Positions 1 through 64,000 of a DNA stretch of 64,000 nucleotides are shown in pieces. A program made the translations under genes and the position numbers. Under the pieces are notes generated by a model. It was not told where the DNA came from. It saw only the letters and a program-made list of their open reading frames with translations, and did no database searches. The first letter of the stretch is position 1. The number at the start of each line of letters is the position of its first letter. The DNA is taken from sequence record LR756502.1. One strand, given 5' to 3'.

Positions 1-165
1 GAAATTGATCAAATTGATGAGACTTCAAAGAAGTTAAATGATACTTGGTCAGAGATAAGCACAAGGATGTATCAAGAAAGTGCATCGAATGATTCAAATA
101 ATGCAACCAACGATAGTGGTAACGGTGGTGGTGTGGAAGACACTCCCTACGAGGAAGTGAAGTAA
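1..165 (+). CDS. dnaK: C-terminal end of DnaK/Hsp70 (partial, runs off window start)
   Basis: Frame 1 reads EIDQIDETSKKLNDTWSEISTRMYQE...GGGVEDTPYEEVK*, matching the DnaK lid end and the acidic VEDxxFEEVK tail. Confidence 0.7.
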   Translation, partial: EIDQIDETSKKLNDTWSEISTRMYQESASNDSNNATNDSGNGGGVEDTPYEEVK

Positions 166-183
166 AATTGAATTAAAGAGCAT

Positions 184-215
184 TAAAAAACCCAGTCATA
201 TGACTGGGTTTTTTA
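184..215. terminator. Bidirectional intrinsic terminator
   Basis: Perfect palindrome taaaaaacccagtcat/atgactgggtttttta between convergent genes. Confidence 0.85.
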
Positions 216-223
216 TTTTAATT

Positions 224-1447
224 TTAGTCGTATCCTCCATCGGTATCTCGAAGTTCTCTATCGTGATCATTATCATAGTCATTTGTTAGTGTATCACTAT
301 CTGTGTCTAAAAGGAAGAATGTATCAAGATATGGATAATATTCAAAATCTGACTTTTTTAACTCAATAGTCTCTGAGGCTGACCTAGAATCTGTGCCATT
401 TTCCATTGTAAAATCATTATCAGAATCTTGGCTTCTTTTCCACCAAAATCCCTCTTTCTTACCAAACTCTTTGAATAAATCAACATCTGAATCTCTTAGA
501 GTATATATTCTGTCCATTATTTTATATCCTCTTGTTGTTGTCCATAGAATACATCTTCCAATTATTTTATCTGATGTGTATTTTCCATTCTCGTCAATTT
601 TTCCTGACTCATCATAAAGAATAACCATTTTACAGGTGTCCTTATTTTTGGTGTATATCTTGAACCATTTTTTAGGACCACCAGCCATACATGAGTTACC
701 TAGAACACCACCTTCTCCAGCGTAATTTTTATTGTTATACCAGTGTGCTATATCATCACCCTCGACTATATCAAATCTTATTAATGCATTTGCCATTAAG
801 TCATAAGTTGCTTTATATAAGTTAACAAACTCCTCAATATCTCTATCTATGAATGGTTCTTTGGCTGATGTTAGAATTGCTCTAACCAATCTACCTATTT
901 TAATATTGTTTCTAGATGTTGACCATATTTGATTGGATACTGAATCGGCTCTCTCTAATGCCTCTTTATTTAGTACAGTTTCCTTATCACTCCATTCTTC
1001 AATTCCCTTAAACCAAACATATATCTTACCGCTTCTTGGACTAACTACCTCTTTAACTATTATACCCATTGTGTCTTCACTTGGTGACCATACATCTGTT
1101 TTTTTCTCATATCCAAGTAGTCTGTATATTGGATCATTTCCAGGTGAGTTTGTTAGGTATTTTTCCTCTTCAATAACTTTATATGTCTCTTGACTGTCTT
1201 TTTCTAACTCTTGTACTTTTCTATCAGGTGTAAAAGAAACAGTGTCCTTTTCACTACCAACATCAACGTAGTTGTGTTGTAGTGTAATATCCTTACTATA
1301 TAAATCTATAAGCTTCTTAGCAATTTGATTAGTTTTCATTTTAGATAAAAAGTTAATAAGCTTTTTTGAGTAAACTAATTTGGATTCCAGTAATAGATCA
1401 TATATAACCTTCTCAGAAATATAATCATCGTATTTTTTAATATTCAT
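224..1447 (-). CDS. Hypothetical phage protein (GNSCM / GRCILW / MDRIY / YPYLDTF motifs) with N-terminal leader tag
   Basis: 407-aa ORF; starts MNIKKYDDYISE; TAATATATAC motif upstream. Confidence 0.8.
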   Translation of the reverse strand: MNIKKYDDYISEKVIYDLLLESKLVYSKKLINFLSKMKTNQIAKKLIDLYSKDITLQHNYVDVGSEKDTVSFTPDRKVQELEKDSQETYKVIEEEKYLTNSPGNDPIYRLLGYEKKTDVWSPSEDTMGIIVKEVVSPRSGKIYVWFKGIEEWSDKETVLNKEALERADSVSNQIWSTSRNNIKIGRLVRAILTSAKEPFIDRDIEEFVNLYKATYDLMANALIRFDIVEGDDIAHWYNNKNYAGEGGVLGNSCMAGGPKKWFKIYTKNKDTCKMVILYDESGKIDENGKYTSDKIIGRCILWTTTRGYKIMDRIYTLRDSDVDLFKEFGKKEGFWWKRSQDSDNDFTMENGTDSRSASETIELKKSDFEYYPYLDTFFLLDTDSDTLTNDYDNDHDRELRDTDGGYD

Positions 1448-1468
1448 AAAAGATTATTTTTTATTAGA

Positions 1469-1478
1469 GTATATATTA
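1469..1478 (-). promoter_or_regulatory. TAATATATA putative phage late-promoter motif
   Basis: TAATATATAC 22 nt upstream of the 1447 start; motif recurs upstream of many genes. Confidence 0.55.
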
Positions 1479-1535
1479 TTTATCTAATTTCAAAAGATAA
1501 AATAAAAGACAATTTTATTTTATTATATATATTTT

Positions 1536-1772
1536 ATGAAGAAAAAAGTAGCACAGATAATAAAAATATTAGGAATTGGTATAAATGAGTTGATAATTGA
1601 TATCGAACTCGATACTATAACAGTAAATTCTATTGAGTGGTCACCATCCGATAAAAAGATATATTTACATATTTTCAATGATGATATGGATATAGAGTTG
1701 GACTTTGATGATCTTTCTGATATTAATCAAGAAATTATATACAAAAATCTATCACAAATAACTTACAACTAG
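1536..1772 (+). CDS. Hypothetical protein
   Basis: 78-aa acidic ORF filling the gap, AT-rich leader. Confidence 0.6.
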   Translation: MKKKVAQIIKILGIGINELIIDIELDTITVNSIEWSPSDKKIYLHIFNDDMDIELDFDDLSDINQEIIYKNLSQITYN

Positions 1773-2350
1773 TTTATTTCTTTAATTGATATACAAGGAT
1801 GCACTTCCCAGCAAGTTGCTCTCCATATATTAGTTCCTTTTGGTGATGTGTTTATAGCGTTTTGTTTGTGTTCCTCATCAAAGAATAACCATCCAGTTAT
1901 ATTAACTTTTTTACCAACAAGTAGTTTAATAAGTCTATATTCCATAGATTTATTATTTGCTATTGTGTATCTGTTTATTTCAACTATCATTCTCTTAGTA
2001 TCTTCTGTCTCTGATAGACTTCTTACCAACTCTATGTGAATATCTAACTGACTTTTATCATCTGAATGACAATTACATGTTTCAGATCCTCCACGCTTTA
2101 CATTAAATACATATCCTGTTATTTCAACGAATGTGTTTTGATTAAACCTTTTCTTATCATCTCCTGGTTTTAATACCGAGTCTAATGATATCTTTGTTAA
2201 TGTCTTTGATGCAATCGACCTATTCTTTAGTATATCTGATTCTTGGTGTTTTTTATTATCACTGTCTCCCTTAGTTGGACATTTAACTCCATCACCTGAT
2301 GAGAATATTATAACTATTAGTATTAGTTTTAAGTAGTTAATTAACTTCAT
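1769..2350 (-). CDS. Exported hypothetical protein, possible OB-fold
   Basis: N-terminal hydrophobic signal; ETCNCH, DIHIEL, ITGWLFFD and WEVHP motifs. Confidence 0.6.
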   Translation of the reverse strand: MKLINYLKLILIVIIFSSGDGVKCPTKGDSDNKKHQESDILKNRSIASKTLTKISLDSVLKPGDDKKRFNQNTFVEITGYVFNVKRGGSETCNCHSDDKSQLDIHIELVRSLSETEDTKRMIVEINRYTIANNKSMEYRLIKLLVGKKVNITGWLFFDEEHKQNAINTSPKGTNIWRATCWEVHPCISIKEIN

Positions 2351-2363
2351 AATTTAATTATTT

Positions 2364-3359
2364 TTATAGACTGTTTAACATTTGCATTAATTCAACTTGT
2401 GGAAATAAGTCATATTTATCCATTCTAACTTGTGTGTGTGACCTAAGTCCTCCATTTTCAAGCCAAACTTTATTATAATCAAACCAAGTCTCATTATATA
2501 TGCCTTTGCTTATTTCAATTCCCCATCTGTTTTGTAAGTAGACTATTAATCGTCTAGCACTTTCCAACTGAGAGTCTGTATACTTCTCCCAATATTTATA
2601 TCCTCTAAACTCAACCTCTACTACTTCACTCTCCATAACTGGTTTGTTTACATAGTTGTAGAATCTGCCATCACTTCCAAGCGTTAAGAATCCATAATTA
2701 CATATTTCTATCGCTACAGACTTGGAATTTAATTCTTCAGATCTTGTACTTACTCCCAAATGATATGCCCAGTATTTATCATCAAATGCTCTTAGAATTT
2801 TACCATCCCATAGACTATCTCCGGTTGATGATGACTTTCTACCAATTACATACTGAGTTCCAACTTTTAGAGGAACCATATTTCCTTTATTGTCTAGTAT
2901 TGGATCTCCCTTTTTATCTTTCATGAAATCCTTTTCCCATCCACCTATTGTCCAATCTGGTCTTGATCCACCAGCGGTGTGATGCATCCATATTGTTTCT
3001 TTTCTAACCTCCTCTTTAATATACTCATCATCTTTTAATAGACAATCATATATCATGAATCCATCGGGTCCAATATATGATGGTTTTAGTGGTATATCAT
3101 TTGATGTTATTATTGATGGTGGTTTTACCTCAGGTGTTGGAGATGCTTCTATAAATAGCTTGTTCCAAGTCATCATACCGACAACTCCGTCTGATTTTAC
3201 TCCGACAGATCTTTGAAAGTTTGATACAGCAACGAGTGTATTTTGTCCGAAGTGCCCATCGATTTTATCTTTTAAAAATCCAAGGTCCTTTAGTTTAGAT
3301 TGCATAAATCTAACATCTTCTCCGGCCATGTTATTCATTAAAACTCTATTTAGTCTCAT
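2364..3359 (-). CDS. N-acetylmuramoyl-L-alanine amidase (Amidase_2) with N-terminal peptidoglycan-binding domain; probable endolysin
   Basis: PG_binding_1 motif DGHFGQNTLVAVSNFQ...DGVVGMMTW; Zn ligands WMHHTAG, WAYHLG, SVAIEICN, SHTQVRMDKYD. Confidence 0.85.
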   Translation of the reverse strand: MRLNRVLMNNMAGEDVRFMQSKLKDLGFLKDKIDGHFGQNTLVAVSNFQRSVGVKSDGVVGMMTWNKLFIEASPTPEVKPPSIITSNDIPLKPSYIGPDGFMIYDCLLKDDEYIKEEVRKETIWMHHTAGGSRPDWTIGGWEKDFMKDKKGDPILDNKGNMVPLKVGTQYVIGRKSSSTGDSLWDGKILRAFDDKYWAYHLGVSTRSEELNSKSVAIEICNYGFLTLGSDGRFYNYVNKPVMESEVVEVEFRGYKYWEKYTDSQLESARRLIVYLQNRWGIEISKGIYNETWFDYNKVWLENGGLRSHTQVRMDKYDLFPQVELMQMLNSL

Positions 3360-3882
3360 TGTTATTGTTATTATTTTGTGAGTATCTCTCTCTATTTTTT
3401 TGTTCCATATAAGCTTTTATATCATCATATGTAACTGCTCCTGGGTTATTTGAAATTAAACCTGGATTAGCTATTCTTTTCTCTGTTTCAATTTTCTTCT
3501 CTTCTGCTGACTTTACTCTTTCCTCATGCTCTGTTTCAAGCTTCTTTAAAATATGGCCAAGATAGTGCTCTATTCCTTTATCTTTTACCATATTTTTATC
3601 AAAATCGAATATAAACTCTTCTGTGTTATAGTATACTGCTATAACATCTTCCTTAATATAGTGATCTACATAGAACTTTATATCACCTATATTTCCTTGC
3701 GCATAAATTGTTGTTTTGTATTGTGTATTGTAGTGGTGGCTGAACTTATCTTTATCATTTAATAGTCTTTCATCACTATTTTTTGATTCCATTGTGGCTG
3801 ATAGCCCTAGATTTACTCTGAAGTAACGACATTTCTTTACTTCGGTAATTACTTTAAGATTTGTAACAATATTATAAGCCAT
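3346..3882 (-). CDS. Hypothetical protein
   Basis: 178-aa ORF in the minus-strand operon. Confidence 0.7.
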   Translation of the reverse strand: MAYNIVTNLKVITEVKKCRYFRVNLGLSATMESKNSDERLLNDKDKFSHHYNTQYKTTIYAQGNIGDIKFYVDHYIKEDVIAVYYNTEEFIFDFDKNMVKDKGIEHYLGHILKKLETEHEERVKSAEEKKIETEKRIANPGLISNNPGAVTYDDIKAYMEQKNRERYSQNNNNNNETK

Positions 3883-3918
3883 GTGTTATTTATTAAAAAA
3901 ATAGCGGTTCCTTCAACT

Positions 3919-4335
3919 CTAATTTAGTTTATATAGATAAACATTTTTATAATCAGGATCATAGTCTGTTATCTCGAACCCCATTGACTTGTATAGGTTG
4001 TTTGCTACTTCATTTTCTGGATCACAATGTAGGTATATATTTGAGTATTGTTTTTTACCTTTATCAAATGATATTCCATCTTCTAATCTTTTTATTATAG
4101 TAGATAATGCTTTTTTTGAATATCCTTGTCCTCTAAAATCTTTGTATATTTTGAATGAATATATCCATATATCCCCATCATCTGGACTAAGTCCAATTCT
4201 ACCAATCTTCTCATCTCCTATATAAATAGGATATATATACCCTCCCAATTTACTCCTACTCTCTGGTGTGTATGATTCATATTCATTTGGAATGAAAACA
4301 TCATTAGTTTCTTTATATGTCTTTATGTGCTTCAT
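3919..4335 (-). CDS. GNAT-family acetyltransferase with N-terminal leader tag
   Basis: Motif A FKIYKDFRGQGYSKKAL and motif B NEVANNLYKSMGFE; starts MKHIKTYKE. Confidence 0.85.
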   Translation of the reverse strand: MKHIKTYKETNDVFIPNEYESYTPESRSKLGGYIYPIYIGDEKIGRIGLSPDDGDIWIYSFKIYKDFRGQGYSKKALSTIIKRLEDGISFDKGKKQYSNIYLHCDPENEVANNLYKSMGFEITDYDPDYKNVYLYKLN

Positions 4336-4347
4336 TTTATTGCGGTA

Positions 4348-4902
4348 CTATTCAGTTTCTATTGAAAACTCTTCACCCTCTTCTTCGAATTGATCATCAA
4401 GCTCAATTTTAAGGTTTATTAGAAATTCCTCATTTATGTCTTTGATTTTAACATTTTTTGTTATTTGTCCAATCACCTCAAATGTATCTAAGTTATACTT
4501 CTTGAACTTAATATAACACTTCTCAATATCATCAGTTGAGAAGTCCTTATCTGGTTCTTTAGGAATAGCTTCCTTTAATTCAATCATTATATAAAGATTA
4601 TATGTTGCTTCATCATCAGAAAACTTAACATTTAAGTTATCGTACTGCTTTGAGTATTTGGATATTTCAGAGCTTTCGATTCTAACTCCTAAGTCCTTAA
4701 AGGTCATTGACTTTTCTTTGCTATCTGATTTAGCATCCTTGATTGACTTACCTTCTTCAGATTCTTGTTCTTTCTCACCTTCTTGGTATTCAAACATATT
4801 ATCTATCTTCTTCTTAATTTGTCTAAGAGCAGTTTCTATGTATGTCTCTGGTGTATCATTGAACTCCTCATTGATAAACTCTGTAAATTTTCTAATCTTC
4901 AT
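4348..4902 (-). CDS. Acidic hypothetical protein with N-terminal leader tag
   Basis: 184 aa; starts MKIRKFTEFINEE; TAATATATAC at 4907-4916. Confidence 0.75.
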   Translation of the reverse strand: MKIRKFTEFINEEFNDTPETYIETALRQIKKKIDNMFEYQEGEKEQESEEGKSIKDAKSDSKEKSMTFKDLGVRIESSEISKYSKQYDNLNVKFSDDEATYNLYIMIELKEAIPKEPDKDFSTDDIEKCYIKFKKYNLDTFEVIGQITKNVKIKDINEEFLINLKIELDDQFEEEGEEFSIETE

Positions 4903-4950
4903 AATTGTATATATTAATTTTTCTATTTATATTTACAATGTTTGATAGAT

Positions 4951-5361
4951 TTAGGAAATTTCCTTTAAGGTCTTCCTTGTTGTAAATTTCGCTCTTACTC
5001 TTTCCGCTATAGGTAATGGATTACCATCCTCATCTACCCTTACAAATTTTATGTCTGTTATTAATATTGGTGTTTGTTTACCATCATAGACATTATGCCT
5101 TCTAGCCTCAACTTTTAGAGTTATTGAAGTAGTTCCTATTATAGAAACCTCAGCGTATATTTTTATTAAATGACTTGGTCCAGCCGCCTTTTTGAAAACA
5201 CATTTATCAACAGATACTGTTACCATTCTAGGTGTATCGCACCATTGCATTGCATATGCGACAGCATCTCCATCTATCCAATAAAGTAGTTTACCTCCAA
5301 ATAATGTATTGTTAAATCCAAGGTCTGAGTGTTTTACTGGGTGAACTCCTATTAATTCCAT
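4951..5361 (-). CDS. Acyl-CoA thioesterase (hotdog fold, YciA-like)
   Basis: DLGFNNTLFGGKLLYWID...VTVSVDKCVF...FVRVDEDGNP. Confidence 0.85.
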   Translation of the reverse strand: MELIGVHPVKHSDLGFNNTLFGGKLLYWIDGDAVAYAMQWCDTPRMVTVSVDKCVFKKAAGPSHLIKIYAEVSIIGTTSITLKVEARRHNVYDGKQTPILITDIKFVRVDEDGNPLPIAERVRAKFTTRKTLKEIS

Positions 5362-5379
5362 TTAAATTATTTATTTTTC

Positions 5380-5883
5380 TTATATATTTTTTTTATCTGT
5401 GTCCAGAATAGAATTAATTTTATTATCTCTCTCCTCAAATTTCTCTGTTATATCGGCATATTTTATTGTATAATATGGGTTTAGTGATACTAAATCAACA
5501 TACCTTATTATATAAAATATAACAAATTTTTTCCAAGATCCTTTTTCGAAGAATGCATCCAACTCATCATCTGTATCTAATTTAATAAGCTTTGCAGTAT
5601 ATGACTTCTCAACTATATTGTTATCCTCTACTTTAATTATTGTGAATGATGGTGATGCACATACATATGATATTTTTCTCCAGTGTTTATCCAATACATC
5701 ACCCATCCATATCGATGGATTTACTGATGCTGTGTGTGTATTTGTATTATCATGACACATTCTTAATGAATTATCATATAATATTTTTATTCCTTCTAAG
5801 TTATATTCAGATATTGGGTATATACTTATTTTTTTTGGATCTAATGTCGAATTAACATTACTACTAATTAGTTCTCTAAACAT
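5380..5883 (-). CDS. Hypothetical protein with C-terminal RxxKIxxIL tag
   Basis: Ends FEERDNKINSILDTDKKNI. Confidence 0.7.
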   Translation of the reverse strand: MFRELISSNVNSTLDPKKISIYPISEYNLEGIKILYDNSLRMCHDNTNTHTASVNPSIWMGDVLDKHWRKISYVCASPSFTIIKVEDNNIVEKSYTAKLIKLDTDDELDAFFEKGSWKKFVIFYIIRYVDLVSLNPYYTIKYADITEKFEERDNKINSILDTDKKNI

Positions 5884-6047
5884 ATAAGAATTTTTTTTAT
5901 TTTATTACTTCTAAAAACATTTCGGTTACCAAATATTTTATTGCTTACAAATATATGGTCAGCTGATGCACGCCCTGATGATGATATTATATTAGATGCT
6001 TTTAATATTTTAGAGGCTAGATCTCTTTGAATTTTGGAATTATCCAT
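5868..6047 (-). CDS. Small ORF missed by the track (59 aa) with RxxKIxxIL tag
   Basis: Manual translation MDNSKIQRDLASKILKASNIISSSGRASADHIFVSNKIFGNRNVFRSNKIKKILICLEN*; overlaps both neighbours. Confidence 0.65.
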   Translation of the reverse strand: MDNSKIQRDLASKILKASNIISSSGRASADHIFVSNKIFGNRNVFRSNKIKKILICLEN

Positions 6048-6843
6048 TCACAACCTTTGTTTTCACGCTCCACTTTTCCGGTAGAAAAGAGCAATCATTG
6101 TTATTTATAAAATGGTCTCTCCAAGCTTCTATGAAAATCTGAATATCGGTTATGTTACTCATTACAATTTCACCATGTGTTCTTTTTATAACAGTTGTTT
6201 TGACTTTTGATAACTCTAAAAGTCTCTCCTTGGTCAATCTGTTTATACCAAGTCCGTCCTTTATTATATTCCTCATTCTTCTAATTCTTGATTTTGGGAG
6301 CTTCTCAATATCATCTTTGAATAGTAATGTATTTGCTATTTTGCTATATTTTATTAAATCTTTGTTTTCAAACATTTCACCATTTATCGGTGCTTTATAA
6401 TCAATCGCTAGTTGTTCCTTTAATTTATCAGCACTTCTTTCATATTTTGAGTGACATTTAACACACAATGGTAAAACATCATGAAAGTTGTGTGATTTTA
6501 TAGATTCTGGTAGAAATTTTCTATAACAGTAAGGCACAACATGATGTCTTGTTAAGTACTCCTCAGTACCACAAGACACACATTTGTTAGCCATCTCAGT
6601 TAATCCAAATTCTTTGTTATGATTACCCAAACCCTTTGGTTCAAACCTAAGCCTTACTGTATAGGGGTTCTCATTTATTAGCTCTCCTATTGACTCACCG
6701 GTTTTATTATCAATTGTTTTTAGATACCAGTCGGCTCTTTTTTTATCACATCGGAACATTAGAATATCATCCTTTGATACAACTTGACAATTTCCGTATA
6801 TTTTTCTATCCTTATTTACTCCATAAGATAACTCAAGACTCAT
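6040..6843 (-). CDS. HNH-type nuclease resembling the C-terminal HNH-like domain of eukaryotic EXD2
   Basis: YGNCQ...RCDKKRADWY...VRLRFEP...CVSCG...RHHVVPYCYRKFLP...KSHNFHDVLPLCVKCH. Confidence 0.7.
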   Translation of the reverse strand: MSLELSYGVNKDRKIYGNCQVVSKDDILMFRCDKKRADWYLKTIDNKTGESIGELINENPYTVRLRFEPKGLGNHNKEFGLTEMANKCVSCGTEEYLTRHHVVPYCYRKFLPESIKSHNFHDVLPLCVKCHSKYERSADKLKEQLAIDYKAPINGEMFENKDLIKYSKIANTLLFKDDIEKLPKSRIRRMRNIIKDGLGINRLTKERLLELSKVKTTVIKRTHGEIVMSNITDIQIFIEAWRDHFINNNDCSFLPEKWSVKTKVVNG

Positions 6844-6845
6844 TA

Positions 6846-7394
6846 TTACTTTTCTACTTGGTGTAGATTGAGTTCAATTTCAGTTTTTCTACCGAATATT
6901 AAAACACCAACCTTTATTTTTTGTTTGTCTTCATCTATTGATTCGACAATACCTTTGAATCCACTAAATGGTCCATCATTAACCTTTACTTCCTCGTTTA
7001 TGCAGAATGTGTTGGTTATTTCTTTGCTTTCATTTGCCTCATGTTCTCCCATCATCTTATTAACTTCTGATTGGCTTAATTGTTGGATATCACCAGCTCT
7101 GTTTGTTAAAAATCCAGTTGCTCCATTTAATGATCTAACAAAATGTTTTAGTTCACCGACCGCTGATGTTTCAACAAATATATACCCTGTGTACATAACC
7201 TTTTCTTTTACTACTTTCTTTCCATCTTTCATAAAGAAGGATTTTTCCATAGGAACAAGTACTCTTCCTATTTTGCCAGTAAGATCTCCTTTTTCAGATT
7301 CTTTTCTTAGCTTTTCAGATACTGACTTTTCTCTATTTGATTGTGCTCTTACTACATACCACTTCATAGTGCTGTTTTCCATAATTGTATTCAT
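6846..7394 (-). CDS. nusG: Transcription termination/antitermination factor NusG
   Basis: NGN domain KWYVVRAQSNREKSV...MYTGYIFVE and KOW domain EEVKVNDGPFSGFKGIVE...VLIFGRKTEIEL. Confidence 0.92.
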   Translation of the reverse strand: MNTIMENSTMKWYVVRAQSNREKSVSEKLRKESEKGDLTGKIGRVLVPMEKSFFMKDGKKVVKEKVMYTGYIFVETSAVGELKHFVRSLNGATGFLTNRAGDIQQLSQSEVNKMMGEHEANESKEITNTFCINEEVKVNDGPFSGFKGIVESIDEDKQKIKVGVLIFGRKTEIELNLHQVEK

Positions 7395-7479
7395 TTTTTA
7401 TTATATTGGTTTAATTTAATGTTCTTGGTGTTGGTGGTCTTTACACATAGGTGATCCACATATAATTGACCCGTTGTAT

Positions 7480-7875
7480 TTATTTGTTATTTTTCTCAAT
7501 ATCTTTGTAGTACTTGAGTTCATCAGTTACAAACTCAAAGTGATTATTAATTAAGTATTCTAAATCCTCATTCTTAACTCTAAGTTTAGTAAGGAGTAGG
7601 TTAAAATCTTTTTCGGAAACATCTGGTTTATCTGCTTTATCACTTTTTGACCAAAACCATTTTGGATATGGTTCTGTTTGCATAAAATTATACCATAAAT
7701 CTAAAGCAGATATCTTATTTATGTTTTTTAGATTCAAAAGTTGAGCTTTGTCTGGATACTTTTTAGCAAAATACCTATTAAATATGAAAAAGAATTTTTC
7801 TTTTTCTTCATCAGTTATTTTATTCCAACCACTTTTTTTAGCAATTGCATTAAATATATCAATTAACTCCGCCAT
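7480..7875 (-). CDS. Hypothetical protein; weak resemblance to T4-like clamp-loader small subunit
   Basis: FFFIFNRYFAKKYP...LNLKN...WFWSKSDK pattern; replication-gene neighbourhood; function call is weak. Confidence 0.5.
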   Translation of the reverse strand: MAELIDIFNAIAKKSGWNKITDEEKEKFFFIFNRYFAKKYPDKAQLLNLKNINKISALDLWYNFMQTEPYPKWFWSKSDKADKPDVSEKDFNLLLTKLRVKNEDLEYLINNHFEFVTDELKYYKDIEKNNK

Positions 7876-8310
7876 TTATAGTAATACTTTATCTATCTTT
7901 TTGTCTCTGAACTTCTGTGGGTCTGTAATATAATACTCCCATTTATCTAAATCTTTTATGAACTCTTCTCCAAATAGGTCTAATATATCCTCATCTGGTA
8001 TCTTATATCCGAAATTATATTTCTTTTCTATTGGAATGAAACTACCATTCGACAGTTTATATTCAATCTCACAATTTGCTGGATTAAAATATTGACCAAT
8101 AACTTCTATCCTTTGATATCCATCTATTTTTGAATTTATTTCAAATATCCTGTCTATTATGGTATTTTGGTCTTCTAAATCACTTGTATACCATTCACAA
8201 TATAAACATATTAATTCAACAATATAGGAATTTTTTATTCCAGTTTTAGTTTCAATGATTGGTCTCCATTTTTTTATTGGTCTTTCATCTGTTCTATCTA
8301 CTCTTCTCAT
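7876..8310 (-). CDS. Hypothetical protein with C-terminal tag
   Basis: Ends QKFRDKKIDKVLL. Confidence 0.7.
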   Translation of the reverse strand: MRRVDRTDERPIKKWRPIIETKTGIKNSYIVELICLYCEWYTSDLEDQNTIIDRIFEINSKIDGYQRIEVIGQYFNPANCEIEYKLSNGSFIPIEKKYNFGYKIPDEDILDLFGEEFIKDLDKWEYYITDPQKFRDKKIDKVLL

Positions 8311-9268
8311 ATACCTCTTCCATTTTATCTATAATCTCTTTTGGGAAATTATCCAGACTTAGATCAACCAACTTTACATTCTCTTTTATACTTACAACTA
8401 TTGACTCAATAGTTGTTTTACTTAGCTTCTTTTTCTCACAAATTAGGTCAGCTATATTCTCATATAGGTCAGGATCATTTAGACTAATCTCACCAAATTC
8501 CAAAACATAGTTATCATATATTGATTTGGCTCCCTTTGCTCCTATTCCTCTACTCTTTCCATTTTTTACTGCTGACCAAACAGATTTGATATTATCACTT
8601 ATGTCCCCAGATATCATCTTTATTACAAGAGATTCTGTTGAATCAACTTCATGTATTTCATATTTATCTGTAAACTTTGTTAGTAATCCTAGAAAGTCTG
8701 TATTGTCATTCAATGCAAATATATCATCATTTGATAGTTTGGATACTTTATTTAATAGTATTTGATAGTTTTTCGGCATAAATAGCTTTTGCTTATTATA
8801 CATCTCATTTGTCATAATATTGATCCACATTGGATCAATATTGTAATTAACAATTTGCTTTATATCGTGGTCATTTGAAACAATAATTACTGATCTACCT
8901 TCTGAATTTGATCTTTTTGTTAGAAATGATATCCAATCATCTCCCTCTACATGAGGTGATTCAAATACCTTGGTGTGTCCCTTTAATGACCTTTTAAAGT
9001 CACCATATGTATCATAGACAAATCCCCAATCTATATCAGAGTCTTTTTTTCTAGTAGCCTTGTAAGTTGTATTTATCTCTTTTCTCCAAGACTTTTCCTT
9101 AGAATCAGAAACTAAGTAGATATTGGCAAAAGGATACCACTTTCTATAACTATTTATTGTGTTTTCCAGAGACTTATATAGTGCTCCGAATAGTAGGTTA
9201 TTCTTGTGAAGTGTAAATGTGTTCTTTGAGAGAATATAATTACCATCAATTATTAGGTCACATAGCAT
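8294..9268 (-). CDS. rnh: T4-like RNase H / 5'-3' flap exonuclease
   Basis: LIIDGNY, LVSDSKEKSWRK...YKATRK, VEGDDWI, IVSNDHDIKQ, ISGDISDNI acidic motifs. Confidence 0.85.
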   Translation of the reverse strand: MLCDLIIDGNYILSKNTFTLHKNNLLFGALYKSLENTINSYRKWYPFANIYLVSDSKEKSWRKEINTTYKATRKKDSDIDWGFVYDTYGDFKRSLKGHTKVFESPHVEGDDWISFLTKRSNSEGRSVIIVSNDHDIKQIVNYNIDPMWINIMTNEMYNKQKLFMPKNYQILLNKVSKLSNDDIFALNDNTDFLGLLTKFTDKYEIHEVDSTESLVIKMISGDISDNIKSVWSAVKNGKSRGIGAKGAKSIYDNYVLEFGEISLNDPDLYENIADLICEKKKLSKTTIESIVVSIKENVKLVDLSLDNFPKEIIDKMEEVYEKSR

Positions 9269-9287
9269 TCGAATTAATTAGTTTTTA

Positions 9288-9314
9288 ATTATACTATAAT
9301 GTGAAGATAAGTTT
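9288..9314 (-). promoter_or_regulatory. AAACTT-N15-TATAAT candidate promoter
   Basis: Same arrangement and spacing at 9711-9737 upstream of the preceding gene. Confidence 0.35.
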
Positions 9315-9705
9315 ATAGTATTGAGTCAATCTTTCTTTCTCTTTCCCATGATACTAAAACAGTATTTAGGTACTTTTCTATTTCTCTTGGGAAATTAACG
9401 TTCTGCTTTTTTACCTCATCATAGAATGCTTTTCCTTGTAGGTTTATCATTGATACGTATAGTGCGGTCATTATATCTTTATATCCATCAACCTCTATAT
9501 CTTTACCGAGTACGTTATATGTTGTCTTTACTGATGCAATTGATAAGTGGTTATTTGTTACTGTAGTTACTGTGGTTGCCATCATGTTCGCTATGGTGTT
9601 GGTAGCAGTAGAACCATACACAATTGATGATTGTGTCAATGTAGATATTGTGAGTGTGCTTGATGTGCTAGATGTTGCGAAGTTCATTCCGATATTTAAA
9701 TTCAT
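9313..9705 (-). CDS. Hypothetical protein, Ser/Thr-rich N-terminus, C-terminal tag
   Basis: Ends SWERERKIDSIL. Confidence 0.7.
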   Translation of the reverse strand: MNLNIGMNFATSSTSSTLTISTLTQSSIVYGSTATNTIANMMATTVTTVTNNHLSIASVKTTYNVLGKDIEVDGYKDIMTALYVSMINLQGKAFYDEVKKQNVNFPREIEKYLNTVLVSWERERKIDSIL

Positions 9706-9738
9706 ATTGGATTATATTAAATATTGGAAATAAGTTTA

Positions 9739-11316
9739 TTACTTAACAAGTAAGTGAGGTGCTGACCATGTTGACTCTGACTTTGCGAAACTAACAATCT
9801 TTGATATTACTTTATTTGCTTCAATTTGTGGCATACTCTCTAACCATTCTAGAATAATTATAGATTGCATTCTTGAATTTTGGTCGGGAGTTTTTATTGT
9901 ACCAGTACTTATATCATCATAGAATATTTCTTGTAGATCTCTATCTTTGAACCTAAATCTCTCCTTATCAAGTAATTCAGCTATTTCCTCTTTATCTGTT
10001 GATGTTCTTATAAATTCCTTTATCTTAAAAAACTTTGGACCCATTATCGATTCTAAAATAGATCCAGCTTTACCACTCATGTGCTTTGCCTTTTTAGAAC
10101 CTTTTACTTCTAGTGATACTGATGAGTTGGTTGTTCTATCAAATGTCCTGCATTGAATCTCACTTCCACCAAAGAACTTTGATTTTTTACCAAATTTATA
10201 GGAGAAGTTTATTGTAACCGTTTTCTTATCATTGCTCATTTCATATCCATCATATTTGTGTATTGCTTTTTTAGGGTCAGCATTTACTATTGATAGGCTA
10301 CCAACATTTGATCCTTGTTTTAGTGATACTCCAATCAATCCTTTGTTATTTAATATAGAATCCATCAAGAATGAGTTCAAATCATCTATATCCGAGTTAC
10401 TTTCATACTCCTCCTCTTCGATATCGCCTAAACTCTCATATTTATCAAAGTCCTCCATGGTCCACTCATATCCATCAAATATTATCCATATATCACTTGG
10501 ATTCCACTTAGCTAGTGATAGTCTAGTTGGTAGGTCAATAATACCATAGTCATCATCAACTGGTATAGTTGCAAACTTACCGGTGCCTTTCGCTGTTGAC
10601 TCATCTTTTAGATATGTTGCTGCTACTTGATTTATTAATAAGTCTGTTGTGTTTTTTATAACATATGATACATTCTTAATGTCTTCGCCAAGATACGCTA
10701 TTAGCTTTCTACATTGGTCTCTCATAGCATTAACTGCTTGTATATTTTCACTCATAAAAGTATCATACTCATGTCTAAAGGCTCCTCTCTCATCATCCGA
10801 GATTTGAGATGTTCCGTCATTATTATATGCCATTTTTATAAAACCTCTATTTGATGATATCCTTAACTCAACCCTTTTTTCCGCCCACGCTTCAATTGCT
10901 AGTGTAATTATAAATGCTGTTTCTCTGAAGTGCTCACCTCTTTTGGCTGCTCCTACTTTATCTAACTGCCTAATCATTGTAGTTCTACTCCCTTTTTTAG
11001 CAACTGCCCAAGGAAATAATTTAGATGACGTTTGGTATATCATTAGCTCATCTATTAATGATCCACTGATTCCTAATTTTGACTTTAGTTCCGAGAATTT
11101 TATCTTTTGGATTGATGATGGTTTTAACCATAATACCTCTGTGTTTGCTGATGGTCTTTTTCTAGAATATGATAGAGTCATATCTTCTGTAATTCCAAAC
11201 CTATCGATGGCTAGTCTTCCATTTCTCGATAATATATAATTGATTCCTTCTTTAGTGCTATCTAATGTAGCCTCATTGACTTGTTGAAATCCTAAAAAAT
11301 TTGAAATAAATCTCAT
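9739..11316 (-). CDS. Putative PD-(D/E)xK-fold nuclease-like phage protein with N-terminal leader
   Basis: KWNPSDIWII...LIGVSLKQ motif pair; starts MRFISNFLGFQQVNE; TAATATATAG at 11321-11330. Confidence 0.55.
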   Translation of the reverse strand: MRFISNFLGFQQVNEATLDSTKEGINYILSRNGRLAIDRFGITEDMTLSYSRKRPSANTEVLWLKPSSIQKIKFSELKSKLGISGSLIDELMIYQTSSKLFPWAVAKKGSRTTMIRQLDKVGAAKRGEHFRETAFIITLAIEAWAEKRVELRISSNRGFIKMAYNNDGTSQISDDERGAFRHEYDTFMSENIQAVNAMRDQCRKLIAYLGEDIKNVSYVIKNTTDLLINQVAATYLKDESTAKGTGKFATIPVDDDYGIIDLPTRLSLAKWNPSDIWIIFDGYEWTMEDFDKYESLGDIEEEEYESNSDIDDLNSFLMDSILNNKGLIGVSLKQGSNVGSLSIVNADPKKAIHKYDGYEMSNDKKTVTINFSYKFGKKSKFFGGSEIQCRTFDRTTNSSVSLEVKGSKKAKHMSGKAGSILESIMGPKFFKIKEFIRTSTDKEEIAELLDKERFRFKDRDLQEIFYDDISTGTIKTPDQNSRMQSIIILEWLESMPQIEANKVISKIVSFAKSESTWSAPHLLVK

Positions 11317-11354
11317 AAGACTATATATTAAATTATATCTACTAATTTATTAAA

Positions 11355-13202
11355 TCACTTAAGTAATTCTGTTTTTCTGAGATCTGAGTTTTTACCAAAC
11401 CAAGTTTCCAATGCATCCGCAGATACATCATCTTTTGTTATTTGAGTCATCTTTGGTGTATTTATAATTGCGTTATACTCATCATCAACAAGAGCACCTA
11501 ACCCCTTCTTGTATTTGATCTCAAATTGTTTCAGATCATTTTTTTCAGCCCACTCGTTATACTCAGTTTGTGTATAGAATAGAACCTTACTAGATTTTCC
11601 TTTTTTTGGTATAGCAACAACAATTGGTGTTTCAACCTTGTATATCATCTTCCTATCAAACATTTCCGGCCAATATTTATGAAAAAAGTTTAGTAATAGA
11701 GCGGATATTGAATTACCATCAACATCTGCATCTGTGTAGAATAAAACCCTTCCATATCTAAGATCCCTAAGATCTGGTGATTGTCCTAGCTTTAACCCAA
11801 TAGACGCCATTAGGTTAACAGCCTCTTCATTTTGTACTAATTTTGCATTATTCATTTCAGAGACATTGATGAACTTACCTCTTAAAGCAAATGCTCCCAT
11901 AGTTTCCGGTACTCTATACTTTCTGAAAGCTCCTGCCGCTGAGTCCCCTTCAAACAATGCAAGTGAACATTTCCATCTATCCTTACTTTTAGCATCTATA
12001 AGCTTTTCAACCTTAATTTTACCTAACTTTTTATTTAATTCCCTCTGTAGTTTATTGTCATCCGCATTTTTCTTTTGTTGAATCCAATCTAGTATTGAAT
12101 TAACTATTTCTGATTTAAGTATTGATTGTATTAATTTGTTTGATACCTCAAATGTTGACCCAAAGTCTTTAATCTCTGTTATTAGCTTTTCTTTTGTTTG
12201 TGAAGAGAATGATGGGTTAATAACTGTTGAATCTAAAAATAAAAACATATGATTCTTTAACTCTGATGGTTTAATATCCACTTTATGCTTTTTAGCAAAG
12301 AATTCACGAAGTGCTGCTATTATTTGATTCATTACATAATCAACGTGAGTCCCACCGTCATATGTTTCTGTTGAGTTGGCAAAACTAACCTGTTGAAACC
12401 CATTCTCTGATAGAGCTATTCCAAGTGACCAAGTTTTATCTTTCTTAAACTCATAGAAGTACTCAGGTACATATAGTTTTATGTAGTCCTCAAATGATTT
12501 AATATTTATAAGAGTTCCGTTAAAGTATATTTTAAGAGATGTGTTACATGCTGCTAGGTCATAGACTCTCTTTTGTATCATTTTATAGTGATCATCATCA
12601 ATTGATGTTAGTCCAAATCTTTCTAAGTCAGGTATATATGATATCTCTGTGAATCCTTTAGATTGCTTTTTTATTTTAGCTTGAGTTCTATCTCTCATAT
12701 TATTTGAGAATGCTTGATAGAAGTGGTTAGTGCCATCACAAGTTGATATTTCAAATTTTAATGAATATATGTTTGTTAGAGTTGATCCAACACCATTTGT
12801 TCCAGCCCAAGATCTTTCCTCAGTATCATCAAAGTTAGCTCCTGCTTTAAGGTTTGAGAACACCATTTCTGGTATCCATTCTTTGTGTTCTGAGTGTTTG
12901 ATAACTGGTATACCGCCATTATCCCATATTAATATTTGATTTGTATCTCTATTTAGATCTACTTTTATTATACTTAGCTTAGATCCTTTTCTCTTACTCT
13001 CATCTACTGAGTTTGTTACAATCTCATCGAATATTTTAAGAAATCCTGGATTATAGGTGACTTCCTTTTGAGACATTTTATTCTCATCATCTATTAGCCA
13101 TTTTTGTGCGGTGTGCGGTTTTATTGATCCAATATACATGCCCGGTCTCTGTAAGACATGATCTATATCGGAAAGTTTTTTGAATTTCTTATCTACTGAC
13201 AT
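11355..13202 (-). CDS. Phage type II DNA topoisomerase large subunit (gp39+gp60-like, ATPase-TOPRIM)
   Basis: HVLQRPGMYIGS, FDEIVTNSVDE, GTNGVGSTLTN, LFEGDSA, ALRGKFIN, YTDADVDG, YKKGLG. Confidence 0.95.
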   Translation of the reverse strand: MSVDKKFKKLSDIDHVLQRPGMYIGSIKPHTAQKWLIDDENKMSQKEVTYNPGFLKIFDEIVTNSVDESKRKGSKLSIIKVDLNRDTNQILIWDNGGIPVIKHSEHKEWIPEMVFSNLKAGANFDDTEERSWAGTNGVGSTLTNIYSLKFEISTCDGTNHFYQAFSNNMRDRTQAKIKKQSKGFTEISYIPDLERFGLTSIDDDHYKMIQKRVYDLAACNTSLKIYFNGTLINIKSFEDYIKLYVPEYFYEFKKDKTWSLGIALSENGFQQVSFANSTETYDGGTHVDYVMNQIIAALREFFAKKHKVDIKPSELKNHMFLFLDSTVINPSFSSQTKEKLITEIKDFGSTFEVSNKLIQSILKSEIVNSILDWIQQKKNADDNKLQRELNKKLGKIKVEKLIDAKSKDRWKCSLALFEGDSAAGAFRKYRVPETMGAFALRGKFINVSEMNNAKLVQNEEAVNLMASIGLKLGQSPDLRDLRYGRVLFYTDADVDGNSISALLLNFFHKYWPEMFDRKMIYKVETPIVVAIPKKGKSSKVLFYTQTEYNEWAEKNDLKQFEIKYKKGLGALVDDEYNAIINTPKMTQITKDDVSADALETWFGKNSDLRKTELLK

Positions 13203-13281
13203 TTAAAAATAATAAGATTTTTTATTATATATCAGAATTTTATTGATTTGTTTTATCTAAGTATTTCATATAGGTGTCTAA

Positions 13282-13524
13282 TTACTCTCCTTCCATTTTA
13301 CTAAGTCTTGTGTAATAGTCAGGTATTTCTCTTAGGTGTGACTCCGCTATTTTCTTGTAGAATTCCATTTCGGACCAAGGCATTTGAACATTAAATGATT
13401 CAAGGTAACTATCTAGTTGTCTATATACATCACCATGTTCTGATTCTATCTTGATTCCTATTTCTAGTTGTTCTTGATCAAAATTATTATTTGATTCATT
13501 TATTTTATCTGTAAATTTTCTCAT
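13282..13524 (-). CDS. DUF5661-like small protein with N-terminal leader
   Basis: QLEIGIKIESEH...HLREIPDYYTRLSKME; starts MRKFTDKINES. Confidence 0.6.
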   Translation of the reverse strand: MRKFTDKINESNNNFDQEQLEIGIKIESEHGDVYRQLDSYLESFNVQMPWSEMEFYKKIAESHLREIPDYYTRLSKMEGE

Positions 13525-14196
13525 TTAATTATTTGGTTTTAATGGTATCTCTGGATTAATCTCAAATTGTTCATTAAGATATTTTCTTAATTCATTCTCT
13601 ATATAATGGTCCGGTACTTCTGTGGATGGATCAATTTCACCCATTTTCTTTGCTAAGTGTAGTGAGAACTTATGTACAATTTCTGGCTTAACTGCTTCTA
13701 TTAGTCTATCTGATACAACAAAAGCTCTTGTGAATCTATCCTTAACTTTTATCTCACCTTCCATAACCTTCATTGTGCTATCTATTATCTTCTTTAGGAA
13801 TGCTGAATAGTCACTACCAGGGTCTGCTAGTATTGGTGCTATTACCTTATTAAATGCTCTCGATGTGCCAAGTATATACCCTAGTATTGCTAGAATAGGA
13901 AAGAATGGGGCAAGTGCTATTGGTATTAATCTGTGTGCCATTTTAACAACTCCGACTTTTAGATCTGCTTTTTTCCTTGCTTCTATAGCATCTAAGAATA
14001 TAGCCTTTAATATACCAAATGTAAACTTTGTTCCTTTCTCTTTAAGATATTCCGCCAAGTGTCCTTTATTAGCTGATATTATATGATTTTTTAATTCATC
14101 TTCATCAGTTATACCAAGCCTTATTAGTTCGGTTTTGATATTACTATCAAATTTCTCTAAAATTAAAAAATGATTATATTTTATTATGTTCTTCAT
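13525..14196 (-). CDS. Hypothetical protein with N-terminal leader and central hydrophobic segment
   Basis: Starts MKNIIKYNHFLILE; hydrophobic LIPIALAPFFPILAILGYILG. Confidence 0.7.
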   Translation of the reverse strand: MKNIIKYNHFLILEKFDSNIKTELIRLGITDEDELKNHIISANKGHLAEYLKEKGTKFTFGILKAIFLDAIEARKKADLKVGVVKMAHRLIPIALAPFFPILAILGYILGTSRAFNKVIAPILADPGSDYSAFLKKIIDSTMKVMEGEIKVKDRFTRAFVVSDRLIEAVKPEIVHKFSLHLAKKMGEIDPSTEVPDHYIENELRKYLNEQFEINPEIPLKPNN

Positions 14197-14239
14197 TTAG
14201 CTACAAAAACAAAACTTATATTTTCTTATATATAAATTT

Positions 14240-15583
14240 ATGATGATTGAAAAGTCTATATCTGAATTTCTATCGAATGAGTATAAGGAATTCGCAATGT
14301 ATGTTGTTGAAGGTAGAGCAATACCTTCTGTAATTGATGGTTTCAAACCAACTCAGAGAAAAGTAGTTCATGTATCAAACCAGGTTTGGAAGACAGGAAA
14401 TGAAAAATCCCTTAAAGTATTCCAATTGTCTGGTAAGGTTGCTAGTGATTGCTATTATCATCACGGTGATTCTAGTTTGTCAAATGCTATAATAAATATT
14501 GCTCAACGATTTAAGAATAATGCTCCATTACTAGAAGAGATTGGTCAATTTGGATCACTTAGATCTCCACAAGCCAGTGCTCCTCGATATATTGAAACAA
14601 AACTATCTGATAACTTCAGATTACTTTATAAGGATTTTGAATTACTTGATTATAAAGAAGAAGAAGGTGAAGTTATTGAACCTAAATTCTTCCTACCAAT
14701 TATACCAACAGTTTTGATAAATGGTGGGTCCGGTATCGCTGTTGGATTTGCTTCAAATATTTTAAATAGAAATGTTACTGAAATAATAGACTCTTGTGTT
14801 AAAGTTTTAAGTGGTAAAAGAGCAAGTGATGTTAGTCCAAGTCTAAATTCATTCAATGGTACATATACTGTCGATCCAGATAATAGTAAAAGATGGGTTA
14901 TTAGAGGTAAATTTGAAAGAGTAAATACATCAACTGTTAAAATAGTAGAGCTATCACCTTCAATGACATATGAGAAGTATGAAGAGATATTGGATAAACT
15001 TGTTGAGAATAAAGAAATTGTTTCATATGATGATAATTGCAAGGATAACATTGATTATACATTAAAGTTTACTAGAGTTGATTTAGAGGCACTTGATGAT
15101 GATAAGTTATATAAGCTACTTAAGCTTGAAGAGGCACAAACTGAAATATACTCAACACTTGATGAGAGAGGTAAGCTAAAGATATTTGAAGCAACAAGTG
15201 ATATTATTCAATATTTTGTTGACTTTAGACTTACATATTATCACAAGAGGAAAGAGTTTATGCTCGATAAGCTAAACAATGAGTTGAAAATACTTAGTAA
15301 TCGTGGGAGATTTATAAAGGCCATACTTGATGAGAAGATTAAAATAAATAATGTTGCTAAACAACAGATAATTGACCAGATTGAGCAGATTGGTCTAGAG
15401 AAGATTGATGAATCTTATGATTATTTATTAAGAATGCCTATCTACTCATTAACTAAAGAATTATTTGATAAACTGAAGGAGGACTTCTCTGCAAAGAAAG
15501 AAGAGATTCAGAAGTTACAATCAACTGACCCTAAGGATATGTATGTGACTGACTTGTCAGATCTGAAAAAGAAATTCAAATAA
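14240..15583 (+). CDS. Phage type II DNA topoisomerase breakage-reunion subunit (gp52-like)
   Basis: RAIPSVIDGFKPTQRK, YHHGDSSL, catalytic ASAPRYI, PIIPTVLING..GIAVGF, YLLRMPIYSLT. Confidence 0.95.
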   Translation: MMIEKSISEFLSNEYKEFAMYVVEGRAIPSVIDGFKPTQRKVVHVSNQVWKTGNEKSLKVFQLSGKVASDCYYHHGDSSLSNAIINIAQRFKNNAPLLEEIGQFGSLRSPQASAPRYIETKLSDNFRLLYKDFELLDYKEEEGEVIEPKFFLPIIPTVLINGGSGIAVGFASNILNRNVTEIIDSCVKVLSGKRASDVSPSLNSFNGTYTVDPDNSKRWVIRGKFERVNTSTVKIVELSPSMTYEKYEEILDKLVENKEIVSYDDNCKDNIDYTLKFTRVDLEALDDDKLYKLLKLEEAQTEIYSTLDERGKLKIFEATSDIIQYFVDFRLTYYHKRKEFMLDKLNNELKILSNRGRFIKAILDEKIKINNVAKQQIIDQIEQIGLEKIDESYDYLLRMPIYSLTKELFDKLKEDFSAKKEEIQKLQSTDPKDMYVTDLSDLKKKFK

Positions 15584-15891
15584 TGTTTACATTAGTAGAC
15601 CATATATCTCATCGAGATAATCCTTTTGGTTTGATATTTTGGTATGTTATACTAGAAGATGAGAATGGTGATAATTTCTTTGACCATTTCTCCACAGAGG
15701 ACTATGATTCAATTAATCTCAGTGATTCGGTTACTAGAGCAGTTCCAATTGAATTAAGTCACATTGAGTTATATTTTGAAGTTTATTTATCTGGTGATAG
15801 TAAAATGGAAATTAGTCATTACAGAAAAATAGAATCTATAAAGTGTAGATTAGAAAGAGAAAGTAAAATCAATTATATACTGGGACAATGA
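15583..15891 (+). CDS. Hypothetical protein with C-terminal tag
   Basis: Ends RLERESKINYILGQ; coupled via TAATG. Confidence 0.7.
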   Translation: MFTLVDHISHRDNPFGLIFWYVILEDENGDNFFDHFSTEDYDSINLSDSVTRAVPIELSHIELYFEVYLSGDSKMEISHYRKIESIKCRLERESKINYILGQ

Positions 15892-16217
15892 TTAATATTA
15901 AATTTAATGGATGGGAAGTAGTAGCATATTCAAGTGAAGTTGAGCATCACTCAATAAAAGAGATGTTGACAGTTTTTATCTCAAGGGATAATGAATACTA
16001 TTTTATACATGATGAGTTAGATAAAATAAGAGATGTTATTGGTATGCCGAATTATATAAGTGATGATTGGGTAAATTATAACAAGAAGGAGGTAAATGAG
16101 AAGATTTTGGACAAATACATTAAAGAATTCTCCGAAGTTGGGTTAATGGAATCACAATACATTGCATCTGAACTTAAAAGTATTAAAAGAAACCTTATTA
16201 TAAAGAAGATAATATAA
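15888..16217 (+). CDS. Hypothetical protein with variant C-terminal tag
   Basis: Ends SIKRNLIIKKII; ATGA overlap. Confidence 0.7.
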   Translation: MINIKFNGWEVVAYSSEVEHHSIKEMLTVFISRDNEYYFIHDELDKIRDVIGMPNYISDDWVNYNKKEVNEKILDKYIKEFSEVGLMESQYIASELKSIKRNLIIKKII

Positions 16218-16219
16218 AT

Positions 16220-16251
16220 TTTGTTATAAGTAAATATTTTCCGTATATTTG
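16220..16251 (+). promoter_or_regulatory. Bacteroidota primary-sigma promoter (-33 TTTG, -7 TAnnTTTG)
   Basis: TTTG 16220-16223, 20-nt spacer, TATATTTG 16244-16251. Confidence 0.75.
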
Positions 16252-16267
16252 TATAAATATATAGAAT

Positions 16268-16459
16268 ATGAGTCTAAAACATTTACTATCTAGAAAAGAT
16301 TTTGATCCTAAGCCTAAATCACCTGATTTATCAAAGTTTGCTGAGGTCGGTAAAAAACACTGCCAGGGTAAATGTGATAGAAAGGTAATTATGACTAGTG
16401 ATGGTCCCGTTGTTGCTTGTGTGGCTTGTAATCGAATAGTTATTGATAATAGAAAATAA
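16268..16459 (+). CDS. Small Zn-ribbon-like protein
   Basis: HCQGKC...CVACNR Cys pairs; directly behind the promoter. Confidence 0.65.
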   Translation: MSLKHLLSRKDFDPKPKSPDLSKFAEVGKKHCQGKCDRKVIMTSDGPVVACVACNRIVIDNRK

Positions 16460-16494
16460 GTACAATTAATTAACCTCTTGCTAATCCAATAAAC

Positions 16495-17088
16495 ATGTTT
16501 CAATCTTCAAAAACAGTTAAGCAGTTATTCTATGCCAATGTTGCAATTTTTATAATTGGTCTTTTACTGGAAGTGATAAATTTCCCATTCTATCAAACAT
16601 TTGCGCTATATCCAAAAGAGGGATTTATGTATCATCAATTGATAACACATCAATTTTTACATGGTGGGTTTATGCATATAGCATTTAATATGTTGGCTCT
16701 TCTTTCAATTGGTGCTCCCGTTGAGGACTATCTTGGTAGAAATAAGTTTATAATATTCTATCTAATGTGTGGTCTTGGATCTGCATTTCTTCACATGTAT
16801 ATGGTTAATTCTTCCGTTCCACTTGTTGGTGCTTCTGGTGCTATATATGGTATTCTTTTAATGTTTGCTATAATATCTCCAAATGAGAAAATATACTTGT
16901 TTGGGTTGATTGGTATGAGAGCGAAATATTTAGTTGGTGTATTATTTGGTGTTGAGATATTATTAGGTTTCTTATCAACTAATGATGGTATTGGTCACTT
17001 TGCACATATTGGTGGTGGGTTAACTAGTATATTACTAATACTTGTTGATAAATATCTTCCTAAAAAAAGAAAGAAAAGATGGTCGTAA
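16495..17088 (+). CDS. Rhomboid family intramembrane serine protease
   Basis: HQFLHGGFMHIAFNM, catalytic GASGAIYG and HFAHIGG; about 6 TM segments. Confidence 0.92.
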   Translation: MFQSSKTVKQLFYANVAIFIIGLLLEVINFPFYQTFALYPKEGFMYHQLITHQFLHGGFMHIAFNMLALLSIGAPVEDYLGRNKFIIFYLMCGLGSAFLHMYMVNSSVPLVGASGAIYGILLMFAIISPNEKIYLFGLIGMRAKYLVGVLFGVEILLGFLSTNDGIGHFAHIGGGLTSILLILVDKYLPKKRKKRWS

Positions 17089-17390
17089 ATATAGGAGATA
17101 CATTTAGAATTGATATGACTGAGGCGGTGAAAATTTTATATCCAAATATTTTGCGATGTAAATTTCCTAATAAGACATTCGTTGTAGAAAGGTTTAGCAA
17201 GAGCTCTAGGTCTGTCTATTATATAGATAATAGAACATCGAGTAAATGTGAGTGTGTGCTTTGTGATATGACTCCACAAGATAAATTCAGTGACCGTAAG
17301 ATGAAATGTGTTTCCGTAAATTTTATCATTATTACTGAAACAAAATTACAGAGAGAAAGAAATATAAAACTTAAACAAATATTAAAATGA
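17079..17390 (+). CDS. Hypothetical protein (Cys cluster) with C-terminal tag
   Basis: CECVLC; ends QRERNIKLKQILK. Confidence 0.7.
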   Translation: MVVNIGDTFRIDMTEAVKILYPNILRCKFPNKTFVVERFSKSSRSVYYIDNRTSSKCECVLCDMTPQDKFSDRKMKCVSVNFIIITETKLQRERNIKLKQILK

Positions 17391-17953
17391 AAGATAGATT
17401 ACTAATAATTGACTTAGACGAGACTATTATACACTCAGAGTCTTTTCCCGGTGATGATTATCTTGATAAGGGATCTTATGATTTTTCTTTTTCGATTGAT
17501 AATGAGTTCATCTATACAAGAAAGAGACCATTTTTAAAAGAGTTCATTGAATATGCCTTTTCTAACTTTAAAGTTGCTATATGGACCGCATCTGATGAGG
17601 TATATGCTAATACTATACTAGAGAAATGTAAAATACCTATATCTGAGTTAGAGTTCTTTTGGGCAAGAGATAGATGTACTATTAAAATGGACTATAATCT
17701 AAACAAATACTATGGGGTTAAGAACCTTAATAAGGTAAGAAGGTCTCTTAATTGGGATCTAAAAGATGTTCTTATAGTTGATGATATATATGCAACTGCT
17801 GAAAATAATTATGGTAACCTTATAAAGATAGAACCATTTGATTTTCAGAAAAATGATTCCGAGTTATTAAAATTAATTTCATACTTGGAAATCATAAAGG
17901 ATCAAGGTGATTTTAGAAGAATAGAGAAAAGAGGATGGTCAAATAGAAAATAA
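17387..17953 (+). CDS. HAD-superfamily NIF/FCP1-like phosphatase
   Basis: LLIIDLDETIIHS (DxDxT), KRPFLKEFI, IWTAS, LIVDD. Confidence 0.85.
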   Translation: MKDRLLIIDLDETIIHSESFPGDDYLDKGSYDFSFSIDNEFIYTRKRPFLKEFIEYAFSNFKVAIWTASDEVYANTILEKCKIPISELEFFWARDRCTIKMDYNLNKYYGVKNLNKVRRSLNWDLKDVLIVDDIYATAENNYGNLIKIEPFDFQKNDSELLKLISYLEIIKDQGDFRRIEKRGWSNRK

Positions 17954-18000
17954 ACATTATTTAAAATACCATATATAACCCTATAATAAAACCAAAAACT

Positions 18001-18369
18001 ATGAAATATTTAAAAATTATGATGATATCTTGTTTATCTATGATGTCATTTACAATGAAGTCTCAATCCATTAATACATTTGATGTGATTGAAAATGGAA
18101 ATGTTCAGGAATCTGAAATTCCAAAGTATAAAGCGGCAATTCTGTCTTCCAATATGGAAAGCTATAGAAATAAATCAACTAGAGATACATTATCCTTCGA
18201 CAATGGTTTGAAATTTGTTTTATATTCCGCTCAAGAGTTATATATTCTTGGTTACGTTATATCCCCTAATGACTATGACTCCTATAGGGATCCAAAGTAT
18301 ACCAATCCAATATTCTATTTAAGTGATACTGGATATTTAATCGCATTATATAATCACATTGAAAAATAA
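18001..18369 (+). CDS. Secreted hypothetical protein
   Basis: Sec-type signal MKYLKIMMISCLSMMSFTMKSQ. Confidence 0.7.
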   Translation: MKYLKIMMISCLSMMSFTMKSQSINTFDVIENGNVQESEIPKYKAAILSSNMESYRNKSTRDTLSFDNGLKFVLYSAQELYILGYVISPNDYDSYRDPKYTNPIFYLSDTGYLIALYNHIEK

Positions 18370-18377
18370 TAAAACCT

Positions 18378-21300
18378 ATGAAAAAACTAATTTTAATAAC
18401 ATCTATTTTACTTACAAGTCTTTTAGCCTGGGCACAACCATCAAATGATAATTGTAGTGGGGCAATAAATATTGGTACATTACCAACACCATCAGCTTGT
18501 CCAGCTGGAGTGGGTACGACAGTTAACGTTGTGGGTACAAATATAGGTGCAACCGCACCAATGCCTTATACAACATTATTGGGTTGTCAAACAGGAGGAA
18601 ATCAACCAGGACCAGCATTAGATGTGTGGTATTCATTCGTTGCCTCAGGTAATCAAGTTAATATTAATATCACACCAGGTGGAGCACCTTTCTTACCGAG
18701 TCCGGCAATTACACTTTGGACTGGTACTTGTGGTGGTTTAATAGGTTATAATTGTGATAATAACGGTACTGCAGCTGGGGCAAACTCAGTATTGTATCAA
18801 CCTTTAACACCAGGTCAAACATATTATATTCAAGTAAGTGGTATGAATGCAACCGCTTCAGGTAATTTTAATATGGCAGTTAACGCAACTAATGATTGTA
18901 ATAACTGTCTTCAAACAGCTAATTTAACAGTAACACCAGCACCAGTGGGTGGTGTTTACGCACCAGGAACTACAGTATCATTTTGTTATCACATAACAGC
19001 TTACACTCAAGTAAGTGCAAACTGGTTACACGGAGTTGTACCAACATTCGGTTGTGGATGGGATTTAACAACACTTGTACCTTCACCTCCAGCATCTTGT
19101 GGTGGTAGTGGAACGTGGGCGTGGTATAACTCTTGGAGTGGTTCTATTGCGGCTACCGCCGGACCTTGGGGTCCAGGTTTCGCATTTGATTATACAACTG
19201 CCCCAGGTAATCCAGGAAATAACTTTGGTGATAACTGTGCAACACCTAATTGGAATTTCTGTTGGACAATCAAAACAAAATCAACTTGTACACCTGGTTG
19301 TACAAGTTTAAACATATCAATTAATACGTTAGGTGATGGTGAATCTGGTTCATGGGGTTCCATTGCTTGTCTAGGTGACCCTAATTATACATTCGCTGCT
19401 GTCTTATCTTGTTGCACTACAACAGCAACTTCGACAAACGTAACTTGTTTTGGTGGAACTAATGGAACAGCAACAGCAACACCAGGACCAACAGGTGTAT
19501 CACCTTTCACATATTCTTGGAATTCAACTCCGATTCAAACAACTCAAACCGCAACTGGTCTTCCTGCTGGGTCATATACCGTAACAGTTACAGACTTTAA
19601 TGGTTGTACTTCTACAGCAAGTGTAGTAATTACCCAACCAACAGCTATAACAGTACCAACCACATTTGTTAACGCAACATGTAGTTTATTAAATGGTTCA
19701 GTAACAGCAAACCCTGCTGGTGGCGTTGGACCATATTCCTATTCTTGGAACACAGTTCCAGTTCAAACAACACAAACCGCAACAGGTCTTCCTGCTGGAT
19801 CATACACCGTAACCGTAACCGGTTTTGGAGGATGTACAGCAACAGGAACAGCAATTGTTACTTCAACTGGTTCTATAACAACAACCGCAACTTCAACAAA
19901 TGTTTCTTGTTTTGGTGGAACTAATGGGACAGCAACTGCAAATCCATTGGGTGGTGGTCCATATACTTATTCTTGGAATACAGTTCCAGTTCAAACAACA
20001 CAAACAGCTACTGGTTTACCTATCGGTACTTATACCGTTACAGTTAATAGTTCAGGATGTACTGCAACAGCAAGTGTTATTATAACTCAACCTACTTTAT
20101 TAACAGCAACAACAACTGTTGTAAATACAACTTGTGGATTACCAAACGGTAGTACTACAGTAACACCAGCTGGTAGTGTTGGTCCATATACTTATTCTTG
20201 GAATACAGTTCCTGTTCAAACAACACAAACAGCAACAGGTCTTTTAGCTGGAACTTATATAGTCACAGTGACTGGTTTTGGTGGATGTACAGTAACCGCA
20301 ACATCTGTAATATCAAACACTGGAGCACCAACAGTAACAATCCCTACTCACGTAAACGTTTCTTGTTTTGGTGGAACTAATGGTTCCGCAAATTCAAACG
20401 TAGTTGGTGGTGTAGGACCTTTTAGTTATTCTTGGAACTCAACGCCAATACAAACAACCGCTAATGCAACTGGTCTTCCAGCTGGAACATATACAGTTAC
20501 TGTAACTGGTTCTAACTTATGTTCAGCAACAGCAAGTGTAATCATAACTCAACCTACATTATTAACCATTACCAACTCACAAACTAATGTGACTTGTAAT
20601 GGTGGAAGTAACGGAACGGCTACATCAAATCCTCTTGGTGGTGTGGGACCTTATACATATTCTTGGAATTCAACACCAATACAAACAACTCAAACCGCTA
20701 CAGGTCTACCTGTTGGTAATTATACTTGTACTGTAACTGATTTTAATGGTTGTATTATAACCACATTGGTTATTATTACACAACCTACTTTATTAACAGT
20801 AACTAACACACATACAAACCCTTTATGTAATGGTGGTTTTGGGACGGCTACTGCAAACCCAGTTGGGGGTGTTGGTCCATATACTTATTCTTGGAATTCC
20901 ACTCCAGTACAAACAACACAAACCGCAACTAATCTACTTGCAGGAACCTACATTTGTACTGTAACTGATTTTAGTGGTTGTTTTACTACGACAACAGTAA
21001 CTATAACTCAACCAACATTATTAACTTCAACAACATCAATGACTATATCAACTTGTGGTGTAGCAAATGGTACGGCAACAGTTAATCCAGTTGGTGGTGT
21101 AGGTCCTTATACCTATTTATGGTCTAATGGTGGTTTAACACAAACAATTACTACATTATTACCTGGTACCTATAATATTACTGTTACAGACGCTAACTTA
21201 TGTACTGTATCAAATAGTATTATCGTAACAAGTCCTGGGTCACCAACAGTAACAATTCCGACATCAACAAATGTTTCTTGTTTTGGTGGTTCAAATGGGA

Positions 21301-23390
21301 CAGCCAATTCAAATGTGGCTAGTGGTGTTGGTCCATTTATATATTCTTGGAATTCAACTCCAGTTCAAACAACAGCAAACGCAACAGGATTACCAATTGG
21401 TACTTATGTAGTTACTGTTACTGACGTTAACTTATGTATTACAACAGCAAGTATTATAATAACACAACCTACTTTATTAACTGCGGCAATCACAACTGTA
21501 AATGTAAATTGTAATGGTGGTGCAACTGGAACAGCAACCGCAACACCAGCAGGAGGTATTGGTCCTTATAGTTATTCTTGGAATACAGTTCCAGTTCAAA
21601 CTACTCAAACCGCAACAGGTTTAATAGCTGGGACATATAACGCCACGGTGACAGACTTTAATGGTTGTATTATAGTAGCTTCAGCTATTATCACTCAACC
21701 ACCTTTGTTAACCGTAGTAATTGGTTCATCAACTAATCCTTCTTGTAATGGTGGTAACAATGGTTCTATTACCGTAACAGAATTCGGTGGTGTGGGACCT
21801 TATTTATACTCAATCAATGGTGGGGCTAATCAATTATCACCAACATTTAATACTTTAGTTGCTGGGCCATATACTATGTTAGTTACTGACGCTAATTTAT
21901 GTACCGCAACAATTAATACTGTATTAACACAACCTACACCTATTTCAGCAGTACCTACTACAACTAACGTTACTTGTAATGGTTCTTGTGATGGCCAAAT
22001 TAGTTTACTAGTTGGTGGTGGTGTTGGTCCATATTCTTATAACTGGTCAAACGGTAGTACTGTTAATCCAGCAACAACTTTATGTGATGGAACATATACG
22101 GTTACAGTAACAGACGCTAACCTATGTACATTACCTCTTACTGGTTTAATCGTTACAGAACCAACAGCATTAACAGTAGGTCCTACAGCAACTCCAGCAA
22201 TAATTTGTATAGGACAATCGTCTACATTGAATTCTAACCCAGCTGGTGGAACTGGACCATATACTTACTTATGGTCTGATGGTAGTATCACACAAAATAT
22301 AACAGTATCACCTATTGTTACAACACCTTATACAGTAACAATAACAGATGCAAATGGTTGTACAGTTGTTGGTAACGTTACGGTTACAGTATCTACATCC
22401 TTAATTGGTGGAGCTACAGCAACCCCACCGACAATTTGTGTTGGTAGTTCATCTACTTTGAACGCTACAGCAAATGGTGGTAATGGTGGTCCATATACCT
22501 ACACTTGGAGTCCTGGTGGTGGCGTTGGTCAAACTATATCGGTATCGCCTTCCATAACTACAGTTTATACTGTTACTATATCTGATGGATGTAGCCCAAG
22601 TGTTACTGCAAATGTTACTGTTACTGTTAATCCATCACCTATCGTGAGTTATACAACAACACCATTGTCTGGATGTGAACCACTAACAATAACTTATACA
22701 AACACTACACCTGGATCATCAAGTTGTATTTGGACTATAAATGGTGTACCATATAACAACTGTGTGGTTACACAAACATTTACTACTGGGTCTTATAATG
22801 CTGTATTAACGGTTACTGATGTAAATGGTTGTATAGGTAACTCCGGTACTGTTGTTGCTAATATTTACCCAACACCTACTGCTCAATTTACTGCTAATCC
22901 TAATACTACTAATATACTTGATCCAACAGTTACTTTTAATAACCTAAGTTCACCTGGTACATATTTGTGGAGTTTTGGTGATGGTGTTACATCAACAGTT
23001 CCTTCACCTATATACAATTATACCGATACTGGAAGCTATAATGTTCAGTTAATAGTAACCACATCTTTTGGATGTGTTGATACCGCATATGGTAATGTTT
23101 ATATTTCAGATTTATTTTCTGTCTATGTGCCAAACGCTTTTACTCCTAATGGTGATGGTATAAATGATTCATTCTCACCAGTGGTTATGGGTGCTGATTA
23201 TTATGAATTTTGGATTTATAATCGTTGGGGTGAGTTAATCTTCGACTCAACAACATCAGGAACACCTTGGGATGGAACTTATAAAGGTCAACATGTTGAA
23301 CAAGATGTGTATGTTTGGAAATTATTCATACAAGAAAAGAATAAGGGTAAGAAACATAATTATATTGGTCACGTTACCATAGTAAAATAA
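18378..23390 (+). CDS. SprB-repeat / PKD adhesin-like protein with T9SS type-B (gliding-motility-associated) C-terminal domain
   Basis: Signal peptide; about 12-14 repeats of YSWN...TQTATGLPAGxYTVTVTDxNGC; PKD YLWSFGDG; CTD VPNAFTPNGDGINDSF...IYNRWGELIF...WDGTYKG...DVYVW...GHVTIVK. Confidence 0.9.
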   Translation: MKKLILITSILLTSLLAWAQPSNDNCSGAINIGTLPTPSACPAGVGTTVNVVGTNIGATAPMPYTTLLGCQTGGNQPGPALDVWYSFVASGNQVNINITPGGAPFLPSPAITLWTGTCGGLIGYNCDNNGTAAGANSVLYQPLTPGQTYYIQVSGMNATASGNFNMAVNATNDCNNCLQTANLTVTPAPVGGVYAPGTTVSFCYHITAYTQVSANWLHGVVPTFGCGWDLTTLVPSPPASCGGSGTWAWYNSWSGSIAATAGPWGPGFAFDYTTAPGNPGNNFGDNCATPNWNFCWTIKTKSTCTPGCTSLNISINTLGDGESGSWGSIACLGDPNYTFAAVLSCCTTTATSTNVTCFGGTNGTATATPGPTGVSPFTYSWNSTPIQTTQTATGLPAGSYTVTVTDFNGCTSTASVVITQPTAITVPTTFVNATCSLLNGSVTANPAGGVGPYSYSWNTVPVQTTQTATGLPAGSYTVTVTGFGGCTATGTAIVTSTGSITTTATSTNVSCFGGTNGTATANPLGGGPYTYSWNTVPVQTTQTATGLPIGTYTVTVNSSGCTATASVIITQPTLLTATTTVVNTTCGLPNGSTTVTPAGSVGPYTYSWNTVPVQTTQTATGLLAGTYIVTVTGFGGCTVTATSVISNTGAPTVTIPTHVNVSCFGGTNGSANSNVVGGVGPFSYSWNSTPIQTTANATGLPAGTYTVTVTGSNLCSATASVIITQPTLLTITNSQTNVTCNGGSNGTATSNPLGGVGPYTYSWNSTPIQTTQTATGLPVGNYTCTVTDFNGCIITTLVIITQPTLLTVTNTHTNPLCNGGFGTATANPVGGVGPYTYSWNSTPVQTTQTATNLLAGTYICTVTDFSGCFTTTTVTITQPTLLTSTTSMTISTCGVANGTATVNPVGGVGPYTYLWSNGGLTQTITTLLPGTYNITVTDANLCTVSNSIIVTSPGSPTVTIPTSTNVSCFGGSNGTANSNVASGVGPFIYSWNSTPVQTTANATGLPIGTYVVTVTDVNLCITTASIIITQPTLLTAAITTVNVNCNGGATGTATATPAGGIGPYSYSWNTVPVQTTQTATGLIAGTYNATVTDFNGCIIVASAIITQPPLLTVVIGSSTNPSCNGGNNGSITVTEFGGVGPYLYSINGGANQLSPTFNTLVAGPYTMLVTDANLCTATINTVLTQPTPISAVPTTTNVTCNGSCDGQISLLVGGGVGPYSYNWSNGSTVNPATTLCDGTYTVTVTDANLCTLPLTGLIVTEPTALTVGPTATPAIICIGQSSTLNSNPAGGTGPYTYLWSDGSITQNITVSPIVTTPYTVTITDANGCTVVGNVTVTVSTSLIGGATATPPTICVGSSSTLNATANGGNGGPYTYTWSPGGGVGQTISVSPSITTVYTVTISDGCSPSVTANVTVTVNPSPIVSYTTTPLSGCEPLTITYTNTTPGSSSCIWTINGVPYNNCVVTQTFTTGSYNAVLTVTDVNGCIGNSGTVVANIYPTPTAQFTANPNTTNILDPTVTFNNLSSPGTYLWSFGDGVTSTVPSPIYNYTDTGSYNVQLIVTTSFGCVDTAYGNVYISDLFSVYVPNAFTPNGDGINDSFSPVVMGADYYEFWIYNRWGELIFDSTTSGTPWDGTYKGQHVEQDVYVWKLFIQEKNKGKKHNYIGHVTIVK

Positions 23391-23395
23391 GGTAA

Positions 23396-23427
23396 TTTGT
23401 AGATATTGATTTTTTTTACTATATTTG
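23396..23427 (+). promoter_or_regulatory. Bacteroidota primary-sigma promoter
   Basis: TTTG 23396-23399, 20-nt spacer, TATATTTG 23420-23427. Confidence 0.75.
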
Positions 23428-23432
23428 TATAG

Positions 23433-23798
23433 ATGAAAAAAGAAAGTGTTATGGGGTTTGTAGATAGAAGAATCCATCAGTCTATGATTGATGGATTATC
23501 TATTTTCGCTATAAAACAAGACATAGAAACTAGATATACTAATATGTCAAATGTTCTTACCAACAAGGATATATCAGTAGATGAATTTGAAGAGTTATTA
23601 AGAGGGGATATTGAGAAGATAGAATCTAGTCGTATTAAATACACTGCCTTTTATGTTAGACATGCTAGAAAAAGACTATTTGATCTAGATTGGTTATTAT
23701 CTAATAAGAGTAGATTTCCAAAATATTCCAATTCTCAAATATTTAATTTAATTAAACTTAGAGATAAATTACAACCAAAAACAGAATTATCAGTATAA
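23433..23798 (+). CDS. Hypothetical protein
   Basis: 121-aa ORF 5 nt after the -7 box. Confidence 0.65.
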   Translation: MKKESVMGFVDRRIHQSMIDGLSIFAIKQDIETRYTNMSNVLTNKDISVDEFEELLRGDIEKIESSRIKYTAFYVRHARKRLFDLDWLLSNKSRFPKYSNSQIFNLIKLRDKLQPKTELSV

Positions 23799-23804
23799 TA
23801 TATA

Positions 23805-23981
23805 ATGAAAACTATCGACAATGATTCAGGTGAATTTGACTTATCACAAGTAACTTTTACTTTCACTTGTGATTATTGGATGCCTACTTTTTCTAACAAG
23901 GAAGAGAATAGGAAGAAGAGGATAGAGAAAATACTGACTAATTTAAATGACAAAGAAGGAACTAAAGGCATTATTCTCTAG
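23805..23981 (+). CDS. Small ORF missed by the track (58 aa) with tag
   Basis: MKTIDNDSGEFDLSQVTFTFTCDYWMPTFSNKEENRKKRIEKILTNLNDKEGTKGIIL*. Confidence 0.55.
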   Translation: MKTIDNDSGEFDLSQVTFTFTCDYWMPTFSNKEENRKKRIEKILTNLNDKEGTKGIIL

Positions 23982-25446
23982 GCCAGATTGGGATGATAAT
24001 ACAATCATCGAGGCTGATAAGATTATATCTAGGATATCAAAAGAGTATCTTGGTTTAGATACCTATCCAAATCAATTTGAGATTGTTTCATCTGAGCAGA
24101 TGTTGGATGCCTATTCACTTATAGGTCTACCTATTTCATACAACCACTGGAAGTTTGGAAAGGACTTCGTAATAAACCAAAATCAATATAAAAAAGGTAA
24201 GATGGGACTGGCATATGAGTTAGTTATAAACTCAAATCCATGTATATCTTATAATATGGAAGACAATACAACTTGTCTAATGGTTCTTGTTTTGGCTCAT
24301 GCTGCTTATGGACACAATCACTTCTTTAAGAATAACTATTTATTCAAACAGTGGACACAAGCAGACTCAATAATTGACTATATGTTGTTTGCTAAGAACT
24401 ACATTTCTAAATGTGAGGAGAAATATGGTTATGAGGAAGTTGAATCGACTCTTGATGCTTGTCACGCTCTAATGAATTATGGTGTTGATAAGTATAAGAA
24501 GCCACGTAAGCTAACTCCTATGGAAGAACAAGAGAGATTAAAAAAGAAGCTAGAGGATGATAGAGTTCTTTTGGATGATATATGGAGAACACTGCCAAAT
24601 TCTGAAAAAGATAAAAAGACTAATCCAAATAGATTTCCATCACAACCAGAAGAAAATATTCTATATTTTATTGAAAAAAACTCTCCTAAATTAAAGGAGT
24701 GGCAAAGAGAGATTGTTCGTATAGTTAGAAAAGTTTCGCAATATTTCTATCCACAAGGTCAGAGTAAGGTTGTTAATGAAGGTTGTGCGACCTTTACACA
24801 CTATGAAATTATAAATAGGATGTATGAGGAGGGATATCTTGATGATGGGTTTATGATGGAGTTCTATCACAACCATTCAAACGTTATATTCCAACCAGCA
24901 TTTGACTCAAAGTATTACTCTGGTATAAATCCATATACCTTAGGCTTTAATATATTCAATGACTTAAAGAGAATGTCTCTTAAGCCAACTGATGAAGATA
25001 AGCATTGGTTTCCTGATATTGCTGGTAACCCTAATTGGCAAGAAACTTTTAGATATATTGTTGAGAATTTCAAGGATGAGACATTTGTTTTGCAATACTT
25101 ATCTCCAAAGGTGATAAGGGATATGAAGTTATTTGCTGTTGATGATAAGAGTGAGAGTAACTACTATGAGGTTACATCAATTCATAATGAGAGTGGGTAT
25201 AAGAAGGTAAGAGAGTCTTTGTCGATGTCATATAATAGGAGTCGATATGTTCCTGATATACAAGTATATCACGTTGATGTGCATGGTGATAGAACAATAT
25301 CACTTGAGTATATCCCTGAGAGTGGTAAGGAATTAGAGGTAAGAGAAGTTGATAAGGTTCTCCCTTATATTAAGTATTTATGGGGATTTCCGGTCAAGGT
25401 TATAAAGAGAGAGAATGGTAAAAAATACGTAATTTCTACCATATAA
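23947..25446 (+). CDS. SpoVR / YcgB family protein
   Basis: YPNQFEIVSSEQMLDAY..IGLPISYNHWKFGK, LAYELVINSNP, AHAAYGHNHFFKNN, YFYPQGQSKVVNEGCATF, NPYTLGF. Confidence 0.92.
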   Translation: MTKKELKALFSRPDWDDNTIIEADKIISRISKEYLGLDTYPNQFEIVSSEQMLDAYSLIGLPISYNHWKFGKDFVINQNQYKKGKMGLAYELVINSNPCISYNMEDNTTCLMVLVLAHAAYGHNHFFKNNYLFKQWTQADSIIDYMLFAKNYISKCEEKYGYEEVESTLDACHALMNYGVDKYKKPRKLTPMEEQERLKKKLEDDRVLLDDIWRTLPNSEKDKKTNPNRFPSQPEENILYFIEKNSPKLKEWQREIVRIVRKVSQYFYPQGQSKVVNEGCATFTHYEIINRMYEEGYLDDGFMMEFYHNHSNVIFQPAFDSKYYSGINPYTLGFNIFNDLKRMSLKPTDEDKHWFPDIAGNPNWQETFRYIVENFKDETFVLQYLSPKVIRDMKLFAVDDKSESNYYEVTSIHNESGYKKVRESLSMSYNRSRYVPDIQVYHVDVHGDRTISLEYIPESGKELEVREVDKVLPYIKYLWGFPVKVIKRENGKKYVISTI

Positions 25447-25486
25447 TTCAATAAAATTCCGTATGTTTGTATAAACAATCAGATAT

Positions 25487-27007
25487 ATGAGCAATCTAAC
25501 AAGAAACAAAATTCTTTCAGTTTTCATTGTACTAAGTACATTGTTTACTCTATTAGGTGTTTTTACTAACATATTTTTCCTAATCCCTTGTGGGTTATCT
25601 ACCCTTGGGTTACTTATTGTTATTAAGGACATTACACAATCAAAACATTCACTTCTAAGAAACTATCCATTGATAGGTAGACTAAGATGGGTATTTGAAC
25701 AAGAAAGAAGTAAAATTCAACAATATTTTGTTGAACATGACACTAACGGTACTCCTTATAACCGTGAGAAGAGATCTGATGTATATCAGAAAGCGAAAAA
25801 AGATATAAACACCACACCATTTGGTACTCAAATGGATGTCTATGAGAATGGATATGAATTTATAAAACATTCTCTATACCCAAAAGATACTGACTCTATA
25901 AAGGAACCAAGAATTAACATTGGATCTAAATTCTGTTCACAACCATATAACGCTAGTGTATTTAATGTTAGTGCTATGAGTTATGGTGCATTATCAGATG
26001 CTGCTGTTAGAGCAATAAATGGTGGTGCTAAGATTGATAGATTTTATCAGAATACTGGTGAGGGTGGTTTGTCTTCATATCATTTAGAGAACGGTGGTGA
26101 TATTTGTTTTCAAATTGGTACTGGATATTTTGGAGCTGGTAAAACAGTTAATGGTAAACGAGTTTTTGATGAAGAAACATTCAAACAAAATGCACTTCGT
26201 AAAGAAGTTAAGATGATTGAGATTAAACTTTCACAAGGTGCTAAACCTGGACATGGTGGTATCCTACCTGCTAAGAAAAATACACAAGAAATTGCAACAA
26301 TTCGTGGTGTTGAACCAGGTGTTGATGTTGTTAGTCCACCATATCATTCATCTTTTAATAGCCCAGAGACTATGTTGAAGTTTATAAAAAAACTTAGAAG
26401 TCTAAGTGGTGGTAAACCAATTGGTATTAAGATGTGTATGGGTGATAATGATGAAGTATTAAATCTAATATGTACAATGAAACGCATTAATACATTTCCT
26501 GACTTCATAACTATAGATGGTGGTGAAGGTGGTACTGGAGCAGCCCCACTTGTTTTCACTAATAGTGTTGGCACACCACTTATTGATTCACTCATTTTCA
26601 TTGACAAACATCTAAGAATTAATGGTCTTAGAGATCAGATTAGAATTATTGCTAGTGGTAAAGCGTCAAATAGCTTTGATGTTATTAAATTAATTTCTCT
26701 TGGTGCTGATGCTGTAAACGCGGCTAGAGCATTTATGTTAAGTCTTGGATGTATTCAAGCAAGAGAGTGTAATAAAAACACTTGTCCTGTTGGGATAGCA
26801 ACACAAAATAAACAACTTATAAAGGGATTAGACCCATCTGAAAAGAAAGTTCGTGTGGCTAATTATCATAACGGTGTTATTCACGAGATAAAAGAGGTAT
26901 TGGGTGCTATGGGGTTGGATTCAACTGAGAACTTAACACCTAGTCATATAAATATCAGAATTGATAAGTCACAAATATTAACATATAAAGAACTATTTAA
27001 ATTATAA
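25487..27007 (+). CDS. FMN-binding glutamate synthase family protein (membrane-anchored, YerD-like)
   Basis: SAMSYGALS, NTGEGG, MIEIKLSQGAKPGHGGILP, DFITIDGGEGGTGAAP, CIQARECNKNTCPVGIATQ; two N-terminal TM helices. Confidence 0.93.
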   Translation: MSNLTRNKILSVFIVLSTLFTLLGVFTNIFFLIPCGLSTLGLLIVIKDITQSKHSLLRNYPLIGRLRWVFEQERSKIQQYFVEHDTNGTPYNREKRSDVYQKAKKDINTTPFGTQMDVYENGYEFIKHSLYPKDTDSIKEPRINIGSKFCSQPYNASVFNVSAMSYGALSDAAVRAINGGAKIDRFYQNTGEGGLSSYHLENGGDICFQIGTGYFGAGKTVNGKRVFDEETFKQNALRKEVKMIEIKLSQGAKPGHGGILPAKKNTQEIATIRGVEPGVDVVSPPYHSSFNSPETMLKFIKKLRSLSGGKPIGIKMCMGDNDEVLNLICTMKRINTFPDFITIDGGEGGTGAAPLVFTNSVGTPLIDSLIFIDKHLRINGLRDQIRIIASGKASNSFDVIKLISLGADAVNAARAFMLSLGCIQARECNKNTCPVGIATQNKQLIKGLDPSEKKVRVANYHNGVIHEIKEVLGAMGLDSTENLTPSHINIRIDKSQILTYKELFKL

Positions 27008-27011
27008 AAAT

Positions 27012-27494
27012 ATGGGAGAAGTAACACTATTTATATTTTCACTTTCTATATTAATACTATTATCTGGTAACGTTATTCAGTTTTTTAGGTCCAGTGAGCT
27101 TAGAAATGAATTAAAAAAGGCCAATATGTTGATTATTGATAAAGATAATGAGATCCGTAATACCAATAAATCAAAGGAAGCTATACTGGGTATAGAGCCT
27201 GGGAGTAAAGGAATATTACATGATTTTGCATTACAATATGGATCTGAATCAAAAGGTGATAAGGTTGCTTTCAAAGTAACATTTGAGGTTGATGTTGTTG
27301 ATATATCTCCTGCTAAAATAAAGGTTGTCGCGACTAACTTTACATCATGTGACTCTATTGCAAAAGATCCAAAAAACATTAAGGGTATAATTGAATTTAT
27401 GAATAATAAATGGGTAGATCGTAATTTATTTGAACTAATTGTTGGTGATTCCGAAAGAAGAAATGATAAGTTAAGTAAAATACTTGGGGATTAA
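27012..27494 (+). CDS. Membrane-anchored hypothetical protein with C-terminal tag
   Basis: N-terminal TM, coiled coil; ends ERRNDKLSKILGD. Confidence 0.7.
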   Translation: MGEVTLFIFSLSILILLSGNVIQFFRSSELRNELKKANMLIIDKDNEIRNTNKSKEAILGIEPGSKGILHDFALQYGSESKGDKVAFKVTFEVDVVDISPAKIKVVATNFTSCDSIAKDPKNIKGIIEFMNNKWVDRNLFELIVGDSERRNDKLSKILGD

Positions 27495-27644
27495 ATGGCT
27501 AAAACTGTTAAAAATATTATAAAAATGGACTATACTAGCTTATACTCCAATATCATTTTGTCTCATAATATTATGCCTGAAAGAGTTAGGAGAATTGCCA
27601 AAATTAAAAGAATATTAACAGAGATAGAAAATTTAAATAGATAA
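27495..27644 (+). CDS. Small ORF missed by the track (49 aa) with tag
   Basis: MAKTVKNIIKMDYTSLYSNIILSHNIMPERVRRIAKIKRILTEIENLNR*; abuts both neighbours (TAAATG, TAATG). Confidence 0.65.
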   Translation: MAKTVKNIIKMDYTSLYSNIILSHNIMPERVRRIAKIKRILTEIENLNR

Positions 27645-28018
27645 TGTATTGTATTTGTTGTAAAAAAGATAAATTAAAGCCCAACTCAAATTCCATTCAC
27701 TTAAATTCTGGTTGGTCTGAAGAAGATTATATCTGGAGAATTGATAAAAAAGAAAACCCAGTCGGTAAAAGAACAACAAATAATAGGATGTGGAATGATG
27801 GAATCGTAAATATCATAGATGCTGGATATGGTAGTAGTCATGATACAGATAGCTTTGTAATAGCAATTTGTGATGATTGTATAAAAACAAACCTAGAGGA
27901 TGGTACATTATTATATCATAGTAATTATATGAGTCCGAATGCTCCTTTTGTAGAAGAGGAAGTAAACAAATCTAAACAAATCTATCGTCGCCGTAAAAAC
28001 CTAGACAATTTAGTTTAA
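27644..28018 (+). CDS. Zn-binding hypothetical protein with variant tag
   Basis: MYCICCK...ICDDC; ends YRRRKNLDNLV. Confidence 0.7.
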   Translation: MYCICCKKDKLKPNSNSIHLNSGWSEEDYIWRIDKKENPVGKRTTNNRMWNDGIVNIIDAGYGSSHDTDSFVIAICDDCIKTNLEDGTLLYHSNYMSPNAPFVEEEVNKSKQIYRRRKNLDNLV

Positions 28019-28019
28019 A

Positions 28020-28679
28020 ATGTGTATTGCTAATAAAATAAAATCATCATTGGATGAGTATTTGGAGTTCGACTCATCTGAACTATTTGTGCCTGATATA
28101 ACTAAAGTTTTTGGTGGTGCCATACGAGATATTATTGCTAATATGCCAATACATGATGTTGATATTATTTGTGCGTCTAGATCTGCTAAGATGTTGGATT
28201 CAATATTGAAAAATAACGGATATCATTGCGTTGATGGTCTAATTCCAAAAGACCTATCAAGTGTCTATACTGATATTAAAATAATATGTGAGCCAAAAAC
28301 ATATATAAAGGGGATAAAAATAGTTCAGGTTATAAAACCAAGTGGTGCTGCAACTCAACTCAATAACTATATAGATTCTATTGAACGACTTATTTCAAAT
28401 GTTGATATAAGTTGTTGTGGAGTATCATATGATGGTGTTGGTTTAGTTGAGAATGTACCAGATGCTATTCTACATTGTAGAAACAAAGTTTATAAAGTAA
28501 ATAATGGGGCTGAAATGCTAAATAAAAGACTGATACATAGAAAGGCTAAACTAGAAGATAGAGGATGGGAAGAAATAGAAGGTGGTATTCTAAACAATAG
28601 AGATATAAAGATAGATGAAGTATTAAAGGCCGATGCCTATGAAGATGGATATTATGATCATATTAAATCTTGGAAGTAA
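28020..28679 (+). CDS. Nucleotidyltransferase, CCA-adding/poly(A) polymerase head-like, with tag
   Basis: VFGGAIRDII...HDVDII, DISCCGV; NRDIKIDEVL near the C-terminus. Confidence 0.7.
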   Translation: MCIANKIKSSLDEYLEFDSSELFVPDITKVFGGAIRDIIANMPIHDVDIICASRSAKMLDSILKNNGYHCVDGLIPKDLSSVYTDIKIICEPKTYIKGIKIVQVIKPSGAATQLNNYIDSIERLISNVDISCCGVSYDGVGLVENVPDAILHCRNKVYKVNNGAEMLNKRLIHRKAKLEDRGWEEIEGGILNNRDIKIDEVLKADAYEDGYYDHIKSWK

Positions 28680-28918
28680 TGTGTAGAAAACCTTGTAGAG
28701 AATGCCCTTGGGTGGTTGATAAGAAGTCAAGTCATGATAAGAATTGGGTAGACCATGTAGATGTTATGACAAAGCTTGGTCAGATTAAAGATAGAAAACA
28801 TGCATGTCATATGATAACATCTGATGCCTGGGGATATAAAAATAAAATAGAAGAATCCAATGTTTGTATTGGTTCACTAAATAATTCAATAAATAATGGA
28901 AACAGGAACAATTATTAA
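28670..28918 (+). CDS. Small Cys/His-rich protein
   Basis: KPCRECPW...HACHM...CIG; start probably TTG. Confidence 0.6.
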   Translation: MEVMCRKPCRECPWVVDKKSSHDKNWVDHVDVMTKLGQIKDRKHACHMITSDAWGYKNKIEESNVCIGSLNNSINNGNRNNY

Positions 28919-29144
28919 ATCGACAAAGTTTAATACATCACCATACTGGGTTGTTAAGTGTGATAGTTCATCAGATGAGCTACCAATAAACCCACTGACA
29001 ATGCCAAGTGAATATAATAATTTTATGGGTAGGTGGTATAGTAAGCCATTGTTAGGTAGAAAGGTTAAATTTGAGTTGGAGGAAATAGAACATAAAGATT
29101 CAAGTGGGGAGTCATTTTCAATGTGGTATGCCTGTATAGAATAA
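28896..29144 (+). CDS. Hypothetical protein
   Basis: 82-aa ORF in the plus-strand operon. Confidence 0.6.
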   Translation: METGTIIKSTKFNTSPYWVVKCDSSSDELPINPLTMPSEYNNFMGRWYSKPLLGRKVKFELEEIEHKDSSGESFSMWYACIE

Positions 29145-29147
29145 TTT

Positions 29148-29179
29148 TTTGTGTATTTGGCTTAATTTTTGTATATTTG
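29148..29179 (+). promoter_or_regulatory. Bacteroidota primary-sigma promoter
   Basis: TTTG 29148-29151, 20-nt spacer, TATATTTG 29172-29179, 6 nt before the rnpA ATG. Confidence 0.75.
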
Positions 29180-29185
29180 TATATA

Positions 29186-29491
29186 ATGAAAAATACAATA
29201 AAAAATAAGTCGGATATTGATAACCTATTTAAGAATGGTAAGTCCACATATGATAATCTAATTATGCTTAAGTGGGTAGATTCTACTGATACTAAGTATC
29301 TATTTGCTGTTTCCTCTAAGAAATTTAAAAGAGCAGTTGATAGAAATAGGGTTAAGAGATTGATGAGGGAGTCTGTTTCTAAAATATCTATACGTGGTAA
29401 GAGTATTGCTTTTATTCTAAGAGGAGATATTGTACCAACATTTAACGAGATTAATAAATCAATTAGTAATTTAACAAAGACATGGATTTAG
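29186..29491 (+). CDS. rnpA: Ribonuclease P protein component
   Basis: IKNKSDIDNLFKNGKS and RNR motif FAVSSKKFKRAVDRNRVKRLMRES; start reassigned to ATG 29186. Confidence 0.88.
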   Translation: MKNTIKNKSDIDNLFKNGKSTYDNLIMLKWVDSTDTKYLFAVSSKKFKRAVDRNRVKRLMRESVSKISIRGKSIAFILRGDIVPTFNEINKSISNLTKTWI

Positions 29492-30084
29492 GAGATAAAA
29501 CAAAAATAATTCTAATATTGGTTGGGTTAGCTTTAATGGTATATTTAATTATTAAAACGATGCTAGCTATTAGAAATAAGAAGACTGATGGAGGTATCAT
29601 GGGAATACTTGGTGCTGCTGATAGTTTACCAACTGTATTGAAAAAAGTTGAGGCATTTGATGAGAATGCTTATGTCTATGAGATATTTAAGGCTGTATTT
29701 GTTTCTATAGGTCTAGTGGATGATTGGTCAATTGATGTTGGTTGGGATAAAATTCTATTTAAAAAGAAAAAGTCCAATTCAGTAAATGGTGTATGGAAAC
29801 CCGATTCTTCAATAACTCTAAGAGTTGAATATGAATTTGTCGGTGATATTTTTACTATTAAGAAAGTAATTCTAACAGATGAATTGGAGAGGAGAGATTT
29901 TAGATGTTATTCTGATAAGTTGAGTGAGAGTGAGATTCTTATTATATACAATGCCTATTCTGATTCTGTTGATAAGTCAAATGAAGCTAGTAAGGAGGTT
30001 GTTGATAGGAGTCTTTTAAATATTAGAAATATTATTGGTAAGGCAGCTGATAGAGAGGATAAACTAAATAAAATATTAGGATAA
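29482..30084 (+). CDS. Membrane-anchored hypothetical protein with C-terminal tag
   Basis: N-terminal TM; ends ADREDKLNKILG. Confidence 0.7.
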   Translation: MDLGDKTKIILILVGLALMVYLIIKTMLAIRNKKTDGGIMGILGAADSLPTVLKKVEAFDENAYVYEIFKAVFVSIGLVDDWSIDVGWDKILFKKKKSNSVNGVWKPDSSITLRVEYEFVGDIFTIKKVILTDELERRDFRCYSDKLSESEILIIYNAYSDSVDKSNEASKEVVDRSLLNIRNIIGKAADREDKLNKILG

Positions 30085-30998
30085 TGATTATAAAATATGA
30101 TACTATAAAGGAAAATATTAAAATATTTGATGAGGTTAAAAAGTCTCTACCAATTATTAAAAAGTATATTGATGGTGAAGTTTCAATTTCTGCCTTACAA
30201 ACAGTAGGTCTAGGTCCTTTTGGTAACTTCTATGACTACTCAGTAAACCCAGCAAAAAATTACCTTGCTAAACCAGTCCTAGATCCAAAACCAATTATAA
30301 TGGAAGGTATTACTTGGAGAAAACTAAAGGCTATTCTTGTAGAAAATACAACGATAGAAAGGTTTAAGACCTATATTAAGAATAGAACACAAAAACAGTT
30401 TAATGCAATATTAAATAACCCTGATGTATATGATAGACTATTAAATGGTCGTTGGGTTAGAAGACCAAGTAGAAGACGCTCACAGGGCACAAGAGGTGAA
30501 AAGATTAGTTCATTTACCACTTGTCAAATAGAGATAATAAATTATGTAATATTCAATCAAATTGATATTGGTGTTAGCCTACTTGGTTCTAATTGGTTCG
30601 TTGATTCTAAATTAATATTGGATAATACTCTATTGAGAGAGATGACTGTTACCGAGAATTTACTAACATCATTTGTTGATGTTATATCTACATCAAAGAT
30701 AGATTTCAAGAAATTAAACCTTGACTACATTACATCATATATTAGTGATAGTATTAGGAAGTTAATAACTATTGAAAATGATACAAGTATTAAATGTATA
30801 AAGGATTATGGTACTGTCGGATCAATGTTTTTAACTGAAGGTGTTTCGTATGTTGTGTCTGGTTACCATATAAGAAGTGGTTATCTTAATGTTTTGATTA
30901 AAGATGATACTGGTCGACTAAACTACTATCCATTTTCATACTTTGAGGATATGGCATACCATAGAGGTAGTCTATTAGATAGTTTACTTGGTGATTAA
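30084..30998 (+). CDS. Hypothetical protein with variant C-terminal tag
   Basis: Ends YFEDMAYHRGSLLDSLLGD. Confidence 0.7.
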   Translation: MIIKYDTIKENIKIFDEVKKSLPIIKKYIDGEVSISALQTVGLGPFGNFYDYSVNPAKNYLAKPVLDPKPIIMEGITWRKLKAILVENTTIERFKTYIKNRTQKQFNAILNNPDVYDRLLNGRWVRRPSRRRSQGTRGEKISSFTTCQIEIINYVIFNQIDIGVSLLGSNWFVDSKLILDNTLLREMTVTENLLTSFVDVISTSKIDFKKLNLDYITSYISDSIRKLITIENDTSIKCIKDYGTVGSMFLTEGVSYVVSGYHIRSGYLNVLIKDDTGRLNYYPFSYFEDMAYHRGSLLDSLLGD

Positions 30999-31015
30999 TA
31001 AAAATATAAATGTAA

Positions 31016-31654
31016 ATGATACCAACAGCTGAAGATATAATTAGCGCCTCTGGATTTCATCCTAGTCGGGTTTTCTGTGTCTATTTATTTGGTAGTCGAG
31101 TATATGGTACTGCTAGTGATAAATCTGATTGGGATATAATAATGGTTGCTAATAACTCAGTAGAATCAACTGAATTATCTGGTCTTAAAAGGGGTATCTA
31201 TAACATACACGTTTATACCCCGAAGAAGTTCCAGGAAGATTTGGATTGGCATAGAATTAACAACCTTGAGTGTGTGTTTGCTCCAAACTGGGCAAAATTA
31301 AAGGAGGATATAAAGTGGGAGTTTAAGATAGATACTGCTAAGCTTCGACATGCTATATCACACATTAGTTCCAATAGTTGGGTAAAATGTAAGAAAAAGT
31401 TAGCACAGGATGAGTACTACCTTGGTATAAAGAGTTTATTCCATTCTATTAGAATACCTATGTTTGGTCTTCAGATTGCTAACTTCGGAAAGATTGTTGA
31501 TTTTTCAGAGGCAAATTATATTTGGGATGATTTGACATTTAAGTCCATTCCATTATACATGAGGGATAAGTCTGAGTGGACCTGGGATGAATTATCAAAA
31601 AAATGGAAACCTGAACTTAATAGTATACTTACTAAGTTTAGAATTTCTCTTTAG
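31016..31654 (+). CDS. Pol-beta-superfamily nucleotidyltransferase
   Basis: YLFGSRVYGTASDKSDWDII, then helical domain with KSLFHSIRI. Confidence 0.8.
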   Translation: MIPTAEDIISASGFHPSRVFCVYLFGSRVYGTASDKSDWDIIMVANNSVESTELSGLKRGIYNIHVYTPKKFQEDLDWHRINNLECVFAPNWAKLKEDIKWEFKIDTAKLRHAISHISSNSWVKCKKKLAQDEYYLGIKSLFHSIRIPMFGLQIANFGKIVDFSEANYIWDDLTFKSIPLYMRDKSEWTWDELSKKWKPELNSILTKFRISL

Positions 31655-31656
31655 TA

Positions 31657-32067
31657 TTACTCTCCTTCCTCACGAAAATATCCGTCTTCTTCTTCTTCAC
31701 CACTTCCAATGAAGCTTTCCGCATCTTCAATAATATAAACAAGTTCGTCTTGAATAGGGTTATTATTTTGCCAGAAGAATAATCTCATTATTTCCTCACC
31801 ATCCTTACTAAGTAAGTCAGTTATACCCATTGCCCAATCTAAACAGGATCCTTTTCTAATTTGATCTCCTTGCTTAGCAATAATTATACCATCTCTAACT
31901 TCTAGTATTTTACTTCCTGGGAAATAATCCTTTATGATATTAACAACCGATTCAATATCATTTTCAGTTGGTTTATAGATTTTAACATGTTTCATATCTA
32001 GCTTAAGATTCTTACCACTTGATTTAGTGTCCTCGTTACTTTCGTTAAATTTATTTAAGTGTTTCAT
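31657..32067 (-). CDS. Hypothetical protein with N-terminal leader
   Basis: Likely ATG at 32067: MKHLNKFNES. Confidence 0.65.
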   Translation of the reverse strand: MKHLNKFNESNEDTKSSGKNLKLDMKHVKIYKPTENDIESVVNIIKDYFPGSKILEVRDGIIIAKQGDQIRKGSCLDWAMGITDLLSKDGEEIMRLFFWQNNNPIQDELVYIIEDAESFIGSGEEEEDGYFREEGE

Positions 32068-32074
32068 ATAAAAT

Positions 32075-32665
32075 TTATTTATTATATCCAAGCTGTTTTG
32101 CTCTAAAATAAAACTTATCAGCTATTTGATTCATAATTGTTCTTGGGAATTTGCCTTCTGTTGCCATTTGTTCAGCAGTTAATGCTCTCCAGAATGCCTT
32201 CTCACCATTCTTAATTTTGTCTGCCATCTCTGTTACTTGTTGTAACAACATATCTTTATCATCTTTGTATGATTTGTATATATCAATTATTCTTGTTCTA
32301 TGTGATAACATTTTACCTTTGTTAGATGATTCATTTATCTTTAAGTTTACTTCTTCTATTCCCTTATCTAGTGATTCCCAATCAGATATTTTTGATTTAA
32401 GACCTTCTAATAACTTAACCTTATCTTTTAGAGTTTTACTATCCATTAAATTCATAAGTGCTTCGATGAACATTTCCTTGCCCGCAATTTTAATACTGCC
32501 TGCTCTAAGATACCTATCAACTGGTCCATAAGTTCTTATGGTTAATAATTTTTCCATTAAATCTAATACACCATACTTAAATATATCTTCTTCAGTTATA
32601 AGTGTTTCTTTAACTTTAGGTTTCTCATTTATTTTTTGATTAGTTATATTACTAAACTTTTTCAT
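32075..32665 (-). CDS. Hypothetical helical protein with N-terminal leader
   Basis: Starts MKKFSNITNQKINE; TAATATATAA at 32689-32698. Confidence 0.7.
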   Translation of the reverse strand: MKKFSNITNQKINEKPKVKETLITEEDIFKYGVLDLMEKLLTIRTYGPVDRYLRAGSIKIAGKEMFIEALMNLMDSKTLKDKVKLLEGLKSKISDWESLDKGIEEVNLKINESSNKGKMLSHRTRIIDIYKSYKDDKDMLLQQVTEMADKIKNGEKAFWRALTAEQMATEGKFPRTIMNQIADKFYFRAKQLGYNK

Positions 32666-32715
32666 ATCATTAAACTTTATTTCGTTTCTTATATATTAAA
32701 AATATGAATTCTATT

Positions 32716-32746
32716 TTTGGTTTCCTATTAATAATTCGTATATTAG
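32716..32746 (+). promoter_or_regulatory. Variant Bacteroidota primary-sigma promoter
   Basis: TTTG 32716-32719, 19-nt spacer, TATATTAG 32739-32746. Confidence 0.5.
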
Positions 32747-32750
32747 CAAC

Positions 32751-33626
32751 ATGATAAGACTGCTACGTAGATTTGATGGATGGCTCTTAATGAGTGATTT
32801 TAGAAATAAATGGTTCGAAAAGAATATCAAGTGGCAGTTGCACTCACTGATAGTGTATATAATATATCCAGAGTTTAGATACTCACGTAATATTAAAAGT
32901 ATAATTTACTCTAATAAGTACCTAATCTACTTAACTTCTATAATATTAATATCTTTAATATCATCATTTTATATTGGTAGAATGATCAGTGTAGGTGAGA
33001 TTAAAGAGCTTAGATCAGACATTGGTGATAATGTAGTTGAGATTTGCAGACTTAATAAATCACTAGTTACTAGTCTAAATAAAATATCAGACATCTCTAC
33101 TGAGATAAGGTCAAGAGATTATATACAATATAAAGTAATAAGTGAGTCAAAGATAGAACAAATATCAAATCTTAAATCTGTTCCGGATTCTATATTCCTA
33201 CTTATGGTTGATGAGGCTGATAAGTACAAAATACCATATGTTATATTTTTCCGAGTAATGGAAAGGGAATCTAAATTTCAATTCGTATCAAATACAGAAG
33301 GATCTGGTGCGATGGGTTATATGCAAGTTGTTAGGTCTACATTCTCTATGTATTATGATAAGCTTAAATTGGTTGGTGGTCATACACCAGGTAATAACAT
33401 AAGAGTGTCCGCTGATCTTATAAGTTCTATTCATGACTTTTGGGAGAGTAAATTTGTGGATGATAGAAAAATATGGGAGTATACTTTATCTGAATATGCT
33501 TGTGGTAGAGCCCCTATGTCTAGTGAATCTGGATACTTTATACCTGAGAGCGTTAAGGGTGGTATAGACTATGTAATGAAGTATTATGTAGATTCTAAAT
33601 TGAATAAAAGAAAAAAGTCGAGTTAA
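32751..33626 (+). CDS. Membrane-anchored lytic transglycosylase (SLT domain)
   Basis: TM and coiled coil, then VMERESKF...GAMGYMQV...YTLSEYACG. Confidence 0.8.
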   Translation: MIRLLRRFDGWLLMSDFRNKWFEKNIKWQLHSLIVYIIYPEFRYSRNIKSIIYSNKYLIYLTSIILISLISSFYIGRMISVGEIKELRSDIGDNVVEICRLNKSLVTSLNKISDISTEIRSRDYIQYKVISESKIEQISNLKSVPDSIFLLMVDEADKYKIPYVIFFRVMERESKFQFVSNTEGSGAMGYMQVVRSTFSMYYDKLKLVGGHTPGNNIRVSADLISSIHDFWESKFVDDRKIWEYTLSEYACGRAPMSSESGYFIPESVKGGIDYVMKYYVDSKLNKRKKSS

Positions 33627-33640
33627 ACCCGACTTTTCTT
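33613..33640. terminator. Intrinsic terminator between convergent genes
   Basis: aaaagtcgagtt/aacccgactttt hairpin flanked by A and T runs. Confidence 0.65.
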
Positions 33641-33646
33641 AATTTT

Positions 33647-33883
33647 TTATATTTTGCTTTTGTAATCTTGTACATCATTTCTTATTTCTTGTGAGACCTT
33701 TTTAATCTCTTGCATCATTCTTCTTATTCTTGTACCTGCTGTCTTATTTCCTCTCACAAAGAACTTTTCGAAATCATCTTTCAAATTATGTTTCTTACCC
33801 TTTCCAGTTGCTTTATCAATGTCAAGATCAACCTCCTCTGTAAGAAGCTTTATAAGTGCTTCGTATTTATCTACATACTCCAT
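33647..33883 (-). CDS. Hc1-family histone H1-like protein (Bacteroidota type)
   Basis: DFEKFFVRGNKTAGTRIRRMMQEIKKVSQEIRNDVQ. Confidence 0.75.
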   Translation of the reverse strand: MEYVDKYEALIKLLTEEVDLDIDKATGKGKKHNLKDDFEKFFVRGNKTAGTRIRRMMQEIKKVSQEIRNDVQDYKSKI

Positions 33884-33940
33884 AATAACAATTATTTTTT
33901 ATTATATATTCGTAAATTACATCTACCTTGTTTTCATAAA

Positions 33941-33965
33941 AAAACCCACTCAATGAGTGGGTTTT
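33941..33965. terminator. Intrinsic terminator
   Basis: aaaacccactca-a-tgagtgggtttt perfect stem. Confidence 0.8.
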
Positions 33966-33985
33966 AAAAGAATTATATTATTCTG

Positions 33986-34522
33986 TTATTTTTTAACTTT
34001 CTTATCTGCAACCTTCTTAGGAGCCTTTTTAGGTTCTTCAACTTTCTTAGCTGCAACCTTTTTAGGAGCTGCTTTCTTAGCCGCAACCTTCTTAGCTGGT
34101 TTCTTTACTTCTTCCTTCTTAGCTGGTGACTTATCCTCTTTCTTTTTAGCAATAAAGTCTTTATTATCAACCTCATTTTTTTCTTCATACTTTTCTTTAG
34201 CATCCTTAGCTTCTGCTTCAGTTAATCCAATATAGTAATATGGGTAGTTTTCGTTATAGTGGTAGTTCTTTACTAAGATATGCTTAACACCTACCTTTTT
34301 ATCCGCTTTTAAGTCGTGTAATGCGTTTAGAACCTGATCAGTAGTATATTTTCCCTTAAGATATGCAATAATACCAGCTTGTGAATATGCTGACTTTTCA
34401 GTTGGCCAGTTTTTGCTACTCATTGTGACAGTTGGATTGCTGTTAAGCATCTTAAGAATCTCTTCTTTCGCGTCATCTTTTTTAGCTTCATTGATGAACT
34501 GATTATATCTTTTCACTTCCAT
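33986..34522 (-). CDS. Protein with N-terminal leader and Lys/Ala/Pro-rich histone-H1-like tail
   Basis: Starts MEVKRYNQFINEAKK; ends PAKKVAAKKAAPKKVAAKKVEEPKKAPKKVADKKVKK. Confidence 0.8.
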   Translation of the reverse strand: MEVKRYNQFINEAKKDDAKEEILKMLNSNPTVTMSSKNWPTEKSAYSQAGIIAYLKGKYTTDQVLNALHDLKADKKVGVKHILVKNYHYNENYPYYYIGLTEAEAKDAKEKYEEKNEVDNKDFIAKKKEDKSPAKKEEVKKPAKKVAAKKAAPKKVAAKKVEEPKKAPKKVADKKVKK

Positions 34523-34607
34523 ATTTTATATTATTTTTATAACTTATATATTAAATATAAACTATTGATTTTTTTATTTTTTACTTAAATTTTTGTATAT
34601 TTATATT

Positions 34608-35237
34608 ATGGACTATAAATTAAAGGAAATATCAAATAGAATATGGTTAGTCGAGTTTGATGACTACTATAATCTATCAATGACATTCTTGAGGTATCAA
34701 GAGTTCTACGAGTCACCAAATGAAAAATTCTTCAGAACCCCATTCCTTATAAAAGAATATGTTGATTGGTATTCCTCTGGTGAAGATTTTACTTATCATC
34801 TAGATTGGATGGGATTTAATATACCGTCCAATTTTATTATTGAGTGTCAAAGTAATATACCTGATATAAATGAGTGGGACATTGTAATGTCTGATATAGT
34901 TAATAAAATAAAGGATAAGTCTGGTGATTTGTTTTACCTAATTGGTATAAAGGATGGTGATAATGATGTTCTTAGACATGAAATGGCACATGGTTTATTC
35001 TATACAAATGATAGTTATAAATCAGAAATGATGGATTTGTATAGAAGTTTGCCGGATAGTATTATAGAAAGAATTAATAATTACCTAATTGATACTGGTG
35101 GTTATTCCGAGGATGTTTTCATAGATGAAACACAATCATATATGGCTACCGGCTTACCAAATGTTCTTTCTAAACAGAAGGATATTAAATTGGAGAGTAT
35201 TAAATTCAGTAATGTATTTAAAAAATATATAGATTAA
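34608..35237 (+). CDS. Hypothetical protein with HExxH zincin-like motif
   Basis: VLRHEMAHGLFY...DETQSY; ATG at 34608. Confidence 0.65.
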   Translation: MDYKLKEISNRIWLVEFDDYYNLSMTFLRYQEFYESPNEKFFRTPFLIKEYVDWYSSGEDFTYHLDWMGFNIPSNFIIECQSNIPDINEWDIVMSDIVNKIKDKSGDLFYLIGIKDGDNDVLRHEMAHGLFYTNDSYKSEMMDLYRSLPDSIIERINNYLIDTGGYSEDVFIDETQSYMATGLPNVLSKQKDIKLESIKFSNVFKKYID

Positions 35238-35380
35238 TGAATATAATTGCTTCGATAGTTGCGTTTTTGACAATATGTGAGAATATTTATAAAATATTCA
35301 CGACAGAAAGTAATGGTGAGAGAATATTGAGAATTGCTATAATGGCTTTTATGTTGATAATATTGTGTATTTTCCTGTAA
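35237..35380 (+). CDS. Small two-TM membrane protein missed by the track (47 aa)
   Basis: MNIIASIVAFLTICENIYKIFTTESNGERILRIAIMAFMLIILCIFL*; TAATG coupling. Confidence 0.55.
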   Translation: MNIIASIVAFLTICENIYKIFTTESNGERILRIAIMAFMLIILCIFL

Positions 35381-35393
35381 TGGCATTTACCAA

Positions 35394-35705
35394 TTACTTT
35401 AGTATACTATCAATAACTTTATTCCTAAAATCATCTAATATAATAAAGTTACCATCTGCAAAATCTGAGTAACAACCAAATCCATGATTTTCAAAATACA
35501 ATACTTCCATTCCGTAGTTTGAATCGTTTTCATCAATCTTGTAGTCAATTATGGTCTTCTTTGAAATTGTGTAGTGTTTCCCCTTATCAAATGACTTCCC
35601 ATGTACTTCTTCCTCTTTGGATGAATATTTACCACCAATATAGATAAGAACAGTGCCTTCGTTATATTTACTATTCTCTAGGACATCTTTGATATAATCA
35701 TTCAT
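35394..35705 (-). CDS. Hypothetical protein with variant C-terminal tag
   Basis: Ends DDFRNKVIDSILK. Confidence 0.7.
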   Translation of the reverse strand: MNDYIKDVLENSKYNEGTVLIYIGGKYSSKEEEVHGKSFDKGKHYTISKKTIIDYKIDENDSNYGMEVLYFENHGFGCYSDFADGNFIILDDFRNKVIDSILK

Positions 35706-35707
35706 AT

Positions 35708-36832
35708 CTAGTTTATATTAAAATGTGACTTCAGTATATCAAATGCAATATCTCTTTGTTTAGAGATATATCTAGCACTCCCACTTGATTTTACAATATT
35801 CAAGTTTATCATTAGCTTTACAAAGTCATTTGTGTCCTTTTGTAGTACTATTATATCATTTAACTTACACATCTCCATAATATTTTTATTTGATGGTAGT
35901 TTATCATTTGTTTTTGTATCTTTTCCGTAAATAACATTTAATATTGACTCATACATTTCCCACTTCTGATAGTTAGGATCTCTTCCTACTTTGTCTCTAA
36001 ACTCAGTATATGATCTGAACTTATAGTACTTATTGAAATAAACTCCAGCTAATATAGTAATCTCAATTATTGTTGAAATTATAACAAATAATGAAGAGTT
36101 CTTGCTATTATCATCTTTTTGAGAGTCAGTGTCTTTATTAACTTCATCGGTCTCAGCTTTTATCTTATCCGCCAGCTCCGTATTTACTTTTGATACATCC
36201 CCCTCTAGTTTAGTGTTTTCCTCTCTTAAAAGTCTTCTTTCTTCTTTAAGATCTCTTACTCGATTTCTTTGTTGTGATGATAAAGGTAGTACCGATTCTA
36301 TCTCAGTTTGTTCTTTATCTTTTGAGTCTATCTTAGCCTTATTGCCCTTTATATCTTTGTTTATTTCTTCTACTTTTAGATTGTATACTAGGCTCAAACT
36401 GTCACTATACTTCTGTATAATTTCCTTCTTGTTTGTTTCTAATATTGCACTCTTTGATGAAAATTCCTTAGCGCCACTTATTGATGAGTAAAAGGATATA
36501 CTTATTATAATTACACTAAGTAGTAATAGAGGTACTACATCCTTTCCAAAGCTCTTTGTCTTTAGATATTGAAAGCTAAATTTTTCAAAAATGTCTCTCT
36601 TAAGCATTTCTATACCAGAAAGTATAATAATAGATGCTATAGCAACTACTGATGGACTATCAGTCATTGTTGCTGATAGTATTTTAGATAACATGAAATA
36701 AGCTAAAAATATTGATGCGAGATGTCCAAAGATAGAAAGAAGAAACATTATTATGTTTATGTTCTTATAGCTTTTGTTAAAATCTTGCTCGTTAATACTT
36801 TCTTCAAGCTTCTTGTATTCCTGGATCTTCAT
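35708..36832 (-). CDS. Membrane protein with long coiled coil (about 4 TM)
   Basis: Three N-terminal hydrophobic helices, heptad-rich middle, fourth TM, soluble tail. Confidence 0.75.
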   Translation of the reverse strand: MKIQEYKKLEESINEQDFNKSYKNINIIMFLLSIFGHLASIFLAYFMLSKILSATMTDSPSVVAIASIIILSGIEMLKRDIFEKFSFQYLKTKSFGKDVVPLLLLSVIIISISFYSSISGAKEFSSKSAILETNKKEIIQKYSDSLSLVYNLKVEEINKDIKGNKAKIDSKDKEQTEIESVLPLSSQQRNRVRDLKEERRLLREENTKLEGDVSKVNTELADKIKAETDEVNKDTDSQKDDNSKNSSLFVIISTIIEITILAGVYFNKYYKFRSYTEFRDKVGRDPNYQKWEMYESILNVIYGKDTKTNDKLPSNKNIMEMCKLNDIIVLQKDTNDFVKLMINLNIVKSSGSARYISKQRDIAFDILKSHFNIN

Positions 36833-37154
36833 CTTTTTTAGTTATAATTTTTCCTGAAATTCTTTCCTTCCAGGTGAGAGATCTATTCTCTATTGATGAT
36901 ATAGTATTCTCCAAATTAGCAGACTTCATCTGTAGCTTTGTTATCTGGTCCTTTAGTCCAAGTATTTCCTCTGATAATTTTCTTGTATCTCCATCTCTTT
37001 CATCTTTGGATCTACTAAGCTTACCATGTAAACCTCTATAGAAATATCGCCACTTCAAAAGTAGATACTTTAATTCATCCGGTGAATAGTCTCCATTAAG
37101 ATCGGAGCTCATTAGAAAATCTAAAATATCCTCATCATTTAATTCTGAAATCAT
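36804..37154 (-). CDS. Coiled-coil hypothetical protein
   Basis: 116 aa; AATATATA motif just upstream. Confidence 0.65.
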   Translation of the reverse strand: MISELNDEDILDFLMSSDLNGDYSPDELKYLLLKWRYFYRGLHGKLSRSKDERDGDTRKLSEEILGLKDQITKLQMKSANLENTISSIENRSLTWKERISGKIITKKDEDPGIQEA

Positions 37155-37172
37155 TTTTTATATATTTAATTT

Positions 37173-38237
37173 TTATAGTCCTATCTCAATTATATCTTTT
37201 TCCTGACGGTTTTTTACAATATCTATTAATCTAGTATCTGATTTGTATTTTTTTGACTTATCAAGATATTTACTAAGATCAGTAGATTCCTCACCCGTAA
37301 GATTATTAAATTCAACAACACCAACTAGGTTATTGCAGTCCAATAGAGAATGATCAATCGAGTCATCACTATCCACATTGAATATTGTTATAATATGAGC
37401 CTCAATTGAGTCTGATAAAAACCCATCTACTAATTGAATCAAATTATTAACCAATGCATTTGACTTTGTATACGACTCATTGAACATCATTTCACAATCA
37501 TCAATAATAATTATTGGACTTGGATATCTTCTAAGAAATCTTTTAAATTCAGGGTTGTTTATTGTTAAATCAATCATATTATTTGGGATAAATATGATCA
37601 TTCTATCGATTGATGTTGAGAGGTAGTTGATCATTGATGTCTTACCAGTTCCTCTGTCACCATATAGAACACTTAGTCCCTTTTTACTCTTCTTAATTGA
37701 CTTTATTAACTTTTTAACATCCTTAAAAGTCCTATTATTATAGAACATTTCAATATTATTCAAGTCTGTATCCATAAGGTGAGCTGGGTCCATTTCAAGA
37801 CCATTTGGTCCTATTGATAAAGTGTTTATCCTATTATTCTGCTCCTCACAAAAATCAATTAAACAACTGTCTAGCTTATCAGTTATTTCTTGAATTTTTT
37901 TAGAATCTTTATCACTCTTATATATGAAGCATATCTCATTTACTATTGATTTATCAGACTTTCTGTCGATTTGAACATATGATATATAGAGTTCTTCACT
38001 TATCTTAACAAGTATCTTATCATTAATTAGGTAATCATCACCATCTGGTATTATCTCAGTCATCACATTTCTATCTGATGTATATGATGATAATATCTTA
38101 TTAAATTCCTTTGTTGAATAGGTATTGTAGAGAACAACCTTGTTTGGTCTACTATTGAACTCTGACCAACAGAACAAAAAGTCGTTTAGCGTTGCGTCAT
38201 CTCTATTTATATTTATATTTATTTTACTCATTTTCAA
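37173..38237 (-). CDS. AAA+ ATPase domain protein
   Basis: Walker A LYGDRGTGKTS, Walker B IIIIDDCE, LIQLVDGFL. Confidence 0.8.
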   Translation of the reverse strand: MKMSKINININRDDATLNDFLFCWSEFNSRPNKVVLYNTYSTKEFNKILSSYTSDRNVMTEIIPDGDDYLINDKILVKISEELYISYVQIDRKSDKSIVNEICFIYKSDKDSKKIQEITDKLDSCLIDFCEEQNNRINTLSIGPNGLEMDPAHLMDTDLNNIEMFYNNRTFKDVKKLIKSIKKSKKGLSVLYGDRGTGKTSMINYLSTSIDRMIIFIPNNMIDLTINNPEFKRFLRRYPSPIIIIDDCEMMFNESYTKSNALVNNLIQLVDGFLSDSIEAHIITIFNVDSDDSIDHSLLDCNNLVGVVEFNNLTGEESTDLSKYLDKSKKYKSDTRLIDIVKNRQEKDIIEIGL

Positions 38238-38487
38238 AAAAGTAGTTTTTAATTTTTATATATATCACAAATAAAATCTCTGCATCATCAGATGAAAAAA
38301 GAAGATATAGATTCAATTTTACTAGCCAACTGGTATTTTACTAAATGTAAAATTGAGACACCGTCTTCTGACAGAACTGAGTTAGCTAGAAAGTATCTTA
38401 CACAGAAAGTAAATAAGGCCCTCTTTGAAAGAACTAAAGTTAATACAACTAAAGCCTTTTACTTTTTATCATTGATATTCTTGATTT

Positions 38488-38703
38488 CTAGATAGAAGGT
38501 CCTATCACAGGTAAATCATTACCTGGTCCAACTGGTTGGATTGTAGGATTTTCATTAAACATACCTTTTTCTTGTTCTCTTTTTATAAGATTAGAAATAA
38601 ACTCTCTTTTCATCTTATCCATTCTGTTTTGTTCTTGCTTCATTCTGTTTTTTCTAGCCAAAACTTTCTTCTTGTGATCTTTTCTATGTTTAGTATTTCC
38701 CAT
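38488..38703 (-). CDS. Small basic hypothetical protein
   Basis: MGNTKHRKDHKKKVLARKNR. Confidence 0.65.
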   Translation of the reverse strand: MGNTKHRKDHKKKVLARKNRMKQEQNRMDKMKREFISNLIKREQEKGMFNENPTIQPVGPGNDLPVIGPSI

Positions 38704-38748
38704 AATTATTAAGTATTTTTTATTTATATTAAGTAAGTAGGCAAATGT

Positions 38749-41700
38749 TTAACTAAAGAGAAAATCAAAGCTAACATCTTTGTTATCTTCTACAAATTTC
38801 TTAAGATCTTCCTGGTTAAGATCTCTAATTGATCGACCATCCGATAACTTGACCTCGTATATAAAATTATAATCCCCACCATTTGCTCCAGCTGTTGGAT
38901 CTTTTAGTAATCCATTTAATATATCCATTATATCTTCTGTACTCATATCTCCTGGTTCGTTTAGTTGGTTACAAAGCTTTATATGTGGTGCTGGTATAAT
39001 AGCCTCTATCCCAAGAGTAGACCAAACAAAGTCTATTATTCCATTTATTAATCCTTCTAATAAACATAAAATTGAGTATAGTATTCTGAATGGCTTCTTA
39101 AGCATATCAAGAAATTGATCCTTTTTAACTTTTGGCATCTTTGCTATCAATGCAATATCAATAACCTCTGATAGATCAAACTCATAATCTTTTGGGAAAT
39201 TTTTTAAGTTACTTACCCATCCTATTAGTTTTGGTATGTCAAACTTTATGCCAGCTAACTCCAGTAATTTTGTTGGTTTGAAGAAGTCCATTATCCATTG
39301 GAATGATAGTAGGTCTGACATTTTTGATGGCAACTCTGGTAGTTTTGATAGACTTTTAAAGAAGTCCATTAACCATTGTATTATACCCGCAATTATCTTA
39401 ATTGGTAGTGATACTATCTCTATTAAGAATTTTAGTATAGGTTGTATATAGTTATTACTCTTTTTAAATAGGTCATCAAATTTACTCTGTAAAAGAGGAT
39501 TTTTTGGATCAGATTTCAATGCTAACTCAAGCTTTGCCTTTGCTAACTCAATATTATCTGGATCATTTGTTTGTTCAAGTTCGTCCGCCTCCTTAACAAG
39601 TTTAGCAACATACTCAGTTAGATATATGTATTTATAGTCAACTCCCTCAACAAACTTACCAGTTGAATATTGTATTGATACTTCCTCTGTATTTTGCTTA
39701 CCATTTGATTCTGTTACAATAGTATTTTTAACACTATTTTGATCTGCCCTTAGATCAATATTTCCTGTGCTGTCAATAACTGGCTTTGTGTCTTTATTTA
39801 AGAATGAATCAAGTGTTTTATTAGGAATATCATTGAAGTCAACTGATGATATAAGACTAATTAATGGCTTTAACATAGATAATTGCATACCAAATGTTAT
39901 TGTATTGCCAAGTATTGGTAGCTTCATTAGGCCTGATCCATCAAGTAAAAACTTATAACTACCATCCGGACTAACTGAAATATAATTACTAAGTACTGAC
40001 TTCTTTATGAAGTTAGCTCTATCACCAACTGCTATACTTGGTAGTTTCTTCATAACATCCATTGACTCTGGTGAGAATATTAGAAAACTCTCACCAAGTT
40101 TTTGAGATATTATATCTGTTATAAAACTAGCTGGATTCTTAAATAATTCCAATAGCTTTTTTATTGCTGGTACTAGCTTTGAGAAGATGTCTGCTAGCAT
40201 TGATAAAAATACCTTTGTTGCTCCAAGAGCATTAGGCATTCTATACCATTCAATTCCAGCTGCATTCTGATTACTACCTCCTATTCCACTTTGTACATTG
40301 TCATCAATTAAAATACCTTCAACTATATAATATGTTTCTGTGTCTAGTTCAGTCTTCATATATCTTTTGATAATACCAACCTCTTGTGGTGTTCCACCAT
40401 ACTTACCTTGTGAGTATAACTCTGGATGTGTTAAATGGTTGTTAGTTATTTTACTTGGATCAATCATTTTGCCATATTTTGTTGTGTCTTTTACTCTCAC
40501 CTGGAATGCCGGTATATCAATTGTACTAACCGATATATCGAATGTTTCATTATTACCAAATGTGTTATAAAGAAGTGAGATACTATTATTCTTTCTAAAA
40601 CCGGGCATTATAGCTTTCTCATTTATAACTGTATTAAGATCTAATTGACTTCTCCAAACTATCCATCTTTTAACTTTATAGTTATCAACCTCTATTAGCG
40701 ATTTGTCATCAAGTGTTTTTTCTCCATTTGCTACTTGTATATATGTTCTTAGTTCCTTTGATACCTTAATGTCGTCAAACTGCCAAATAGAAGATGACGC
40801 TGTTGCTCCTGGGATTACGCCTATATGAAACTTACTAGAATTTACTAACCTTGTTTGTGGTAGTGATCCGTTCGCGATGCTAGTAGTTTCAATAGTTTGC
40901 CAATCAATGGAAAAGTTATTCTCATTCCATGACGCTGGTGCATCGTTGTGCCAATCTGCTGATGATTCAGTAGACTTTTTATAATACCATCTAATTATTC
41001 GACTAGTGTGTAGGCTTGCTGATTGTAAGGTTTGTATAGTTACTTTTGTAACTATTTCCCCATTCAATGTAGGGCTTCCTTCGATATTGTATTCCGCTGT
41101 TGATGAGCTTATAGGAATAGGTGATATCGTCTCAGTTGTGCTTGTTACTGAATACTCCCTGTATGACCACTGTGTAGTTGAGTCATTAACCTGTCTCTCC
41201 ATTTCTATATAAATATTATTCTGTAATGGGAAAGTAATGTTATTTTTACCAACAAAATAAGGATTCTCATCATATCTCCAAGTCTCAATTTTATATGAGT
41301 TATTGTTATTTAGCTCTGGTTTTATTGGACCAGATAATCCATCAACATCATCATAGTTCCAGTTGTCTAGTTGATATTCTGTTATGTTTTCGAATATTTT
41401 AGCATCTTCTTGGTTCTTAGTTACACTTATACTGAATGGTAATTTTGTTTTATTATTATCTATATCTATACTAAGAGAGTTCTTTATAAAGCTTAGTATC
41501 TGTGTTTCAACTTCTGGGCTTCCTTGAGCATCTTCATATCTAATATCAAGTGCAGAATCGACCTTTATCACCTTTAAGTCATAGTCTGATTCTGGATCCA
41601 TCCAAATATCACTTCCAGATATTTTAAGCTTACTTGGTTTGAATGGGTATTTCAATCCACTTGGTATATCCATTACTTGCTGATTATTTGGATTAACAAA

Positions 41701-43158
41701 TGTACTTGCGTTTAGTATTCCATACTTAAAGGCGTTGTCTATGTGATTATCTATTTGTGTTTTCTCAAGAGTGTATGTTCCTACTCTTTTAGTTCCCTCA
41801 TCATCTTTAACATCTAGCTTTGATATAACCTCATTTATGTACCCAGATTTCTCATCAGGATCAAGTCCAGGTGATGAGTTTATCTTTTTTGATACTAAAT
41901 CGGTAAAGTAATCTATGAATTCATTTCTCTCATTTGTTCCGGTGAAATCAACAATATATTCTCCCTTACGAAGGCCATCTTCATATTTCTTCCTAGTGAA
42001 CTCATCACCTCCACCAGCATCTGGCTTTGATTGTTGTCTTCTTATATCAGCACCTCCATATCTCTCCCAATAATAAAATGGTGATCCAAACCTAGGCCAA
42101 TTATACTGAGATGATATACTAGCTATGTTATTTGGAAAGTACCATTTATCAGACCTTGTTATCCAATCAGCTACATAAAAAGGAGTATCTGCCTCATTTC
42201 CAAACTGGTCTAATGTTTTTAACTTAGTCATTGGGTTTATAATCTCTCCCTTGCTGTTAAATATACCAAATATTACTTTTTTAGGCTTTAATTTTTTATA
42301 TGGATCGTCATCTTCTAGACTTAAATCGGAATTTGAATCCTCAGTAACAACTGAATCATCTTTAACATCTTTGTATGTGTATTTATATTCGATAGATGGA
42401 TCAAAAACTCCTGTTGAGTATACTGTTGATATTATTCTATAATCTCCATCAACTACATCAGTTGAGTTTGACTCTGGTGTTCCATCAGTTGTTGTTTTAG
42501 TTGGGGACTTTTTACTTAATGATTGAAGCTTACCAAGACTTGATTTTATATCTTCTCCAGATTTATATCCAATCGCCTTTGGTCTGCCATTTGTTATACC
42601 AGCATTTGTCTTTGGTTTCTCTGACTGTACTGTAAGCTTGGCTTCCGTTGGTAGTGGTGCTAATATTGGCATGAACCTAGCTATTATATCTTCAACCTTA
42701 GCTATATTATCAATAACTAGTTTAGCAATCTCTATGTAAGGCTTCTGTGTTTCAAATATTGACTTTAATATCGTTTTCTCCATTGCCTTAACGCCCATTA
42801 GATCGTTTGATGGGTCCAAACTTATTAAATCTTTTGGTATGCTATATCCATTTTTTGTTTTATATTTTGATGGATCTGGTATGTCTAGTTTGACAAGCTT
42901 TGCAAATTGCTTAAATGATTCTTCGTCTTTGCACTTATTTATATTCTTTAGCATCATTGACTTCTTCATTGAGTCTGCTATACCAATATCCCCATTGACA
43001 AATTTAGTTATATAATCAATATTTGGTAGTAGAAGAGATGAGTTGGCTGTCATTCCTATTGACTTAGATATTTCACTTATTGGACCTGGCATAGCAAGAG
43101 ATACGTGAAATTTAATTGGACTATCAGGATAAGTTGGAAATAAACCAGGTAAAGACAT
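38749..43158 (-). CDS. Large (1469 aa) hypothetical protein, probably virion-associated
   Basis: Long uninterrupted ORF; AATATATA upstream; helical Pro-punctuated ends and beta-rich centre; function is inference. Confidence 0.7.
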   Translation of the reverse strand: MSLPGLFPTYPDSPIKFHVSLAMPGPISEISKSIGMTANSSLLLPNIDYITKFVNGDIGIADSMKKSMMLKNINKCKDEESFKQFAKLVKLDIPDPSKYKTKNGYSIPKDLISLDPSNDLMGVKAMEKTILKSIFETQKPYIEIAKLVIDNIAKVEDIIARFMPILAPLPTEAKLTVQSEKPKTNAGITNGRPKAIGYKSGEDIKSSLGKLQSLSKKSPTKTTTDGTPESNSTDVVDGDYRIISTVYSTGVFDPSIEYKYTYKDVKDDSVVTEDSNSDLSLEDDDPYKKLKPKKVIFGIFNSKGEIINPMTKLKTLDQFGNEADTPFYVADWITRSDKWYFPNNIASISSQYNWPRFGSPFYYWERYGGADIRRQQSKPDAGGGDEFTRKKYEDGLRKGEYIVDFTGTNERNEFIDYFTDLVSKKINSSPGLDPDEKSGYINEVISKLDVKDDEGTKRVGTYTLEKTQIDNHIDNAFKYGILNASTFVNPNNQQVMDIPSGLKYPFKPSKLKISGSDIWMDPESDYDLKVIKVDSALDIRYEDAQGSPEVETQILSFIKNSLSIDIDNNKTKLPFSISVTKNQEDAKIFENITEYQLDNWNYDDVDGLSGPIKPELNNNNSYKIETWRYDENPYFVGKNNITFPLQNNIYIEMERQVNDSTTQWSYREYSVTSTTETISPIPISSSTAEYNIEGSPTLNGEIVTKVTIQTLQSASLHTSRIIRWYYKKSTESSADWHNDAPASWNENNFSIDWQTIETTSIANGSLPQTRLVNSSKFHIGVIPGATASSSIWQFDDIKVSKELRTYIQVANGEKTLDDKSLIEVDNYKVKRWIVWRSQLDLNTVINEKAIMPGFRKNNSISLLYNTFGNNETFDISVSTIDIPAFQVRVKDTTKYGKMIDPSKITNNHLTHPELYSQGKYGGTPQEVGIIKRYMKTELDTETYYIVEGILIDDNVQSGIGGSNQNAAGIEWYRMPNALGATKVFLSMLADIFSKLVPAIKKLLELFKNPASFITDIISQKLGESFLIFSPESMDVMKKLPSIAVGDRANFIKKSVLSNYISVSPDGSYKFLLDGSGLMKLPILGNTITFGMQLSMLKPLISLISSVDFNDIPNKTLDSFLNKDTKPVIDSTGNIDLRADQNSVKNTIVTESNGKQNTEEVSIQYSTGKFVEGVDYKYIYLTEYVAKLVKEADELEQTNDPDNIELAKAKLELALKSDPKNPLLQSKFDDLFKKSNNYIQPILKFLIEIVSLPIKIIAGIIQWLMDFFKSLSKLPELPSKMSDLLSFQWIMDFFKPTKLLELAGIKFDIPKLIGWVSNLKNFPKDYEFDLSEVIDIALIAKMPKVKKDQFLDMLKKPFRILYSILCLLEGLINGIIDFVWSTLGIEAIIPAPHIKLCNQLNEPGDMSTEDIMDILNGLLKDPTAGANGGDYNFIYEVKLSDGRSIRDLNQEDLKKFVEDNKDVSFDFLFS

Positions 43159-43193
43159 TGAAACTTTAAAAATTTAAGGTATATATTCAGGAA

Positions 43194-43634
43194 CTATTTT
43201 TCCCCAAAGTTATTCTCCCTATCTAATTCTACTATTAGTGTGTCCAGCTTAACTCCCTTTAGTTTTTCTAAAATGTTGGCTGATGAGTTGATATAATATG
43301 GTCTTCTCTTTTTAGTTGAAACACCAGAAATACTATATGTTATATGATATTTATATTTTAGATTATTTGAATCACAATATGACTCAAAGCTCTTGAGTGT
43401 ATCAATAATCTCCTCGATAAAAAATCCTTTTAGCCTACCTGGTCCCATCCAAGCAGACATAATGGTTATATTCCACGAAATTACACCGGTATATGCATCT
43501 ATTGAAAACCCATCATCAGATATTGGATAGAGATAGTCTAGTGAATCTATTATAAATTGTGGTAAATCATCCTCTCTTGTAAATGGATGTGGTGTCTCAG
43601 ATTCAAATAGGCTATATGGTTTAAGATGGTTCAT
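43194..43634 (-). CDS. Hypothetical protein with N-terminal leader
   Basis: Starts MNHLKPYSLFES. Confidence 0.65.
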   Translation of the reverse strand: MNHLKPYSLFESETPHPFTREDDLPQFIIDSLDYLYPISDDGFSIDAYTGVISWNITIMSAWMGPGRLKGFFIEEIIDTLKSFESYCDSNNLKYKYHITYSISGVSTKKRRPYYINSSANILEKLKGVKLDTLIVELDRENNFGEK

Positions 43635-45006
43635 CAATCTCTAACATTTTCTTAGAAACTTTGTAATTGAAGTCCTCTGAAAGGTCAAATTTGTACTTAG
43701 CTGATAGCTTACCACTCATCTCACCTCCAGAAAATCTAACAGATATATTCATATTTATTAGTGGTTTATCATCTAATTCCAAAACTATTTTTATAGTAAA
43801 GTCATTATTCTCTTCCTCTTCATTAACAATAAACTTAACATGATAATCAAATTTAATAACCAAATCATCATAGAATTTTCTAAAAAATTCTCTTGATGGT
43901 ACTTGATGGAAGTAGTTGCCATTGTTACCAAGGAAGTAAACAGGTCTTTCTAGACAACCTATTTTTTCAACAATTGTTTTGAATAGCTTCATCTTTACCG
44001 TTCCATCCGCTATTTTAAAACCATCTTCTGTTCTAACTATATCATCTTGATGAGTTGACTTTAGTGAGTCCGTTAATAAGTGTTCTAGTATTTTTGAGTT
44101 TAGAATAAATACTTTAGTCTCCATCCATTCTTTATATACCCTCTCGGTGTCCATAAAACAATTATCTCTATTTTTCCATATCTCACTCATTAGGTCAGAG
44201 AACTTAAGAATATTTTTATCAAAGTCTTTAATAAATTCACCTAGATGTTTAAATCTTGGGTCTCTATGTCTTATATCATAATACTCAAAGTATCCAATTG
44301 TATCAATTCTATTTGGATCAATAAACTTTTCTATATGCTGTTGTATATTTTTGTTTGCATTCTCATATACAACCTTTACCCACTCTTGAGTAAGCTTATT
44401 CCATTTACCTAGATATTCTTCTTTATAAAGATTATCCATATCCTGTCCAATCAAATCATCCGCAAATAGATTGAAGCTTGCTGACTTCTGTGAGCTTAAG
44501 TTCTTATTTAAGAAGAAACTATATTGCTTACCATCTGCTGTTTCAATTACTATATCCTCTTGATGTTCGGCGTCTTTATTTGGTCCAACCCAAAAAACTG
44601 CAGTTACTCTATCAGGTGATAGTTTTTCATCCGGGATAAGCTTATCTATAATGTTGCGTGCAGTTGTTCTTGCTGATATAAGTTTATCCCAGTCTTCCTC
44701 AATGCTAAATTCAACTGAGTCAAATAGTCCATTTATCTTTGATACTTCATCATCTGAAACACATTTATTATTCTCCACGAATTTACCAAGATGTAATCTA
44801 TTATTAGATAATAATAGATTTTTAAGATCTGTTAAAAATACACTAGAGTCTTCGCTATATCTAGCTTTCAACCCTTTGTCTAGTATATTATCAAGAAATT
44901 CATTATTTAATATAACCATACTGACACAAATCTCAAGAATAATATTCTTATTGGAGTATTCCTTCTTAGACTCTGTAAATAATTTATAACCTCTTAGCCA
45001 CTTCAT
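43621..45006 (-). CDS. Hypothetical protein with N-terminal leader
   Basis: True start likely ATG 45006 (MKWLRGYKLFTES), not the track's 45153. Confidence 0.75.
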   Translation of the reverse strand: MKWLRGYKLFTESKKEYSNKNIILEICVSMVILNNEFLDNILDKGLKARYSEDSSVFLTDLKNLLLSNNRLHLGKFVENNKCVSDDEVSKINGLFDSVEFSIEEDWDKLISARTTARNIIDKLIPDEKLSPDRVTAVFWVGPNKDAEHQEDIVIETADGKQYSFFLNKNLSSQKSASFNLFADDLIGQDMDNLYKEEYLGKWNKLTQEWVKVVYENANKNIQQHIEKFIDPNRIDTIGYFEYYDIRHRDPRFKHLGEFIKDFDKNILKFSDLMSEIWKNRDNCFMDTERVYKEWMETKVFILNSKILEHLLTDSLKSTHQDDIVRTEDGFKIADGTVKMKLFKTIVEKIGCLERPVYFLGNNGNYFHQVPSREFFRKFYDDLVIKFDYHVKFIVNEEEENNDFTIKIVLELDDKPLINMNISVRFSGGEMSGKLSAKYKFDLSEDFNYKVSKKMLEIDEPS

Positions 45007-45023
45007 CGATTTTGATAAACGTA

Positions 45024-45043
45024 TTTTAATATATATATTAAAA
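45024..45043. promoter_or_regulatory. Palindromic bidirectional TAATATATA element
   Basis: ttttaatatatatattaaaa perfect palindrome between divergent genes 45006(-) and 45086(+). Confidence 0.6.
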
Positions 45044-45085
45044 CCATCAATCCGATTTATGAAATTGATGAAGTAAAAGATAAAA

Positions 45086-45715
45086 ATGAAATATCTAAAA
45101 AAATATAAAAAGTATAAAGAGTCCTTAGAGATTGATCTGGCGCTATATAACATTGATTTAATGGAGTCATTAAATCTTTGGCATGATGTAATTCTTAATT
45201 CAATAGGTGCTGAAGAGATGGATATCTATGAAACATTTAAGTTACCAAAAGATCAGTACCAAGGTAGAATGAATATCGACTTTTTATCAAATGATGTTGA
45301 ATTTATTAATTCATTAGCTAGTATTGGATTAAAGAAATCACCTATACAAAGTACAGATGACTATGCTACTTTTATAAATAAACCTTGTAAATTTATGTTT
45401 ATTTATGGGGTTGAGTCAAATGAGTTAGAAAATCCAATGTATATATTGTTTGAGAGTTGGAACGAGACTTTAAGTAAGTGGCAAGATGGTAGACTATATA
45501 AGGTTAATGATGATGTTAAACGATTCTATGATAAATTATCATCAAAAACAATTGAGATAACTGATGGTGATCAGAACTACATATATTCAACTTCTAATGG
45601 TAGTGAATGGGAGCTTCAAAATAATAAGGAAAGTGAAATATACCAAAAGGTATTTAGAAAGGATGAGTTTGAGAAGCTTATAAATGACCGAAAGGCAAAG
45701 CTAAAAATTATTTAA
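45086..45715 (+). CDS. Hypothetical protein with N-terminal leader
   Basis: Starts MKYLKKYKKYKES. Confidence 0.75.
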   Translation: MKYLKKYKKYKESLEIDLALYNIDLMESLNLWHDVILNSIGAEEMDIYETFKLPKDQYQGRMNIDFLSNDVEFINSLASIGLKKSPIQSTDDYATFINKPCKFMFIYGVESNELENPMYILFESWNETLSKWQDGRLYKVNDDVKRFYDKLSSKTIEITDGDQNYIYSTSNGSEWELQNNKESEIYQKVFRKDEFEKLINDRKAKLKII

Positions 45716-46383
45716 ATTTGCATCCTTATATAAAGGAATATTAGGTTATCCTTCTCTTGTTGAGTTTGACTATAATGCCATTTCCAAGTAAATGTTGATT
45801 CGACAAATACTATTCTATCTTTAAGTGTTTTAATTTTCATTGTGATATTATCCGCATCATCCTCATCTATTTCATATTCAATATTTAATTCATTACATAT
45901 CGCATATATACTAGCTAAATCATTGTTATCATACATATTTGTTGACTTTATGTATATTTCATTAAGTCTTTCATCATTAACCCTATCTGGATGAGTTAGC
46001 TTTACTATATCTCTATATAACTTTTTTATTTTATTAGATTTAATATCTTTGATATCCTCATCAACCTCTGTAACCTCGTCACTTTCCTCCGGTATCTCAT
46101 TATTATCTCCCTCGTCTTCTTTGTTATCATTAGTTTCCTCAAATTTTATTATATCCTTTGTTTCATTATCTTTGGATTTTTTTATTATATCTTCTATTCT
46201 CTCATTTACTTTCTTATCAAATATATCCTTAAGTTCTTTGTTTCTTTCTAAAAATGAATTAACCTCCATCATAAATTTACTATCATTCTCAACTATTATT
46301 TCAGACTTATACTCAAAGTCTGATTCTATATAATCAAGCTCCTTTATAAGTTTTTTTATTTCTAGTTGTTTTAATTTGTTCAT
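45712..46383 (-). CDS. J-domain-like protein (HPD motif)
   Basis: Coiled coil and acidic linker, then KIKKLYRDIVKLTHPDRV. Confidence 0.7.
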   Translation of the reverse strand: MNKLKQLEIKKLIKELDYIESDFEYKSEIIVENDSKFMMEVNSFLERNKELKDIFDKKVNERIEDIIKKSKDNETKDIIKFEETNDNKEDEGDNNEIPEESDEVTEVDEDIKDIKSNKIKKLYRDIVKLTHPDRVNDERLNEIYIKSTNMYDNNDLASIYAICNELNIEYEIDEDDADNITMKIKTLKDRIVFVESTFTWKWHYSQTQQEKDNLIFLYIRMQI

Positions 46384-46441
46384 TTATGCTTTTATGTATT
46401 TGATAATTTATATATAATCCAAACAGATTTTTGTTTGAAAT

Positions 46442-46747
46442 ATGAGTAGTGATAAACGAAAAATAAAAAATTATGGCGACTTTAGTATGCAAAAACCATC
46501 ATGCTATAAAGTATCAAATTTGCTAGCTATAACTGGAGAGCATAAACCAGGCTTCTTTGCTAAGAAGAGGAAATTTGAGATTATAATCTACTATACTCCA
46601 CTAAAAGGTAGAATAATGGATATTAATGCTATCGATATAGATCCATCATTCTTTCCATTTAAAAATGGTGATAATATATCTTTGGTTAGAGATTGGGTTA
46701 AGCTATATAACTATAATATAGTGATAGATAAAAAGATTTTTGGATAA
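46442..46747 (+). CDS. Hypothetical protein with weak leader
   Basis: KIKNYGDF near the N-terminus. Confidence 0.65.
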   Translation: MSSDKRKIKNYGDFSMQKPSCYKVSNLLAITGEHKPGFFAKKRKFEIIIYYTPLKGRIMDINAIDIDPSFFPFKNGDNISLVRDWVKLYNYNIVIDKKIFG

Positions 46748-46897
46748 ATGGTAGCTGTTTATATTTTAATGGGATCCGTTTTGGTAACATTTTCAATTTT
46801 TTTAGCAATGGGGCTATCTCATATGAATGAAAATCATCCAGATTATAATGGTGATGATTTGTTTGATCAAGACAAAATAGATAAAAAGAAAGTTTAA
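46748..46897 (+). CDS. Small single-TM protein missed by the track (49 aa)
   Basis: MVAVYILMGSVLVTFSIFLAMGLSHMNENHPDYNGDDLFDQDKIDKKKV*. Confidence 0.6.
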   Translation: MVAVYILMGSVLVTFSIFLAMGLSHMNENHPDYNGDDLFDQDKIDKKKV

Positions 46898-46907
46898 TAT
46901 ATAGTTT

Positions 46908-47423
46908 ATGAAAAACCTACCAATAGTTGAATTGTACTTAATAAAGAAAAGACTTATTAATGAGGGAATGCAAAATGACCCATTGATGGATGAGGTATAT
47001 GAGGCTATAAAATATAGAGAATTAATGATACTTGAAGATACGTCAGCAACTGGTGGTCCTTGTGTATCTGGTGGTATGGGTGCTGTTGTATCATCTCAAC
47101 CATCTGGATTAGCTGGTGCTACAATTGGTACAAATTGGTCAAGTGGTGGTGGTACTATTGGTTCTGGTGATGTTTCAATTCCATATAACCCAGGTGTTGG
47201 TAGTGCTAGAATGTCTCAAAAGATACCAATGCAAATGGGTACTAGTCATGGTAGTAGAACTGGTAAGAAGTCCAGAAAGAAAAGAATGACTATGAAGACA
47301 CTTCAACAATTAAAGAATACATTCGCACAAAAGCAAGACTACACAAAGACCGGTGAGCCTAAAAGTAAAGTTATGAACTTTGATGACTTTCAGAAAGCCG
47401 ACATTGATAAAATTAAGAAATAA
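46908..47423 (+). CDS. Gly/Ser-rich hypothetical protein
   Basis: ILEDTSATGGP...GGGTIGSGD; TAATATATAG at 46895-46904. Confidence 0.7.
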   Translation: MKNLPIVELYLIKKRLINEGMQNDPLMDEVYEAIKYRELMILEDTSATGGPCVSGGMGAVVSSQPSGLAGATIGTNWSSGGGTIGSGDVSIPYNPGVGSARMSQKIPMQMGTSHGSRTGKKSRKKRMTMKTLQQLKNTFAQKQDYTKTGEPKSKVMNFDDFQKADIDKIKK

Positions 47424-47450
47424 TATTTCTTGGTAAAAGTGGTTCTGGTA
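47417..47450 (+). pseudogene. Remnant of the original gmk 5' end (P-loop)
   Basis: gaa ata ata ttt ctt ggt aaa agt ggt tct ggt a = EIIFLGKSGSG, no ATG, mirrors gmk CIIMGPSGSGK. Confidence 0.6.
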
Positions 47451-47466
47451 GCTTAATATATAGACT

Positions 47467-48270
47467 ATGGAAACAGTTTTTATATATGTTTTAGTCGACC
47501 CGAGAAATGAACAAGTTAGATATGTTGGTAAAGCAAAGGATCCTATCGATAGGTATAGAAATCACTATAATTCTGCTCGGGATAAAAATACACACAAGAG
47601 AAATTGGATAAATAATCTTAGAAAAGATGGACTTCGACCAGAACTACTAGTTATTGATGAGGTTGAGTCTAATAATTGGGTATTCTGGGAATGTTTTTAT
47701 ATATCTCTTTATAAATCATATGGATTTAATCTAGTTAACTATACATCTGGTGGAGATGGTTCTACTTTTGGAAATAATGGATCCTTCAAAATTGGAAATA
47801 TTCCGCATAATAAGGGTGTGCCTCGAAGTGAGGAGACAAAGGTTAAATTGAGAAATGCTATGCTCGGTAAGCCAAACAAACATAGTTATAAACCAATAAT
47901 ACAATATGATTTACAGTATAATCAAATTAAAAAGTTTAAGTGTATAAAAGATGCTATAGATGAAAGTAGTGGATTTTTCAGTGCTGGTAAAATATCAAAC
48001 TGTCTCAAAGGTAAAAGACCACATCATAGAAATTTTATTTGGAAGTATGATGATGGTAGTGAATTATTAAACATTAAAATAGAGAGAAAAATAAAGACTG
48101 GTAGGAGTGTTTATCAGTATAGCAAAGACTACATACTTTTAAATGTGTTTATATCACTAGAACAAGCAGCTAAACATGTTGGTGCTAAGTCACAAAATAT
48201 TCTATTTTGTTGTAAAAATGAGAATAGGAGGGCTAAGGGTTTCTATTGGAGATATAAACAAATTGAATAA
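47467..48270 (+). mobile_element. Free-standing GIY-YIG homing endonuclease with NUMOD3/NUMOD1-like DNA-binding repeats
   Basis: FIYVLVDPRNEQVRYVGKA...RYRNH...WECFYI...NYTSGGDG; HNKGVPRSEETKVKL; PIIQYDL and VYQYSKD repeats; own TAATATATAG at 47454-47463. Confidence 0.88.
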
Positions 48271-48283
48271 TTTACAATATAAA

Positions 48284-48847
48284 ATGAAAATATCTTTAGA
48301 ATTAATGGTTAAGTATGAGAAATGTATAATTATGGGACCTAGTGGTTCGGGAAAAGATTTCTTAATGAGGAAACTAGTTGAGAAAGGTCTTAGTCCTTGT
48401 TTAAAGACCACTACTCGTCCTAAGAGAAAATTTGAGCAACAAGGAGTTACATATAATTTCATATCAAATTTTGAATTCACAAAACTAATTAAGGAAAGTA
48501 AACTGTTTGCATACCAAGAGTTTATGGTTACTCCGGATAATTCTGAGCCTGAGAAGTGGTTTTATGGGTTAACAAACGAGGAGTTTAAGACATCCCAGAT
48601 TTTCATAATGACACCAAGTGAATTGATTAATTTATCAGAGGAAGATAGAAAGAAATGCTTTGTAATATATCTTGATATATCGAGATCTGTTAGAGAGTCT
48701 AGGTTATTCAAAAGAGAGGATAAAAACGATTCAGTTACTAGAAGAATGGATTCTGATGAGCTGGATTTTTCCGGATTCACAAATTATGATTTAAGAGTAA
48801 CTGACCCTGAATTTACTGCGGATGAGGTTTATGATTTAATGTTTTAG
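48284..48847 (+). CDS. gmk: Guanylate kinase
   Basis: IIMGPSGSGKD, TTRPKRKFEQQGVTYNFIS, WFYG; start ATG 48284 or 48305. Confidence 0.85.
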   Translation: MKISLELMVKYEKCIIMGPSGSGKDFLMRKLVEKGLSPCLKTTTRPKRKFEQQGVTYNFISNFEFTKLIKESKLFAYQEFMVTPDNSEPEKWFYGLTNEEFKTSQIFIMTPSELINLSEEDRKKCFVIYLDISRSVRESRLFKREDKNDSVTRRMDSDELDFSGFTNYDLRVTDPEFTADEVYDLMF

Positions 48848-48848
48848 A

Positions 48849-49472
48849 CTACTTACACTTTATAACAAAAGCTGCCTTTCTTGTTAAGAAACCAAAATTT
48901 GCTTCGAAATATGTATATTTAACACCATCTATCTCAAAAGCATTCTCATCATTCTTATATCCTTTATTTACTAAAATGTAATCAAAGCTTGACCAAAATG
49001 ATGGAACTCTTAATATTCTATAATCACTAGTCTCTTTAACAACTTCTAACTCATTCAGATTAACTTGTTGACCATTTGGTAGGTCATTCTTATTAGTTGT
49101 AGCATAGATATATGATCCCCATGTACTTGTTTTATAGTATATAGTCGATACTCCTTCTTCAACAGTTACCGCGTAGTCACTACTCTTTCCTGCTTGTCTA
49201 TAAGTACCAATTACTCCATCATTTTTATTAATTGATATATTTAGATTAGCATCAAAAAATTGAGCAGTGTGTATATGATATTCTGGGAAGTTAGATAGTT
49301 CTGTCTCTTGATAAGATGCTTTTGATTTACCTGGTGTGGTATCAATTGAATGAATACCAGCAGCTAAGCCTCCTACTAGAGCTCCTCCGATGAGTAATTT
49401 TGCAGGAACAGTAAACTTCTTCATATCTACTTCTTCGTTACAGAAGTCATTATAGTTTTTAATATTCTTCAT
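48849..49472 (-). CDS. Hypothetical protein with N-terminal leader followed by a TM-like segment
   Basis: MKNIKNYNDFCNEE...LLIGGALVGGLAAGI. Confidence 0.7.
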   Translation of the reverse strand: MKNIKNYNDFCNEEVDMKKFTVPAKLLIGGALVGGLAAGIHSIDTTPGKSKASYQETELSNFPEYHIHTAQFFDANLNISINKNDGVIGTYRQAGKSSDYAVTVEEGVSTIYYKTSTWGSYIYATTNKNDLPNGQQVNLNELEVVKETSDYRILRVPSFWSSFDYILVNKGYKNDENAFEIDGVKYTYFEANFGFLTRKAAFVIKCK

Positions 49473-49475
49473 AGT

Positions 49476-50201
49476 TTAAGGTTCTGTTTTTCCATCCATA
49501 GATAGTCCTTTCAATTGACCATTTATTGAATTACAAACTGTTTCAGAGTTTGTAATTGTATTTTCAAGTACAGATAGCATAATATTTAATATTGAATATA
49601 CTTTTAGTAAGTTCTTTTCAGATGAATAAAATTGAGAGTTACAAATTCCCTCAATTAGATCAATTGTTAATGTTATTGTATCATTGTTTTTAGCTTTCAT
49701 TTTTTCAATGACAACCTTAGGTATTCCAGCTTCTTCCATTTCTTTCTCATAAGTAAATACAATTCTATTAATTAGATCTAATAGAGATTTCCAAACTTTT
49801 GAATCATCCATAGATTGGTAATCTTTTTTAGTAACAAAGTCATTGATATTCTTTTTATAACTTCTTAAGTATATTGTTAGGTATTTTCTAAATACAACTG
49901 TTCTATACTCTGTTGAGAATTGAAATGTTGGTACTTTTGAATACATCCAAAAGTCAATATAATTAAATATGTCGTGGTTTGTTATGTCTGATTCGGTTAT
50001 CATCTTAACTTGTGACTTGATGTCCTTCGTCTTGCTCTTCATAAACTTTTCAACAAATTTATCCGAAACTTTTGATAGTATATCACTAAACCATTTGCTC
50101 TTTACCGCTCCTAGTATTATGAAAGTTATCAATATGAATATTACTCCTTTAATCCCATACTTGTCAATCAGTGATGTTATACCATCTATATCCATATTCA
50201 T
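49476..50201 (-). CDS. Single-TM membrane protein, holin-like topology possible
   Basis: N-terminal TM GVIFILITFIILGAV, then a large soluble domain; holin call is inference only. Confidence 0.6.
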   Translation of the reverse strand: MNMDIDGITSLIDKYGIKGVIFILITFIILGAVKSKWFSDILSKVSDKFVEKFMKSKTKDIKSQVKMITESDITNHDIFNYIDFWMYSKVPTFQFSTEYRTVVFRKYLTIYLRSYKKNINDFVTKKDYQSMDDSKVWKSLLDLINRIVFTYEKEMEEAGIPKVVIEKMKAKNNDTITLTIDLIEGICNSQFYSSEKNLLKVYSILNIMLSVLENTITNSETVCNSINGQLKGLSMDGKTEP

Positions 50202-50309
50202 GCCTTATTTTATTTATTATATATTTATTAATTAAAGTCGAAATCATATTTTATGTAAAATGTTTAAGTGAAACATAATATTTTATATATACAATAAAAT
50301 AGTATTCAT

Positions 50310-50642
50310 ATGGACATGCAATATAATATCAATAAGATACATGGTAATCTAGTAACTAGATTTTATGATGTAAAGATTGAGGAGAAATCAAACCACAAGT
50401 TTGGTAACTACTTTGAAATGACAGCATCTAAAGATAATACCGATGTTAAAATGATAATAACAAAAAAGGATATTGAGAATGATACATTCAAGTGGTCATA
50501 CTATGCAAATCCTCTTAAAGAAAATTCTGACCTTGTTGAGAGAGTATCTAATATCAGTGAAATATACGATCACGTCACTGATATTATTGATAATAAGAGA
50601 TTTAATAAAGAGTACTTAGATACCATAAAAAATGATAACTAA
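50310..50642 (+). CDS. Hypothetical protein
   Basis: 110-aa ORF preceding the baseplate gene. Confidence 0.7.
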   Translation: MDMQYNINKIHGNLVTRFYDVKIEEKSNHKFGNYFEMTASKDNTDVKMIITKKDIENDTFKWSYYANPLKENSDLVERVSNISEIYDHVTDIIDNKRFNKEYLDTIKNDN

Positions 50643-50645
50643 TAA

Positions 50646-52370
50646 ATGAAATTTGTTGAGATAACATATCAAAACATAAAGTTCGAAATTGAGAAGTTCT
50701 TAAAGATAGAGCATAACAAAGCTGGAATACTTTTTAGTCCAGCGAGTCCATATGGTCAGATTCTAACTGTTTTAGAGAATCTACATCAGTTATCATTTTT
50801 ATACTTAAAGAACTCTGTTAGTCAGTTCGATCTAAGTGATCCAAATTCTCTTAATGAAAGAGTAATAAGAAATGCCGCTATTTTCGCTGGTCATATTCCA
50901 GGAAGAGGAATAAGTTCAACTGGTACCTTAAAACTAACATTAAAGACAAATATCGACCTTGATAAAGAAATACCAGGTGGTAGAGTTACATTTTTTAATA
51001 GAACATCATTGAAGAATAAGACAAATTCATTAGAGTATTCAATAAATATAGGTGGTGATAAAGTAACACATAAGATATCACCTAACTTTCAGTTTTTTCT
51101 ACCATTAATACAAGGAAAATGGGGTAGAACAACATTTACCGGCACAGGTGAAATGTTACAAACATTCCAAGTTGCATTGACTGGTCAAAAGGATGTTGAG
51201 AACTTTAATGTTGAAGTATTGGTGAATGGTAGCTTTTGGTCAATTAAAAAGCATATCTATGAATTACTTCCAGATGAACAATCTTGTATTGTGAGAACTG
51301 GATTTAATGGTGGTATTGATATAATATTTGGTAACAATGGGTTTGGATCCATACCTCCAATTGGTGCGATCATAGAGGTTAATTATATAATAACCGATGG
51401 CTCTTTTGGTAATATCTTTAGAAGAACACCAAATGATTGGACATTCATAACAGATGCTATCGATGGTTTTGGTAATACTTTGGATGCATCGAAAGTATTT
51501 AATATAGAAATATACACTGATATAAATTTTGGTGCTGATAAAGAGAGTCTTCAATTTACAAAGAACATACTACCTATTGCTAGTAATAACTTTGTTTTGG
51601 GACTACCTCAACAATACGCATATGAAATAAAAAAACTTGGTGTTTTCTCACACGTCAATGCTTATGAGAAATTTGGTACTATATTTATAGTCGCTACTCC
51701 AAATATAAAGCTATTCAAGAATCAAAATGCTGACTACTTTACTATTGATATAAGAGCATTTGAGCTTGATGACTATGAGAAATCAAAAATAGATAAGTAT
51801 CTAAGAACTGGTGGTAATATACAACTAACTAGAAAGTATAAAATAAGCTCTCCTGTACTATCCTATTATATTATAAACGTATTTATAATGACATATTCTG
51901 ATGCGTCTGATGACTCGGTTAATGCTCAGATATTGGACAAGATATCAGAATATTTTCTTAATTTCAGTAGAATAGATAGAGTTCCTAAAGTTGATATAAT
52001 TAAGGAAATTGCTTCCATAACAGACATACACTCTGTTGATATACAATTTATATGCAAAAATAATGAGGACTATCATAGAGCTAATAAATTAAATGCAGAA
52101 AACAAACAAAATAAATATGCATCTAAATTCAACACCGATATATCTACTCCTAAAGTTGACCCAACTTATAACCAAAATCAAACAAATGGGTTAGATCCAG
52201 TGCTTGGTGATATTATATTTGAATCAAGTGATATACCTGTTATAAGGGGTGGTTGGTATGATAGAAATAATGTCTATTATTCGGATAATATTGATGATAG
52301 AGGATTAAAGTCTGTTAACATAATTAAGAAGGGTACAATAGATGCAAAAAATAAACCATCAATAAAATAA
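50646..52370 (+). CDS. Baseplate wedge protein, T4 gp6-like
   Basis: ITYQNIKFEIEKFL, GGIDIIFGNNGFGSIPPIGAIIEVNYIITDG, GADKESL..TK. Confidence 0.75.
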   Translation: MKFVEITYQNIKFEIEKFLKIEHNKAGILFSPASPYGQILTVLENLHQLSFLYLKNSVSQFDLSDPNSLNERVIRNAAIFAGHIPGRGISSTGTLKLTLKTNIDLDKEIPGGRVTFFNRTSLKNKTNSLEYSINIGGDKVTHKISPNFQFFLPLIQGKWGRTTFTGTGEMLQTFQVALTGQKDVENFNVEVLVNGSFWSIKKHIYELLPDEQSCIVRTGFNGGIDIIFGNNGFGSIPPIGAIIEVNYIITDGSFGNIFRRTPNDWTFITDAIDGFGNTLDASKVFNIEIYTDINFGADKESLQFTKNILPIASNNFVLGLPQQYAYEIKKLGVFSHVNAYEKFGTIFIVATPNIKLFKNQNADYFTIDIRAFELDDYEKSKIDKYLRTGGNIQLTRKYKISSPVLSYYIINVFIMTYSDASDDSVNAQILDKISEYFLNFSRIDRVPKVDIIKEIASITDIHSVDIQFICKNNEDYHRANKLNAENKQNKYASKFNTDISTPKVDPTYNQNQTNGLDPVLGDIIFESSDIPVIRGGWYDRNNVYYSDNIDDRGLKSVNIIKKGTIDAKNKPSIK

Positions 52371-52624
52371 TGTTAGATGATAGAAGACAATTGCCTGAGA
52401 TTAACTATCTTAAGCACAGGAGTGATGATAATAAGGAGTATGTTGATTATGAGAGTATGTTACTTGATAGGTCTCTATCTCCTTATATGTATGAGAATGA
52501 CCTTATGAATGGATATTTAAAGAGATTACAAAAGCTTACTAGTATAATATTTGACCAAATGAATTTAATGAAAAACTTTAAGAACTATATGGTTGAAAAA
52601 TACTATTATAAACATAATGGTTAA
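52370..52624 (+). CDS. Small protein coupled to the wedge gene (putative baseplate)
   Basis: TAATG coupling; VDYESMLLDRSLSPYM. Confidence 0.6.
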   Translation: MLDDRRQLPEINYLKHRSDDNKEYVDYESMLLDRSLSPYMYENDLMNGYLKRLQKLTSIIFDQMNLMKNFKNYMVEKYYYKHNG

Positions 52625-52693
52625 TTTTATTAAAAATAAGAAAACCAAGTAAATTTTTTAATATATAATAAACAAAACTAATAAATATCAAGT

Positions 52694-53317
52694 ATGGCAG
52701 ATAAGAGGATACCAGGATTTAAGAAATTTTCAGACATGAAATCCGGTGAAAAAAGTAAAGTGGAAGAAGTTAGTCCATCTATCCAACCAGATAGTGATTC
52801 GGATATTCCTATGAATCCTAATTTGCCAAACGGATCTAGAAAAATTGAAAAGCCTGCATCTAGAAAGGGTTTAATACCTAAAGATCAAGATATAAATCTT
52901 GACTCTGATGTTGATTCTAGTGACGAATCAAATGAATCTAAGGTTGAGACATTTGGTAGAGTTGCTAAGTTCCCAAAGAATATTAAGGCATCAAAGGCAT
53001 TTAACTTTCTTGAGAATGTTAAAGTTTCTAAAAAGTCTATTTGGTATATAATGGTTGAGAAACAAGATAACGAATTGCAAATGGTTAAGTATAACTATCG
53101 TGAAGGTGTTGATCTAAACAAATTTGTAAACGAATTAAAAGGTTTCTATATTAAAAAGTATTCTAAAGATCCTAAAATATGTAAGCTTATCGAAGCTATA
53201 AATGTTGATGGTAATGATAAATATTCTATGGTTAAGAATATACCACTAGTTAGTGTCGAGGGTAGAAAAATGATTTCTATAATCACAGAAGACTTAATAA
53301 GACTATTAAGTAAGTAA
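52694..53317 (+). CDS. Hypothetical protein with leader-like N-terminus
   Basis: RIPGFKKFSD; TAATATATAA at 52659-52668. Confidence 0.7.
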   Translation: MADKRIPGFKKFSDMKSGEKSKVEEVSPSIQPDSDSDIPMNPNLPNGSRKIEKPASRKGLIPKDQDINLDSDVDSSDESNESKVETFGRVAKFPKNIKASKAFNFLENVKVSKKSIWYIMVEKQDNELQMVKYNYREGVDLNKFVNELKGFYIKKYSKDPKICKLIEAINVDGNDKYSMVKNIPLVSVEGRKMISIITEDLIRLLSK

Positions 53318-53343
53318 TTAAATTAAACTTATAAATTTCCTTT

Positions 53344-53376
53344 CACCCACCTCTTAGAAATAATGTGGGTGTTTTT
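53344..53376 (+). terminator. Intrinsic terminator (plus strand)
   Basis: cacccac...gtgggtg followed by a T-run. Confidence 0.6.
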
Positions 53377-53382
53377 ATTAAC

Positions 53383-53407
53383 AAAAAAACCACCTTTATG
53401 GTGGTTT
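53383..53407 (-). terminator. Intrinsic terminator (minus strand)
   Basis: aaaccacc-tttat-ggtggttt preceded by an A-run. Confidence 0.65.
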
Positions 53408-53410
53408 CTA

Positions 53411-53980
53411 TTATAGAAGAAGTTTCTTTACTACTTCGGATGGTCTATTATCAAGAGGTGTTGTTGATAGGTCATGATGATATATATTCTCCATCTCCAA
53501 GTATGACTTTATCCATCTGTCTATCTTTGTAATTTGTGCTTTATTGTGAAATCTAATTCCATCATCAACATTGGTGTCAATTGGTGGTACATAGTATATA
53601 TTGTCCCATGATCCAATTGTCTTAAGTATTTCCTTTTGTAGATGATTTATTGTAGCAATATCCTTTTTAGATAGTTGTATAGGGAAAAGCTTTCTGAAAT
53701 AGAAATAGTTTAATATTGTACTTGAATCACATATAATAAAGTCTTTTGAGTCTAGAAACATTCTTTCTCGCTCTAATTGCTTGTAAAATATGACCATCTG
53801 ATCCGATGGTGTGTTTGGTGTTCCATACTCTGCTATAAAGTCAGTCGCTGCTTCACCAACAAATACTGAGTTTTTACCAAGCTTTTTTAGTTCAGTATGT
53901 ACCTGAGATGCCAATGTTGACTTGCCAGAACCAGGAGCACCAATAAATGTAACTAACTTGCCCTTTTTAGGATTTTTCAT
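53411..53980 (-). CDS. P-loop NTPase/kinase, AAA_28 (NadR-kinase-like)
   Basis: GAPGSGKSTLA...VGEAATDFI...IICDSS...DDGIRFH. Confidence 0.75.
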   Translation of the reverse strand: MKNPKKGKLVTFIGAPGSGKSTLASQVHTELKKLGKNSVFVGEAATDFIAEYGTPNTPSDQMVIFYKQLERERMFLDSKDFIICDSSTILNYFYFRKLFPIQLSKKDIATINHLQKEILKTIGSWDNIYYVPPIDTNVDDGIRFHNKAQITKIDRWIKSYLEMENIYHHDLSTTPLDNRPSEVVKKLLL

Positions 53981-53989
53981 TAAATTAAA

Positions 53990-54262
53990 TTAATTTTTTC
54001 GGGTTGGAGTTGGATTGCCTACAAAAAAGGAACCATTTGATATAGAAGCCTGATCTATTTTTTTGTCAATAATGCTTTTCAATTTCCAGGATTTGTGACT
54101 TTTAGAAACACCGACTAGTATTATTAGTGGTATAGAAAACGCCCACCATCTCCAATCTTCTAATCCTATTTTGAAGAAGTATCCTATTCCAAAGCCAATC
54201 CAAGCTGACCACCCGTATTCCATCATTATGGACTTTATAAAGTATAAACTTTTTTTTATCAT
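53990..54262 (-). CDS. Small two-TM membrane protein
   Basis: WSAWIGFGIGYFF and WWAFSIPLIILVGV. Confidence 0.6.
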   Translation of the reverse strand: MIKKSLYFIKSIMMEYGWSAWIGFGIGYFFKIGLEDWRWWAFSIPLIILVGVSKSHKSWKLKSIIDKKIDQASISNGSFFVGNPTPTRKN

Positions 54263-54271
54263 TTTTTAATT

Positions 54272-55444
54272 TTATTTGTTAAAGAACTGACCATTCATAG
54301 ATATTTTGTTCAAGTCTTCTTGAGTAAAGAATTGTGGATGTGTTTTTGTTATTCTTACTATTTCTTGATAGTTAGCTTTTGCCTCATCCATTCTACCTGT
54401 ATAGAAACATGCAGCTGCGTGAGCCTCAGCAAACTTCCAAATGTAAAGAGATTCATCAACGAAGAGTAATCTTGTTGGATATGGGTTCTTTCCGTGGAAA
54501 TTAACCTTAGCAAATTTAGTATATAAATATGCATTATTCCATTCACCAACTTGTAGATAATAATCAACAATTGCTTTTATTGGCTCACCTCTCAATGAAT
54601 CAATCGAGTATGCCTTTAGTAACTCTTGGTGTGTTTCTGCCCAAGGAGATTCCATTACTCTCATTATTGTTCCAATTCTGAATTGAGAATAAAAAACCTC
54701 TTCCGCATACCCATCATTTCTATTTACTCTTTCCTTGTAGTATTTAAGAGCTCTTCTTAATCTTTCCTCATTCTCATCTCTGTTATCAGGCATAGATGCT
54801 GAGTCATGGTATGATTGAGCTGTGTAGAATATCCATCTCGGATCTTGTCTATCGCTATCTATATACTTCTCTAATACAAATGCATGTGCCTTATACTTCT
54901 CTGGTATATTACCCTTCCAAGACCCACCATCCATTTGTACATTAACAGATAGTCCTTCCATAAGTCCTGATGTTATATTCTTATCATCACTTACAATAAA
55001 CTCATGAACTGGTCCATAGAATCTAAATTCTTTTTCTAATTTATAACATTCGTTGCGAGTATATTTCATTTGACCAATGTATGTATTGAACATATAAAGA
55101 TCCTTATTAAGTTTTGCCTTACTGAATACTTTCTCATCAATTATAAGTTGTTCATCACAGTCAAGCCAGAATCCCCAGTAATCATTACCTCTATCTTTTG
55201 TAACTTGTCTACCCATTTCTATTGAGAAATTTCTAGATGCTTCGAAGTTATCGAATGGTCTTTCAAAAACGTGAGTTTCTACTCCATTATCAGTTCCCCA
55301 TTTTCTAACAACAGACACTGTATCATCAGTTGATCCTGTGTCTATTAGAACAACAATGTCAACGATTTTTTTAATTGAGTCCAACATACGAGTTACAACG
55401 TGTGCCTCATTCTTCATTATTTGTGTAAGTACTAATTTTCCCAT
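54272..55444 (-). CDS. GT2-family glycosyltransferase with TPR-like C-terminus
   Basis: IMKNEAHVV, IDTGSTDDT, WLDCDE, FYGPVHE, WIFYTAQSYHD, helical repeats. Confidence 0.85.
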   Translation of the reverse strand: MGKLVLTQIMKNEAHVVTRMLDSIKKIVDIVVLIDTGSTDDTVSVVRKWGTDNGVETHVFERPFDNFEASRNFSIEMGRQVTKDRGNDYWGFWLDCDEQLIIDEKVFSKAKLNKDLYMFNTYIGQMKYTRNECYKLEKEFRFYGPVHEFIVSDDKNITSGLMEGLSVNVQMDGGSWKGNIPEKYKAHAFVLEKYIDSDRQDPRWIFYTAQSYHDSASMPDNRDENEERLRRALKYYKERVNRNDGYAEEVFYSQFRIGTIMRVMESPWAETHQELLKAYSIDSLRGEPIKAIVDYYLQVGEWNNAYLYTKFAKVNFHGKNPYPTRLLFVDESLYIWKFAEAHAAACFYTGRMDEAKANYQEIVRITKTHPQFFTQEDLNKISMNGQFFNK

Positions 55445-55605
55445 CCGGTAATTATATTTTTTGTGTTTTTATTTATATGATATATGTAAAGATTGTTTGA
55501 TTATTTATTATTTCTTTTTGAAGTTTCTTTTGGTATCGTGGTAGAATAAAAAACACATTTTATTTTTATATTCATAATATTTTATTAGTTTATTGGTTAT
55601 TGGGC

Positions 55606-55636
55606 AAAAAAATAGCACCAATTAGGTGCTATTTTT
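55606..55636. terminator. Intrinsic terminator
   Basis: aaaaatagcacc-aatta-ggtgctattttt. Confidence 0.8.
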
Positions 55637-55652
55637 GTATTCTAATAAGTTA

Positions 55653-56618
55653 CTAAACAATATTTATCTCATGAATGCTTTTGTGAGTAACTAAACTATT
55701 TATTGCTTTAGCTATTAGTCTATCACATGATACGATTGTTAGCTTTGATGAATCTATATCTTGGTTAGACTTAATTGTGTCCGAAACAATTAGCTCAGTT
55801 AACTTTGATAGTTCAAGATTCTCATATGCCTTACCACTTAATACTCCGTGTGTTGCAATTGCTCTAACAGATTTGGCCCCGTGTTCCATAACTAACTCAC
55901 TTGCCTTTTTCATTGTTCCGAGTGTATCTGCCATATCATCCACTATGACAACATTTCTACCAGTTACATCACCAACAAGTTCCATTGAGTGAATCTCATT
56001 CGGTTTTACTCTCTTCTTGTTAATCATTGCAAATGTTGCCTCTGGGAATGCTTTTGTGAAGTCTGATGCTCTCTTAACCGCTCCTTGATCAGGTGCTATG
56101 ATTGTTAAGTCTTCTATATTGTGATTTTTAATATGTTCGATGAATATCTTGTTACCATTTAAGTGAATAACTGGTACGTTATAGAACCCTTGAATAGCTG
56201 ACGCATGTAAGTCAATTGTTATTATTCTTGTCATGCCTGTTTTCTCTAATATATCCGCTAACACCTTTGATCCAATTGATGAACGAAGATGGTCTGTCTT
56301 ATCTTGACGTGAATATGATTGAAATGGAGCTATTAATGTGAATGACTTACACCCTGCTCTTTTAGCAGCATCAATAACTAATAGTGTTTCTATAATAGAA
56401 TCTGACGTATTTGTTGTCTGTACAAAGAATACATCTTCATCCCTAATAGTCTCGTTGAATAGTGGCAACATTTCTCCGTCGGAGAACTTATCGATTTGTA
56501 GTCTACCTAGAGAAATCTTCTCAAAGTCTAAATCTGATGATGAATTTTTAATTTCATTCAATGAATTACAAATTCTATTTGCTAATTCCTTACTAGATGT
56601 TCCGCTGAATAGTTTCAT
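55653..56618 (-). CDS. prs: Ribose-phosphate pyrophosphokinase
   Basis: FSDGE, YSRQDK, DLHASAIQGFY, APDQGAVKRA, KKR, VDDMADTLGT, THGVLSG. Confidence 0.95.
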   Translation of the reverse strand: MKLFSGTSSKELANRICNSLNEIKNSSSDLDFEKISLGRLQIDKFSDGEMLPLFNETIRDEDVFFVQTTNTSDSIIETLLVIDAAKRAGCKSFTLIAPFQSYSRQDKTDHLRSSIGSKVLADILEKTGMTRIITIDLHASAIQGFYNVPVIHLNGNKIFIEHIKNHNIEDLTIIAPDQGAVKRASDFTKAFPEATFAMINKKRVKPNEIHSMELVGDVTGRNVVIVDDMADTLGTMKKASELVMEHGAKSVRAIATHGVLSGKAYENLELSKLTELIVSDTIKSNQDIDSSKLTIVSCDRLIAKAINSLVTHKSIHEINIV

Positions 56619-56681
56619 ATTATTATTTATTTTTTAGAATTATTAGTAATTACAATACAAATATAGTGAAAAAGTATCAAT

Positions 56682-57392
56682 TTACCTCTTGAAATACATT
56701 TCTCTTTTAATATTACTACCATTTGTATATTCTCTCATATAGAAGCCAGTTACCGCATTATCAATATCAACTAACTGATTTATCATGTTGTAGTATGATA
56801 CAATGACATTAGTGCCTTGTACATAACCACAAGATGTTATGTATGATGACTTCTCAACTCCATTGTAGTCTTTCTGAATCAACTTATAGTAGTATGTCCC
56901 TGTTGGTGGGAAATAGTCTATAAACCAATAATTAATTGGTGATGTGGATGTTCCTGCTCCAGGTTTTGTGAAAACCTTAGTCCAATTTATTGCATCCATA
57001 CTTCTCCATATTTGGAACTCTTGATTGTTTGTTTCTGTTGCGGTTGTCCAATCTATTGTAATATTATCAATCTTTGTCTCACAATTAAAGTATGTTAGTT
57101 CGATTGGTAATGCTGATATTAGAGATCCATCACTGGAATATACACATCCATCCATAATTACTGTTGAGAAATTTGTTCCAGGAATATTAAAAAGACAAGT
57201 AGATGGACAGTCTAAGTTCCCAGAACTCCCCGCTAATGTACAATTACAAGTTCCTAGTAATACTCCGGATATATCATAGTAACTAAGAGTAACCGGAGTT
57301 GCGTTGTTATTACCTTGGTCTTGTATATTTGATAGACACTGACCAAAAAAATGTAAAGGTAAAATCATTAAAATCATTAAAAGAGTTTTCAT
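56682..57392 (-). CDS. Secreted Bacteroidota-type protein with LPIEL-beta-sandwich domain (T9SS-cargo-like)
   Basis: Signal peptide; ALPIELTYF...IDWTTATETNNQEFQIWRS.D...W...YYKLIQKDYNG. Confidence 0.75.
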   Translation of the reverse strand: MKTLLMILMILPLHFFGQCLSNIQDQGNNNATPVTLSYYDISGVLLGTCNCTLAGSSGNLDCPSTCLFNIPGTNFSTVIMDGCVYSSDGSLISALPIELTYFNCETKIDNITIDWTTATETNNQEFQIWRSMDAINWTKVFTKPGAGTSTSPINYWFIDYFPPTGTYYYKLIQKDYNGVEKSSYITSCGYVQGTNVIVSYYNMINQLVDIDNAVTGFYMREYTNGSNIKREMYFKR

Positions 57393-57395
57393 ATT

Positions 57396-58400
57396 CTATA
57401 TATTTGTATTTTTCTGCCAATTCCAAGCACTATTCATCATTTCTTCCACTCCGAGCTCTGCCTTCCATCCTAATTTCTCCTCTGCTTTTGATGAGTCTGA
57501 GTATATTTGTATTACATCTCCTGGTCTTCTATCTGAGATTTTATAATTTACTTTTAATCCATTTTCTTTCTCAAATGCTTTTATCATTTCAAGTACAGTT
57601 ATACCAGATCCACTTCCTAAGTTGAATATATCATACTTTATATCATTCTTACCACTTAATAGGAAATCAATTGCCTTGACATGTGCTTTTGCAATATCAA
57701 CAACATGTATATAATCTCTAACCGCTGTGCCGTCTCTTGTTGGGTAGTCTGATCCAAATACATTCATCTCTTCATTATTAAATACTGAATTGCATATAAC
57801 TGGTACAAGATTATTTGGCTTGTTTATTGGTGACTCTCCGATAAGACCACTATTATGAGCACCGACTGGATTAAAATATCTTAATGATATTGCATTGAAG
57901 TCTCTTGAATTACAAAAGTCTTTAATTATTTGCTCACCAACTAATTTTGTATTTGCATATGGTGATTCTGGGTATGATATAGGAGTGTTCTCATTTACTG
58001 GTAGATTATCGACATTACCATATACTGAACAAGATGATGAGAATATGAAATTATTTATATTGAATCCACCACAATGCTTTAATATATTTAATAGACCATT
58101 GATATTATTATCATAATATTTGATTGGATCTTCTACTGACTCACTTACTGATTTATGTGCAGCAAAGTGTATTACTCCATCAATTTTTTGATGATCCATT
58201 ATATCATCTAGTTGATCTCTTATATCTCTCGCATAGAACTTTACATATCTACCAGTTATTTGGTGTATTTTGTTTAGTGTTATTGGATTGGAGTTATCAA
58301 AGTTATCAAACACAATTACATCATATCCACTATTTAGTAATTCAACAACTGTGTGTGATCCAATATATCCTGACCCACCTGTTACTAATATTGTCTTCAT
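57396..58400 (-). CDS. galE: UDP-glucose 4-epimerase
   Basis: GGSGYIGSHT, HFAAHKSVSES, FSSSCSVYG, PYANTK, LRYFNPVGAH, DGTAVRDYIHVVD. Confidence 0.95.
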   Translation of the reverse strand: MKTILVTGGSGYIGSHTVVELLNSGYDVIVFDNFDNSNPITLNKIHQITGRYVKFYARDIRDQLDDIMDHQKIDGVIHFAAHKSVSESVEDPIKYYDNNINGLLNILKHCGGFNINNFIFSSSCSVYGNVDNLPVNENTPISYPESPYANTKLVGEQIIKDFCNSRDFNAISLRYFNPVGAHNSGLIGESPINKPNNLVPVICNSVFNNEEMNVFGSDYPTRDGTAVRDYIHVVDIAKAHVKAIDFLLSGKNDIKYDIFNLGSGSGITVLEMIKAFEKENGLKVNYKISDRRPGDVIQIYSDSSKAEEKLGWKAELGVEEMMNSAWNWQKNTNI

Positions 58401-58867
58401 TAGTTTATTATTTTTGATAAATCCGCTGCTGAGTATTTTACTGACTTTAGAATCTTATCATCACCATTTCTGTATACGATATACTTACCATTCAATTCTT
58501 TGTAATACCCTTCTGTGCCATCTTTCTTCTTGTAGTGAGATAGAGTTTCAATTGCCTCTTGTATGGATGAACATGCCTTACTCATGTTACTTCTTTGTAC
58601 CTCATCGAATAATTCTATGAATTTATCACCAAATCCGAACTCAAGAACAGCTCCAGACAAGACATATTGTAAGTCACAAAGTGCATCGGATATTTCTACT
58701 AAATCTCCATCTTTTATAGCTTGTGATAATTCATCAAGTTCTTCTTGTAGAAGACTTACCCTTAGTTCACATCTCTGTTCTGATGGTATCTGTGGTTTGT
58801 CAAGTATTGGTGCGTTAAATGTTTTGTGAAATTCAGCTACCTGGTTTAATGCGTCTAATTTTTTCAT
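58400..58867 (-). CDS. MazG-like nucleoside-triphosphate pyrophosphohydrolase
   Basis: EFHKTF...LLQEELDEL...ISDALCDLQYV...EVQRSNMSK. Confidence 0.85.
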   Translation of the reverse strand: MKKLDALNQVAEFHKTFNAPILDKPQIPSEQRCELRVSLLQEELDELSQAIKDGDLVEISDALCDLQYVLSGAVLEFGFGDKFIELFDEVQRSNMSKACSSIQEAIETLSHYKKKDGTEGYYKELNGKYIVYRNGDDKILKSVKYSAADLSKIIN

Positions 58868-58931
58868 AAGAATAATTTTGGTTATTATATGATAAAACTA
58901 ATTTATAGTTCATTAAAATAATATATAGTTT

Positions 58932-60002
58932 ATGAAACATTTGAGAAATTTTGATAAGTTTAAGAAGTCTAATGTTAACGAAGAGCTTCTTGGTGGTCTA
59001 ATGAATTGGTTCAAGAACATGTGGAATAAAGCAGTTAAAGACCTTGAGGGTTTGGAAGATGATCCAAACAAAATAAAGGAATGGGTAATAAATAATGCTT
59101 TGAACCCAAAAGATGATACAAATGTTTTCTCACAAGTACTTAAAGATTTTCAGAAGAAAGATAAAGCAAATGATCAAGACTGCTTAACACTTATTGACAA
59201 CTTACTTGATCCTGAGACTGGTTCACTTGGTAAGCAAGGTATCGGTGTTTTATTATCAAATAAAGCTCTACAAGGTGAGAAGTTAAAGGCTAAGAGAGTA
59301 ATGTTAGAATATATTGTGACTACTGCTAGAAATCAAACAATTGCTAAGATTAAGTTTGCTGGTGGTCCAAAGGATGGTAAGATAGACCCGAAGAAAAAGA
59401 ATATTGATTTGAAAGATACAAATCATCTACCTGATTTAAAGAAGATATTAATTGCTCAGAAAACGGATGAGAAGAAAAAGAAGGACGAGACTATTAAATG
59501 GGTTAATGTAACATTTATACCAATGATTCAGAATTTTGTTAAGGCGATAAAAGAAGATGATATTAGAGCAGCACTCACAAAGCAAGGAATTGAATTATCT
59601 GGTGGTGATTATAAAGAAGGTGATAGTGTTATCTATCTATTAAAAGATAAGACTAAAGAGGAGTGGGATAAGCTAACAGATGATCAGAAAAAGTTAACAG
59701 CTGAAGCCCCTGCAAATACAATAGTTGGAGTACATAAGATAGAGAAGATAGAAGGTGATAATGTTACCCTATTGGATAAGGATGATAAACCAACAATTGT
59801 AAAGACTAAGGAGGATATTATTGGTAAGTCTGAAGTCGAGAAGGGTCCTAATGCTCAAGATTTGGCTAAAAAACTTGGTGATATTAAAACAGATGAGGAT
59901 AAAATGAAGAAAGTATCCAGTTATGTTGACTTCATGAATGATGCCGCAAATAAAGATAAGATCGCCGAGATTGATAAAATAATTGGCGGTGGTGGTGCTT
60001 AG
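58932..60002 (+). CDS. Lys/Asp-rich hypothetical protein with N-terminal leader
   Basis: Starts MKHLRNFDKFKKSNVNEE; TAATATATAG at 58919-58928. Confidence 0.75.
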   Translation: MKHLRNFDKFKKSNVNEELLGGLMNWFKNMWNKAVKDLEGLEDDPNKIKEWVINNALNPKDDTNVFSQVLKDFQKKDKANDQDCLTLIDNLLDPETGSLGKQGIGVLLSNKALQGEKLKAKRVMLEYIVTTARNQTIAKIKFAGGPKDGKIDPKKKNIDLKDTNHLPDLKKILIAQKTDEKKKKDETIKWVNVTFIPMIQNFVKAIKEDDIRAALTKQGIELSGGDYKEGDSVIYLLKDKTKEEWDKLTDDQKKLTAEAPANTIVGVHKIEKIEGDNVTLLDKDDKPTIVKTKEDIIGKSEVEKGPNAQDLAKKLGDIKTDEDKMKKVSSYVDFMNDAANKDKIAEIDKIIGGGGA

Positions 60003-60414
60003 TAATTTCAAACAATTTAATGAGTCTAATTCAAACTTTATGTCAGAAGATGATGTTAAGGATATATTTATTGATATAATCGATGAGGGGTTTGATGTTG
60101 AGTTCTTCCGTGTGAGGTCAGAGAATGAGTGTGTGTACTCTGGCAAGTACTTTTTTGAGTTTAGAAAAAATCTATCAAACGAATCACTGGGATATATTGA
60201 TGTTGGAGATGTTGATGGATATACTAACCTTAATAACATGAAGTCTCAATTAGATATATTTGATATATTAATCGACATAAAAACCAGAGTAAACTCACTT
60301 GGATATACAATATCTTTTGGATATGAATCATCATTAACATCAACCTCCGATAACCAAGTGATTTTAATTTGCAATATGCAACATTCGAAACTTGATTCAG
60401 ACTCTCTTGATTAA
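59995..60414 (+). CDS. Hypothetical protein with N-terminal leader
   Basis: Probable GTG start: MLSNFKQFNES. Confidence 0.65.
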   Translation: MLSNFKQFNESNSNFMSEDDVKDIFIDIIDEGFDVEFFRVRSENECVYSGKYFFEFRKNLSNESLGYIDVGDVDGYTNLNNMKSQLDIFDILIDIKTRVNSLGYTISFGYESSLTSTSDNQVILICNMQHSKLDSDSLD

Positions 60415-60450
60415 ATATTAATCATGTAGCATAATTTTAATATATAACCT

Positions 60451-61443
60451 ATGAGTAAGGAAATTAGGAAACACCTAGAAAAGATTTTTAATAAGATTGA
60501 CTCTATTGCTAAGAAAGGCAAAGACAACGTATTTGAATACTATAAATATGTTGATGAGTTGGTTAATAAGGGTGAATATAGCTATTTTGAACAGGCTTTG
60601 TACTATTATTATAAGATAGACACATCCATTTATATTGATGTGTCTGTTGTTAAAAGGAAGACTTGGAAGCCTATATTATTTGAAACATCGTCATCATTTT
60701 CAACAAAGCTTAAAAGATTATATGATGAAAGAAAGGTATATCAAATAGGATTTGATATTTATAGTGATGATATAAGTAGATTGCAAATTTCACTATCCAA
60801 TCCTTTAAGTTCAACATTTTCATCTATCTCATCAACACAGTCAATATCAATTACTAGAACTGATGATGTAATCTATTTTAACACAGATGATAATATTTAT
60901 AGAATTGAGATATCTCAAGCAAACTGGTCGTTTGTTGCAGGTAGTACAACTTCATATCAACCACCAAAAATAATAAAGGATGTTGATCAAGTTTTAGTTA
61001 CACAGTCATCTACAAGAACACAGATACCAACATCATATGCTGCTGACTATTTACTTAGTGTATATGTTAGACCTCCATTCGGTCCTTGTGGTGGAGGTGG
61101 TGGGGCGACAAGCGTTACAAATTATAGAATAAGTCTTTCGAATAATAGATTGCTTGGTCAAATAAAAGAGGTAGATGCCTACTCAACAAATAGTAAATAT
61201 CTTATAGAAAATAAGGAATTCGCTAAACTAATGGGATCCAAAAAAATAAACTTGGATGTTTATAAAAACACATCTGTTACTGAGATAACACTAAATGTTG
61301 ACTCACTTTCTTTCGATCAAAACTTACTGATAAGATATTCAATGGCCATTGATATATTACTTGGACTTGATTTTGTTATAATGAATGGATATTGGAATGA
61401 TATAGGAGTTTGGATAGATTCTGAAATCTGGGCAGATGCTTAG
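60451..61443 (+). CDS. Hypothetical protein, probably structural
   Basis: TAATATATAA at 60438-60447; C-terminal GYWNDIGVWIDSEIW. Confidence 0.7.
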   Translation: MSKEIRKHLEKIFNKIDSIAKKGKDNVFEYYKYVDELVNKGEYSYFEQALYYYYKIDTSIYIDVSVVKRKTWKPILFETSSSFSTKLKRLYDERKVYQIGFDIYSDDISRLQISLSNPLSSTFSSISSTQSISITRTDDVIYFNTDDNIYRIEISQANWSFVAGSTTSYQPPKIIKDVDQVLVTQSSTRTQIPTSYAADYLLSVYVRPPFGPCGGGGGATSVTNYRISLSNNRLLGQIKEVDAYSTNSKYLIENKEFAKLMGSKKINLDVYKNTSVTEITLNVDSLSFDQNLLIRYSMAIDILLGLDFVIMNGYWNDIGVWIDSEIWADA

Positions 61444-61458
61444 AAAACTATATAAAAT

Positions 61459-61494
61459 AAAAAAAAGTGGTTAAGATTCTTAACCACTTTTTTA
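61459..61494. terminator. Bidirectional intrinsic terminator
   Basis: aaaaaagtggttaaga-t-tcttaaccactttttt. Confidence 0.85.
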
Positions 61495-61499
61495 TTTCC

Positions 61500-64000
61500 T
61501 TATATCTCAACGATTGAGAAACTTAAATCCCTTACCCTTGCTACACCTGCACCTACTGATGCTAACGATATATCAACCCAAACTGCTGTACCAATTGATA
61601 GGCCAGATACAATTGCATTTGAGTGAAATGGTGTTCTAATATTTAAGTTGTTCTGTGCCATATTTATAAGTGATCCAGCTGTTGTTCCTGTTAGTACCGC
61701 TGCATTTAATGGTGGTGTTCCTGTTCCATATCTTATTTGTACAGCAACCCCTCTAGCGTTAGTATCATTATCAATATCTCCCGCTACTATGATCAGAATT
61801 GTACCAGATCTGCTTGGTGTTATACTAGCAGAGCATCCCATCATTACACCAATCGTTGATGTTGTTGTTGTTGGATTTGCTGGTGTTATTTGTGATGATG
61901 TTATAGAGACTGCTGGTCCGGTAGCACCGGTAGCACCGGTTAGTCCTTGACTTCCGGTTGCTCCTGCTGGTCCTGTGGATCCAGTAGATCCACTTCCAGT
62001 TGCTCCTGCAGGACCTGTTGATCCTGTTGCACCTTGTATACCTTGACTTCCAGTTGCTCCTGCAGGACCTGTTGATCCTGTTGCACCTTGTATACCTTGA
62101 CTTCCAGTTGCTCCTGCAGGACCTGTTGATCCTGTTGCACCTTGTATACCTTGACTTCCAGTTGCTCCTGTTGATCCGGTAGCACCTTGTATACCTTGAC
62201 TTCCAGTTGCTCCGGTAGCACCTTGTATACCTTGACTCCCAGTTGCTCCTGTTATACCTTGTATACCTTGACTTCCGGTATCACCTTGTATACCTTGACT
62301 TCCGGTTGCTCCAGTTGGTCCAGTGTTAACTGGTGCTGTTTGCCAAGTAGCTGAGGTTGCTGAAGTGGCTATTAATGTCTGTCCAACACTTGGTCCAGTT
62401 GATCCTGATACATAAACAGACAAACCATTTGTCCTAATAGCATTTGTCTCAATATAATTTGTTGATCCTATAATTGTTTTGTTTGTAAGTGATGCTGTTA
62501 CTGACGGAAAACTAGATAAAATACTTGGTATATTATCTAAGTATATCTTATCAGCTACTGACATAAACCCAGCACTTGTTTGTGATGCTGTTGCATGTGT
62601 TGTACCACCTCCTATTTGTCCGTGACTATGAACGTGATCTTGTCTAGCAAATGCATTTTGACTACCAATTTGATTTGTTGACCCAATTGTTGACGGTGTT
62701 CCTGTTGTTAGTGGATCAGAACCGTTTGGTAGATGTCTGGACTGATGTGATTCTATTGTAATACCATTTACTTGACCAACTCCTGTTATTGAGTTACTAC
62801 CCATAACTAAATTACCAGACATTGCTCTGCCTCCATTTGTTAGTAGGTATTGTGTGTGTGAATCGACTCCTAGATTTATTAAGGATGAGTGATCTGCTGC
62901 CGCATTTATACCAGATGCTTTGAACCCTATAACCGGTCTTTGATCTCTTATCTCAACTATACTAGATGTTCCTTGTTGAACAATAATACCAGCTATTAAA
63001 GCAACTCCATCACTGAAATATGTTGGTGGTGTTGGTATATCAGCATTTTGAGCATCTAATAATAATGCATATTCTGCTTGGCCATAAACCATAAAGTATT
63101 TTTCTTGGCCATCGTCACCTAATACATAAAGTGAGTGTTTTGTATAATTTGATGCAGACAAACCGATTAATGAGTTTGTTCCTCCATAGTATGAGCTATC
63201 AACTGAATTGGTTATTGATATAACATGACCTCCTAATCCATCGCTATAATATGAACTAAATGTTATGCCAGTTCCTCCAGATGGTAGAAATTCATTGGCA
63301 CCGAAGTAGTAGACACCTGATGTTATATCTAGTTTATATGGTGTTATGCTAGTAGATACTATAGATCCAGATGAATAAACTGGTCCAAATCCTTTTCTGA
63401 ATAATTTAACAACTCTATTTGACCAATGTTCTGATGGTACAGGAGATCTCTCAACAAATTCCAATGATGCTGTTCCTGATCTAACTCTACCAAGTAATAT
63501 GTTTTCAGATGTTATTGGTATAGTTGAACTGTAGCTCAAAATTCCAGATGAGTTATAATAAATGTAACTTGTTGTGCTAGGTGGTACTGATAATGATGTG
63601 TTTATCCATGTCTTTTTATATAATACATCATCCACCTCATAGTATCCAAATCCTTCAGCTATACTAACTGTAAGTCCTCCTCCATCACCAATAACACCAC
63701 CTTGAACAACACCCATTGTGGATGTTTCTGTTATTAATGTTGAAACATCTGTAGTTGTAGTTGTATTGTATGTTATATTTAAACCACCATTTATTGTAAA
63801 ATCACCAACTTCTGTGTCTGTGAATACAATAGATAAATTATCTGAAGTTGATAATACCTTTGATGTCTCAAAAGATCCAAATATACTACCTGTTGATGTT
63901 GGGTTGTTAATTATAACATGATTGTTTGTATTCTCAACAACTGTTGAAATTACCCTGAGCTCACATGGATTTCCCGCATCATTTGGATTGTATATAGCAT
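61500..64000 (-). CDS. Collagen-like tail fibre/spike protein (partial; frame stays open to the window end)
   Basis: No stop between 63716 and 63998 in frame; (Gly-X-Y)n tract [18 protein letters not shown]; Ser/Thr/Gly-rich; globular C-terminus. Confidence 0.8.
61992..62153. repeat. Three exact 54-bp tandem repeats within the collagen tract
   Basis: Unit acttccagttgctcctgcaggacctgttgatcctgttgcaccttgtataccttg x3, with degenerate copies to about 62320. Confidence 0.9.

What the first reader, a model, noticed from the sequence alone, without database searches (positions are those of the whole stretch)
18001..23390. Phage-encoded 1670-aa SprB-like surface protein addressed to the host type IX secretion system
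Seen in sequence: signal peptide, Cys-rich N-terminal region, about 12-14 SprB-type repeats, PKD domains and an intact type-B CTD. Established: SprB is the Flavobacterium gliding adhesin, and type-B CTD cargo normally needs a PorP/SprF-family partner, often encoded next door. No such beta-barrel gene is adjacent here, only a 122-aa secreted protein. Inference: the phage displays its own adhesin on infected cells via the host T9SS, which could alter gliding, adhesion or aggregation, mask receptors, or act as a decoy against superinfection.
Basis: partly seen in the sequence, partly recalled or inferred. Interest (0 to 1): 0.68.

Follow-up and report, generated by a model that had tools for sequence, protein, structure and literature searches.

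The report
Megaphage-encoded T9SS surface adhesin module
A 642-kb phage of Bacteroidota carries a conserved two-gene unit, a long stalked adhesin-like protein plus a small secreted partner, that carries the signals for export by the host's type IX secretion system, so the phage probably changes the surface of the cells it infects.

Summary
ORF 18378-23390 (+) encodes 1670 aa: a Sec signal peptide, a Cys-rich 330-aa head, 13-14 SprB-type repeats, PKD domain(s) and a full type-B T9SS C-terminal domain (CTD).

The window is part of the huge phage LR756502. The gene is not a chimera:
- It sits at the same syntenic place in at least five related huge-phage contigs.
- Its GC3 is as low as its neighbours'.
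- Independent contigs bridge both ends.
- It evolves under purifying selection.

New points:
- The head is a PPC/collagen-binding-domain fold plus an adhesin-type beta-sandwich.
- The upstream 122-aa protein is a dedicated partner. Homologues lie directly upstream in 49 of 102 loci, and it is 1:1 and single-copy in five bacterial genomes.
- The missing PorP/SprF gene is normal for this family, in bacteria too ("orphan" type-B cargo).
- The same phage has three more signal-peptide + CTD ORFs, one of them a CTD with no cargo.
- Other huge phages split the protein into head, stalk and anchor genes.

It is not a SprB orthologue. Phage-encoded T9SS cargo has been reported before (type A). Secretion, surface display and the benefit to the phage remain inferred.

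The parts
18001..18369 (+). Gene for a 122-aa secreted partner protein: signal peptide, Gln at +1, about 100-aa mature part with no known family.
   Evidence: Homologues lie directly upstream of the big gene in 49 of 102 loci, bacterial and viral. In five bacterial genomes there is one strong copy each, always next to the one full head-domain gene. No match in Pfam, PHROGs or PDB.
18378..23390 (+). Gene for the 1670-aa type-B-CTD adhesin-like protein (whole ORF including the stop).
18378..18434 (+). Sec signal peptide (aa 1-19). The predicted cleavage exposes Gln20, as in the Bacteroidota 'Q-rule'.
   Evidence: Sequence. Q20 is invariant in alignment A3. The Q-rule is described in PMC5837995.
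18435..18890 (+). Head subdomain 1 (aa 20-171): a PPC / collagen-binding-domain-like beta-sandwich, and a divergent relative of Pfam GBD_T9SS_assoc.
   Evidence: AlphaFold2 model with pLDDT 90.1. Matches ColG s3b (5iku, 1nqd) at Z 11, rmsd 2.5-2.7 A, 105-108 residues aligned, 23-24% identity. PF23759 hits 24 of 62 family members and PF04151 hits 13 of 62. PDB profile hit 2luw at E 0.0099.
18894..19415 (+). Head subdomain 2 (aa 173-346): a Cys-rich beta-sandwich of the adhesin/pilin type.
   Evidence: Sgo0707 (4igb) Z 8.4, CLIPPER domain (9ifr) Z 8.3, pilins Z about 8. These values are borderline; they show the fold only.
19422..22622 (+). Stalk of 14 units of about 77 aa. Twelve are SprB-type repeats and two are variant Ig-like units; each holds two Cys.
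   Evidence: DNA-level tandem repeats of period 228 with 73-74% matches. Short-read contigs break only here, at 19984-20183.
22875..23084 (+). PKD domain (aa 1500-1569). A second PKD-like unit lies just upstream, judged by eye.
   Evidence: PKD_4, E 4e-10; sequence.
23127..23387 (+). Type-B T9SS C-terminal sorting domain (aa 1584-1670).
   Evidence: The alignment with other type-B CTDs shows the conserved blocks.

Best explanation
The two genes at 18001-23390 form one module carried by a Bacteroidota-infecting megaphage. During infection both proteins would be exported by the host Sec system (inferred from their signal peptides). The large protein would then be passed across the outer membrane by the host type IX secretion system through its type-B C-terminal domain. 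It would be held on the cell surface by a host PorP/SprF-type shuttle or anchor, because the phage encodes none. This is the same route used by 'orphan' type-B substrates in Flavobacterium johnsoniae. On the surface it would stand as a fibrillar adhesin: a stalk of about 16 Ig-like domains carrying a distal head made of a PPC/collagen-binding-domain-like binding module and an adhesin-type beta-sandwich. I take the 100-aa partner to be a dedicated periplasmic or surface helper of the head-bearing protein (for folding, protection or docking), because it co-occurs 1:1 with it. My committed reading of the benefit has two parts. First, the phage re-coats the infected cell with its own version of a host accessory adhesin, changing what the cell sticks to (particles, polymers, neighbouring cells). 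Second, because type-B shuttles work stoichiometrically and are not recycled, the phage protein takes anchor sites away from host type-B adhesins. Shown here: the domain anatomy, the phage location, conservation and purifying selection, the partner linkage, and the absence of a phage shuttle. Inferred: export, display, the ligand, and the benefit.
For: Anatomy. Phage identity: 100% match to LR756502.1, flanked by T4-type topoisomerase II subunits. Not a chimera: the order topoIV-A / 109-aa / rhomboid / NIF / [small] / big / 121-aa / SpoVR is kept in L013, L100, L101, L110 and L111. GC3 is 0.148 against 0.17-0.31 in neighbours, and the excess GC lies only at codon position 2. Contigs of two runs bridge both gene ends at equal depth. 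Function is kept in phages: dN/dS of the head is 0.09-0.21 among phage copies, including 0.106 at dS 0.32. The window copy lies in a supported clade of 12 rows, 10 viral plus 2 short contigs. Partner linkage. Q at +1 in both proteins. No PorP/SprF in this phage or in five other huge viral records that each carry type-B CTD ORFs. In bacterial carriers none of the 6-20 PorP/SprF genes is adjacent to the module. Orphan substrates, a shared shuttle and stoichiometric non-recycled shuttles are described in PMC12618676; anchoring by PorP-like proteins in PMC9143113. The same phage has three more signal-peptide + CTD ORFs. The host phylum was predicted as Bacteroidetes for phages above 634 kb (PMC7162821).
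Against: There is no experimental or expression evidence: no RNA run holds the region. The host is unknown, so neither its T9SS nor a matching shuttle could be examined. The CTD is only 37-38% identical to that of the nearest clearly bacterial homologue, which is below the identity levels (over 44%) at which shuttle sharing was seen in F. johnsoniae; the true host copy may be closer. The ligand of the head is unknown, since a PPC fold does not fix specificity. The partner's fold and its contact with the big protein could not be predicted. The family is rare among sampled Bacteroidota, so little is known about its cellular role.
Confidence: 0.62

Rival explanations
1. The main purpose is interference. 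The phage cargo, together with the phage's cargo-less signal-peptide + CTD protein, saturates host type-B shuttles or the translocon. This removes host type-B adhesins (possible phage receptors, gliding adhesins) from the surface, giving superinfection exclusion or immobilising the cell. Binding by the head would be secondary.
For: Type-B shuttles are stoichiometric and not recycled, and overproduced CTD fusions are not secreted without extra shuttle (PMC12618676). The phage encodes a 116-aa ORF that is only a signal peptide plus a type-B CTD. Similar 110-117-aa ORFs recur on other viral contigs. The phage supplies no shuttle.
Against: A blocker would not need a 1670-aa protein whose head is conserved under strong purifying selection. 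It also would not need a dedicated partner. The head is the best-kept part across phages, even where the CTD sits on a separate gene.
Confidence: 0.15
2. The protein is secreted but not retained. It is released into the medium or on vesicles as a soluble binding protein, for example a decoy that binds competing phages or a polymer.
For: The fate of type-B cargo depends on the shuttle, and none is encoded here. In several phages the head is a separate protein without any CTD.
Against: Known type-B substrates stay bound to their PorP-like protein at the surface (PMC9143113). The long Ig-like stalk is the design of an anchored fibril.
Confidence: 0.1
3. A host gene picked up as a passenger, with no role in the phage life cycle.
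For: Bacterial homologues exist (59-64% identity in the head). Bacterial and viral copies interleave in the wider clade.
Against: It holds a fixed syntenic position in at least five diverged huge phages. dN/dS is about 0.1. Codon position 3 is fully phage-like. The reading frame and both sorting signals are intact.
Confidence: 0.06
4. A virion component: a fibre or decoration protein with Ig-like domains.
For: Ig-like repeats and binding heads are common on phage particles. BFVD fold matches include phage proteins with similar domains.
Against: A cleavable Sec signal plus a T9SS CTD sends the protein out of the cytoplasm, where virions are assembled. The same two-gene module sits in bacterial chromosomes between housekeeping genes. 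There is no PHROG match, and the neighbours are DNA-metabolism and auxiliary genes.
Confidence: 0.05
5. An assembly chimera joining phage and host DNA.
For: The gene's GC is higher (0.38) than the flanks (0.30).
Against: The excess GC is at codon position 2 only, while GC3 is 0.148. Synteny holds in independent assemblies from other samples. Logan contigs cross both junctions at equal depth.
Confidence: 0.01

Closest known systems
'Orphan' type-B CTD substrates of Flavobacterium johnsoniae (Fjoh_1123, Fjoh_1720, Fjoh_4934) served by the unlinked shuttle Fjoh_1677 (PMC12618676)
   Same: A type-B CTD, predicted adhesin character, and no porP/sprF-like gene next to the substrate gene, so dependence on a shuttle encoded elsewhere.
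   Different: Here the substrate is on a phage and the shuttle would be on another genome, the host's. A small dedicated partner gene lies upstream. Sequence relatedness to those three proteins was not tested, because no sequences were at hand.
SprB, the gliding adhesin of F. johnsoniae (sprC-sprD-sprB-sprF operon)
   Same: SprB-type repeats, a type-B CTD, and a long filament-like surface protein.
   Different: It is four times shorter (1670 against about 6500 aa, from my own knowledge). No SprF was found. It has a different head (PPC-type). Its nearest relatives form a separate family. No evidence ties it to the gliding track.
Phage-encoded T9SS cargo: 'Cryophage' (PMC7468147) and crAss-like phages (PMC6949934)
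   Same: Phage genes carrying T9SS sorting domains, presumed to use the host system.
   Different: The Cryophage genes carry type-A CTDs on an endoglucanase, a glycoside hydrolase and a PA14-domain protein, and type-A cargo uses the general PorV shuttle. For the crAss-like phages the paper names only 'T9SS sorting domains'. Here the CTD is type B, which needs a specific shuttle, on a fibrillar adhesin-like protein with a partner gene, in megaphages.
Collagen-binding domains (PPC fold) of clostridial collagenases ColG and ColH
   Same: The fold of head subdomain 1 (Z 10.6-11.1, 23-24% identity to ColG s3b).
   Different: There is no collagenase context. Ligand-binding residues were not compared. 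The head is disulfide-rich and fused to a second beta-sandwich.
Fibrillar adhesins (for example Streptococcus gordonii Sgo0707; the CLIPPER-domain adhesin of Gram-negatives)
   Same: The overall design: a distal binding head, a stalk of repeated Ig-like domains, and a cell anchor. Head subdomain 2 resembles their beta-sandwiches (Z about 8.3-8.4).
   Different: The anchor is a T9SS type-B CTD rather than sortase or type I secretion. The fold similarity is at the level of a common arrangement.

Membership tests
T9SS type-B CTD cargo (TIGR04131 / PF13585) | C-terminal type-B sorting domain at the very end of the protein | tested here: met
   TIGR04131 at 50.1 bits (cut-off 35), aa 1584-1668. PF13585 at 52.6 bits (cut-off 27). 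Conserved blocks align with other type-B CTDs.
T9SS type-B CTD cargo (TIGR04131 / PF13585) | N-terminal Sec signal peptide | tested here: met
   By inspection of the sequence: a positive N-region, a hydrophobic core, and A-W-A followed by Q. Q20 is invariant in homologues. No signal-peptide predictor was available.
T9SS type-B CTD cargo (TIGR04131 / PF13585) | Cognate PorP/SprF-like shuttle, usually encoded directly downstream | tested here: not met
   No PF11751 match in the whole 642-kb phage record at E <= 0.1, nor in five related viral records. It is also not adjacent in bacterial carriers. This is not disqualifying, since orphan substrates are known.
T9SS type-B CTD cargo (TIGR04131 / PF13585) | The five CTD motifs A-E required for secretion (PMC12618676) | tested here: inconclusive
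   The paper's text does not spell out the motifs. The profile match covers almost the whole domain, and conserved blocks are present.
T9SS type-B CTD cargo (TIGR04131 / PF13585) | Secretion depends on the T9SS of the producing cell | not testable with these tools
   The host is uncultured and unknown. Only the phylum (Bacteroidetes) was predicted, by the source paper.
SprB orthologue (gliding adhesin) | SprB-type repeats | tested here: met
   PF13573 in 13 stretches, E 6e-95.
SprB orthologue (gliding adhesin) | Operon partner SprF (and SprC, SprD) | tested here: not met
   No PorP/SprF in the record. The neighbours are a 122-aa secreted protein and a 121-aa cytoplasmic ORF. SprC and SprD were not searched.
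SprB orthologue (gliding adhesin) | Nearest relatives are SprB proteins | tested here: not met
   The nearest relatives share the PPC-type head and are 1000-2700-aa proteins, unnamed or generically annotated ('gliding motility-associated C-terminal domain-containing protein'), on phage and Bacteroidota contigs.
SprB orthologue (gliding adhesin) | Movement along the gliding track; required for motility | not testable with these tools
   This needs live-cell experiments.
Head-domain + small-partner module (unnamed family defined here) | Cys-rich head of about 330 aa matching profile A4 | tested here: met
   The window protein is the seed of the profile. It is 46-79% identical to 61 homologues, with 26 invariant columns.
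Head-domain + small-partner module (unnamed family defined here) | Gene of about 120 aa for a secreted protein directly upstream on the same strand | tested here: met
   Gene at 18001-18369 with an 8-nt gap. Its homologues hold the same position in 48 other loci.
PPC / GBD_T9SS_assoc domain (PF04151 / PF23759) | Sequence match above the Pfam threshold | tested here: not met
   The window copy itself gives no hit at E <= 0.1. Of the family members, 24 of 62 hit PF23759 and 13 of 62 hit PF04151.
PPC / GBD_T9SS_assoc domain (PF04151 / PF23759) | PPC-type beta-sandwich fold | tested here: met
   Z 9.3-11.1 to ColG and ColH collagen-binding domains and a B. anthracis PPC domain, covering model residues 1-152. 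The model has pLDDT 90.1.

The most novel reading that the evidence does not exclude
Huge phages of Bacteroidota carry a modular toolkit aimed at the host's type-B branch of the T9SS. It would include surface fibrils built from a conserved PPC-type head, either fused to stalk and CTD (as in this window, with a small partner) or split into separately secreted head, stalk and CTD-anchor subunits. The CTD-less subunits share a C-terminal P-I-x-H-N/D tag, which could be a new docking or sorting signal. The toolkit would also include cargo-less signal-peptide + CTD proteins that could occupy host shuttles. Together these would let the phage replace the host's own adhesin coat during infection.
Probability: 0.25. 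Interest if true: 0.75.

Novelty: new variant of a known kind. Interest (0 to 1): 0.55.

Why it matters
Type-B T9SS cargo needs a specific outer-membrane shuttle that also serves as its anchor. A phage that brings such cargo without a shuttle must therefore fit a host shuttle and compete for it. That would be a concrete and testable way for a virus to rewrite the adhesin coat, and perhaps the gliding or aggregation behaviour, of environmental Bacteroidota. The work also defines an uncharacterised two-gene surface module shared by bacteria and megaphages. It points to natural CTD-only proteins and to split head/stalk/anchor versions, which could be useful probes of how type-B CTDs are recognised.

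Tried and rejected
- Full-length homologue search: the search with all 1670 aa timed out, so I searched the head alone.
- Structure of the 122-aa partner: the job failed and stayed counted. It succeeded later.
There is no verdict on binding.
- Families for the partner: none in Pfam, NCBIfam, PHROGs or PDB. The ESM Atlas lead 'DUF4858' scored only 0.81, and none of 41 family members hit that Pfam family, so I dropped it.
- Are the 'genome' rows nested among viral rows just mis-binned phage? This is not so for L026, whose contig also carries a bacterial-type 871-aa gyrA/parC-like gene. L020 and L021 (4-8-kb contigs, one nearly identical to a viral contig) probably are phage.
- Is the module widespread in the phylum? 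No. In 300 other sampled Bacteroidota genomes the partner was found in none and the head in one. Only 7-14 candidates per genome were scored, so sensitivity was limited.
- RNA families and tRNAs near the gene: none.
- Expression: no RNA run holds the stretch.
- Source paper: its main text and supplements do not mention this gene, SprB or the T9SS.
- The sigma-70 promoter scan was not used, because Bacteroidota and megaphage promoters differ from that consensus.
Full report
**1. What is there**

The window matches LR756502.1 at 100% identity. This is an uncultured phage of 642,428 bp, and window base 1 corresponds to record base 496001. It is one of the largest phage genomes reported by Al-Shayeb et al. 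[quoted passage not shown]

ORF 18378-23390 (+) encodes 1670 aa. Its parts are:
- SprB repeats: Pfam finds 13 stretches (E 6e-95).
- PKD: a PKD_4 domain at aa 1500-1569.
- CTD: CHU_C at aa 1584-1663. NCBIfam TIGR04131, the type-B T9SS sorting domain, covers 3-83 of its 85 positions.
- Stalk: a motif count gives 13 units of 75-78 aa plus one earlier unit, so about 14 Ig-like repeats. Each holds two Cys.
- N-terminus: a Sec signal peptide followed by Gln.
- Head: residues 20-350 hold 17 Cys.

The 122-aa ORF at 18001-18369 also has a signal peptide and stops 8 nt before the big gene.

**2. Is it really phage DNA?**

Yes, on four lines of evidence.
- Neighbours. They are T4-type topoisomerase II subunits, a rhomboid protease, a NIF phosphatase, SpoVR and a glutamate-synthase domain protein, among many ORFans.
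- Synteny. The order topoIV-A / 109-aa / rhomboid / NIF / small gene / big gene / 121-aa / SpoVR recurs in a 617-kb JGI contig (L013). All or part of this order also recurs on IMG/VR contigs of 385, 41, 281 and 176 kb.
- Composition. The higher GC of the gene (0.38 against 0.30) comes only from codon position 2, reflecting Thr, Gly, Pro and Ala. GC3 is 0.148, as low as or lower than its neighbours.
- Assembly. Logan contigs of two runs, possibly from the source samples, cross both ends of the gene at equal depth. They break only inside the repeat zone at 19984-20183.

The chimera rival is refuted.

**3. Relatives and evolution**

The head (aa 1-350) finds 404 proteins. The closest (69-79% identity) lie on phage-like contigs where I checked. 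A scan of species genomes found 292 relatives. Nearly all are labelled Bacteroidota; a few carry other labels, which I take for binning or labelling errors and did not check. IMG/VR gave 17 viral loci.

In a maximum-likelihood tree of 99 head domains, the window copy lies in a supported clade of 12 rows. Ten are viral and two are short contigs, one of them almost identical to a viral contig. The wider clade of 25 rows holds 16 viral and 9 genome rows, with a Crocinitomicaceae chromosomal copy (L016) as its earliest branch. In L016 the gene lies between lpxD/lpxC/lpxA-cinA and gcvH, and the head is 59-64% identical to the window's.

At least one nested genome row (L026) is truly bacterial. A second viral clade (L113-L116) sits elsewhere in the tree. 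Genes have therefore moved between phages and bacteria more than once; I did not establish the direction.

Among phage copies, dN/dS of the head is 0.09-0.21. Most dS values are near saturation, but the pair L109/L107 gives 0.106 at dS 0.32. The gene is kept by selection in phages.

**4. The small neighbour is a partner, not a bystander**

- Homologues of the 122-aa protein lie directly upstream, on the same strand, in 49 of 102 loci examined. These include bacterial chromosomes and viral contigs.
- In five bacterial genomes there is exactly one strong copy, each next to the one full-length head-domain gene. Those genomes hold many other type-B cargo and shuttle genes.
- Gln after the signal peptide is nearly invariant, as expected for exported Bacteroidota proteins (PMC5837995).
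- The family has no Pfam, PHROG, NCBIfam or PDB relative.
- Its fold and its contact with the big protein could not be computed.

It is about 100 aa when mature, too small to be a beta-barrel shuttle. I infer a dedicated helper for folding, protection or docking.

**5. The head**

An AlphaFold2 model built from 62 homologues is confident (pLDDT 90.1, pTM 0.80).
- Model residues 1-152 adopt the PPC / collagen-binding-domain fold. They match ColG s3b at Z 11 (rmsd 2.5-2.7 A, 23-24% identity), ColH at Z 10.6, and a B. anthracis PPC domain at Z 9.3. This agrees with Pfam GBD_T9SS_assoc or PPC hits in many family members, though not in the window copy itself, and with a weak PDB profile hit.
- Model residues 154-327 form a beta-sandwich like those of Gram-positive adhesins and pilins and the CLIPPER domain (Z about 8). 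That level shows only a common arrangement.

Head, stalk and anchor together give the design of a fibrillar adhesin.

**6. The missing shuttle**

No PorP/SprF gene exists in the whole phage record. None exists in five other huge viral records that each carry one or two type-B CTD ORFs. The same model found 6-20 copies per bacterial genome.

In the bacterial carriers no PorP/SprF gene is adjacent to the module either. The nearest one, in L016, is paired with a different CHU_C gene. The family therefore belongs to the 'orphan' class.

In F. johnsoniae, three of twelve type-B substrates are orphans that share the unlinked shuttle Fjoh_1677. Shuttles there are needed in stoichiometric amounts and are not recycled (PMC12618676). 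Type-B proteins stay bound to their PorP-like protein at the surface (PMC9143113).

The phage protein would have to use a host shuttle and would thereby compete with host cargo. Its CTD is 59-68% identical to those of related phages but only 37-40% identical to those of two homologues on apparently bacterial contigs (L015, L016). The true host's copy is unknown.

**7. More T9SS cargo in the same phage and in other phages**

LR756502 has three further ORFs with a signal peptide plus a CTD:
- an 898-aa type-B protein;
- a 186-aa type-A protein;
- a 116-aa ORF that is a signal peptide followed directly by a type-B CTD.

A limited pattern scan found type-B CTD ORFs on 52 IMG/VR contigs, including several more 110-117-aa CTD-only ORFs.

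In eight viral loci from at least four lineages the head is not fused to a CTD. Three consecutive genes, each with its own signal peptide, encode:
- a head protein of 425-632 aa;
- an Ig-like protein of 181-195 aa;
- a protein of 188-197 aa carrying a type-B CTD.

One of the eight (L113) shows only the first two. The two CTD-less proteins end in a shared P-I-x-H-N/D motif. The ESM Atlas's best cluster for the head, 430-aa proteins that are 94% viral, fits this. I cannot explain the motif.

**8. Comparison with what is known**

Phage-encoded T9SS cargo has been reported. 'Cryophage' carries type-A CTDs on two glycoside hydrolases and a PA14-domain protein (PMC7468147). Some crAss-like phages carry T9SS sorting domains (PMC6949934). 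My searches found no report of type-B cargo, of this module, or of this gene in phages, and the source paper does not mention it.

The protein is SprB-like only in its repeats and CTD class. It lacks SprF and has a different head, and its relatives form their own family. I file it as a new variant of a known kind.

**9. Verdict**

- Shown: the anatomy, the phage origin, conservation, partner linkage, and the absence of a phage shuttle.
- Inferred: export by Sec and the T9SS, anchoring on a host shuttle, adhesin function, and any effect on gliding, aggregation or superinfection.

Noticed in passing
LR756502.1 about 597508-597858, minus strand (outside the window; L018:3509-3859); also L117, L134, L136, L137, L146, L168: ORFs of 110-117 aa that consist only of a Sec signal peptide (mostly with Gln at +1) followed directly by a type-B T9SS CTD. 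They recur on several viral contigs. They could be natural cargo-less competitors for PorP/SprF shuttles or the translocon.
   Followed up: partly
L107-L109, L111, L112, L113-L116 (about 3 kb downstream from each head-domain start): A split form of the module: three consecutive genes, each with its own signal peptide, for a head protein (425-632 aa), an Ig-like protein (181-195 aa) and a CTD-B anchor (188-197 aa). L113 shows only the first two. The two CTD-less proteins end in a shared P-I-x-H-N/D motif of unknown meaning. There is no 122-aa partner gene in these loci.
   Followed up: partly
LR756502.1 about 415688-418384 (L017:2689-5385) and about 325583-326143 (L019:3584-4144): Two more predicted T9SS cargo genes in the same phage: an 898-aa type-B CTD protein with Ig-like repeats, and a 186-aa type-A CTD protein. 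Both have signal peptides.
   Followed up: partly
window 16495-17088 and 17387-17953 (+): A rhomboid intramembrane protease and a NIF/CTD-like phosphatase lie just upstream of the module. The rhomboid keeps that place in four related huge-phage contigs and the phosphatase in two. No link to the secreted proteins was tested.
   Followed up: no
window 61500-63716 (-): A 738-aa protein with collagen triple-helix repeats lies in the same window as an adhesin whose head has a collagen-binding-domain-like fold. This may be coincidence, since collagen-like repeats are common in phage fibres.
   Followed up: no
window 23947-27007 (+): A SpoVR-like protein (E 2e-157) and a protein with the conserved region of glutamate synthase lie directly downstream. 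They look like auxiliary, host-like genes of the megaphage.
   Followed up: no
window 38749-43158 (-): A 1469-aa ORF with no Pfam or PHROG match.
   Followed up: no
L013:4535-7586 and L013:639-2402: In the related 617-kb phage contig the topoIV-A-like gene appears as two pieces (167 and 415 aa) around a 427-aa ORF. The GyrB-like gene has a weak intein hit. These may be mobile insertions in the topoisomerase genes.
   Followed up: no
L109:2012-6004: A 1330-aa secreted protein lies directly upstream of the split module. By eye it has two N-D-N...D-V-W-Y-K PPC-like segments and a C-terminus that looks like a type-A CTD. No profile was run on it.
   Followed up: no
L020, L021, L037, L041, L051, L071, L094, L097 (genome contigs titles): Contigs carrying this Bacteroidota/phage gene sit in MAGs labelled Dehalococcoidales, Bifidobacterium, Legionellaceae or Comamonadaceae. 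These are probably binning or labelling errors in the public records.
   Followed up: no

Follow-up and report, generated by a model that had tools for sequence, protein, structure and literature searches.

Several described systems resemble parts of the locus studied here. Free-standing GIY-YIG (Seg) endonucleases of T-even phages spread by "intronless homing": they lie next to the genes they target, are present in some relatives and absent in others, and co-convert neighbouring markers (PMC2988022). According to the same review, Seg enzymes cut hundreds to thousands of bp from their own insertion site, and no target stub is described for them. A different arrangement is found in mitochondrial mobile endonuclease ORFs (mORFs) of Allomyces (atp6) and Glomus (atp6, atp9, cox2, nad3), which travel with a foreign copy of the end of the host gene. 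The foreign copy takes over function, while the native end is displaced as an unexpressed duplicate, so no intron is needed (PMC3630166). I-TevI, encoded in the T4 td intron, has a homing-site-like operator (15/20 nt) over its own late promoter; this sequence is bound as well as the homing site, but is cleaved about 100-fold less efficiently (PMC2988022). Finally, an endonuclease gene can land in a conserved part of a nucleotide-metabolism or replication gene and leave two functional gene halves, as in Aeh1 nrdA/mobE and in "fractured genes" with split inteins (PMC2988022; PMC2677866).

We analysed a 64,000-nucleotide stretch (hereafter, the window) of LR756502.1, a 642-kb uncultured phage. 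In the window, a free-standing GIY-YIG endonuclease gene lies between a short, apparently dead copy of the P-loop coding DNA of a guanylate-kinase-like gene (gmk) and an intact gmk whose P-loop is worded differently. In contrast to the Seg enzymes, the inferred cut is within about 50 bp of the gmk start, and target-derived sequence is found on both sides of the endonuclease. Relative to the mORFs the arrangement is a mirror image: mORFs replace the 3' (C-terminal) end and sit downstream of, or fused to, the gene, while the element described here replaces the 5' end, brings a promoter-like motif, and resides in a phage instead of an organelle, with the displaced copy trimmed to about 30 nt and located at the endonuclease promoter. 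The element thus works like an mORF but does not belong to that group. Unlike the I-TevI operator, which overlaps a late promoter inside the intron, the target-like sequence here is recognisably a truncated copy of the target gene's coding DNA. Compared to the split genes, the target gene is whole, and only a non-coding stub is left upstream. Besides introns and inteins, bringing a spare, re-worded copy of a gene's start would be a third way for a selfish endonuclease to invade the most conserved site of a useful gene harmlessly, one known until now mainly for gene ends in fungal mitochondria.

Organisation of the locus

The features of the locus, in order, are as follows.

46908..47423 (+), conserved upstream gene (171 aa, no Pfam or PHROG family found), the left anchor of the locus
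47420..47450 (+), stub, a copy of the gmk beta-1/P-loop coding DNA (IIFLGKSGSG) that has no start codon and ends before the Lys codon
47453..47463 (+), promoter-like motif TTAATATATAG, 3 nt before the endonuclease ATG
47467..48270 (+), free-standing GIY-YIG homing endonuclease gene (267 aa), with an N-terminal GIY-YIG domain followed by NUMOD-type DNA-binding modules
48271..48304 (+), spacer carried by the cassette, with an AATATAAA promoter-like motif for gmk and an upstream ATG at 48284 that is probably not the start
48305..48847 (+), intact guanylate-kinase-like gene (gmk, 180 aa)
48317..48355 (+), replacement tract of 13 codons (EKCIIMGPSGSGK) that travel with the endonuclease, the presumed cleavage-resistant allele

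The sequence reads as stated in the preliminary description, and the ten codons of the stub occupy positions 47420-47449. The first two overlap the TAA stop of the upstream gene (47421-47423), and a stop at 47414 precedes the stretch in its own frame. The corresponding codons of the intact gmk are at 48326-48355, with the live P-loop at 48335-48355. To determine whether the resemblance exceeds chance, a profile of the 33-nt P-loop region from 43 endonuclease-free relatives was searched with nhmmer against both strands of the window. Two significant hits were obtained, the stub at 47421-47450 (18.8 bits, E 1.5e-4) and, with a lower score, the P-loop of the working gmk (16.5 bits, E 7.6e-4); the next hit had an E-value of 0.4. 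At the protein level, the stub scores 31 against the gmk N-terminus, compared to a maximum of 29 for 600 random segments of the window (p = 0.0017, the floor of the test). The 30-mer is unique in the 642-kb genome and in that of a 634-kb relative. Within a single locus, ungapped 21-mer comparisons of the stub and the 5' end of the resident gene were not significant in these AT-rich genomes (in the window, the stub and the resident P-loop share only 19/30 nt), and the case rests on comparison with endonuclease-free relatives.

The endonuclease matches Pfam GIY-YIG (PF01541, 27.1 bits against a cut-off of 22.6), NUMOD1 (33 bits, cut-off 22.8), and I-HmuI NUMOD-like (28.8 bits, cut-off 27), as well as PHROG homing endonuclease families. 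Catalytic-motif residues Y7, Y19, G21, R29, H33, E75, and N91 are invariant in 6 homologues, and the enzyme looks active. A PDB sequence-profile search with the endonuclease alignment gave no hit at E 0.01 or better. In a Foldseek search with a structural model, the top hit was I-HmuI (1u3e), and the N-terminal domain of the model matched I-TevI (1ln0; TM 0.73 normalised by target, probability 1.00), though E-values were weak in both cases. The identity of gmk is supported by Pfam PF00625 (E 1.2e-10), PHROG 1815 guanylate kinase (E 3.4e-30), and alignment with 23 relatives. The gmk start is more likely the ATG at 48305 (MVKYEKC...) than the one at 48284, since relatives begin M-x-K-x-E-K-C, and a roughly 95% identical relative in another study has a 1-nt deletion at 48295.

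The TTAATATATAG motif occurs 7 times in the window against 1.14 expected, and T[TA]ATATATA followed by 4-5 nt and ATG precedes many genes. Its promoter function is inferred; a σ70 consensus scan did not flag it, and no terminator was found in 46700-49000. Comparable spacers with TAATATAA-like motifs occur in front of gmk in other endonuclease carriers. The source sequencing runs carry the stretch unchanged. No contig joins across the cassette, so no endonuclease-free variant of this same phage was seen, and no RNA run contained it.

Related loci with and without the endonuclease

About 90 homologous loci (designated by L and a number), all metagenomic contigs, were retrieved using the upstream gene. 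The endonuclease is absent from about 48 relatives and from the whole of the 634-kb genome. Where present, it always lies directly before gmk: five distinct carriers have gmk in the retrieved locus, and in two more (L029 and L060) the contig ends inside or just after the endonuclease. All carriers (the window, L088, L018/L100/L101, L029, L048/L049, L060, and L080) have the stub 2-6 nt before the promoter motif, behind three different upstream genes, while no endonuclease-free locus has a second copy. The stub thus goes with the endonuclease and not with the upstream gene. Most of the endonuclease-free relatives read [LV]I[IL]LGKSGSGKD at the gmk P-loop, with DNA nearly identical to the stub. 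In the closest of them, L008 and L009 (upstream gene 82% identical, gmk 79%), gmk follows 56 nt after the homologue of the upstream gene and has the P-loop VIVLGKSGSGKDF, as the preliminary description predicted. Most relatives have an 81-aa zinc-ribbon-like gene between these two genes, which the subclade of the window lacks.

A mosaic structure of gmk could be observed in carriers. The 13-codon tract of the window is identical to that of the distant carrier L018 at 35/39 nt (90%) and to that of L088 at 33/39 nt, but only at 18-19/39 nt (46-49%) to L008/L009. Downstream of the tract the relationship is reversed, with the window 77-81% identical to L008/L009 against 68-71% to L018 (Fisher p 1.2e-4). 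The effect was seen in four independent carrier/non-carrier pairs: in L080 against L083, 482/489 nt of the gene body (99%) but 26/39 nt of the P-loop segment (67%) are identical (p 1e-11); in L048 against L044 the values are 89% and 54% (p 4e-7), in the window against L009 78% and 49% (p 1e-4), and in L088 against L008 75% and 51% (p 2e-3). Carriers share the segment with each other at 77-90% identity, although their gene bodies are only 66-74% identical. In the near-isogenic pair L080/L083, homology stops just after the upstream stop codon and resumes 3 nt before the gmk ATG, after which a divergent tract covers gmk codons 2-29. Such short mosaic patches in core phage genes can mislead phylogenies. 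The association of endonuclease presence with P-loop type in the gmk family was only p = 0.05, without phylogenetic correction. L075, L092, L062, and L069 show progressive loss of the endonuclease, in a subclade whose P-loops are all of the non-GK type. Larger inserts before gmk in L014, L044, L090, L062, L069, L087, L078, and L058 are ordinary small or unknown genes, judging by inspection of their ORFs without a family scan; the site is not a hotspot for other endonucleases.

Origin of the cassette and alternative explanations

We consider it likely that the region is a mobile cassette built around the endonuclease and consisting, from left to right, of a roughly 30-nt stub of the endonuclease-free, presumably cleavable type; the promoter-like motif and ORF of the endonuclease; a short spacer with a new promoter-like motif; and a replacement gmk 5' segment with re-worded P-loop DNA (LGK changed to MGP, with other codons). 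The preliminary description had proposed that the element inserted into the most conserved site of gmk and brought a cleavage-resistant 5' end, restoring the gene without an intron or intein. This interpretation is supported and appears largely right, its sequence-testable predictions having been borne out, with the reservation that cleavage of the ancestral allele and resistance of the new one are inferred. In the mechanism we infer, the enzyme cuts the P-loop DNA of endonuclease-free gmk alleles in a mixed infection, at or near the GSG|K junction, and repair from the carrier genome copies the endonuclease together with the resistant 5' segment, so that gmk stays whole. The stub most likely arose in a one-sided repair event, in which the right end recombined within gmk while the broken left end, the old P-loop, was joined illegitimately to DNA in front of the endonuclease promoter. 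One-sided illegitimate double-strand-break repair at microhomology is documented for T4 intron homing (PMC2988022, citing Parker et al. 1999). The stub appears to have been inherited with the cassette since then and is not the old P-loop of the window lineage itself, as it is 53% identical to the P-loop of L008 but 70-79% identical to the other stubs. Some observations are not readily accommodated. The stub begins flush with the stop codon of whichever gene lies upstream, so the old spacer, start codon, and first 8-12 codons are missing in every gmk and RuvC-type carrier (see below); a simple one-step insertion does not give this, and later trimming, or selection for a stub of fixed length, would be needed. 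In addition, the resident allele of L080 is still GKSGSGK at the protein level, so any resistance there would have to be a DNA-level effect.

The stub is better conserved than synonymous sites and may be functional rather than simply dead. One possibility, which we regard as tentative and which explains persistence and not origin, is that the stub is kept as an operator: the DNA-binding domain of the endonuclease would bind this uncuttable half-target and repress transcription of its own gene, as I-TevI does, extending to free-standing enzymes the autoregulation known from T4 intron endonucleases. The nearly constant distance to the promoter motif, and a stub length of about 24-36 nt in all target families wherever the start codon lay, agree with this view. 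Stubs of L018 and L048 are identical at 26/28 nt, compared to 58% at third codon positions of the adjacent endonuclease gene (p 5e-5), and those of the window and L018 at 22/28 nt, compared to 55% (p 0.009). However, the samples are small (28 nt) and not phylogenetically independent, the excess is weak against overall endonuclease nucleotide identity (p 0.007 to 0.29), and several stubs are visibly decaying (GKCVSY in L088, GNRGTVF in L080). It is also conceivable, though in our view doubtful, that the stub is a passive relic, seen only because the cassette is young or because deletions would damage the adjacent promoter or the upstream stop codon. The absence of a start codon, the in-frame stop, and the different degrees of decay fit a relic, and part of the stub is constrained for trivial reasons. 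Yet carriers' endonucleases are only 55-71% identical in protein outside the L018/L029 pair (84%), with third positions 48-61% identical, and a neutral 30-mer should be far more eroded than the 74% mean identity observed; the design also recurs in families whose endonucleases are 30-45% identical and have different targets.

A role of the stub as a left homology arm, which would let the cassette home whatever lies upstream of gmk, is unlikely. The region between the upstream gene and gmk is highly variable among relatives, so a built-in arm would help, and the stub ends where the mosaic tract and the RuvC-type polymorphism place the break. However, recombination within the stub would leave the recipient's own spacer, start codon, and first codons in front of it, which no gmk or RuvC-type carrier shows, and in L080/L083 left homology runs through the whole upstream gene. 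The stretch is only 10 codons, and GxxGxG-like strings are common, but chance resemblance, or a fragment of some other P-loop gene from the donor's previous context, is not supported and is very improbable given the ranking of the stub ahead of gmk itself in a gmk-specific profile search of 128 kb, its conservation in all carriers, and the matches at other target genes. Many phage GIY-YIG endonucleases are intron-encoded, and the stub and gmk are in the same frame modulo 3; nevertheless, a gmk split by a group I intron or an intein, with the stub as exon 1, was rejected. No Rfam family, including introns, lies in 46500-49200, the stub lacks a start codon and the N-terminal codons, and gmk is an uninterrupted ORF with its own start and a complete P-loop. 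A 10-bp hairpin spans the upstream stop codon and the start of the stub, but folding of this region (47405-47475) is not significant (z -1.6).

Homologues at other target genes

A scan of viral contigs with the single endonuclease sequence found nothing, while an alignment of six homologues found 31 loci. Homologues 30-51% identical (to the window's enzyme or to each other) lie before dNMP-kinase or RuvC-like genes, each with a stub of that gene's N-terminal motif located before the endonuclease promoter; the match has p below 0.05 in 13 of 18 loci. It is possible, though not established, that a whole family of free-standing GIY-YIG endonucleases in uncultured aquatic phages moves as a self-contained gene-end replacement cassette, in which the retained 24-36-nt stub is a working part, either an I-TevI-like operator or a target mimic. 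If so, the target gene, and the cut position to within a few bases, could be read directly from the sequence in front of the endonuclease promoter for at least three target genes: guanylate kinase, dNMP kinase, and a RuvC-like resolvase.

For the dNMP-kinase targets no endonuclease-free relatives were found, the only extra relative, L132, also carrying the endonuclease, and the mosaic test could therefore not be repeated for that family. In the RuvC-like family, all 11 carriers read STK-V-IG, and 67 of 69 non-carriers read STK-T-IG. There the stub ends exactly before that codon.

The endonuclease locus and its P-loop-like stub

The locus lies in LR756502.1, an unannotated 642,428-bp uncultured phage assembly, and consists of the following features:

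46908-47423, conserved gene with no known family
47424-47466, 43-nt spacer
47467-48270, GIY-YIG + NUMOD endonuclease ORF
ending at 48847, guanylate-kinase-like gene (gmk)

The spacer, together with the last bases of the upstream gene, reads IIFLGKSGSG in a frame that has a stop just before it and no start codon. This stub is followed by TTAATATATAG, located 3 nt before the endonuclease ATG. The motif is over-represented in the window (TTAATATATAR is found 7 times, against 1.14 expected). In the form T[TA]ATATATA, followed by 4-5 nt and ATG, it precedes many genes (e.g., at 46895, 47454, 58919, and 60438 on the plus strand, and at 11330 and 4916 on the minus strand). It looks like this phage's own promoter, giving very short leaders, and the endonuclease thus uses the phage's own promoter-like signal. 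A 10-bp hairpin can form at 47412-47434 between the last codons of the upstream gene (ATTAAGAAAT) and the first bases of the stub (ATTTCTTGGT), but the fold is not significant overall (z -1.6), and no T-run follows. There are two in-frame ATGs for gmk at 48284-48307. Comparison with relatives, and a 1-nt deletion at 48295 in a ~95% identical relative from another study, favor 48305 as the start.

To determine whether the stub is more than a chance resemblance, ca. 90 related loci were retrieved from metagenomes and viral contigs using the upstream gene, and the four genes were mapped on them. Most relatives lack the endonuclease, and their gmk P-loop reads [LV]I[IL]LGKSGSGKD[FY]. A DNA profile of this 33-nt region was built from 43 endonuclease-free relatives and used to search the whole window on both strands. 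The best hit was the stub at 47421-47450 (E 1.5e-4), while the real P-loop at 48325-48355 came second (E 7.6e-4), and nothing else was below E 0.4. The stub therefore looks more like a typical gmk P-loop of this phage group than the P-loop of the working gene does.

Homologues of the endonuclease (56-68% identity over the full protein) were found in retrieved loci L088, L018 (also L100 and L101), L029, L048/L049, L060, and L080. In every locus where gmk is present, the endonuclease lies directly before it. Every one of these loci has a P-loop-like stub a few bases before the promoter motif: IIFLGKCVSY, VIILGKRGTGC, VIILGKRGSGI, IIILGKRGTGF, LIILGKRVSGV, and IIIIGNRGTVF. The gene in front of the stub differs, being the 46908 homologue in the window and L088, an 81-aa zinc-ribbon-like gene in four loci, and an extra ORF in L018; in each case, the stub starts within a few bases of the stop codon of that gene. 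No endonuclease-free locus has a second P-loop-like copy, and the 634-kb relative LR745206 has no homologue of the endonuclease anywhere.

The closest endonuclease-free relatives are loci L008 and L009 (upstream gene 82% identical, gmk 79%). In both, gmk is located 56 nt after the upstream gene and starts MSVVKHEKVIVLGKSGSGKDF. This is in agreement with the preliminary description, which predicted that gmk of endonuclease-free relatives should start directly after the 46908 gene with a GKSGSGK-type sequence. An 81-83-aa zinc-ribbon-like gene (CxxC...CxxC; e.g., positions 4516-4761 of locus L001 and 3706-3957 of locus L007) lies between the upstream gene and gmk in most relatives, but is missing in the window, L088, L008, and L009. 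This interval is hypervariable: in L010, L011, L015, L018, L029, L053, L062, L069, and L087 it is filled with small genes that begin MKHLKKFNE or MKYLK... in varying numbers, apparently a family of paralogues.

Mosaic structure of gmk and inheritance of the stub

We next compared the 13 codons EK...GK (48317-48355) with the rest of the gene in loci with the endonuclease (carriers) and without it (non-carriers).

Table. Nucleotide identity in the P-loop segment and in the body of gmk (comparison; P-loop segment; gene body; Fisher p)
Window vs. distant carrier L018; 35/39 (90%); 68-71%; -
Window vs. carrier L088; 33/39 (85%); 72-77%; -
Window vs. non-carriers L008/L009; 18-19/39 (46-49%); 77-81%; 1e-4
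L088 vs. L008; 51%; 75%; 2e-3
L048 vs. L044; 54%; 89%; 4e-7
L080 vs. L083; 26/39 (67%); 482/489 (99%); 1e-11

In the near-isogenic pair L080/L083, homology stops just after the upstream stop codon and resumes 3 nt before the gmk ATG, and the differences are confined to gmk codons 2-29. The endonuclease therefore travels with a short gmk 5′ tract that ends just past the P-loop. This places the inferred recombination-initiating break in or next to the P-loop DNA of endonuclease-free alleles.

The stub of the window is about 53% identical, by our count, to the P-loop of its nearest endonuclease-free relative, but 64-79% identical to the stubs of other carriers, five of which share an AGT-to-AGA change. 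Thus, the stub is inherited with the endonuclease, and is not left behind afresh in each genome. Stubs average 74% pairwise identity, while third codon positions of the adjacent endonuclease genes average 56%, and endonuclease nucleotides overall 70%. In the best pairs, the excess over third positions is significant (26/28 against 58%, p 5e-5, and 22/28 against 55%, p 0.009). The result hints at constraint, although the samples are small and related.

Recurrence at other target genes and an inferred mechanism

Interestingly, more distant homologues of the endonuclease (30-45% identity to the enzyme of the window) sit directly before other genes, namely dNMP-kinase genes (PHROG 139, Pfam DNMK) and RuvC-like resolvase genes (PHROG 159). 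Each has, just before its promoter, a dead copy of the N-terminal motif of the gene that follows: KIVVINGIAQ before MKVVVINGGAE, LIEISGYASSG before IIGISGYSQSG, IIGSGRHGLVTF before VLGNARHGKDTF, and LGLDIST before LGLDIST. Tested against random segments of the same loci, the match had p below 0.05 in 13 of 18 loci, and 6 were at the floor of the test. In 80 RuvC-like loci, all 11 carriers, which carry two endonuclease subtypes only 51% identical to each other, read STK-V-IG, while 67 of 69 non-carriers read STK-T-IG. There, the stub ends exactly before that codon and again abuts the upstream stop codon. Stub length is roughly constant at 24-36 nt, whether or not the start codon falls inside it. 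The genome LR756502.1 itself holds two further GIY-YIG genes, a 184-aa ORF (within 386691-389987) and an 81-aa open frame that may be a fragment (within 138724-141912). The first also has AATAATATATAAACT before its ATG. No target stub was recognized there.

We infer that the enzyme cuts the P-loop DNA of endonuclease-free alleles near GSG|K, that the re-worded allele is resistant, and that the stub arose by one-sided illegitimate break repair, a process documented for T4 intron homing (PMC2988022). The flush left edge and the conservation of the stub may best be explained by a function, the closest precedent for which is the I-TevI operator, a homing-site-like sequence at the enzyme's own promoter (PMC2988022). 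The closest known design is the mitochondrial endonuclease ORF that brings a replacement C-terminus for atp6, atp9, cox2, or nad3 (PMC3630166). The present case is its mirror image at the 5′ end, and is found in phages; no description of this arrangement in phages was found in the incomplete body of literature searched.

Endonuclease decay, the predicted enzyme, and occurrence in sequencing reads

One subclade has only non-GK P-loops (GP or GG) and shows the endonuclease in decay. Locus L075 keeps the C-terminal DNA-binding ~70 residues (5478-5740), locus L092 keeps the last ~13 codons, and loci L062 (6040-6090) and L069 (6040-6100) keep only a short footprint of the 3′ end in front of gmk. 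L092 also has a 6-nt in-frame insertion carrying a TAA stop exactly between the GSG and K codons of the gmk P-loop (within 4640-4760), just downstream of the surviving endonuclease codons. This may be a scar at the break site, or a dead gmk.

The catalytic-motif residues of the endonuclease are invariant in six homologues. A structural model (pLDDT 73) has a predicted I-TevI-like catalytic domain (1ln0, TM 0.73 by target) and predicted I-HmuI-like DNA-binding modules, joined to the catalytic domain by a low-confidence linker. No Rfam family lies in the region, so this is neither an intron nor an intein arrangement.

No RNA run was found to contain the stretch. The two probable source runs contain it in single contigs without a difference, and a roughly 95% identical carrier is present in an unrelated sediment study. 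Co-occurring relatives with the zinc-ribbon gene and a susceptible-type P-loop are present in the same lake study. At 45715-46383 on the minus strand, a 223-aa acidic protein with a weak DnaJ J-domain match (E 0.001, below the cut-off) is encoded, and it is conserved in the relatives next to the locus.
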